Assembly (NCBI RefSeq): GCF_964355755.1
Contig: NC_092675.1
Coordinates: forward strand, 2,847,812 to 2,911,811
DNA: 64,000 nt
From: Antedon mediterranea
Taxonomy: Eukaryota; Animalia; Echinodermata
Direction: 5' to 3'
The notes beneath the pieces are model-generated. The model saw nothing but the letters and a program-made list of their open reading frames with translations, was not told the DNA's origin and made no database searches. Both the position numbers and the translations under genes were made by a program. Of this stretch, positions 1 to 64,000 are shown one piece after another (within the stretch, counting starts at the first letter, position 1; every line of letters starts with the position of its first letter).

Positions 1-85
1 AGAAAACGTCGAGATAGCGGTAGCGCGGTAGATGGGTACTAAAAGCGGTAGACTACCGCGAGTAGCGGTAGACTTGGGACCCCTG

Positions 86-2374
86 CCATTTATGTCAAAA
101 AATAAAAGGGTCGAAAATCAGCCATTTTTCAAAAATTTCCCTGTACTATAGTACAGGAATTTTTCAAAAAATGGCAAATTTTCGACCTTTTTATTTTTTG
201 ATAAAACTGGTTACTATAGCACAATTGACATGCGCAGAACCCATTATTCGCCTCTGCGCATGTTTATTATACTATAGTAACCATTTATGTCAAAACTGGT
301 TACCATAGCACAATTGACATGCGCAGAACCTATTATTCGTCTCTGCGCATGTTTATTATGCAATAGTAACCATTTATGTCAAAAAATAAAAGGGTCGAAA
401 ATCGGCCATTTTTCGAAAATTTTGCTGTACTATAGTACAGGGATTTTTCAAAAAATGGCAAATTTTCGACCTTTTTTTTTTTATGATAAAACTGGTTACT
501 ATAGCACAATTGACATGCGCAGAACCCATTATTCGCCTCTGCGCATGTTTATTATGCAATAGTAACCATTTATGTCAAAAAATAAAAGGGTCGAAAATCG
601 GCCATTTATCGAAAAATTACCATGTACTATAGTCCAGGGAGTTTTCAAAAAATGGCAAATTTTCGACCTTTTTTTTTCTCTCGATAAAACTGGTTACTAT
701 AGCACAATTGACAAGCGCAGAACCCATTATTCGCCTCTGCGCATGTTTATTATACTATAGTAACCATTTATGTCAAAACTGGTTACCATAGCACAATTGA
801 CATGCGCAGAACCCATTATTCTTCTCTGCGCATGTTTATTATACTATAGCAACCATTTATGTCAAAAAATAAAAGGGTCGAAAATCGGCCATTTTTCGAA
901 AATTTCCCTGTACTATAGTACAGGGATTTTTCAAAAAATGGCAAATTTTCGACCTTTTTTTTTCTCTCGATAAAACTGGTTACTATAGCACAATTGACAA
1001 GCGCAGAACCCATTATTCGCCTCTGCGCATGTTTATTATACTATAGTAACCATTTATGTCAAAACTGGTTACCATAGTACAATTGACATGCGCAGAACCC
1101 ATTATTCTTCTCTGCACATGTTTATTATACTATAGCAACCATTTATGTCAAAAAATAAAAGGGTCGAAAATCGGCCATTTTTCGAAAATTTCCCTGTACT
1201 ATAGTACAGGGATTTTTCAAAAAATGGCAAATTTTCGACCTTTTTTTTTGTTGATAAAACTGGTTACTATAGCACAATTGACATGCGCAGAACCCATTAT
1301 TCGCCTCTGCGCATGTTTATTATGCAAGAGTAACCATTTATGTCAAAAAATAAAAGGGTCGAAAATCGGCCATTTTATCGAAAAATTACCATGTACTATA
1401 GTCCAGGGAGTTTTCAAAAAATGGCAAATTTTCGACCTTTTTTTTTCTCTCGATAAAACTGGTTACTATAGCACAATTGACAAGCGCAGAACCCATTATT
1501 CGCCTCTGCGCATGTTTATTATACTATAGTAACCATTTATGTCAAAACTGGTTACCATAGCACAATTGACATGCGCAGAACCCATTATTCTTCTCTGCGC
1601 ATGTTTATTATACTATAGCAACCATTTATGTCAAAAAATAAAAGGGTCGAAAATCGGCCATTTTTCGAAAATTTCCCTGTACTATAGTACAGGGATTTTT
1701 CAAAAAATGGCAATTGACCTTTTTTTTTCTCTCTATAAAACTGGTTACTATAGCACAATTGACATGCGCAGAACCCATTATTCGCCTCTGCGCATGTTTA
1801 TTATGCAATAGTAACCATTTATGTCAAAAAATAAAAGGGTCGAAAATCGGCCATTTTTCAAAAATTTCCCTGTACTATAGTACAGGAATTTTTCAAAAAA
1901 TGGCAAATTTTCGACCTTTTTATTTTTTGATAAAACTGGTTACTATAGCACAATTGACAAGCGCAGAACCCATTATTCGCCTCTGCGCATGTTTATTATA
2001 CTATAGTAACCATTTATGTCAAAACTGGTTACCATAGCACAATTGACATGCGCAGAACCCATTATTCGCCTCTGCGCATGTTTATTATGCAATAGTAACC
2101 ATTTATGTCAAAAAATAAAAAGGTCGAAAATCGGCCATTTTTCGAAAATTTCCCTGTACTATAGTACAGGGATTTTTCAAAAAATGGCAAATTTTCGACC
2201 TTTTTTTTTCTCTCTATAAAACTGGTTACTATAGCACAATTGACATGCGCAGAACCCATTATTCGCCTCTGCGCATGTTTATTATGCTATAGTAACCATT
2301 TATGTCAAAAAATAAAAGGGTCGAAAATCGGCCATAATAAACATGCACAGAGGCGAATAATGGGTTCTGCGCAT
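86..2374. repeat. Composite satellite of two palindromic modules (A about 105 bp, B about 90 bp) in ABB/AB higher-order units
   Basis: Units start at CCATTTATGTCAAAA (86, 281, 370, 566, 764, 853, 1050, 1139, 1334, 1533, 1622, ~1815, 2010, 2099, 2296). Module A is centred on TCCCTGTACTATAGTACAGGGA; module B has arms ACATGCGCAGA/TCTGCGCATGT. The short ORFs here are repeat artefacts. Confidence 0.95.
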
Positions 2375-2778
2375 CTTACAATGTTAAAAGTAATTGTAAT
2401 AAAAACATTGCATTCATTATTTTACATTTAAAAAAAGTAATTTAAATATATAAAATAATTAACAAAATGCCTAATAAAAGACGATAAAAATTGATTAAAA
2501 ATTGATTGACAGTTGTAATTATTCTGTAAAGCTTGTGTTCGTGTTCGTGTAGAGAGGCTATAAACTCAGGGGAGGAATATAAAATACTCTCCCTTTTCAC
2601 CAAGACAAAAATGAATGAGATGAGTAAGAAGAATGCAAAAGTGAAAAATAAGATATTTAGAATGGATAGGATGGAATCTATTTAATGAAAACCGTAAGGT
2701 TAGAGTCCACACTGTGCAAGTCCAAAATAGTATTTTGACTCTGTGTGTATGCGAGACGCTTCATACCCGGATGTAAAA

Positions 2779-2781
<3 letters not shown>

Positions 2782-2817
<36 letters not shown>
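2782..2817. repeat. (TA)n microsatellite
   Basis: Directly visible TA run. Confidence 0.95.
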
Positions 2818-2819
<2 letters not shown>

Positions 2820-3164
2820 ATACCAATAAAAAGACTTAAAATAACTTTATACATCAATATTAAAATATTTGTAAATCTATTCAATTAAATATATATATAC
2901 ATATACATATACTCATCACAGGCACAGAAAAATTCAAAACGATAAAGATGGAAAAGTCGCTAAAATCGAAATTCGAAACCGGAACAGTTTGCTTGATATG
3001 CAGATTTTTCTTAACCTTTAGACCACTGGGTTTTTTTTCATTCTATTAAAATATTCTCTATTATTATATTCACCATGCTGTTTCTTCGGAATATTCATTA
3101 AATACATCAATAAAAAGAAAAAATATTCTAAATTATACAATCAATACAAACTGAGAAAAATGCA

Positions 3165-6100
3165 TCAACCATAATAAGCATATAAAAAGATACAGATTCC
3201 TAACAGAGCTACTAACACACTGTTTAATATGAGTTTATGCCTTGGTTCCTGCCCTATACTTCTTGATGTTTCTGTTGTTTTTGGTTCTGTTTCTATTTCG
3301 TCTGGGACGCCACAGAACCACTTGAAAAACTTAAATACATTTGTCTTATTAGCATTTTCCTCAATCTGTATGTCGGTAATATCATCTGAAATTATTAAAC
3401 ACATGTTACAATGGTTTAAATAGTATATTTATTTTATTTTATGTCTTTAGGCAATGTGGCCAAGGATTACCAATAGTAAATTAATCAGATAGGGGCTATT
3501 TTGTGAACCAGTTCACTGGGGTAACTCCCCTACTTTTCTCGAATAATGAACTGTGATCTTTAAAGTGCACACAGGTTATAACTGTGTACACTGGACCTAC
3601 GGTTTATAGTCCTTATCCGAGAAGACTTGTTCCACCACCAGAACTAAGAGCGAGTCATCCTCCACCCTTGCCGATGTTGACAGCTCTTTACAGTAAACTT
3701 AACCGCTCTGGCATTTCACTGCTGCTAATTTATGGAAATTAATCTTCACTTCCAGAGGGATTTGTAATTCTGCCAACTTTAAAACATGAGTGTGTATGGA
3801 CTCGTCCTATTACAATAAAAAAAACTAAAGATGTCTGAAGATGTGTAGTTTATACTAATGTATGTTACCTGTTACAGCTGGAGCCTTCTGATTGGTTTTT
3901 TCATTATCAACTGGTATTTCAGTTTCAACATTAGACACTGTACTCAATCCATAGTTACCAGTCTCTGTTTCCTCATTGTCTACTAGTGGCGTATCACTTC
4001 TGTTAGGGTCGCCATATCGTGTCCACCATGTTAGTTTAAATAACTTTATAAAAAGGTAAAAATAGTAATTATTTTTGTCTGTATTCAAAAGCATTTTTAA
4101 TTTCCTACTCCGCTGCCAAAAACCGAGATGAAACAAGTGGATTAATTGAATAAAAGTTTACTTACTACTAGAATAATAGATGTGTTATAAAACCAACAAT
4201 GAATGTTTTGTTATTGTTGAATGGAGAGAATATTTCATTTGTTGAAAGATTGTCTTATATACAGTTAAATAGTATTTTTAACTCATGAAATATTCAACCC
4301 ATTAAACTCATAAACATTCATTATTTGTATACTATTAACTTTATAAATGTTTAAAAATTCTTACTTTATCTTTATCAACTGGTGTTGTAAAGTAACTGAG
4401 TGTGATTTGTATGACCAGAGCAATGACCAGAATAATAGTACCAATGTAAAAGTAGTGTAGCTTCATGATGCTAGGCCGATCGTCAGGCTCACCACAGGCA
4501 GGCTCCGGATATACAAACTCCAAAATGATGCGAATTAGAGAAACAAGATGAGCTCCAATAAGAGCATAGAATGCTCCCTATGAAAACAAAATGTAATTAT
4601 TTTTAAGGGGAAATGGTTAGATTTTTAAATAAATTTGAAAGAAAGTAGTGTGTATTGTTTTTTTTGTTTAAATTTTTGATACGCCCTCTAGTGAGCAGGG
4701 AATTGAAATATGTGCCAACAAATCTAAACAACATATGTTGTGAGTGGCCAACCGTAATTATGTAGCCATAACCTTCGGCAAGGGTTCGAGGCTTGCTCGC
4801 TCCACAGCTTTGGTGGTAGAACAAGTCTTCTCGGATAAGGACTATAAACCGTAGGTTCAGTGTTCACATCTAGCTCATGTGCACTTTAAAGAACCTAGTA
4901 GGGGCCCTCTGAGAGACCAGTCTTTGACTGAAGAGGTTACCCAGTATAAATAAATAACAAATTCAAAAAATGATGCTGGGCCATCAAATCTGAGAAGTCC
5001 AAATACACTCTAAACTAGAAACTCAACAATTACTTACAGCTTCAGTAGCTCGCTCCCAGAATATACCAAGGCAGAAGATAACAGTGAGCGGTGGTTGTAG
5101 ATAGATCGATATCTTTTGTATGTAGTAAAAAAGTTCTCCGTTGTTGGATGACTCCACCAAAGGAATTAGTAATATACTGATTATAACCATTAGAACTATA
5201 AATAATCTGAAAAAAAAAAAAAAAAAATTTAATTTTAATTGTGTGACCAACCAGAATTTTCTTTTAACTTTCAAAAAAAGAACCCAAATGTTTGTCCTGT
5301 CGTAGCAGCAGTAGTAGCATAACAACAGAAACGTTGAGACGTTCTTAACTTTGCTTTACTACCTTTTTAGGAATAAGATTGTGAACCAATCATTTTATTT
5401 GACTAGTGTTTATTCTCTATGTATGTATGTAAAATGTATTCTTTACAATCAGACTACTTTCTAAAAAACAAGACATTTAGGTAAAAAGGTGTGGTTTTAT
5501 ATGAGTTGACTATATACCTTCCAACAATACCCTGTTCTTTTTGCGTACAGTATGGTCGCAATTTTCGCCAAATATCAAGAGTGAAGATGGTGCTAGAACT
5601 GTTAAATATCGACGTTAGTGAGCTCACCAATGCACATAACATGACAGCTAGCATTAGTCCTGTTAAACCTATGAATGAATTGAGAAAGAATTATTTGTCA
5701 AAATCATGCTTTGTCAGTCAGGTGCTACAGATGTCTGTTTATACTAACTGTAACAATGTGTAAAATAAAGAAAGAGATTCATTGGAGCTACTACTTTTTG
5801 AGTTTTATTACTAACCACTGCCTATGGTACCCAAACTGGACTCTACAATGTTTTGGAGTTATAAAATTTAGAGATTTTCATGCTGGATATATTATTTCTC
5901 ACTTGTTTTTATTCTCAAAGCAGTTTTCATAAATTTAGGATCAGTTGCTTGGGCAACATAACCAGGCCTAATATTGCATTAAGCTCTCTCTACACTATCA
6001 AACTAGTTTGACAAAAAAAAGTGTGATGTGCCCAAATATGGTGGTGATATGACATCATCATGTCCATATATGGGCACATCACTTTTTTTTTTGGCACATA

Positions 6101-9100
6101 AAGTTTGATAGTGTAGACAAGGCTTTAGATTCTTTCTCTTATTTACCTGAGGGAAGCAGTTCAACTACCATCAATGGATAAGCTATGTTGGAGCATGACT
6201 CAGAATTACCACATACCTTATAGCAGACATCAGGATCTACACAAGCAACTTGATCTAAAATGTTAAAGAATTGATGTTAACAAGTTACAGTCACATCACT
6301 GGGCCTCTTTCAACTGGACCATAATGTCCGATTTTCAGGTGGGTCCAAGCCTTCAGAGTATTATATATGTGTTTACGTATTGTCAAAGAATAGATTGAGG
6401 AAGCATGTCACAACCCTGCATGTGGATCAATTTACATGACCTAACTTGGTCACCAAAAATCAAAAGTTGCGTTTTACCATTTTCTTTTTGGTGTCCAGTT
6501 TTTTGTGAACCCTAACATTTATAAATAACATATTTTTTTTTATTAGGAAGAAAGTGCATCTTTGAAAAAACCTTTCTAAGAGTAAAGAATGGGGTCATAG
6601 ACTTACCTGCAAAGAGGATTCTACTAATCATACCAGGCATAACAATAACAAACATAGGGAGTATCTTGAGATAACCAGCAAATAATGTTGCGCCTTTTCC
6701 ATTAGAGAGGTTCTTCGCTGACAATGCACGTTGAACTATAACCTGTGATAAACAGAAGGCACTTAAAATTAGGTACTCAGAGATGCTGATGTCAATCTGT
6801 TAGCTTTCATTTCTGAAGTTCCTAGCGAGGGAATATCAAACTTGTACTGTCTGTCAGTTTAAAAAATATTTGACAACTTGCCTGATCCATTGCCCAGTAT
6901 TGGAGAGATGAAGGCAGTGCTCCAATGAAGAAGCCTAGCCAAGGCATATCTGAATCCCAAGGATCACGGAATATATGCCAGTAGTCTTCCCGTGGGAGGC
7001 CACATGAATTGTTATTATATAACGTGTCATTTGGCACAGCAGTTGCATATAAAGGTTCAAGATTCTGGTAACCACCAATTTCATTAAAACCTATAAAATA
7101 AAAAAAAAGATAATGGATTATAGCTCTCTCTACACTATCATTATTATTATGTGATGTGCCCATATATGAACATGATGATGTCATATCACTACCATATTTG
7201 GGCATACCACTATCATATTTGGGCATACCACTACCATATTTGGGCATATCACTACCATATTTGGGTACAATTTGTTTTTGTCAAACTAGTTTGATAGTGT
7301 AGACAGAGCTTTACGTACTTTAAGTGCACACAATGCCAGATGTTTATTTCTAGTAGTTATTTATATATTTTTCTGGTATAATATCTTTCTTCTCTTACTG
7401 TCATCTCAGTAGTTTCTGTCAACAACACTATTTAGTATTATTTTTAAATTTCAGATATTTCTTACTAATTGCAGCTAATATAACCGCTCCAATGAACATT
7501 ATAAATGCTTGTAGCGTGTCTGTGTAAATAACAGCTGCAAGCCCTCCTAAAAAAACAAGAACAATTAATTTTTAAATATATTATGATTAAACACAGTAAA
7601 CGGTTTTATGGAAATATATTGATTAAAAACTATAAAAATTATTTTCTGTGATTTTCTGATTATTATTATTCTTTTCATGTATTTCTATAGGACTATTGTA
7701 AATTAAATATTTTATATATAACAATAAGCTTTTTATATATTTCTATAGGAATATTGTAAAATGAAATATTTTATAAATAACAATAAGCTTTTCATTTATT
7801 TTTTAAAGGATTATTTTAAATTTAGTTAATCTGAAAGAATGTTACACATCTGTTGGTTGGGATAACAGGTGCACTTATTTTGTGTATTTAAAATACAGTA
7901 TAAGGTATGAATTACTTTTCTAAACCAGGATGATTCAAAGGAATTTATGAATAACAATAGAGATAATTGATTCGTTTGCTTACCAGCAATTGTGAAGATA
8001 GAGATAATAACGAGTAAAATGGCAATAGACGCATAGATATTCCATCCAAATGCAACATTGATAAACAAAGCCCCTGCATACAGATCAACCTGTATATAAA
8101 CAATATACAAATGTTTATGTTATTTCGTTTATAAACTGGGTGACTTCTTCAGTATAAAGCTCTGTCTACACTATCAAGCTAGTTTGACTAAAAAGGTGTG
8201 ATGTGCCACAAATATGGTAGTGATATGACATTATCATGTCCATATATGGGCACGGTAGTTTTTGTTGTCACATAAAGAGGAGGATTCAAGAAAGGAAAGT
8301 CGGTGAGGAAAACAGGGGGATGGAAACCCCATTTTCTCATTATAATTCAGGCTCAGCCTTCTCTAAATACATCTTTAGCTTGGTCTACACTAGCAAACTT
8401 TATGTGACAAAAAAAATGTGATGTGCCCAAATATGGACATGTCACATCACACATTTTTTGTCAAACTAGTTTGATAGTGTAGATACGGCTTAAGAATACC
8501 TGTTTTTATTAATTAATTAAAGGCTCTATAAAAATTATGAATTCATACCGATATTTTAGTGAGTATATACCACAGAAGACTCAAAACAGCTACATAGGCC
8601 TGTAGTCTGTGACCACCATATCTCTTTGATAAGTATTCCGGCATCGTATATACACCAGCAGCCATATAAACTGGTAAAAATATCCAGCTAAGACATTGAA
8701 GTAGAAATAATGCCTATATAGAAAAGCAAAACATGCATTCATTAAATTTTCAAAATATATTTATATACTGTCAGTTTCCATATGATAAGATAGGTAGATT
8801 TTTTTAAAGTTTTTCAAAATACACACATAGGATGATGATTGGTACATTATGAGCCAAGTTGTTATTTCCAAGTTTTTTTATCTTTTGCGAGAATCATTTT
8901 TGATGTAAAAGCAGTGACTGCCTATCTGATAAAGCCTGCTTTAATAATTACGTTAAGTTAAAATTCTGAAGTTATCTACCAGTCAAACAACGTTGTAAAA
9001 TAAAAATAAAAGATAGATTTATATAGTTCAAATAAACGTCTATGCGCTCAACAAAAATTGTCACCATATAAATAAACTTTTATTTAAGTACCATTATATT

Positions 9101-10691
9101 TATTAATGTATATTATATTTTTTTTGTTTTTCTGATGCCGCACACCATATTTGGAACATCCAGGCATCACCTTTATAAGAACTGAATTGGAGGAATCTTG
9201 GTGACTCATACTTACATTGAGCTCAAATGCTGCAACTGCTATTCCACTCGCAGCACCAGACCCAGCAAGACCTATAAAGTGTTCACTACCAATATTGCTT
9301 GCGAACAGTGACGCACCCACCTACATTAGCAACATTTCATTGGTTAGAATATCTAATTACATCATGAAATAAACTCTCTATATTTGTTGATTATACCATA
9401 TATCCTCTGGTATAACCCCACCCTCCTAGAACATGAAATTGTGCCAACTTACAGTAGGGGGGTGTGACTATACCCGGGGAATCCCTGATTCAGGAAAAAC
9501 ATGATTTGTTAAGCATTACTTTCTAGTCTACATCCAGACAAAAATCAATACTGGGACTATATCCAAATTCCTGTTTGTGAAATCAGAAATAAAGTAGGGG
9601 TGGGATTAGACCAGAAGTGGGATTATACCACTCTATATGGTAGAGGTAACAGACTATAAACGTTTAGAACAGATGTGTGTAAACAAATAATAAAACAAAT
9701 ATTGTTTTGTACAGTATTTGTGGAAATGAAGAGAATATGTTAATTTGTCGGATCCGAGTCATTAAATAGAACAGTCAATCCTTCATTCAACAAAAAATAA
9801 GATAGTACAATGTTTTGATGTCATCATCATTAGGACAGCTTAATCAGCTACAGTATGCATCATCTGCTATCAAGGACTTACTGTCAACTAGCTTACACCA
9901 ATATACATAATTATTATACTATTGCTAAACATATGTCCAAATTGTCCATGTACACAGAATCATTACTGTACTTACTGGTAGCCAGAACATAGAATTTCCA
10001 GCCAAAAAGTATTCTTTTGATGTAGATCTTGATGAGTGAAATAATGACTGAAATGAAAAAAAATACAATTTTGTCTAGAAAACCAGCAAGAATAGAATCT
10101 GGTTTGATGATAACAATCATTTTGACTGTTTTGAACCCTCATCAAAAGACAAATTTAAATAAATGTTTGTTAAACTTTATGGTAACTATACCCTTCATTG
10201 ATATAAAAATTCCAATTGATATTCTGAGTGAGGCCATAGTGAACTAAAATATCTCTATGGTGAGGCCTTTTAAAATTGATAAACAATATTATACAATATA
10301 TTATATTAACATATATACAAGATTATTAAATTCATTTTTACACTGCTCAGTGTTACCCTATTTAAAGTTCATTTTGTTTATTGATAAATATAAAATAAAA
10401 TGGATTTATAAAGCTGAGTGATCAACCACCAGCAAATCTGAGTGTATGTTTAAACGAATTGGCTGGCTAATTAAGAGCATGTCCGGCCCTAAACCTTTTG
10501 TATTGTATTGACTTGTACTAAAAGGGGCTAGGCCTAAGTTGTATTGTCGGTCGGTGTCCTTGGTTGACCTACTTTAACCCTATCCGAATAAAAACCAGTT
10601 AGTAAATACTTACTGCTATTCCCACCGACAGGACACATGCAAAATATATTACAAGAACAATAATATCTTCTGTAGTTACTGAGGTAGCCAT
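3165..10691 (-). CDS. SLC5A3: SLC5-family sodium/myo-inositol (sugar) cotransporter, SMIT1/SLC5A3-like, 14 exons, about 662 aa
   Basis: Exons (minus): 10614-10691, 9976-10047, 9216-9320, 8549-8713, 7984-8089, 7466-7546, 6882-7090, 6607-6742, 6147-6254, 5518-5668, 5038-5206, 4365-4577, 3869-4043, 3165-3385. Total 1989 nt, phases consistent. SSS motifs: [30 protein letters not shown] (the SEHFIG form is SMIT1-like), [42 protein letters not shown]. Exact paralog assignment within SLC5A is tentative. Confidence 0.92.
3440..3680 (-). mobile_element. tRNA-derived SINE, DeuSINE-like, partial copy
   Basis: Reverse complement matches the core of the copies at 4750 and 13272 (TCTCGGATAAGGACTATAAACCGTAGGTCCAGTGTACAC...GCACTTTAAAG...AGTAGGGGAGTTACCCC). 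Confidence 0.75.
4750..4970 (+). mobile_element. tRNA-derived SINE, DeuSINE-like, 5'-truncated and internally deleted copy
   Basis: B box GGGTTCGAGGC, shared core, and the same 3' end TTACCCAGTATAAATAAATAACAAATTCAAAA as the copy at 13272. Confidence 0.8.
5982..6124. mobile_element. PIF/Harbinger-type MITE, family 1
   Basis: TIR AGCTCTCTCTACACTATCAAACT / AGTTTGATAGTGTAGACAAGGCT, flanked by TTA on both sides. Related copies at 7122, 8158, 8378 and about 31875. Confidence 0.8.
7122..7310. mobile_element. Harbinger-type MITE family 1 copy with expanded internal 21-bp repeat
   Basis: Same TIRs as the copy at 5982; tandem CATATTTGGGCATACCACTAC units inside. Confidence 0.75.
8158..8490. mobile_element. 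Two Harbinger-type MITE family 1 copies (8158-8277 truncated; 8378-8490)
   Basis: TIR motif GTCTACACTATCAA and internal GTGATGTGCCCAAATATGG shared with the copy at 5982. Confidence 0.7.
9394..9642. mobile_element. Probable Tc1/pogo-type MITE remnant
   Basis: Termini TACCATATA...TATATGGTA; subterminal GGTATAACCCCAC / GTGGGATTATACC inverted motifs. Confidence 0.5.
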
Positions 10692-11418
10692 ACTTCACGT
10701 CCTACCGGCTCTACTGTAAAGACGTAAATGATGGCAATAAACAATGGGTAAGGTTTGTTTTGCTCCGTGACCATTCATGCGTGAAATTTAGAACTGTACA
10801 TACATATTGACATACTGATTAGAGGCTATTTTTCAAGTCAGTACTTTTAAATTTAAGAGGACAATTTAAAAAAAAAATGCTTAGGTTATTTTGAAACTGA
10901 CTTAAGCACAATAGATTTTTGCCTTATGACTTTATATTGTAATATTTTTGTCAAATGTTCTAATTTGTTTGCAGTAGGTATTCTATAAAGATATTTTTAT
11001 TATTAATATATTGTGATTCATTCATGTACTTTAAAAAGCAAATTGATTATATTTTATACCTTGTAGTGTGTACTGTGCGGTACAACGATACATTTATTAA
11101 TAAACGTTAGTTTTTATTAAAAAATTGTCCATGTTTATAAAATTGTTCGAAATTCTGATCAGGGAGGTATAAAATAAGGTATAGAATAATTATTTTATAC
11201 CTCCCTTACATTCAGCTATTATAGCTTCAGATCCAGTTTCAATCCAATACTTTTAAATAGATCATTTAAAATGAAGTGCTCAAGTTGACTGGGACATGGA
11301 TACTTTTTTGAGCTTTTAATTTAAGACATAAATTAAAAATAAAGCAGAATAATTCACATGTGTCCATGGTTTTGTATATTTTTAATAAACTATTAAATCC
11401 ATTAATAACAAAAAAATA

Positions 11419-14400
11419 CTAAGAAATGCCGTTGACAGTTAAGGGTTTAATCAAAGGTTCATTAGAACTGGTGACTGTCACTGACGGCCGTGATTGTGAC
11501 GCTGCTAATATTGAATCTAACATCCCTGAAACTTCATGTAAATTGTCTTGAAATTCTAGCTCTTGCTTTAGCGTGTTTCTTAACAGTCGAAGTGCGTTAG
11601 TAACAGCTGGAGATTCTGCCACAACTGGTGAATAAATATCTGAAGAAATAAAAGAGGAAAAAAAAATAAATAAAAAACAAAGAAAAACTTAGATAAATGT
11701 ATAGGAATGACTGGAAATACGTTTCTGTCCCATTAGTGTACAGTACCTCAAAATTAAAGATGATATGTTTGCGAGTTGAAAAATTGGCAGTCTAAAAGTA
11801 AATGCAGTCGGGATACCCTTATTCAGGGGACACCCTTATTCAAGGGACAACCCTATTCAGAGAACACTCATATTAAGAGGACAACCCTGTTCAGGGGACA
11901 CCCATATTAAGAGGACAACCCTGTTCAGGGGACACTCATATTAAGAGGACAACCCTGTTCAGGGGACACCCATATTAAGAGGACACCCTGTTCAGGGGAC
12001 ACCCCTATTAAGAGGACACCCCTGTTCAGGCGACACCCATATTAAGAGGACACCCTGTTCAGGCGACGCCCCTATTAAGAGGGCACCCTGTTCAGGGGAC
12101 ACCCCTATTCAGAGAACACTCATATTAAGAGGACAACCCTGTTCAGGCGACGCCCATATTAAGAGGACACCCTGTTCAGGGGACGCCCCTATTAAGAGGA
12201 CACCCCTGTTCAGGGGACACCCCTATTAAGAGGACACCCCTGTTCAGGCGACGCCCCTATTAAGAGGACACCCTGTTCAGGGGACACCCCTATTCAGAGA
12301 ACACTCATATTAAGAGGACAACCCTGTTCAGGCGACGCCCATATTAAGAGGACAACCCTGTTCAGGGGACACTCATATTAAGAGGACACCCCTGTTCAGG
12401 GGACACCCATATTAAGAGGACAACCCTGTTCAGGGGACACCCATATTAAGAGGACACCCCTGTTCAGGGGACACCCCTATTAAGAGGACACCCCTGTTCA
12501 GGGGACACCCCTATTAAGAGGACACCCTGTTCAGGGGACACCCCTATTAAGAGGACACCCTGTTCAGGGGACACCCCTATTAAGAGGACACCCCTATTAA
12601 GAGGACATCCCTGTTCAGGGGACACCCCTATTAAGAGGACACCCCTGTTCAGGGGACACCCATATTAAGAGGACACCCCTGTTCAGGGGACACCCATATT
12701 AAGAGGACACTCTGTTCAGGGGACGCCCCTATTAAGAGGACACCCCTGTTCAAGGGACACCCATATTAAGAGGACACCCCTGTTCAGGGGACACCCCTAT
12801 TAAGAGGACACCCCTGTTCAGGGGACACCCATATTAAGAGGACACCCTGTTCAGGGGACACCCATATTAAGAGGACACCCCTGTTCAGGCGACGCCCATA
12901 TTAAGAGGACACCCCTGTTCAGGGGACACCCCTATTAAGAGGACACCCTGTTCAGGCGACGCCCATATTAAGAGGACACCCTGTTCAGGCGACGCCCCTA
13001 TTAAGAGGACACCCCTGTTCAGGCGACGCCCATATTAAGAGGACACCCCTGTTCAGGGGACACCCCTATTAAGAGGACACCCTGTTCAGGCGACGCCCAT
13101 ATTAAGAGGACACCCTGTTCAGGCGACGCCCCTATTAAGAGGACACCGCACCCAAAGATGTCCCCATTATAGGGGTTCTATTGTAGATTACTTAATTTAT
13201 TTATGTTGGTTTTGGCCTGCAGTGTTCATCTTAAATTGGATGTCAGCTCAGTGCTGAGCAGGTTTGTTTTTGGTGTGGAGTGGTCGAGCGGTTAAGACAG
13301 AGGAACCATGATTATGTAGCCATAACATCGGCAAGGGTTTAAGGCTCACTCGCACCATGGTTCTGGTGGTAGAACAAGTTTTCTTCGATAAGGACTATAA
13401 ACTGAGGTCCAGTGTACACATCTAGCTCGTGTGCACTTTAAAGAACCTAGTACATCTTTCGAGACAAGTAGGGGATTACCCCGGTGTACTAGTAGTACAC
13501 ACACAGCGACTGATCAAAACTGGGCCCTCTGGGAGACTATTCTTTGACTTACCCAGTATAAATAAATAACAAATTCAAAAATGACATACCTAATAAAACA
13601 TTAGCTACATCAACTAATGTTGCATTAAAACTTGTGTTGGATATGTTCTTTCTGATGAATGTGACCATAATACGCAACCATCTTTCATCTCGTCCAGAAA
13701 GGGCCATATTTATAACATCCCGTCTTATCAGTTCCTGCAAAACTGCTATGGTGACATTTGGTGTAATAGTTCTGACATTGGTCTAGGAAGAAAACAAAAT
13801 ATTATAAGAAAAGGGTGTAATTGTTCTAAAAAAATGCCAAACTGACACAGGGACTAAAACTAAATATTATAATTAAAAAAACACTATCTATATCATTTAA
13901 CAACTAATTCATAAATTATTTATCAAATAATAGCAAAAAGAACACTACTGACTTGTAATGAGGCATCTAGTGCTTTAGAGTGCTCAAATTTCCTCAAATG
14001 AACATCATATTTTGCCATCTTCTCTTTCCTTCGATGATCAACTAATAAATCATTCTGAAACAAAAGTATAAAAAATACAATGTCTTTAATAACACCTAAA
14101 TAAATTCCTGTCATTTGATTGGACGAATGTGGGTCACATGGCATGCAATAGTACGCACTATTAAACGATCGTTTAATAGTAATTTTTTTCGTGTTTGTAT
14201 TTGTTATTTGTACCATTCCACTCATAAACATTTATTATTTGTATAATATTATATAGCCTATGTAATTATGTGAACATGATTTACGTTAATATGATTGGTT
14301 GAAACTGCATCACATGACTATCCTGAGTCTCAGATTGTTTACTTACCTGTTTTGGTTGATACATACGACCTTTGACATAATACTGGTAGGATGACCCTGG

Positions 14401-17400
14401 ACCTGTTCTGGTTGTTTCTGTCTTTTCTTTTTTTTCTTCTTGTTTTCTATGTTTTATTGAAAGTAAACCATCTGCCATTCCAACAGCTAATGTTTTATCA
14501 TCAGCCTAATTAAATTAAACACATATAAAATAAATAAACAATTAGGTAATTAAATGTAAAAGCACTAATTACTATCTAATTTCCATCAATAATATGCACT
14601 GGTTATTTTTACCCAACCACGAATTATGAAAAAAAATACCCCAAAATATCTTACAGAGATTCCAACACTAAGGATTGGTGAAGAACACGTAATTCCAGCC
14701 ACTGTCTTGTATGTTGTTACATCATGAACTTTGACATGCCTGAAAGAAAACGTTAAAAATAAAAACATTGAAGGGAGACACTGCTGAACATTCTATGTTT
14801 GTTTGTATTCGGGACATTAAGAAGTCTGAGTGTAGAACATCCTTCCAAAACTATTTATATTATTCTTTACACTAATATTTTGTTTAAAACTAAATTTAAA
14901 TTAATCGTCCTACCTGTCAAGGGATCCTGTAAAAAGGCGATCATATTTGCCAGAAAAACATAAACATGTGATTGTCTTGTGGTGCTCACCAAGAGTTGCT
15001 AGAAGACGACCACCAGCGAGGGCATCCCATACCTTGACGTAATTTCCACCTGGTTTATGTAAATTAAATAACATTAAAATCAGAATAACAAGCAACATTA
15101 GGGTACAGGTGTCTTACCTACCTAGATAAGACAGCACAGAGGATTTAAAATAAATGACTTTGCGGAGACAGGCAGTTTGAGCTAAATTGAATGTTAGATA
15201 TGTAGACAGATTATCTTAGTCGTGAGGTGGTATCCACAATAAATCATACCTAAAGGATAATGTATAATTTTGCTTCTTTCACCCCCGCCCCCACCCCCAA
15301 GAATAACACTGAAAAAGTGACTAACCTGCGGAGATAAAGACTCCTCCACCAGGGAACATGAGGACACTCTCTACCGGTTGACCATGGTCAACTGACAAGA
15401 TACTGGCCTTAGTTCGAAGGTCAAACAGCTTCACAGTGTGATCATAAGAACCTACAATGGAATATAATATGTTCACAATATAAAATATTAGGAAATCATA
15501 GATTATTGGCTCAACATTAATATCTCATTTCATACAATGGATTTGCTGCTTAGAATTGTTGTGACAATGTCTAATATGATAATTTTGTTTTGTTCCAACG
15601 CATTAACATTAATAATATCTCTCCTCTATACACCAAATTCATAGATAATTTTCTTGACAATATTTTAAAAAGTGTAAAGGGTCTCTTTCACACCTGTTCT
15701 GGCTAGGCGCCGGCAAATCAAATGGAGCATCAATGTATGTTTTATCTTCACGCGGCTACGCGTATCAATTGGCACATAGCCATGTGGAGAATCATGAAAA
15801 CGAAACATTCAAGTTCGATTTGCCGTCGCTGCACAGGAAGCTTGTTGGAACAGGTGTGAAGGACTCTTAAGACACTAACCTGTAACAATAACATCTTTAC
15901 TAGCTGGGTTGATACAACCACTTCTAACATAATCTGAATGGTCTTCAAACTTGACCACCTCTGTTTCACTTGGAATGTCCCAGCATCGAACTGTCTGGTC
16001 ATCTGAGCATGACATGATATGGGTGTTATCCGCTAAAAATTTGGTTATTTGTATTGTTCTGAAGAGAGAAATGTTAAATTGAATTAATTATAACTGTACA
16101 GGCATTCTTTTAAATATGATCACATGTTTAGTGCTGCAGGATAAATTTAGCAGGAATTGAATTTATGCTCTTGTCTCAAAAACGTGCTGGCATTCATTGT
16201 TTAAAACAACGACTTATGACTAATATTTGCTACTTACTTATCATGTCCTTTGAAAGTACGCAGTATTGCACGCCCGCTAACATCAAATAATCGCACCAGT
16301 CCTTCAACTCCGCCTGCCACCAAGAGTCGCCCATCATCTCGTAGTATCCCGCCATATACTATGTCTTTAAATCGCGAAATTGTTTTATCTACTTTATTTG
16401 TCAGAGGGTTGTATATCTGGACCTGTTTTAACACGAAATAATGAATAGAAATAGGTATGTTCAGTCATGATGATATATTTTTATCTTACATCATTAGAAA
16501 TCTTTTTTTTTAAAGATTCATCATGTGATTATGTAGCTATTGAGTCAAACAGTCATTCTGCATTTGCTGCTACCTCTATAGTTTTATATATATATTGTAT
16601 GTGCTTACTATTAAAGTGGTACATCATTAAAAACATGAAAGTTTCCCTATTGTTATTAGTTAATTAAGAAAACTGTGGCATTTTCAGTTACTTCAGAGGG
16701 GAAAAACAATAACCAAGATTATTTAATCAGAACATCGTATGTACTGTAGTATAGAATATTTATAATGGATTTAAAACCTGCAATCGCTTGCTAAAAAGAA
16801 GTACAGCAGTAGTATAATGCAATAATGAGGGATTCATTTCTTACCCTGGTTGATGAGGATGTAACAAATTGATAGGGTTCTAGTCGTGAGAAGTTAATGT
16901 GAGTGATTCCAGCATAGTCTTTTACCGTCACTGGAAACTATAATAAAAGCATAAATTACTTAGATATTTATGTATCGTCATTGTAGATTGATGATTGATG
17001 AATGTTAGGTTGGTTTGTAATGTGTATTTAAACAAACACTCAAACTCATCAGAGACTGGAAAATAATTCAGATTAGCATATTATTAAATATAATGTGTAT
17101 GATTAAAATTAAAACTTAATTAAAAAAATAGTAGGCAACAAACACTTTCATTTTTGCTAGGCCTAGTGTTACCCAAGACTTTGTCTGGAGAGTGGCTGCC
17201 AACTAGGCCTAGCCTAGGCCTAGGCCCTAGTACTCTACGCCTACTACGGCCCCTGTCACTGTAGTGTAAGCCAGGGCCCTAGTCTAGCTTCTAGCCCTAG
17301 TAGTTTTACCTAGGCCTATATAATCTAAGAAAACCTATAGGCCTATATAAAATAACATCAGTAAGTTGGAATCTAAACTAATTAACTATTAGATAATTCT

Positions 17401-17493
17401 AACCTGAAAATTCTTCCAATATTCTTGCTCTTTTGTCAAAGTTTTACCACCACGTGGAAACCTCGCAGTTGTTGTTTTCTTGAACTCCGCCAT
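11419..17493 (-). CDS. UTP15: U3 snoRNA-associated protein 15 homolog (WD40 repeats plus UTP15_C), 11 exons, about 522 aa
   Basis: Exons (minus): 17404-17493, 16845-16937, 16238-16422, 15880-16058, 15326-15451, 14914-15049, 14655-14739, 14347-14505, 13953-14054, 13590-13782, 11419-11639. Total 1569 nt, all GT-AG. Motifs: [91 protein letters not shown]. Confidence 0.95.
11810..13186. repeat. About 34-bp minisatellite (GGACACCCCTATTAAGAGGACACCCCTGTTCAGG)n in the last UTP15 intron
   Basis: About 1.3 kb of alternating ~17-bp subunits. Ends in GTCCCCATTATAGGGGTTCTATTGTA, which resembles a Tc1/mariner MITE terminus. Confidence 0.93.
13272..13581 (+). mobile_element. Near full-length tRNA-derived SINE (DeuSINE/Nin-domain-like)
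   Basis: A box TGGTCGAGCGG, degenerate B box GGTTTAAGGCTC, central GATAAGGACTATAAACTGAGGTCC...GCACTTTAAAGAACCTAGTACATCTTTCGAGACAAGTAGGGGATTACCCCGGTGT, A-rich tail. Three copies in the window. Confidence 0.8.
15678..15867. mobile_element. Harbinger-type MITE in UTP15 intron 4
   Basis: TIR AGGGTCTCTTTCACACCTGTTC / GAACAGGTGTGAAGGACTCT with TAA on both sides. Confidence 0.7.
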
Positions 17494-19873
17494 GTTTATG
17501 ATGTTTCGATTCCAGACGAGAGAGGGCGTTTTGCTGTAACAGCGCGTTGTTATTCATTTGAATTTAATTCGCCAAAAAATAATATACAACTATAAATAAT
17601 TCAAAATTCAATTTATTCCAAATATTTCAGAGACAAATGGCTTATTCTAATAAGTACAAGTATATATTTAGGCCTATGCCGTCTCATCGTCTGTATATTT
17701 TATCTAATAAATTTTAATTGAATCCTGATAATGTGTGATTTAAATTTCATTTTGTTGTACATACAGTATTCAATTCATATTAATTCTAACTACCCAAACC
17801 AAGATTTGAACCTAGAGCCACCTACTTGACATTACTGCACATCCTCCTGAGTAGTGTACATGATGTTTTGCATATAGTCCAGATTTAAAACTTTTTATAA
17901 GAGCATAATTTTATGAAAATTATAATGTAAAAAATCTAGCAGGACTTTCCCTTTTCAAACAGAATTAGTTTGAAAGAGCGGCGTGCGCTTTGGTGCATTC
18001 TTCTCTTCCCCGAGTGCATATAGCCTACACCTACAGAAACATTCCTACGGGTACTCTATTTCAGATATTTATTATTTTTACAAGTATTTATTCAGTTTAC
18101 AGTATATATACAAGTATAGTAGTAGTATATCTGCAAGAGCAAACCAAATCATTGATCTTATATAACTAATCAATCACATAAAATCTAGAGGATCTAATGA
18201 TACTTTAAGTTTGATATGATAAACAAACTTCGCAACGACTGAGGCAAACCATTATTATTGTTTTGAACTATATTTGATCATCTTAAAGAATATATATTAT
18301 ATTTACAATGCAAGTTCAACATTGAATCATAATGGCTTGCCTCACTTTCGGTATTATTACATCCTCAGTCTAGTCAACAACATTTTTAAGAATGTATACG
18401 ACTCCATATTTACACATTTTTGTGAGATTCAACGTACACTCTTCATTCTGCATCGATTAGTTTTAGACCCTATAATCTACAATATTTAAAGGGTAGCTAC
18501 AGCTAAACATCCCCACTTATTTTCTGAAAGCGGTGAAGCAGAACGAGCGTCGTTAAATAAGTCGAGTCTGCCGCCCCGAAGCACTTTTTCTACAATTGTT
18601 TATAGAATAAAACAACATTTTAATAATAACATTCGATAAGTTTAAAGTCAATAAAATCAAACTAATATTTGTTTATACCATTCAATAAAGGCTTGCGGCA
18701 ATTAGCCTATATGTCTATTAACTGAAGATATCTTGTCTAACTCGTTGAAGTTATGAAAAACCTACTGCTCAATTTAAATTGATCGCATCAAATACAATTA
18801 ACAAATAAAATCCGTGTACAGGTGACCCATCAACTATTGAGCGTTTTTCTCATCTTTTTCTATCACTATTAGCAGGAAACAAATAGAAATCATACAATGA
18901 ATATACAGGTTCATCAACTTGTCTTTAAATTACACCTGCGTTAGTACGCGCTGTACGCACTCCAGGCTCTAATCCGCGATGACCATGTATAAGCTAATCC
19001 CTCTTTAACACTTTCCTGTTTTCGCGCGTTTTTATTGTTTTCGCGCGTTTTTATTATTTAGCGCGCAATATTATCATGACAGGCAGCTATTTATCACACA
19101 AGATGAATAAATCATCTGACCATTTATTAATATAATTACAATAGCAGTTAACGTTAAAGAAGATTAATACTGTAGGCTAATACATAGAGCTGCATTGTGT
19201 GTTAAATTGTGCTTCAAGGTTATCGTATATTGACCATTAAAGAAAAGTAAATTTAAAACCTGCTTTCCACGGGCGAATTCGTTTACGCGAATCGAAAACG
19301 CGTTAACTCTAAACACCTGCGCAGCGCATTATTTCCATCTTTCAAATCTATTTATGCAACGAAATCTATAGTTCCTTGAGTGTTTTGCTACCAATCATAA
19401 CTCAGGAATTTGACACAACCTTACGTGTGGAAAGAGTACCGTATATAATATAGGGAGATTCTTTTGTTTTTGCGAAAATGACTAAATTCGCCAAGTGGAT
19501 GGAAAATATGTTTAGAAAATTAAACAGGGACTCATATTATTGAACATTGAGGAATTACGTTTTGCTCTTTGAGTTTCGTAAATGAAGAATATAATAATTC
19601 TGACGTTTTCTTTTATAGATATCGTCGCTATTTTTATTTAAATAACGACTGCTTTACAACTGATTTTTAATTTGTCGAATATTGCATGGAGAGTACATGA
19701 ATCTCTTTCGCGCAGTGTATACTTTTTAACAGTCTTATATAGTACAGTGAATCCTTAGAACATATCTGATATTAAATAAATTGCAGTCGCCCCATTTTAT
19801 GTACATTATCTCAATATTAGAGAATTTACTTAATAAATTAATATGCAATTAAATATGTACAGGTAAGGTTATA

Positions 19874-35145
<15,272 letters not shown>

Positions 35146-35289
35146 CTTCGGTTGAATAAAATTCGTTTAACTTCAGATAAAATAAATGTTTTCTGTTCTG
35201 AAATTGTTTCGCGTGATCTGCGAAGCACGTCTAGAAATCAACGGACACACAGCTCACTGATTACATTGGAATCAAAAATTCATAACGCA

Positions 35290-35395
35290 ATGATCATGAC
35301 GTCATCACGATGGTACATCTGCCGTTATTGAAATCGAGTTTCTGATTGGCGAGTACTTACTTACTTAACGTATTCAGTGTGAACGTTGATTGGTC
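35290..35395 (-). promoter_or_regulatory. Candidate NR2E3 proximal promoter (CRE palindrome plus two CCAAT boxes)
   Basis: ATGACGTCAT at about 35296; GATTGG (CCAAT on minus) at about 35344 and 35388; 150-250 nt upstream of the putative ATG at 35145. Motif match only. Confidence 0.4.
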
Positions 35396-37224
35396 AATTT
35401 AGTGATAAATGTCTTCCAATCTCCGCTTCCCAGTCAAAGTAATGTAATATACGTCCAGAAGTCTTTAAAAACATTGTTTTATTGAAATTCTCACCTTGAT
35501 GTTGGTAAAGCATACAAAAGACTTAATAAAATACGTTGCGTTACATAAGTGATGTTATAACCATGTATTCTTGGTGCAATATTCGTTGATTTGAGTTTAC
35601 TAATGACTTTAAGTCGAAAGGCCCACTCAGAACGTTGTTTTAATAGGGTTAATAGGGAACAGCGGCAATGGTAATGTGTTAACATTTCTTATGCGATGTC
35701 GACAGTGATGGTTTACTAACAATTTCGTTTAAAATATGAATGCCTCCTCATATTTCTTTATCAAAGTAAAGTTCAGTCAGATTGTCCCAGTCTTGAATGT
35801 GAATGATATTACCTTAGGCCTGCCAAATAAAAATCTGGATATCGCGATATTCTATACTATTAAATATTGAATAGAGTGGGTGATAGGTCACATTATCAAT
35901 ATACATAGAAAAGATTGCTAATGTTTACAGTACACAGTAAGAGGTCTTCGTCTTTTGGTAAATGAGTAACTGTTTAATACCATTATTATACTATTATTGT
36001 TTTAATATATTTTAAAAATCACGCGAGACATAAATATTAATATAAGTTAATATAAGTAAATATAACAGTTAACAGAATTAGTTTAAAAAAAAAGTATTAT
36101 AACATAATAAAACAAAAAGTGACTACTACTAAATGGTAATGACAATTAAAGAAATGGAATTTAATTTCATAAATGTAGGCTTAGGGCAAAAATAAAGACG
36201 TAATTGTACACCGATTTAATTGTTCTACGACGAAAGAGTTAAGAGATATGACAATGTGTGTTAGGCAATAAACTTAAACATATCGTTTAGTGGAGTAAAT
36301 ACTTGTCATATTTGTCATGTGTAGGTGTTAAGCAGTGTCACTTATCCAAGATCTACGTTAACCTTGAGGCTAGACACCTCGCGTTAGCAGTAATGCGGTT
36401 AATGGGTGTGAAGAGATCAATACGCCAACGGAAAGAGCAGAAAATCGGTTCAGTCTTTGCTTGTTCTAGAGTTACAAAAATATAACTGGAATGTGAGATT
36501 CAATTAAATAAGGCTTTTCATTAAAGCAAATTTACCTTCTTAGACAAAATCTAATTGAGAGCGAAATGGGAAAACATGAGTACGACAAGTCGGTTCGTTC
36601 ATTGATCGTTAGTATTGTTATTGTTGCACAAATTGCCTGAATTTCATTAGCCAACAAATAAACGTTCGCTACGGAAATAATATGGCTTTTTACCAGCCAT
36701 GCTTATGCAGTAAATATAATGCGAAGCCGTCCACCTGTGGTATATGCAAATTAGATCAATTAAGTAGGCCTATACGCAACATTTGAGCGCAGACTTAATA
36801 ATAAAAATACAATATTTATAATTTTAATTACAGTATTCGTTGATTATTTATACTAAAGATGTATTGTCCCCAAAACATTAAAGATGTATTGTCCTCTAAA
36901 TTGTTGGTGTCACATAATAGTACTTCTAAAGAAAAATTGTATTCACCTGAAAAAACTGCCAATGGGAATTTTGTTGAATTTTATTTATATTTTATATGAG
37001 AAAACATTATTAGTTTTGTTTTTTTTAACGTAACCTATTTTAAGTAACCTATTTAAAGTCTGATTTAATTATTCTTCATTTTTCATACATGTTTAACAAT
37101 AAAGTGAATTTGTTAATTAAATGTTGTTTATCTCTATTTATTTCGCCTTTCGGTGAACCAGTCAAAAGGGTATAGCAATAATGATAATTTAATAACGACA
37201 CTTCAATTGTCAGTAAGTTTGATG

Positions 37225-37337
37225 CATTATTTGAGATCGGTAAGGAGCACACTAAACGTATACGTCACACGTCATAGGTTCATTATTTGAGATCGGTAAG
37301 GAGCGCACTAAACGTATACGTCACACGTCATAGGTTA
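37225..37337. repeat. 56-57-bp direct duplication
   Basis: CATTATTTGAGATCGGTAAGGAGC..CACACGTCATAGGTT occurs twice in tandem. Confidence 0.9.
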
Positions 37338-37449
37338 CGGTAATTAGCCACTCAATGTTTAAATTGTCGTCAGTTATCAACCTGTTAAATAACGCGAGTA
37401 CTTTTTTAATTACTTTTTTATAATCTGGTTGACACTTTTAATTCGGTAA

Positions 37450-37865
37450 TAGAAGAGAAAAATGAGTAGTAGAATAAACAGATGTAAGGGACAAAAAATA
37501 GGAGAAAAGAAGAAAAAAGAAGTTAAAACACGGGAAAGTAGGAAAAAGAGAAAAACATAGACAAAAATAGAACAAAGTAGTAAAAGAAACAAGGCCATAT
37601 ACATGGCTTCAGTCGCGTGCTCAAATTTGAAAAAAGAAAAGAAAACAAGATACAAAAACGAAAAGATAAAAAGGGAGAAAAATAAACTAAAAAGATACAA
37701 AAAAGGGGAAAAAAGAAAAAAGGAACAAAGGGGAAAAATAAAAGAAAAAACCTAAAGGAGAAAGAAAAAAAAAGAAAAATGAAACTAAAAAGAAGCAAAA
37801 TAGGAAAGAAAAAATTAAAGAAAAAAGGAGAAAAAAAGAAACTAAAAGAAAGAAAAAGAAATAAA
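37450..37865. repeat. A/G-rich low-complexity tract with an embedded Helentron-like 5' fragment
   Basis: Purine runs; AAACAAGGCCATATACATGGCTTCAGTCGCGTGCTCAA at about 37587. Confidence 0.8.
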
Positions 37866-39092
37866 TTGATTGGTCGATTCGCATGCGAAAAAATAAACCA
37901 ATTTGTGGGGCTTAAAAAAAAAAGTGTTTTTGCTTACTAAAATGTTTATTCTAGTAGATTTTGATATTTCTTAACGTCATTTTATCAGTTTAACAGAGCT
38001 TGGTTCCCACTAGGCTTACGTTACGGCTAACGTCCACAGACGAAATCAAGCTTAACAAAGGTTTTAGATTATTTGATTTTAAGATTTTGGTTTTTTGTTC
38101 CGGATTACTTGAATGTCAATCATAAGTATTATTGGAGAATTTATTTTTATTCGAATAAAGAAATATTTATAGAAATAATACCTTCCAAATTCACATAAAA
38201 TCGAATCAATAATTATTTCGTAACCTTCACTTATTGCCAAGTTATAGTCGAACATGCAACATTCCTCATGATTTATGGTCAGTTTCTTGATCCTAATCAA
38301 GAAGCGTAATTAAGCGTGTGTGTAATTGTCACAAAAAAATCGTACGAATTGGCCACGCAAGATAAATAGGTTTTAATCGGGTATCGCGCAGATGGTATTA
38401 CGCTGATACAAAAGCAACTTGTCGACTACATTTGTATGTTTTTGTGCTTTTAATGATCTGTTTGTAGTTTTTCCTCGGGTTATTATTTATCAGTAGCATC
38501 ATGATCGTCGATATTTAACTATCTTGTCATCGCCTACCCCATTTGTAATCATAACATGTCATTGTATCATCTGGTATTTTTTGCAAAGTTCATCACGTTT
38601 TCCGACTATTAAAATATGCGCACACCTTTCTGACAAAAATGCGGACTTAATTGATTCATTAAAACATGACAAATTCAGTATCAGAACATCATTATTTGAA
38701 AGCACTATAAAGTATTTACAGTTTTACATACGCGCGCTTACTTGTTTTGTAATTTTCGTTTGTCTTATTTTAGCTATAAAACAGTCTTGTCATAATGTTA
38801 TTTGATATTATTTGTCATCAATGCGGTGTTTAATTTAATGACTTTTATACAAAATTTGCCGTTAATATATTTGATACTCTTGAGTGAAATTTCGCTCTTC
38901 CCTGATACAACTGGGTAATGACTTAAGTAACAATATCAAATCTATCGAATAATCTGGTTGATTAAATTGATCGATTGATTTGATTGGTTAATTTTTGTTA
39001 GTGGAAGACTTTAAAACTCGTTTTTTATTTAACTTTTAAAATCCATTCTGTTAGTGGCGTATTTCGACTGTTGATTGCGACTGGAAATAGAT

Positions 39093-39199
39093 AAACAAGG
39101 CCATGTACATGGCTGCAGTCGCGTGCTCAAGTTGGGTTTTTACCGACCAACCGACCCACCGACGTAGTGAGCCTGTAGAGTCGCGTTGCACGCGACTAA
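39093..39199 (+). mobile_element. Non-autonomous Helentron/DINE-1-like (HINE) element
   Basis: Starts AAACAAGG; subterminal IR AGTCGCGTG / CACGCGACT; (CCGA)-type microsatellite; 3' hairpin AGTCGCGTTGCACGCGACT. Other copies at 37587 and 42871 (minus). Confidence 0.65.
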
Positions 39200-39848
39200 T
39201 AAGTGTAAAAATGCGTAGGAAGGTATATCACCTACATTATGAGTCTATCACCTCCTATTGAGGATAGATGTAAAACTACACCAGTTCCGTTTCACGAAAT
39301 GTACGACCCTTCCTTGTTAAACGAATTGAAATATTTACAACAAATGTGATCCACGAAAAAGCACTTGATCGCGCTCTACCGATTGGAAAAGAAACGGACA
39401 CAAATACTATGATCTAACGTCTAGGTCTCGTACTTCCATGTCGAAATCACAATCTCAAATTGGTGAAGCAACGGATAATTATTAATGATTGTGATTTTTT
39501 CAAGAAACGAAAAGCAAACTCGTGAACAGAACAGTAACTCGAGAATGTAATAAAGCGAGTAACAATATAAAACACACATATCGGAAACAAGTGGTCTCAC
39601 TTAGAAACCTATTTTATTTATTCTTTGATCTGGAATGATCCATTTATATCATATTTAAAGAACTGTGTAATATGTTTCATGACAAAACAATAAAAGAGGG
39701 CGACAACTAATAATTATACTCACTGAAAACTACTACCTAAAACTATACATTTCTAAAATATTTTTACTTATTGCTGTTTCTAACACAGGTATGATATAAG
39801 AGAAAAGGCTATTTGTTTGAGTTGACTATATAACAAAAGTCGAATTTG

Positions 39849-40898
39849 TCACCGTATGTTTATTTTCTTAAAGTTGGATGTGTTTTCCGTTACTATTTTG
39901 TCTTGAACGGTGACATTAACGTTAGCACTGAATGTAATATCGTCCTCTGTAACAACACACATTATATTTAAACCATCATTTAAACCAGCTAATTTCAGTT
40001 TATTAATCTTCAAAACATTTTCAGAGATCAGTTTAAAATGATCATCATCTAATTCCTTAATATCAACACCATCAATGGTCCACGAGAATAAAAAGTCATC
40101 AGTCAGAAAACCAGTCGCAATGCAAGTAAACAGCACAATTTCGCCATGAATAACAGAATTCCCAGTTTGTGTGATGGTGACGTCAGGTGACGCAAGCGGT
40201 ACGTAACTGCAGCCAATAACCATGTTACCTGATGCGTTAGTTTGTGCAACGCATGCAAATGTGTCGCCGTAATGTTCTGGTGAGAGTATTAATTTGTATC
40301 CAACAGAGTTTTTTCTGGTCTTCAGCAGTTGAGCCTCCGAGATGGTTTCCTCGTCTAACACATCAGGATGACGTATCTTAACCCAAGACACAAAGAGTGA
40401 CTTTGATAGAGCTGACGAATTCCAGGAACATCTTAGATTAGCTTTCTTACCGAGTTGAGGTCTTCCATGTTTTGGTTGCTTCGTTCTCAACGAGCAATTA
40501 GGTTTTTGTAAAACAATTAAAGAATATCCGTCGTAAAATATATCTTCCATCCTGGGACCACCATCAGATAACGCACAAACATAATTCGTAGTATCAGCAG
40601 ACGAGATTTTAATATCTAAATTATAAGACATGTTTTCTCGATCGTCTGTTATGTTGTATTTTTCTTTTGCTTGATTTCGAACAACGATTTCCGAACCATT
40701 GCTGATAGTATTTGTATTAGTAGTGGTTTTAACTGTAAACCAAGTTGGCGTTAGACGTGAATACGGTTGTTTAAAGTAAGTGCAATTTAACGTCACTACA
40801 TCTTCTTCAATAACTAATAACTCTACAGATCTCTGACATCCAAAAACAACACAAAAACAACAAGTTAACAGGACCGCTATAAAAACAACGCGGACCAT
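39849..40898 (-). CDS. IgSF cluster gene 1: signal peptide plus V-C-C Ig domains, no TM (predicted secreted), 349 aa
   Basis: Single-exon ORF from ATG 40898 (MVRVVFIAVLLTCCFCVVFG-CQRS). Ig Cys/Trp pattern three times: VTLNC..W..YVCAL; NLRCSW..VSWV..FACVA; LFTC..FSWTIDG..IMCVV. Confidence 0.85.
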   Translation of the reverse strand: MVRVVFIAVLLTCCFCVVFGCQRSVELLVIEEDVVTLNCTYFKQPYSRLTPTWFTVKTTTNTNTISNGSEIVVRNQAKEKYNITDDRENMSYNLDIKISSADTTNYVCALSDGGPRMEDIFYDGYSLIVLQKPNCSLRTKQPKHGRPQLGKKANLRCSWNSSALSKSLFVSWVKIRHPDVLDEETISEAQLLKTRKNSVGYKLILSPEHYGDTFACVAQTNASGNMVIGCSYVPLASPDVTITQTGNSVIHGEIVLFTCIATGFLTDDFLFSWTIDGVDIKELDDDHFKLISENVLKINKLKLAGLNDGLNIMCVVTEDDITFSANVNVTVQDKIVTENTSNFKKINIR

Positions 40899-41522
40899 GA
40901 TTTGTATTTTCCGTCGTTTCTGCAAAGCAATTGCATTCGACAGAAAAACGTTTTAAGTGTTACTACTTGGACGTATGAAAAGCATCTGGCTTGTAACAGC
41001 CTATAACAAAGCAGTGATTGCGCAGGAAATATCATCTTGTTGGTACCAGTTGGTACCAACAGAAAAGTAATAAAGACAACAGGAAACAATGCAACAAGGA
41101 TTTTACAAGACAAATTGCTTTATATGACACAATCATAGGTCTCTGGTAGGCCTATTACTTTTTTTCTTTTCAACATTATATTTTAATCATTATCGTAGCA
41201 AATGTTGCATATCATTTTGATAAAGGTGTAGAGGACGCTGTTTTTACTCTTCTAAACAGTATTTTTACATGAATAAATACAGTCGACTTATTTTTAAACA
41301 AAAGGATGTTATTGTAATCAATATGTATTTAGACATATAGGTAGATTATCGATTTATTGATATAATTCGATTCAAATGGTTATTAACAATCTCTTTTCAA
41401 AAATGTGAATGCACTGTTCATATTATAATTAACATTCTATAATAAATTCAAAGAAACATATATCTGTTTATTTTTCCAATTTGGTTATTTCAGTTTTAGT
41501 ATGATATAAGTGACAGTAATCC

Positions 41523-42542
41523 TTATATTTGTACAGTACCTATTTCTTTATCAGTAACATTTATTTTGGCACTGAATATAATATCGTCCTCTGTAACAAG
41601 ACACTTTATATCCAAACCATCAGCACCTAATTTAAGTTTATTAATCTTCAAAACATTTGTAGAAATCAGTTTAAAGTTATCGTCATCTACCTCCATAATA
41701 TCAACACTATCAATGGTCCACGAGAACACAAAGTCATCAGTCAGAAAACCAGTCGCATTGCACGTAAACAGCACAGCTTCGCCAATAACAGAATCTTCTG
41801 TTTGTGCAATGGTGACGTCAGGTGACGCAAGCGGTACGTAACTGCAGCCAATAACCATATTACTTGATGCGTTAGTTTGCGCAACGCACGCGAAGGCATC
41901 GCCGTAATGTTCTGGTGAGAGTGTTAATTTGTATCCAACAGAGTTTGTTCTGGTCTTCAGCACTTGAGCCACCGAGATGGTTTCCTCATCTAACACATTA
42001 GGATGACGTATCTTAACCCAAGACACAAAGAGTGGCTTTGATAGAGCTGACGCATTCCAAGAACATCTTAGATTAGCTTTCTTACTCAGTTGAGGTCTTC
42101 CACGTCTTGGTTGCTTCGTTTTCAACGAGCAGTTGGGTTTTTGTAAAACAGTTAAAGAATACCCGTCATAAAATAAAAAGTCTTCCATCCTGGGACCACC
42201 ATCAGATAACGCACAAACATAATACGTAGAATCAGCAGACGAGATTTTAATATCTAAATTATAAGACATGTTTTCTCGATCGTCTGTTATGTTGAATTTG
42301 TTTTTTGCTTGATTTCGAAAAACGATTTCCGAACCATTGCTGATAGTATTTGTAGCCATATCGGTATCGATATCGATTGTAATCCAAGTTGGCGTTAGAC
42401 GTGAATACGGTTGTTTAAAGTAAGTGCAATTCAACGTGACTATATCGTCTTCAATAACTAATAGCTCTACAGATCTCTGACATCCAAAAACAACACAAAA
42501 AGAACAAGTTAACAGCACCGCTGTAAAACCATTGCGGACCAT
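41523..42542 (-). CDS. IgSF cluster gene 2: signal peptide plus V-C-C Ig domains, no TM (predicted secreted), 339 aa
   Basis: Single-exon ORF; close paralog of gene 1, including the upstream flank. Confidence 0.85.
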   Translation of the reverse strand: MVRNGFTAVLLTCSFCVVFGCQRSVELLVIEDDIVTLNCTYFKQPYSRLTPTWITIDIDTDMATNTISNGSEIVFRNQAKNKFNITDDRENMSYNLDIKISSADSTYYVCALSDGGPRMEDFLFYDGYSLTVLQKPNCSLKTKQPRRGRPQLSKKANLRCSWNASALSKPLFVSWVKIRHPNVLDEETISVAQVLKTRTNSVGYKLTLSPEHYGDAFACVAQTNASSNMVIGCSYVPLASPDVTIAQTEDSVIGEAVLFTCNATGFLTDDFVFSWTIDSVDIMEVDDDNFKLISTNVLKINKLKLGADGLDIKCLVTEDDIIFSAKINVTDKEIGTVQI

Positions 42543-42870
42543 GATTGGTATTTTCTGTGTTTCTGTAAAGCAATTGCATTCGACAGAAAACGTTTTAAGT
42601 GTTACTACTTGGACGTATGAAAAGCATCTGGCAGTGATTGCGCAGGAAATATCATCTTGTTGGTACCAGTTGGTACCAACAGAAAAGTAATAAAGACTAT
42701 AGGAAACAATGCAACAGGGATTTTAAAAGACAAATTGCTTTATATGACACAATCATAGGTCTCTGGTAGGCCTACTACGTTTTTTCTTTTCAACATTATA
42801 TTTTAAAGCTGTAGAGGACGCTGTTCTCACTCTTATAAACGGTATTATCTATTGTATAAATAAAGTAGAC

Positions 42871-42955
42871 CTACAGCTCACTATGTCGGTCGGTTGGTCG
42901 GTCGGTAAACACTTACTTGAGCACGCAATTGCAGCCATGTATATGGCCTTGTTTT
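42871..42955 (-). mobile_element. HINE-like element copy
   Basis: Reverse complement of most of 39093-39180; absent from the paralogous flank at about 41285. Confidence 0.65.
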
Positions 42956-43149
42956 AAAACAAAAGGATGTTACTGTAAACAATATGTCCTTAGATATATA
43001 GATAGTTCGAATGGTTATTAACAATCTCTTTTCAAAAATGTGAATGCACTGGTTATATTATAATTAACATTCTATAATAAATTCAAAGATATATCTGTTT
43101 ATTTTTCCAATTTGGTTATTTCAGTTTTAGTATGATATAGGAGTAATCC

Positions 43150-43520
43150 TTATACTGTATTTGCTCTCCAATTTTCCGAGTGTACAGTAGCTTTATCAGT
43201 AACATACATTTTGGTACTGAATACAATATTGTCCTCTTTAACAAAACACATTATATTTAAACCACTATCAACTATTTTCTGTTTATCAATCTTCAAAATA
43301 TTGTCAGAGATCAGTTTAAAATGATCATCATCTAATTCTAATAATAATATTAACCCCATCAATGGTCCAAGAGAACACAACGTCATCAGTCAGAACGCCA
43401 GTCGAATTGCACGTAAATAGTACGATTTTATCAATAACAGAACCTTCGGTTTTTGTGATGGTGACGTCAGGTGACGTAAGCGGTACGTAACTGCAGCCAA
43501 TAACCATATTACTTGATGCG
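43150..43520 (-). pseudogene. IgSF cluster locus 3: 5'-truncated fragment (end of domain 2 plus domain 3) with a frameshift
   Basis: ASSNMVIGCSYVPLTSPDVTI..LFTCNSTG..FSWTIDGVNIII, frameshift near 43340, then ELDDDHFKLISDNILKID..IMCFVKED. The upstream part is replaced by a minisatellite. Confidence 0.85.
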
Positions 43521-43543
43521 AAAACAATGATTTAAAAATGCTA

Positions 43544-43846
43544 CACGTTATTACAAAGTCCAACACGTTATTACAAATAATGTGACGCATTATTTCAAAA
43601 TGCGACGCGTTATTACAAAGTGCTATACGTTATTGCAAAGTGCTATACGTTATTACAAAGTGCTATACGTTATTACAAAGTGCTATACGTTATTACAAAG
43701 TGCTATACGTTATTACAAAATTCGACGCGTTATTACAAAATTCGAGGCGTTATTACAAAATTCGAGGCGTTATTACAAAATTCGAGACGTTATTACAGAA
43801 TTCGACGCGTTATTACAGAATTCGACGCGTTAATACAAAGTGCGAC
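43544..43846. repeat. 20-bp minisatellite (CGTTATTACAAAGTGCTATA / CGTTATTACAAAATTCGAGG variants)
   Basis: About 15 tandem units, with two sequence variants in separate blocks. Confidence 0.93.
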
Positions 43847-44690
43847 TGGTGCTATTTTTCGGATTATAAATGTAGGCCTACTAAAGGTTAGGTAAAACAT
43901 GCAGAAATTGTATTCCCTATTAAGGTACAAATTATTATAATAATGAATATCCATACATCCAGTGAATATATCCTACCTCGTCGTCCTATTACAAACCTCG
44001 GACTATTTCTTACACCATCTGTGGTACAAATTGTATACAATAGCAGGTGCGTATATACCACCAATACCGACATCGTACATTAAATGGCAAGTAAGACGAT
44101 AGGTAATATACGTTATTTCTACTAATCTCTAGTACTTTGTATGTTGTGCATATTATATCTAGAGACAGAAAACTCCGTTACGTGACGCATAGTGCACCGA
44201 GGTCACTCGTAGCAATAATACACAATAATAGTACTATTATGGTACATAGGAAATCCTTACTCTACCTAACAGGAAACTAAATCTAATCAAAAGATTACAG
44301 ACATACCTTAAACGTTTTTACGCCGACTTCTAGACTCTCCATGTACAAGTACTAAGTTGCAGGCACTGGTCGTCGCTAAATAGTAACTCGGAAGTAGAGA
44401 CATCACTGCCGATGCGAGAGCATATAAACGTTAATACGGGCCGTGAAAACGAAACGAAGTTGTACTTGTAACGTGTTGTACGTTTAGATGTCAAAGGCCA
44501 CGATTTTAAGTCAGCGAAGCGGATAGGATGTGTTGTCGGGTCGGGACAGCAAATGATAACATATTCAAAGTTTTAGCTAATATCTTTATTACTTCAATTA
44601 CAATGAGTATTACCAACTTTTTATAAAAACGTTAATTTGAATAAACTGTTTGTTAAATTCTATATACAGTACATGTATAGTAACTTGAAA

Positions 44691-44892
44691 AACGTTGATA
44701 TAAGTTTTCGGTACACCACGTATGTTAGTTCTGAAAAGAACTGTTGAGTTTCTCGACGGTTCGATCAATATGCTTTGATCGTCCTCAAGTGTGAGAAGGC
44801 ATTGTCACTCATGAGGACGATCAAAGCAGCTACGTGGTGTACCGTAAACTTTATATCAACATTTGATTTCGCCATGCAAACCTTCAAACAAT
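44691..44892. mobile_element. Second Penelope-like inverted-repeat element with hammerhead-like cores
   Basis: Same arms and tail as the copy at 20290; inner TGCTTTGATCGTCCTCA / TGAGGACGATCAAAGCA inverted pair. Confidence 0.65.
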
Positions 44893-44974
44893 AACATTAT
44901 ATAACTGTTTCAAATATGATTATTATTCAAATATTTAAATCATCGTTATAGTAGACGTTTTAACTAATGTTGGG

Positions 44975-46015
44975 CTATATAACGGTAATATAGTATTCGT
45001 TTTCTAACTGATTGTGCGTATCTGTTTCTTGGTCAGTAGCATATACCTGGGCACTAAATGTAACATTGTCCTCTTTAACATGACACATTATATCTAATCC
45101 ATTATCAACTAATTTCAGTTTATCAATCTTCAAAAGATCGTTAGAGATCAGTTTAAAATGATCGTCATCTAATTCCATAACATCAACGCCATCAATGGTC
45201 CACGAGAACACAAAGTCATTGGTCAGAAAGCCAGTCGCATCGCATGTAAACAGCACATGTTTGCCAGTAATAGAATCTTTTATTTGTGTGATGGTGACGT
45301 CAGGTGACGCAAGCGGTACGTAACTGCAGCCAATGAGCGTGTTGTTTGAGGTTTCAGTTCGCGCAACGCACGCGAAGGCATCCCCGTAATGTTCTGGTGA
45401 GAGTGTTAATTTGCATCCAACAGAGTTTGTTCTTCTTTTCAGGACTTGAGCGTCCATGACTGTCTCCTCATTTACCACACCAGGATGATTTATCTGAACC
45501 CATGACACCGAAAGTGGATTCTGCTTCGACAAAGCTGACGAATCCCAAGAACATCTTAGATTAACCTTCTTACTGCGTTTTCCACGTCTGTTTCGTTTCG
45601 CTTCCATGGAGCAATTTGGTTTTGGGAAAGCAGTTACGGTATAACCATAATATGGAATGTGGTTAGCTATATTACCATCATTTCCTAAGGCACAAACAGC
45701 AAAATCATCTGGATGTACAGAATCAGGCGTGACTTTCAAATCGTACGTCATGTTGTTTCGGTCATCGGTTATGCTGTATTTATCTTTATTTTCAACCAAA
45801 ACGTCAGAGCCATTAGTGATCGTTTTGCCTTGTCCCATACCATGAATTATAAACCAAGTTGGCCATTGATCATCAAGTAGTTTATCGTAGTCACATGATA
45901 ATGTAACTACGTCGTCTTCAAAGGCTAACAGCTCGAAGCTACCTCGTTGACATCCAGAGACAACGCAAGAAGAATAGCTTAACAGTGCCGCTATAAAAAC
46001 AACCCGGGACATCAT
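44975..46015 (-). CDS. IgSF cluster gene 4: signal peptide plus V-C-C Ig domains, no TM (predicted secreted), 346 aa
   Basis: Single-exon ORF from ATG 46015 (MMSRVVFIAALLSYSSCVVSG-CQRG); same three-domain Cys/Trp pattern as genes 1 and 2. Confidence 0.85.
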   Translation of the reverse strand: MMSRVVFIAALLSYSSCVVSGCQRGSFELLAFEDDVVTLSCDYDKLLDDQWPTWFIIHGMGQGKTITNGSDVLVENKDKYSITDDRNNMTYDLKVTPDSVHPDDFAVCALGNDGNIANHIPYYGYTVTAFPKPNCSMEAKRNRRGKRSKKVNLRCSWDSSALSKQNPLSVSWVQINHPGVVNEETVMDAQVLKRRTNSVGCKLTLSPEHYGDAFACVARTETSNNTLIGCSYVPLASPDVTITQIKDSITGKHVLFTCDATGFLTNDFVFSWTIDGVDVMELDDDHFKLISNDLLKIDKLKLVDNGLDIMCHVKEDNVTFSAQVYATDQETDTHNQLENEYYITVI

Positions 46016-46735
46016 GATGGTAGTTTGTGTGAAAGCAGAAGATTCTGAAGTATTCCACAACCTTTTGATTCAGAGTTATTGGGAGAGCTATCTTACCTTG
46101 ACAAATACAAGCGAAGGACTGGCTTCAATAAATATTTTAGACGTATACACATCCTCCTAAGCGGTGTGTTTAGTTGTTAAACTGCTTTGTAAAGAAAGAA
46201 ATATATCGCGCAGGAAATATCGTACTTGTTGGTATCAGTTGGTACCAACAAAATAGTGTTTTACAACCTTCACATGACAATACTACAGGAAGCAATGTAC
46301 CAGGGATAGTACAAAATAAGAAGCATTAGACTCTTTCTTTACAGCTTTGTTATCATTACTGATTCTTATCCTATTAACTATAACTAAAGTACTATACAGC
46401 AGTATAGTAGTAGCACCCCATACACATACAATAAATGTATCTATTTAGGAAGCATACTCATGTTTGGCCTTATGACAGTCTGTGGTCATAATTCTTAAGG
46501 AATTAACATACATGGTGACACAAAATCGACTACTGTATATGGAGAAATAAAGCCTTATTTGGCGTAGCAAAACATATTTTTACATGAAGAAAAAGTTAAG
46601 TATTTCTAAAGAAATGTGCAAATAGTAACGATTTCATTTTTCAATGTTGTTTCTTGTGAAACCATTGGAACAGCTACTTGATTTACATACTGTCTGATCA
46701 GTTGGCATTTGGTTGAGCAGATTTTTGTCTGGTTT

Positions 46736-49700
46736 CTAATTATATAAACGTTTTTTTACAATTACTAGACTAACAATTACTGCACATAACAAAACAAAAC
46801 CTGCAATAGAAATACCAATAATGAGAGAAAGATCTGGTTTCTGTACGTCTTCAAAATCAACAGAAAATTGAGCACCGAATGTTGCATTGCCCTCTGTTAC
46901 AAGACACGTTATATCTGAACCAGTATCAACTAATTCCAATCTATCAATCTGCAAAACATTGTCAGAAATCAGCTTGAAATGATCGTCATCTAATTCCAAA
47001 ACATTAACGTCATCAATGGTCCAAGAGAACACAAAGTCATTGGTCAGAAAGTCAGTCGCATCGCATGTAAACAGGACAATTTCTCCAATAACCAAATCCC
47101 CGGTTTGTGCGATGGTGATGTCAGGTGACGTAAGTGGTACGTAACTACAGCCAATGAGGGTGTTGTTTGACGTTTCAGTTCGCGCAACGCAAGCAAAGGT
47201 ATCACCGTAATGTTCTGACGAGAGTGTTAATTGGTATTCAGAAGCGTCTGTTGCCGTGTTCAGTTTTGGAACTTGCCGTATTGTTTTTTCATCTAACACA
47301 TCAGCACAGCACAGCACAGCTCTATTGCGATATTTCCGATCACCTACCTGTTTTTTCTATATCTACCTTAACATACAAAAATACTCAAGCAGTCAGTAGA
47401 CCTCCAAATAAACCTTTTAGGAAAATTAATGAAAATAACATCAAACAATTTAAACGAGAGCTTAGCGTAATAACATGGAACGATGTGAACTTATTGCAAG
47501 AACCTAATCAAGCTTATAATACTTTTGAAACTAAATTAAAACTTTTATATAATAAACATTTTCCAATGACTACGCAAAGTAAAAAAAACACAAAATTAAA
47601 ACCTTGGATGTCAAATGGTCTGTTGCAATCTACTAAATATAAACACAAGTTATATGCTAAATACCTAAATAATCCTACCAATCATAATAAAATAAAATAC
47701 ACTAAATTCCGTAATACCTTAAATTCACTTATTAAACGTGTTAAAACCGAATACTATCAAAACAGATTCACTCAATGTCAACATGATATTAAAGGTACTT
47801 GGCGCGTAATTAACTCCTTGATTAAAAGGTCTCCGAATTTGAATACGAAAGTTGTTCTAACAGGCAATAATGGTGAATCCATTGAAGACCCGTCTCAAAT
47901 CGCAAATGAATTCAATAAGTTTTTTGTCGAAATTGGACCAACTCTTTCAAAAAATTGCCAACCGATCAATCTTATTTTAAAACGTATTTGCCCTTACCTA
48001 CTTTAAACTCTTTATTTATGTGTCCAGTGTCTGATACAGAAATTATAGATATTGTCAAGTGTTTTAAAACTAATAAAGCGCAAGGACTTGATGAATTCAG
48101 TCCAAAAGTTATTAAACAATCAATTTCCCTTTTGGTTAAACCTCTATGTCACATATTTAATCTGTCTTTAACAAAAGGAGTTTTTCCAAATAAATTGAAA
48201 TTGGCAAGAGTTACTCCCATCTTTAAAGCAGGAAAAAAGGACACTTTATCTAATTACCGACCGATCTCAGTCCTTTCGCTATTTTCTAAAATATTAGAAA
48301 GAATTATCTATAATAGAACCTATGCCTTTATGGAAAAAAATAATATTCTATGCAATAAGCAATTTGGATTTCGCAAACATTTTGATACCGCAATGGCCTT
48401 AATTGATTTGTCCAATGAAATAATAGATGCATTTGAAAATGATGAGTTTGCAATTGGTGTTTTTGTCGATCTATCGAAAGCATTCGATACCATTAACCAT
48501 CCCATTCTTCTTTCAAAACTGTATCACTATGGTATTCGCGGTGTTCCTCTCAATTTATTTAAGAGCTATTTATCCAACCGCTACCAATGTACCAAGTTTT
48601 GTGATTCCCAATCTGACTATTTGCCTATTACCTGTGGAGTACCACAAGGTTCATTACTAGGTCCTCTTCTGTTTCTTTTATATGTGAATGATATTTACAA
48701 TTCGTCAGTATCTTTATCTTACTTTTTATATGCAGATGACACAACACTAATCTGTAAAAATCGACACTTAGAGTCGTTATTTAACACTGTAAATACAAGT
48801 TTAATTAATGTATCCGAATGGTTTCTGGCAAACAGCCTTTCTGTAAATCTAAAAAAGTGCAGCTATGTTTTGTTTAGAAGTAGTACGATGCCGATTAAAT
48901 TAGGTCCATTGCAAATTAAACTAAATGGTTCTGTTCTCCCCATGGTCAATCATGCAAAATTTTTGGATGTATCCATTGATAGTCGTCTGACATGGAAACC
49001 CCATGTTATTGAGACTGAAAACAAAATCTCAAAAAATATTGGTATAATTTGTAGACTGGCATCTTTTCTTCCACATCATATTCTCCGAACACTCTACTGC
49101 TCCCTTGTTTTGCCATATCTTTTATATTGCAATATCGTTTGGTGTAACACATTCCCATCTAATTTAAATAAACTTCAAATACTACAAAAGAAAATCATTC
49201 GAATAATTTCGAATGTTTCACCTAGAACTAGTACAGATCCTTTATTTCGTTCTCTCAAATTATTAAAATTAACAGATATTAATATTTTCCAACAATGTTT
49301 ATTTATTTACAAAAGCCAAAATGCTCTTCTTCCATCTCATTTACGCGATATGTTTTCTCCCAATTATGAATTTCACGGCTATTCCACAAGAATCCTCAAT
49401 AACCTTCATATTCCTAAACATAAAAAGACTTCTTTTCAACATAATATTAGATTTACTGGACCCAAGATATGGAACTCACTTCCTAACAAAATTAGGCCTA
49501 CAACTTCTGCAAACAAACATAGCTTCGTCTTTAACACTAAACAATATCTAATACAAAAGTAAATTAATTAACTAGTTATATTCTAGGTTTCAGTTTTTTA
49601 TTGTTTTCATATTCCGTTATGGTAATTACTTTATTCCTATATACCATTTATTATTATTTACTAATTTGATTTTAGTTACTTTTTGTTTTGTTCAGGCACT

Positions 49701-50404
49701 TTCAACACAAGCTTTTGCTTTTTAGAAATTGTGCCTCCTTCATAATATTGTTTTATTCATGTTAAAGATGAGAAAAAAAAAATTGTATTGTTTTAACTAT
49801 CTTTCTTGTTGTCATGAATTTTGTGTATTATATTTTTTTGTATATTATGAAGGAAATAAATGTTATTATGATGATGATGATGATGAGGATGACGTATCTG
49901 AACCCAAGACACAAAGAGTGTGTTTTGCAAAGCTGATGAATCCCAAGAACATCTTAGATCAACAATTTCACCGCGTTGTGATGTACCACGTCTAGGTTGT
50001 TTCACTTTCAACGAACAGTTCGGTTTTTGTAAAACAGTCAAAGTGTACAAAAACGCATGCTTGGTTGTATCGATAACATCCGATAACGCACATGCGTAAA
50101 TTGATAGACCTGTAGAATCGGTTTTAACATCCAAATTGTACGCCATGTTTTCTCGGTCATCAGTTAAGTCGTATTTATTTTGATCAGCCAAGATTTTAGA
50201 TCCATTAGTGATCATTTCTTCTATGCCGTCTTCAGTAGCTCTAGCCCAATAAGCTACCGTTAAATTTAGTTTCTCAGTGTAGCTACAATTTAACGTGACT
50301 ACATCTCCTACGATGGCTAACAGGTCTCCGGATCGTTGGCATCCAAAAACTACACAAGCATAATAAGATGACAGCATCGCAATCAAAACAACACGGGACA
50401 TCAT
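46736..50404 (-). pseudogene. IgSF cluster gene 5: membrane form split by a LINE insertion
   Basis: Joining 50404-49888 (MMSRVVLIAML..WVQIRH) to 47304-46736 (PDVLDEKTI..TM LIIGISIAGFVLLCAVIVSLVIV-KKRLYN*) restores an in-frame 361-aa ORF matching the paralogs' IRHPDVLDE. Confidence 0.9.
47305..49887 (+). mobile_element. 5'-truncated non-LTR retrotransposon (CR1/L2/Crack group), ORF2 from the end of the endonuclease through reverse transcriptase
   Basis: ISDHLPVF (APE C-terminus), KPWMS, YRPISVLSLFSKILE, QFGFR, DLSKAFDTINH, GVPQGSLLGPLLFLLYVND, YADDTT. One frameshift near 47950, stop at 49562, 3' UTR ending AAATAAA..(ATG)n; no clear TSD. Confidence 0.93.
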
Positions 50405-50978
50405 AATTCTTGGTTGTTATAAATACAAGTTTACTTCAAGTTAGCAAGACTCCTATTCATTTACTACATAAGTAGTTCCGCACCCTTTTCCGGATATTAT
50501 TATCGTCAGTGTTAATCCTATCCTAAATTTACTGGTTCTCGGATACAATTCATGGGTTCAATATCATACATTATAGGCCTATCTATATCATGATAGATTA
50601 CCATTAAAAGGATGTTCTTCCTGTCTCGATACAGATCTGTAAGTACATTATGCTTTGACTTAAACAAGTGGCACATTTTGGTACAGTACTTCCTTGTGGC
50701 GCCATTTTAGATTTGTCTACAGTATTTGCTCACTTAGACTGAGTGGTCGCTTGAAGAACATGAACAAAAGTTAAAACATTTATTAGATTTATGGTTTAAA
50801 ACATTTTTGGTTATTTAATTATATACATTGAATAATCAAAATGAGTATATAACAAAACTTATTTTAACAAAGCAAGAATTTGCCAAAATGTCAGAATATA
50901 GTAGGCCTACATTCTCTCGTGCTATTCTTTTGTGAACAAAAAATATGCATATAACCGTTTCATTTTCTACAGCGATTT

Positions 50979-52802
50979 TTATTCTAGTACAACCATTGGA
51001 ATATCTGCTTGATATGCATAAAAATCCTTGGATTTGTCCACAGTGTTTACTTTCTTAGACTGGGTGCTCACTTGAAGAGATTCATATTGTGATGACAGAC
51101 GTGGACCTAAATCAGTGTAATCATCATTATTAGAAGAAGATTCTTTATTTGCCGATGCTTTCGGCACACTACTTCCTTGTGACGCCCATTCCGATTTGTA
51201 AACAGTGTTTGCTTTCTCAGACTGGGTGCTCGCTCGAAGAGATTCATATTGTGATGAAAGACGTGGACCTAAATCAGTGTAATCATCATTATTTGAAGAA
51301 GATTCTTTATTTACCGATGCTTTTGACACAGTACTACCTTGTGGCGCCCTGTTAGATTTGTCCCCAGTATTTTCTTTCTCAGACATAGTGCTTGTTTCAA
51401 CAGATTCATATTGTGGACCTACATTAGTGTAACCATCATTCGAAGAAGATTCTTTATTTGCCGATGCTTTTGGCACAGTGCTTCCTTGTGGCAACTTGTT
51501 AGATTTGTCCCCAGTATTTTCTTTCTTAGACATAGTGCTTGTTTCAACAGATTCATATTGAGGTCCCACATCAGTGTAATCATGATTCGAAGAAGGTTCT
51601 TTATTTGCCGATGCTTTTGGTACAGTACTACCTTGTGGCGCCCTTTCAGATTTTCCAGACTGTAAAGTTTCGTAGGCCGATGGAGGGTGAGGATATTGCA
51701 ACGCTAAATAAGAATTATCCCCGTCTGAAGTACTATTTTGAGCGTTTGAATTATCATTAGTTGTAGAATAATATAAGGTTTTGACTAGTCCAAAAATGAC
51801 AGCACAGAGGCCTACAACATCAACAACTAAAACAGAAATACCGACAGAGATATTTTCAGAGTTTGGTTTCTGTACGTCTTGGACAATAAATTGAGCACTA
51901 AATGTAATATCGTCTTCTGTAACAAGACACATTATATCCAAACCAGCTGATTTCAGTTTATTAATCTTTAAAACGTTGTCAGAGATCAGTTTAAAGTGAT
52001 CGTCATCTACCTCCATAATATCAACACCACCAATGGTCCACGAGAACACAACGTCATCAGTCAGAAACCCAGTCGCCTTGCAGGTAAGATGCAACATTTC
52101 GCCAACAACAGCATCTTCTGTTTGTGCGATGCTGACGTCAGGTGACGTAAGTGGTACATAACTGCAGCCAATGATCGTGTTGTTTGACGTTTTTGTTCGC
52201 GCAACGCACGCGAAGGTATCACCGTAATGTTCTGGTGAGAGTGTTAATTTGTAGCCAGTAGAGTCTTTTTTGGTCTTCAGCAAGTCAGCTTCCATTATCG
52301 ATTCCTCATTCAATACATCAGGATGACGTATCTTAACCCACGACACAGAGAGTGGCTTTGGCAAAGCTGACGAATTCCATGAACATCTTAGATTGATTTT
52401 CTTGCTACGTTTTCCACGTTTGTTTCGTTTTGCTTCCAACGAGCAAGTAGGTTTCTGTAGAGCAGTTATCGAATATCTATTAGCAATAGAAATTACTTTG
52501 TCACCATCCGATAACACACAGATGTAAAACTCGGGTAGATCCATAGAATCCGTTTTAATTTCTAAATTGTATGTCATGTTTTCTCGATCGTCAATTAAGT
52601 TGTACTTATTCTGATTACTAACCACAATTTTAGAACCATTTGTGATGTAAAATCCATCATTGGTTTCGAATTTAAACCAACGTGGCGTTAGACTTGAATT
52701 ACCGTTGGTACATTTTAACGTAACCACATCTTGTACAATGGTCACGATATCAATTCGTTGACATCCGAGAAAGCAAGCCATGAAAGCTAAACTAGACATC
52801 AT
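50979..52802 (-). CDS. IgSF cluster gene 6: V-C-C Ig receptor with TM and a long tail of four tandem tyrosine modules, 607 aa
   Basis: ATG 52802; TM ISVGISVLVVDVVGLCAVIFGLV. Tail: YLAL-x8-YETL, two YTxV-x3-YESV, two YTDL-x7-YESL. The signal peptide is unusually short. Confidence 0.88.
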   Translation of the reverse strand: MMSSLAFMACFLGCQRIDIVTIVQDVVTLKCTNGNSSLTPRWFKFETNDGFYITNGSKIVVSNQNKYNLIDDRENMTYNLEIKTDSMDLPEFYICVLSDGDKVISIANRYSITALQKPTCSLEAKRNKRGKRSKKINLRCSWNSSALPKPLSVSWVKIRHPDVLNEESIMEADLLKTKKDSTGYKLTLSPEHYGDTFACVARTKTSNNTIIGCSYVPLTSPDVSIAQTEDAVVGEMLHLTCKATGFLTDDVVFSWTIGGVDIMEVDDDHFKLISDNVLKINKLKSAGLDIMCLVTEDDITFSAQFIVQDVQKPNSENISVGISVLVVDVVGLCAVIFGLVKTLYYSTTNDNSNAQNSTSDGDNSYLALQYPHPPSAYETLQSGKSERAPQGSTVPKASANKEPSSNHDYTDVGPQYESVETSTMSKKENTGDKSNKLPQGSTVPKASANKESSSNDGYTNVGPQYESVETSTMSEKENTGDKSNRAPQGSTVSKASVNKESSSNNDDYTDLGPRLSSQYESLRASTQSEKANTVYKSEWASQGSSVPKASANKESSSNNDDYTDLGPRLSSQYESLQVSTQSKKVNTVDKSKDFYAYQADIPMVVLE

Positions 52803-54024
52803 GCTTTTCAGTTGTTGTGAAGGCAAATCCTGTTCGAATTAGCACGATTCCAATGTTAACGGTACAGACGTAATCCAAACACGAAATGTCCACATAAAGG
52901 CTACAAGCTCAGAAACAAAACAAATTATAATCGATTTAATAGATGTATTGATACAACAGTTATCTCTCTATTCCTATTAAACTACACACAAAATGTGCAG
53001 TTGGTTCCTTTGCAGATTCCTATTAAAATATGTTTGGCTTACTATAACTGACGCAAACATCTCAACTTTTGGATTGCTGGTTTCAACTTCTTACATATTA
53101 TAATAAACCGATTCGCACATTAAAATAAGGAAAAGAAACTTAACTAAAAACGAGTCGGAAACATTATCATATCATGTTCTGGGTACTTGGCTACCATCTT
53201 GAACACTCAAAGTCATTCAACAATTCCTGTTATTGTATAAATAATTGTGTTTTTTTACGATTACCGTACCTTGTATTTTTTTCACGTAGAAAAGTAACAT
53301 TACAATATAATATTGAAAATGCAAGAATATTATTTAAGAAGACTTGTTCACATGGAGGTTGTCAGTAGGTTAATCAAGAATTTAAAAAGCGGGAATAAAT
53401 AGGTCACAACCTCGATACATTAGGTTGATCATGCTCTATTTACATTGAAACCTCAACGTTTAGTAAGTACCGGTAATAAATGTAAGTGTTATAATAGATA
53501 TTATATTCTAAACACTTGAGTTAACTTTAAGACAAGGTTATTCAAAACGATATATTCAAATTACGATAATAAGAAATAATTGCGACATAAACCGTTACAT
53601 GAGTATTGTTTGAATAATTATAGCTTTAATTAATGACGTACTTTCACCCGAAAATCTAAACATGTTTACTTAAATGCGGGATGTAGCAAAATATACCATA
53701 CATAAAACCAAAGATATACACATTGTAAACAAAATGGCCAAAAAAAAAGCAGACTGGATCCCTAAATGGACCAGAACCTGGCCAAAATACAGTAGTTAAT
53801 AAATCAAAACATCTCTATTCATTACCTCAATATCAACGTCATATACTAAACACGCCATTTTCTAAGTATACAGATACAAAAGCAATTTAAAATATACCTG
53901 CACAAGTATTTTATTATCAAATAGTTATCAAAATAATGGCCAATTCATAGATATAGGCTTACGGTAAATTGTATATCTCAACCTCAATTTAAATAATATG
54001 TAAATTCTAGTAAGCATAGGTTAA

Positions 54025-56528
54025 AGATGTATTGTCCCCCAAAAAATGAAAAATAAAGATGAAAAAAATCAAATTTTGAATAGACCGTTTAGTAGTTAAC
54101 ATAAAGTTATTCACTTCCACCGAAAAAAAATCCGAAAAAAATATTGATTTCGCTTATAAAAAAATCAAAATAAGTTTACCATTTTTTCGAACTCATCGGC
54201 TCAGAAATTAGGCCGGTAGAGCTAACTCATACATATGCATGATATGTTAATGAGCATCCACACAGCAGAGATCTGATCTAACAATGGACGATGCACGTTG
54301 TATGTACAACACCACCACCAGAGATCGACGCGATTCGACTGTGGGTTTCCCTGGCCTGATCGTATAAATATGTAAAGCTGAGCTGTTAATTTGTCGGTAA
54401 GTAGGCCTAGACGGTTATTTTAATAATAATAATATATATAACGCAATAATAACAGGAAGGTAAATTAATTAACTTAACCTGGGATTTTTTCAGTTCAGGG
54501 CTAGGCCTAGAATAATTAATACATGCTGCTGCATATTACTAGTACGCCGGCGTTACTAGTAGGCTAGTAGCAAGCAGACTGTGACAATCGGGTCCCTGCA
54601 GAAGATGCCCAGCTAGGCCCTATCTATACATTGTACTCTTCATAGACTGGCCTAGGCTATATGCCATCAATCTTAGCTACATTCCGAAAATACAGCCAGC
54701 TTGCTGTACCATATATATTTACAGTTGAAGCTTGTTTAACTAATTTTTATGATAAAAATAAAACAAACATTTTTCAGGGAAAATGGTTGCAATACAATAC
54801 AAGCCTGAAATTGAGAACCTTCCAGCAGCACTGTACAAGTAGACAGAGGGGAAAAGTCAGCTTAGCCATTTTACAACACAAACAAATGTTCTCTGTACTG
54901 TAGTAAGTCAAATATTTATTTTCTCTTTTTATAAGTTATAACATTATAAGTAATGTGTTTTAATTACCATAGAAAGGTAGTATACTTATTTGACTATGTC
55001 AAAGTAAGCAATTTCACTAGCCCAATTTTGCACTAAATATGCATGATCTATTTTTTCCAGATTTTCATACTTTGCTTTTACGTTGAGCTGATGAAGACTG
55101 GAACAGAGGTCACCCAAAGACAACAATGATAGACTCGGTATTGGAATATGATTGGATATTGCAGGAAAAATATTTCTGACTCTCCTGCTGCATTCGGCCA
55201 ATATGTTCTTGTCCAGCTTGTAAAATATTGTATCATTTTTTTTGTATTATATGTACAGTATATTATTTTGTAAACATAACATTCAATAAATAAAAAAAAA
55301 ACTACTACAACAGTACACAGGATAAATTCTTCAAATTTACTTACACTTCATAATTTTACTGTAAATATTACAGTGCAAAAGGAGTTAATAAAATATATAT
55401 ATACAGTATATCTGATTGAATTCCTGTATTGTTTTTTGTGTCAATTTTAATTATCAATGTGTTGATTGTGGCAGTAATTACGACAGCTATAGTCTTCTAA
55501 GATCGCTCACATCCATTACAAAGTGTCATTTTAATAGTAAGAAACGTTTCAATAAATTGTGAATGTTGCCACTGTACGATACATTTTATGTTTCTCACTA
55601 CTTGCTCTTATTGTTCAATCAATCAACCTAAAAAAAAAAAGGAATTTGTGTCAAAATATCTGCATAAAATGTTTATTTGCAGAATGTTAATTTGAACCTA
55701 TTGCATTTGATACAGAAAATATTTTAAAAATATTGCATCAGTAAAACATCCAAAACAATATTTAGATTTTTTTTTTTTTAAATTTTCACTGCCGAATAGA
55801 TAGTCGAAATCTTTAAAAATTAAACCAATTCATCATGATTAAAACAAAAATACATCCCTTCTGGTGGTGTTCTACTGTAGCCCTAGCTAGCAGTGTACTG
55901 CCTAGGCCTACTACACTCTCTACTTCTAGAGACAGAAGTAGGCAGCAGTTAGGCTACTCGAGACTGTCAGTGCTAGTAGTAGTAGTAGTTACTAGTAGGC
56001 CTAGTAGTAGACTAAGAAAACTAGTAGTACAGTAGCAGCAAATTCGGGCCTAGGCCTAGCTAGGCCTCTCCTGTTAGCGAAACAAAAACTCACCTAAATG
56101 AATAAGATTCAACATCAAAGTTACCAACTGTAATTCTAACTTAGCATTCTGCTAGCTATAGTTTTCTTGTTTTCTTCAAGATTCGTCTCGCATCACTACT
56201 CGACTCTCTCCCGCACGCATACATTGCTATCGTTGTTGGCTAGGCTGTTGATTTGGAAAGCATCATCATCCACACGATGTATCCATACAATATGAATATT
56301 TATGAGCTAACTCAGGTCAAGGGTTAAATTAAACCGGAACACATTTGTCTTCCAGACAAATAGCTTCCGGTTGGTTAATTTTTGCATTAAATTGCGATTT
56401 TCCCGTGTAAAAAATTATTTTTTTCAATCCAAATTGAGGTCAAAGTGAATAACTTTTATGTGCAATTAAAATGGCCTATTCAACAAAAATATTTAAAAAA
56501 AAATTTTTTTCAGGGGGACAATACATCT
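54025..56528. mobile_element. 2.5-kb non-autonomous DNA transposon with TTAA TSD (Kolobok-like)
   Basis: TTAA(54021-24)-AGATGTATTGTCCCCC...GGGGGACAATACATCT-TTAA(56529-32); subterminal AAAGTTATTCACTT / AAGTGAATAACTTT. Purine-start termini with TTAA fit Kolobok rather than piggyBac (CCY). Lone termini of the same type at about 33826 and 36855. Confidence 0.8.
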
Positions 56529-58178
56529 TTAAAGTACATTTGCATAAACTGTGTCTCTTTCTAAAACGATTTTAATTCCAGTTACTGGTTCTGCATAATC
56601 ATACACATGTGCATAGTCATTGGGAACAGCTGTTTGATTTGCATAATGAGACTCCTCGGATTTGTCCACAGTATTTGCTTTCTTAGACTGGATGCTCACG
56701 TGAAGAGATGCATATTGTGATGAAAGACGTGGACCTAAATCGGTGTAATCATCATTCGAAGAGGATCCTTTATTTGTCGATTTTTTTGGTGCAGTAGTCT
56801 TTCTTCCTTGTGGCGCTCTTTTAGATGTGTCCCCAGCATTTGCTTTCTTAGACCGAGTGCTTGTTTCAACAGATTCATATTGTGGGCCTAAATCAGTGTA
56901 ATCATCATTCGAAGAAGGTTCTTCATTTGGCGCCCTTTCAGATTTTCCAGACTGTAAAGTTTCGTAGGCCGATGGAGAGTGAGGATATTGCAACGCTAAA
57001 TATGAATCATCACCATCTGAAGTACTATTGTGAGCGTTTTCTTTTGCCGTATTCTGTGTGTTGGTATGAGTACCCTCCTTTATTTTTCTAGAATTACAAA
57101 AACGTTTGATAACAATTACAAGCCCAACAATGGCAGCACATATCACAACAAAACCTGCAACGGAAATACCAGTAACTACAAATATATTTTCAGAGTTTGG
57201 TTCCGGCATGTCTTGGACAGCAACTGAAAATTGAGCACTGAATGTGATATCATCCTCTGTAACAAGACACTTTATATCCAAACCATCATCAGCTAATTCA
57301 AGTGCATTAATCTTTAAAACATTGTCAGAAATCAGTTTAAAATGATTATCCTCTAATTCCATAATGCTAACACCATCTATGGTCCATGAGAACCCAAAGT
57401 CATTGGTTAGAAAGCCAGACACATTGCACGTAAATAACGCAATTTCACCAATAACAGAATCCCCGTTTTGTGTAATGGTAATGTCGGGTGGCGTAAGTGC
57501 TACGTAACTGCAGCCAATTATCGTGTTGTTTGAGGTTTCTGTTCGCGCAACGCACGCGAAGGTATCACCGTAATGTTCTGGTGAGAGTGTTAGTTGGTAT
57601 TGAGAAGTGTTTGTGGCAGTGTTCAGTTCTGGAACTTCCATTATCGTTTCTTCATCTAACACATCAGGATGATGTATCTGAACCCACGACACCAAGAGTG
57701 GCTTTGACAAAGCCGACGCATTCCAAGAACATCTTAGATCAATTTTCTTACCGCGTTGCGATGTACGACGTCTCGGTTGTTTCGCTTTTAACGAGCATTT
57801 TGGTTTTGGTAAAACAGTTAAAGAATATCCATAATACAATTCGGTTGCACTCTCACCATCCGATAATGAACAGACATAACGCTTAGGTAGATCCGTAGAA
57901 TCAGTTTTAATTTCTAAATTGTATGTCATCTCTTCTCGATCATCTGTTAAGCTGTATTTAGTTTGATCAGCAACGACTTGAGAGCCGTTAGTGATTGTTC
58001 CCGATTCACTGGCAATTGTTACCCACGATAGCGTCAAACTAGAATTAAATTTCTCATTGTAGCTACAATTTAACGTGACTACATCTTCAACGATGGCTAA
58101 CAGCTCACCAGATCTTTGGCACCCAAAAGCAACATAAGAAACACAGGTTAACAATATAAACACAACACGGGATGCCAT
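56529..58178 (-). CDS. IgSF cluster gene 7: V-C-C Ig receptor with TM and an ITAM/ITSM-type tail, 549 aa
   Basis: Signal MASRVVFILLTCVSYVAFG-CQRS; TM IFVVTGISVAGFVVICAAIVGLVIVI-KR. Tail: YLAL-x8-YETL, YTDL-x3-YESV, YTDL-x7-YASL, YANQ, YAHVYDY, terminal TVYANVL. Confidence 0.9.
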   Translation of the reverse strand: MASRVVFILLTCVSYVAFGCQRSGELLAIVEDVVTLNCSYNEKFNSSLTLSWVTIASESGTITNGSQVVADQTKYSLTDDREEMTYNLEIKTDSTDLPKRYVCSLSDGESATELYYGYSLTVLPKPKCSLKAKQPRRRTSQRGKKIDLRCSWNASALSKPLLVSWVQIHHPDVLDEETIMEVPELNTATNTSQYQLTLSPEHYGDTFACVARTETSNNTIIGCSYVALTPPDITITQNGDSVIGEIALFTCNVSGFLTNDFGFSWTIDGVSIMELEDNHFKLISDNVLKINALELADDGLDIKCLVTEDDITFSAQFSVAVQDMPEPNSENIFVVTGISVAGFVVICAAIVGLVIVIKRFCNSRKIKEGTHTNTQNTAKENAHNSTSDGDDSYLALQYPHSPSAYETLQSGKSERAPNEEPSSNDDYTDLGPQYESVETSTRSKKANAGDTSKRAPQGRKTTAPKKSTNKGSSSNDDYTDLGPRLSSQYASLHVSIQSKKANTVDKSEESHYANQTAVPNDYAHVYDYAEPVTGIKIVLERDTVYANVL

Positions 58179-60906
58179 ACTTCTTGGTGGTGACTCCTAC
58201 TGTGAATAAGTCTAGTTCGAATTTGTGAGATTCCCCCCAAGTATACAGTACCGGATGTCATTGTCATAGTCTAATCCTCCTATCCTGAACTTGCCAATTA
58301 ATGGCTGCTGCTACAAGAACAGATATAATCACGATCGCTTCAATATCGTATGCAATCACAACACCAGTTAAGTGGATTATTCGGCTTAATTCGATACAAA
58401 TCACAAATATTTACGAATTCAGTGATTTGGCTTAATAACAGACGCATTGAAATATCAAGTTTGAATTGTTGGTAGTTTCATTTTATTTTAAGAGGTTTTA
58501 CAAAGAATTAGACGATCAAGCAAAAGACAAATGAAACCAGGAAAAGGGAAACAATGACAACCTGATTTAGAGTTATTGTACGACGAATACAAACACAATC
58601 ATTGTATCTTAAAAGAATGAGTCACGTAATCTATAAACAACACAACACGGATTTTATTTTTCGCACGGAAATAAAATAACTTTACAATCGCTCCGGCGAC
58701 TTACTACGTCCTTTGTGAGAACAGCCGCGGTTAGCCTCGCTACTGCGCAGTTTAGAAGCGTGTAGCTACATTTTTTAACTCGCATCGATGCAAAATGACT
58801 TAATGGCGGGAACAAAAAAAACAATATACGATATAATTATTATTCACATTCTGAAACTGTGAAAATATTTTTATTAAAAGTCAACACGAATCCAATCTAA
58901 GACTAGATTAAAACTTATTAAATGGTAGGTATTTAGGCCTAATCTGTAATGAGCCGGATTCTTCATTCATGACGGCTCATAAACATGATAGGTAAGGACT
59001 TAACGTTTACTGTTTTTGTATATTAAAAGTTATTAATTATAGGCCTGATTAATGTACTGACAATCCATGCTATAAATGTTGGCCATCATATTCCCTTATA
59101 TACTGAATATGATATAACAATCAGAACCTCGCAAAACAGAAGTAACTTTTGGATAATAATAAAATAAAAATGCACATTGTAGGCCTATCCATTGTTTATT
59201 ATAAACTTTAAAAAAAAAAAAAGTTTTTGAGGAAATATTTTGATTTCACGCGACGCTCAAAATGGCATTTCGTTAATTTTATGTTAGGGACGTATTACTT
59301 GCCAAATTAGTAAATTGATACATATTTAATATAAAGTAACTGTATAATTACAAGGTTACTATAAATAGTGAACAGTTCTATAGCAATGCATTTGAATATA
59401 AATAGGAACATTTTACTGACCCAGGATTCAATTGGGCTTAATATAAATATGAGTAATAGACACTTGACCGAGAAAGTCAAGGAAACAAGAAGTAATTCAA
59501 CTTATGTAACTGGAAGACAATAACATTCTTTTATATTGCAAAGCATAATGGAGGTAACCTAACTAGGTATAATAATTTTGGGGACATAAATACCGTATTC
59601 TATAATATTCATAGAGTACTAACAGTACATTTCTACTCAAATCTTCACGTTTATGTAAAGGTCCGGGTTTAAACTTCTATTGTAAACTATGAACCTTTGC
59701 AAAAACATTGATAATAACTTCGTCGTCAGCGGTAAAGCAGAACGGGCGAGGTGAAATAAGCTTCTTCTCTTTTTAAATAAAAAAAAGTAGCCGCACAGGA
59801 AAAATATTTAAAACAATTGAAACTTTATTCCCGGAGCTACCCTTAATCAAAAATCTTAATCACAGTAGTTTAATCTTTGTAAGGGAAACTGGAGGGAGAA
59901 AAGAAACCAAGATAATAACTTAATTTTTAAAATATGCTTTTAAAACTATTGGAATGATTAACATACAATTAACCAACTATATCCTAAGTTTAAAAGCAAT
60001 TATTAATATTCGGAAATTGAATAATAATAATGAGTGGACAGATATAGCACCATGCGAATCATTAGCACCCTGTTTTTTTTTAAAGAAAAACTTTTAGAAA
60101 AGTTTCCCCATTGCTTATTTTTCATTTATTTAATTTCATTTTTTTTATTTCAATGTATACTAGTGTCGTCTTAAATGTTTTCCAGGGTTAGCCGTAAACC
60201 CCCTCGTTACGGGAAAGTGCCCTCTCAAGTGGGATGTCCAAAAGAAATGGATGGTTGAACAATACAATTAAGTGGAAGATTTCTTCCGAGGAATACACAA
60301 CTTTGTTTCAGAAAACAAGATATTTTGGCAACAAAATTTTGTACTGCAGGAATAACGTGGCAGACCAGAAATAATACACAAAACCTATGTCTGTGAACAC
60401 ATAACAGAAGCATCACAACACCAAAAGAACCCATTACTTTGATATGACTGTTAGTGGTTGTCCACCTCCCCCTAGGGGACCAAAGGAAGCCGGGGACTAC
60501 TGAAGAAAAGATTGTTTCCAGTTTCACCTAGTCAATGAATTTGCCTGTTAGGTTAGGTAAGATTGGGACCAGAGCCGGCCAGGCCTAATTACTAGAAGTT
60601 TTGATGCTAGTCTGAAGTTTGAAAGGGTACTGTAGAAAAAAATGGGTTTAATCAAATGGTTTATTTAAAACCTACGAACCAACTGGCTATGGCTTCTTGT
60701 TCTATAAGCCAAATATCATATACAGTATTTGATTATTTTAGGCGTAAATGAAAAACATGTTTAGTAGCCATGCCACATAATTATTTTAGATCTTACAATT
60801 TTGAGTTTGCTATAACAAACAGCTGGTAAAATCTTGGCAGCATAAACAAATATACAGAAATAGAAAAAACCCACTATGCAACTTTGCATGACCCATCTTC
60901 ATAATA

Positions 60907-60976
60907 GGCGGATCCAGTTCCGTTTTAGCATAATCTTTTAGCCATAATTCATAACTTCAAGATCCTGGATCCGCCA
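60907..60976. mobile_element. Tiny hAT-like MITE remnant
   Basis: TGGCGGATCCAG / CTGGATCCGCCA inverted pair about 70 bp apart. Confidence 0.4.
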
Positions 60977-61162
60977 TCGATCCCTGATTTGTAATACACG
61001 GTAAAACTTTGGTTACACTTAAACCAGGAATTTAAAATTGTGCCACGGAAAAAAAGAAATTAAGACAACAAACATTAAAACACAGAGAGATATAAAATAT
61101 AAAAAAATTGCACTGGAGTTTGTACACGTTATGATATGTAAATCATTGCATATACAACTAAT

Positions 61163-61240
61163 ATTGTATATACATATTCATGTTGTATATGCATATTCAT
61201 ATTGTATATGCATATTCATATTGTATATGCATATTCATCT
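61163..61240. repeat. 19-bp tandem repeat (ATTGTATATGCATATTCAT), about 4 copies
   Basis: Directly visible. Confidence 0.85.
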
Positions 61241-61996
61241 ATACTAATATTTACAATTGCATTATAGTTTGATCGTTTATCATACATTACACATCTACAA
61301 ACAATGGAGGTACAGCAGGAAAAAGTGAAATTATAATTTTACTCTACCCTGGTTATAATATCATGGTACATGGATACATGGTTTCTTTTGAGATGGATAT
61401 AACAATTGGCACCTTTAATAATATAATACATGATTACTTTGTATCTATGACTACCATAAACCCAACTATATTGCAGTAAATGATTCTATTACATATGTTT
61501 GTATGCACCAGAGAGAGTTGTCAGTATTATACCTTGTTAGAATCTGAAAATAAAAGTAACCAGGTTATTAACTGTGTAACTGGATGTACTCCAATGTAGT
61601 CTAGTCAACTGTGACCTAATAAAACTGCATAACATTGACCTGGTTACTTGCAGTGAACTGGATACAAGTAGTTATATGCTAGCAGTAACCTGGTAACTAG
61701 ATTGTTTACCAGGTTATGAGAAGTGCTTTGAACAAGCAAGCCAATAACTAGTAGTAGTAACCTGGTAACTAGATTGGTTACCAGGTTATCAGGTTGCTTG
61801 GAAAACAACCAGCTTTTACAACTTGATAACTAGTGTTGACCTGGATATGAGTAGTGACCTGAATCTCAATCTCTATAAATCCAGCAATAATATTGACCAG
61901 TAGACCATTGCCTTAACAATAACCAGATAGTAACCTGGTAACTAGTGATGACCTGGTAATGATCTTGCAGTGCAGTTATCATTTAGTCACCATTAG

Positions 61997-64000
61997 TCAC
62001 CTTGATACAACACTACAACTTGAAGTTGTACTTGTTCTTTGTGCTTCCTCAGTTATTTGACTTTCAGGAACAAACCTAAACAATGGCGCCGTCTCTAAAA
62101 TGACCCTGGCTGCATCCTCCCGTACAAGATCCCTAAGATGTTCAATCAGTTTTCCGATAGTGTTTTCTGGATCTGCACCCCATTCCATCAAGGTTCTAAC
62201 CGTAGGACTGTCAGATTCATCTTTACTGAACGGCCTGTTGGTAGTATCCAGGTCTGGAATCTTTTCTACCAAGCCAATAGTTACTGCTAAAAGACACCAG
62301 TCTTTCCCCATTGGATCTGGAGGATCTAATAACATACTTAACTGTCTGAGTGTGTATGGATGTAACTGGGACACATGCAAATGTGGACCAGGCACAATGT
62401 TTGCATCGACTTCAGTGCTTCCAAAAAAAAGTAAATCCAAGAACTCTTCATTTGTGTCGGTAACCTCATTATACATGCTGATCTGATGCTCTTGAAGAGT
62501 CTTGTAGATCTTTTTGCCTTCATAAACCATAAGACATCTGTGATGCTCTTTTAATTGGGCAGCACTGATGATGTCGCGGTTTAACAGTAACCCTGGGTAT
62601 AGCTCTGCAAACACCTGTTCAACCAGGTGTACTAAGTCTTCCATGAAGACAAAGCAGCCCTGTTGGGCATCTTCTAGCCCTCTAACAACAATCTCTACAC
62701 TCTGTCCTTCATTGGTTAGTGACAATAACGCTTCCATTGAAGCAGTCGAACACTTGGCACCATGACGCCATAAAATAAGCTCAGTCTCTGGATCATCAAC
62801 GTCTTGGTGGAAGTTCCTTCTTAAGGCCACCTGAATTTCTGCAAATGCTCCTATAGGTAGAACACACCCACTATCTGAGAGCTGGAGTCGTGTTCCTCCA
62901 TAAACCATACAACTGTCGCCCTGCTTCTCCCAGATTAATGGCGGACGTTTGGTGTACAAGAGCGATGGGAACTCACAGACAGCTCCATGAACACATATAT
63001 CCATTGCTTCGAGCAATTGTATAATGTCCGTAACTTCAGCTTGAGGGAACATTGACTGCATGTAATGAACACTGTATAAACCATATGGCTGGTCAGAGAA
63101 CTCGAAAGATAGAAGTTGACCTAACACAATTGAGGTCATCCATCTTGGTTCAATCAACATAAGATCATGCAGCAAATCATTCTTAAAGTGATGTACCTAA
63201 AAAAAATACAAAAAGGTTTAAGTGGAAGTTTTTGACAAACTGTTCTTATATATGGATCTGCCAAAAATTATTTAAACTTACCAACCGTACAAGAAATGTT
63301 ATTTAACATTAATGCTTAGATGGACTTTCTTCTGATATGAAGGCAACCGAAGCCGCGACATTTTAAACAAGAATTATTTTCGACGAATGTTCATGCGATA
63401 CTTAATACAAGCAAAATATGCAAATCAGCTGCCTTTGAAATAGCTTCGAGTACAGTAAATGTTCCGAAGTGAATATCGATAATATTTTTTAGCTGAAAAG
63501 TGCATTTACTGGTACACGGAACACATATTTTGAAAGCACACCCTGTCATTTCTTGTTTACTAACACTAGCACATTTACTCATGAGACTTTTCAAGAGCAG
63601 GAAGTTGAAGTAACTTAATACAAAGAGTGTCCTCACTACCCAGTGCATACTATAAGTTCAAAGTTCATCTTCCATTACTATTCTTTTACTGTAGTTTACT
63701 GCAGTAACAACATTGCTTACTCTTAAATTGTTTATGCAGTTATTTAGCAAGACTATGGGGATAATCACACACACTGTTTTATGGCAGTGACTGCCTCCTA
63801 AACAGCAAACTAAAACAAGTTTGCAGCAAAGAAATGTATGGCATGGTCCCTTACCTCACCCATAGATTTCAGCTGCTGGATAACTTCTTTAAGTTGATGA
63901 TCATTGGCTAACGGATTGACATCCGAGTGAATTGCATCTATTAATTGTTGAGTTGACATTACAGGGAAGTCAGCATAGGACTTTCTCCAATTATTCAAAG
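61997..64000 (-). CDS. DAPK1: Death-associated protein kinase 1-like, 3' end (COR domain plus death domain); the gene continues beyond the window
   Basis: Last exon 61997-63196 (VHHFKNDLLHDLMLIEPRW..LLDPPDPMGKDWCLLAVTIGL..SSCSVVSR*); preceding exon 63855 to beyond 64000 (..QQLKSMGE). The death-domain motif and Ser-rich SVVSR terminus are characteristic of DAPK1. Confidence 0.93.

Follow-up and report, generated by a model that had tools for sequence, protein, structure and literature searches.

In a 64,000-nucleotide stretch of the Antedon mediterranea genome (contig NC_092675.1; hereafter the window), the interval between NR2E3 and DAPK1 holds seven paralogous immunoglobulin (Ig) genes, G1 to G7, all on the minus strand, each coding region being one unbroken ORF free of introns (Table 1). 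NR2E3 was recognized as the best PDB match of its flank and DAPK1 by its Death and COR domains and by homologs. A preliminary description of this DNA had placed seven co-oriented paralogs between these two genes, and all of them were recovered, as were the one LINE-disrupted copy (G5) and the one fragment (G3) it had reported. Of the features it had listed as shared, the GCQR motif is present in all six nonfragment genes; the fragment G3 lacks the signal peptide, GCQR and the V domain. The LINE within G5 encodes an RVT_1 domain (Pfam, E = 6.6e-34). The tail of G5 is shortened by a 2-nt frameshift, with a remnant of the ancestral tail located downstream. The right TTAA of the terminal-inverted-repeat element overlaps the stop codon of G7.

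Table 1. Genes and other features of the Ig gene cluster (positions in the window)
Feature	Position	Strand
G1, predicted secreted; signal peptide + V + C2 (4 Cys) + C/I, no TM; 349 aa	39849..40898	-
G2, predicted secreted paralog; 339 aa; recent duplicate of G1	41523..42542	-
G3, pseudogene; 5'-truncated, frameshifted; end of D2 plus D3; G2-type 3' flank	43150..43519	-
20-bp tandem repeat, 15.5 copies, at G3 truncation point	43535..43846	.
G4, predicted secreted paralog; 346 aa; most divergent V domain	44975..46015	-
G5, 3' half; end of D2, D3, TM, 5-residue tail	46736..47304	-
LINE inside D2 of G5; GAT-repeat 3' end; RT ORF 47919-49559	47305..49887	+
G5, 5' half; signal peptide, V domain, start of D2	49888..50404	-
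Tail-repeat remnant, degenerate, downstream of G6 stop	50670..50757	-
G6, 607 aa; signal peptide + 3 Ig + TM + 266-aa tail	50979..52802	-
Terminal-inverted-repeat element, TTAA-flanked	54021..56532	.
G7, 549 aa; signal peptide + 3 Ig + TM + 191-aa tail	56529..58178	-

The three Ig domains were supported by Pfam and by an AF2 model (pLDDT 81.6); an earlier model, built from a 7-row alignment, was discarded (pLDDT 37). Domain 2 (D2) is a CD80-like C2-set domain with an extra cysteine pair and not a C1 domain. In Pfam, D2 of G7 scored above the cut-off for C2-set_2 and the C1-set scores of D3 remained below the cut-off; D3 matches Ig models and Ig structures. Signal peptides are predictions from N-terminal hydropathy (1.6-2.7). 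The best internal 19-residue hydropathy of G1, G2 and G4 is 1.0-1.6, compared to 2.7-3.0 in the genes with a transmembrane segment (TM), and no homolog of the TM segment was found downstream of these three genes, in line with their earlier description as TM-less. Judged from the sequence, their products are predicted to be secreted and that of G5 to be a tailless membrane form. While G6 and G7 combine a TM with a tyrosine-rich tail as described before, G5 also has a TM, and there are therefore three TM-type genes.

The tail of G6 consists of tandem 147-162-bp units and contains three ITAM-spaced tyrosine pairs (51663-51710, 51237-51281 and 51075-51119), which arose by tandem repeat from only two distinct units. 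Two such pairs (56955-57002 and 56703-56747) and a C-terminal ITSM-type motif (56535-56552) were identified in G7. The pairs fit YxxL/I-x6-9-YxxL/I, with an acidic residue leading each; the same consensus was applied to Alr in the accessible part of a previous study (PMC9546547). None of 20,000 tail shuffles reached the observed counts (three in G6, two in G7), so that the proposal of signalling tails gains support from a spacing far above chance. Among 13 family relatives, only one has an ITAM-spaced pair. ITIM/ITSM-type motifs were found in nine of the 13, one or two of them possibly sitting in or before the TM, and tyrosine motifs alone are therefore no mark of immunity.

Vertebrate SIRP, LILR, CD300 and NITR genes form clusters of paralogs with signalling, short-tailed and soluble forms and with a V plus two C domains, and a basic TM residue couples receptors to DAP12/FcR-gamma. 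Unlike in such paired receptors, the ITAMs of the cluster are located in the receptor's own tail, and no Lys, Arg or His lies inside any TM (that of G6 contains an Asp). The tails of G6 and G7 are homologous and carry the same type of motif. Whereas paired receptors present near-identical ectodomains on opposing forms, the V domains of G6 and G7 are 55% identical. The data do not support a classical activating/inhibitory pair, nor with it the designation "paired" of the preliminary description. As for "decoy", soluble and membrane V domains are only 38-56% identical, so that shared ligands would be conjectural. The cluster further appears to differ from SIRP (V-C1-C1) in its D2, of C2-set type with four cysteines, and it has a single coding exon. 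A stingray SIRP-beta-like protein was among 41 matches, with 202 columns aligned and a score similar to weaker family members.

Profile searches linked the cluster, at 20-24% identity, to the echinoderm KirrelL/Kirrel2L-type three-Ig family (hhalign, 99.7%, E = 1.9e-26). Eight Ig cysteines (C19, C84, C109, C131, C190, C204, C232 and C285) are nearly invariant in an 18-row alignment. KirrelL, Kirrel2L, IgTM and Hypp1164 share with the cluster the order signal peptide-V-C2-C/I-TM (with the TM in G5, G6 and G7), the eight cysteines including the extra D2 pair, and colinearity over about 275 columns. The extra pair as a family feature was defined in this analysis and does not derive from a paper; the four-Cys domain was read from the alignment, and a regular expression missed G7 and several aligned relatives. 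An intron-free coding region is also shared with kirrelL, the only gene covered by this comparison, which according to the accessible text lacks introns in every echinoderm examined (PMC8903837). Sequence and cysteine pattern thus assign the genes to a named family, where none had been recognized before. The cluster departs from this family by its tandem copies, which include soluble, tailless and dead members, by its ITAM-spaced tail repeats, by V domains without the invariant Asp before the F-strand Tyr-x-Cys, and by the additional Cys in GCQR.

The window genes form their own clade (support 95/92) on a long stem branch (1.15), and no relatives at E<=1e-30 were found among 1.84 billion representatives, which agrees with the proposed lineage-specific expansion. 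One-to-one orthology with KirrelL/Kirrel2L was not found: the clade is separate from P0067 (Holothuria "Kin of IRRE-like 1") and P0062 (Acanthaster Kirrel2L; assigned by eye). Word-index searches for homologs returned none at E<=1e-3 with the G7 ectodomain and none at E<=10 with a 7-row alignment, and the exact G1, G4, G6 and G7 sequences are absent from the protein collection searched. The best single-sequence PDB match was Irregular chiasm C-roughest (E = 8.4e-6). Top matches in Foldseek were nectin-1 and other adhesion ectodomains, and SIRP (-alpha and -gamma) and antibodies appear in the same list; with TM-scores of 0.25-0.43, these are generic, and the fold searches as a whole gave generic Ig matches (best Z 12.7, no standout). 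Nectin/CADM hold the top ranks at a TM-score of about 0.3 and 17% identity, the tree contains no nectin, and "CADM2-like" names on matches are automatic labels. An Atlas search yielded nothing beyond nephrin-like, C2-set and generic Ig clusters.

Paralog identity is 52% in V, 72% in D2 and 69% in D3, with the lowest V values in loop windows (0.07-0.29), and the V domain (D1) is about twice as divergent as the C domains. Silent sites, too, differ more in D1 (pS 0.58 vs. 0.34), the divergence of which therefore need not be adaptive. Purifying selection acts on every domain (dN/dS 0.38-0.46). Positive selection (M2a vs. M1a) was not detected in D1 (P = 1.0 for six genes and 0.84 for five), in D2 (five genes) or in D3 when six genes were run from a single start (P = 0.96). 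A five-gene signal in D3 (P = 0.012) was not accepted, as it appeared in one of five data sets, relied on our own code and ignored recombination. In no domain did AU tests favour one of three topologies over the others. A longest-run test for gene conversion, which is confounded by rate differences among domains, gave P < 0.05 in six of 10 pairs, with only G6-G7 passing the Bonferroni cut.

G1 and G2 are 85% identical at the amino acid level in the ectodomain and 89% at the nucleotide level over 1.3 kb, with a dN/dS of 0.42 (CI 0.26-0.67). The TM-less genes have open frames and a dN/dS of 0.42-0.43 in all three pairs, and a neutral G1-like ORF remained open in 0.1-1.5% of 5,000 simulations. 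The soluble copies are thus under purifying selection (dN/dS about 0.42).

Marks of the birth-and-death evolution proposed earlier are evident in the fragment (G3), the LINE and the frameshifted tail of G5, and the tail remnant next to G6. A contig of run X1 carries G5 without the LINE; removal of the LINE by splicing was rejected, the junction being without GT-AG ends on either strand. Together, the dead and split copies and the LINE-free G5 in X1 show recent turnover of copies. In two samples of the same organism, contigs were near-identical to the window where mapped (X1: 0/449, 0/568, 1/534 and 20/2,000 nucleotide differences), in a comparison that covers contigs only, with a mapping floor of 85-88% that alleles below 85% identity would escape. 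One X1 contig (39662-40195) crosses the G1 stop codon without a joint. Another joins a G1-type V to a G2-type signal region. Since the X2 mosaic differs, switching within a 35-nt identical stretch, both were treated as likely assembly chimeras and not as G1/G2 hybrid alleles. Coverage by X1 was low or absent over G2 and 43978-44631, and summed depth was high over G7 in organism B; neither observation was used as evidence.

With ITAM-type tails in two genes and no anchor in three, a small lineage-specific recognition system at the cell surface, made up of adhesion-derived ITAM receptors and soluble partners, is in our view the likely reading, and we hold it with about even confidence. In its favour stand the ITAM-spaced pairs that are rare in relatives, the TM-less genes with their maintained frames, the V domain as the least conserved part, the recent turnover of copies, and the absence of a close relative among the representatives searched, although good conservation of KirrelL throughout echinoderms is described (PMC8903837). 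An immune role of the cluster is a candidate. The cluster itself represents intron-free three-Ig genes of the echinoderm KirrelL-like family that expanded in tandem. Through their divergent V domains, G6 and G7 would bind a ligand that clusters the receptor, and, following established ITAM biology, a Src-family kinase would phosphorylate the YxxL-x7/8-YxxL pairs. A Syk/Shark-type tandem-SH2 kinase could then dock and trigger phagocytosis, encapsulation or another cell response, while the terminal ITSM-type motif of G7 may recruit a SHP-type phosphatase. Soluble and tailless copies may serve as opsonins or buffers. The sequence data establish the gene anatomy, the excess of ITAM-type motifs, the purifying selection, the origin from the family and the turnover of copies, whereas secretion, phosphorylation, binding partners, ligand class and cell type are what we infer here; expression of the cluster genes is hinted at. 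Points against recognition are that the nearest characterized relatives are developmental, that the family is small within this window, that D1 gave no signal of positive selection, and that X1 contigs differ little from the window.

Those relatives lead to the alternative of a diversified adhesion or fusion family, in which the TM forms would engage one another, or a partner, on opposing cells during skeletogenesis or regeneration, with cytoskeletal adaptors docking on the tyrosine repeats and secreted forms adjusting adhesion. In the accessible parts of published work, KirrelL is required for skeletogenic cell fusion and IgTM regulates skeletal branching. The family membership, the adhesion proteins heading the Foldseek and PDB matches, and purifying selection in every domain all fit this alternative. 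Nevertheless, we consider it somewhat unlikely, given the low identity to KirrelL-type proteins, the long stem branch and the lost family motifs, the rarity of repeated ITAM-spaced units in relatives, and pseudogenes and recent duplicates that are atypical of a conserved single-copy effector; the fold matches are also generic and extend to SIRP and antibodies. Less probable still is that a single echinoderm lineage co-opted an intron-free fusion/adhesion family to build, without rearrangement, a system resembling antigen receptors. Diverse V domains on constant domains homogenized by gene conversion, membrane forms with ITAM arrays of their own and secreted counterparts would then have converged on the logic of B-cell receptor plus antibody.

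Allorecognition as in Hydractinia, with polymorphic V domains binding self alleles and ITAM tails driving rejection, appears improbable to us. By description, Alr genes are clustered IgSF genes as well, with 18 bona fide and 11 putative gene models and 12 of pseudogenes spread across megabases, and the accessible text lists V-set first domains, ITAM/ITIM tails, secreted forms and pseudogenes among their shared parts (PMC9546547); homophilic binding would also fit an adhesion-family ancestry. In contrast to the single coding exon of the cluster, Alr has one exon per domain and a third region that is Fn3-like. D1 lacks positive selection, and while Alr1/2 are highly polymorphic, few differences were seen in the two samples, within the mapping floor given above. 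We assign a similarly small probability to mostly neutral copy-number churn, in which one or two working receptors are accompanied by decaying truncated copies and the TM-less genes are nonfunctional. G3 is dead and G5 broken in this haplotype, the TM-less ORFs run into unrelated flank, ending a few codons past D3, and gene conversion from working copies could mimic a low dN/dS. However, the CI for G1-G2 excludes 1, G1 and G2 group with 100% support in D1 and D2, all three TM-less genes retain frames, signal peptides and all eight cysteines, and survival of a neutral ORF is low.

If correct, the recognition reading would give a nonchordate deuterostome whose ITAM Ig receptors form a compact set, are encoded by single exons and can be cloned with ease, and it would allow a direct test of adhesion Ig proteins becoming immune receptors; if the adhesion alternative holds, the cluster would represent a fusion-gene family diversifying rapidly. 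The principle is not new, as cnidarians and vertebrates are known to have clustered Ig receptors with ITAMs and with soluble forms. In their accessible parts, reviews describe echinoderm recognition via TLR, NLR, scavenger receptors and SpTransformer. "ITAM" and "Syk" are absent from the main text of a 2026 review on sea cucumber immunity, and no report of an echinoderm ITAM-Ig gene cluster with coelomocytes was found in the literature searched, most subscription papers being outside its scope.

IgV-IgC1 transmembrane receptors were reportedly found in the sea urchin by Hibino and by Rast in 2006. The accessible part of a review characterizes them as V-type and weakly Ig/TCR-like (PMC3308324); by this description, their two domains set them apart from the three of the cluster. 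The oyster receptor CgIgIT2, likened to the cluster by description, has five Ig domains and one ITAM of its own and recognizes microbes, according to the accessible part of another review (PMC11999971). The cluster profile matches TCR chains weakly (E about 3e-4).

Six-frame translation of the window revealed a minus-strand series of seven related loci (G1 to G7, numbered from left to right), bounded by NR2E3 and DAPK1. G1, G2, G4, G6 and G7 each consist of a single unbroken ORF from start to stop, whereas the remaining genes of the window have a short-exon structure. G5 is an ORF of the same one-piece kind, interrupted by a LINE with an almost intact reverse transcriptase, and G3 is a frameshifted 3' fragment adjoining a 20-bp tandem repeat. 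Pfam matches in the cluster were V-set, C2-set_2 and Ig_3/I-set. The ectodomain structure prediction proposed in the preliminary description yielded three beta domains (AF2 model from 18 alignment rows, pLDDT 81.6). A transmembrane segment (TM) is present in G5, G6 and G7 and absent from G1, G2 and G4, downstream of which no homolog of the TM segment was found. Translation, Pfam matches, model and flanking genes therefore bear out the earlier account of seven co-oriented three-Ig loci, three of them TM-less, two with a TM and tyrosine-module tails (G6 and G7), one LINE-disrupted and one a fragment. The best homolog of DAPK1 was 56% identical and co-clustered with a Patiria miniata protein (vertebrates about 35%), which makes an echinoderm host likely and a hemichordate one less probable. 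The intron-rich minus-strand neighbours (about 3100-25500) were read from ORF fragments.

Features of the window outside the Ig genes, with the extent of the cluster
Feature	Position	Strand	Remarks
Long tandem-repeat array	1-2430		repetitive ORFs
SLC5-type sodium/solute symporter (presumed)	about 3170-9320	-	intron-rich, ORF fragments; name from motifs
UTP15-like gene (presumed)	about 11420-16460	-	intron-rich, ORF fragments; name from motifs
Long tandem-repeat array	11945-13250		repetitive ORFs
NR2E3	about 21060-25520	-	intron-rich, read from ORF fragments
G1-G7 cluster	39849-58178	-	seven related loci
LINE in G5	47305-49887		RT ORF 547 aa, GAT-repeat tail, junction overlap 2 nt
TIR element	54021-56532		2.5 kb, TTAA-flanked, ends start AG; presumably Kolobok-like

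Word-index searches with the cluster sequences gave no match. An ectodomain profile, searched against 1.84 billion representatives, matched 41 proteins at E<=1e-3 and two at 1e-10 (tick and nemertean multi-Ig proteins, with 7 and 5 matched stretches), but none at 1e-30, so that the homology search proposed earlier recovered distant relatives only. Identities were looked up for 20 of the 41. In one-by-one alignment, 13 of the 41 covered at least 250 columns; a source was assigned for ten of these, nine echinoderm and one hemichordate. One is a Holothuria 'Kin of IRRE-like 1', and another resembles, by eye, the Acanthaster Kirrel2L of the PMC8903837 supplement. Eleven relatives align at 20-24% identity; the eight Ig cysteines, two of which make up an additional pair in domain 2, are conserved in every one of them. 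A profile-profile comparison gave 99.7% (E 1.9e-26, 275 columns), with relatives chosen by the same profile. The margin for membership in the KirrelL-like family is modest, since a stingray SIRP-beta-like protein (202 columns) scored equal to weaker family members. The proposed assignment rests on full-length colinearity, cysteine pattern and gene structure; according to PMC8903837, kirrelL lacks introns in every echinoderm examined. The tree comprised 18 ectodomains, with G3 and G5 excluded; in it, the five window genes formed a single clade (support 95/92) on a long stem, with P0041/P0069 as a weakly supported sister (82/93). The family, previously not recognised as a named one, thus has KirrelL-like echinoderm relatives, and one-to-one orthology with a known adhesion family was not found; the window genes are a fast-evolving offshoot. 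Two Anneissia japonica relatives (P0044 and P0063) may belong to a further tandem cluster of the family.

There are two YxxL-x7/8-YxxL pairs in the tail of G7 and three in that of G6, all preceded by an acidic residue. When each tail was shuffled 20,000 times, no shuffle reached these counts. The extra copies in G6 derive from 147-162-bp tandem repeats and are therefore not of independent origin. The ITIM consensus also fits the second half of every pair. An ITSM-type motif stands at the C-terminus of G7, as it does in P0041/P0069. ITAM-spaced pairs occur in only one of the 13 long-covering relatives and ITIM/ITSM-type motifs in nine; the ITAM repeats are therefore distinctive, and tyrosine motifs in themselves are not. 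The relative P0050 has a tyrosine pair with the 8-residue spacing of the membrane-proximal pair of G6 and G7. No basic residue occurs in the TMs of G5, G6 and G7; that of G6 contains an Asp. A 2-nt frameshift ends the G5 tail five residues past the TM, and a remnant of the former tail follows. The 'paired' system suggested earlier is not upheld as a classical activating/inhibitory pair, both tailed genes having ITAM-type motifs and no basic TM residue; the set therefore reads as two putative receptors of ITAM type, a membrane form without a tail and three forms that lack a TM. The cysteine of the N-terminal GCQR motif, in the first residues after the signal peptide, makes the cysteine count of domain 1 odd, and a cysteine is kept in all three TMs; either could form interchain disulfides.

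We give about even chances to the reading that an adhesion family gave rise here to recognition receptors that signal through ITAMs and have soluble partners. G6 and G7 would then signal through Src to Syk/Shark, plus SHP, by established routes (summarized in PMC9546547). The cluster is closest in logic to Hydractinia Alr and vertebrate SIRP-type clusters, and closest in ancestry to KirrelL-like proteins, a family of known adhesion origin; sea urchin IgV-IgC1 receptors serve as a further comparison by their description (PMC3308324). A diversified role in adhesion or fusion is a weaker though real contender: fusion of skeletogenic cells requires kirrelL (PMC8903837) and skeletal branching is regulated by IgTM (PMC6768484). 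The cluster was undescribed in the literature searched, allorecognition included, most subscription papers lying outside the search.

Allorecognition, despite the likeness to Alr, we consider improbable. Neither site models of the V domain nor contigs of the sequencing runs showed the traces in selection and polymorphism that an immune arms race would be expected to leave. Those models (implemented by us, with low power from five or six sequences) detected no positive selection in V. Mostly neutral churn seems equally doubtful: dN/dS was 0.39-0.43 in the four pairs tested, one of them the TM-less G1 and G2 at 0.42 (CI 0.26-0.67). Over the distance that separates these two, a neutral ORF would seldom remain open. 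Mean identity between paralogs was 52% in V versus 72% and 69% in the C domains, and V was more diverged at silent sites too (pS 0.58 versus 0.34, difference CI 0.14-0.35). This contrast fits gene conversion among C domains, for which direct tests gave a weak result; alignment error in V loops may contribute.

The G7 stretch was matched in nine sequencing runs from two organisms and three studies, and five were compared, all as contigs. For the allele comparison proposed earlier, this provided contigs of two organisms: run X1 showed few differences from the window, and the related organism B a few percent (18/695 nt at G7; 115/1,661 nt over G6 together with the DNA upstream of it). In one X1 contig, 49899 and 47304 are separated by 11 letters, as an unoccupied site would require, and thus a LINE-free G5 copy exists; it has one extra base in its 5' part. 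X1 contigs cover parts of G1 (past the stop, jointless), G4-G5, G6 and G7. Since they also include intergenic DNA, expression of the cluster is hinted at rather than established, and our view of X1 as RNA is a guess. Spliced RNA is suggested by two joints within the TIR element (54395-54777 and 55625-56092, one per strand) that have canonical splice ends and are present in X1 and in none of X2, X6 and X7. Ends related to this element also occur near 33826-33943 and 36854. The LINE in G5 is young, with no clear target duplication at its junctions, and its family was probably active recently, to judge from the high depth of near-identical contigs in X2.
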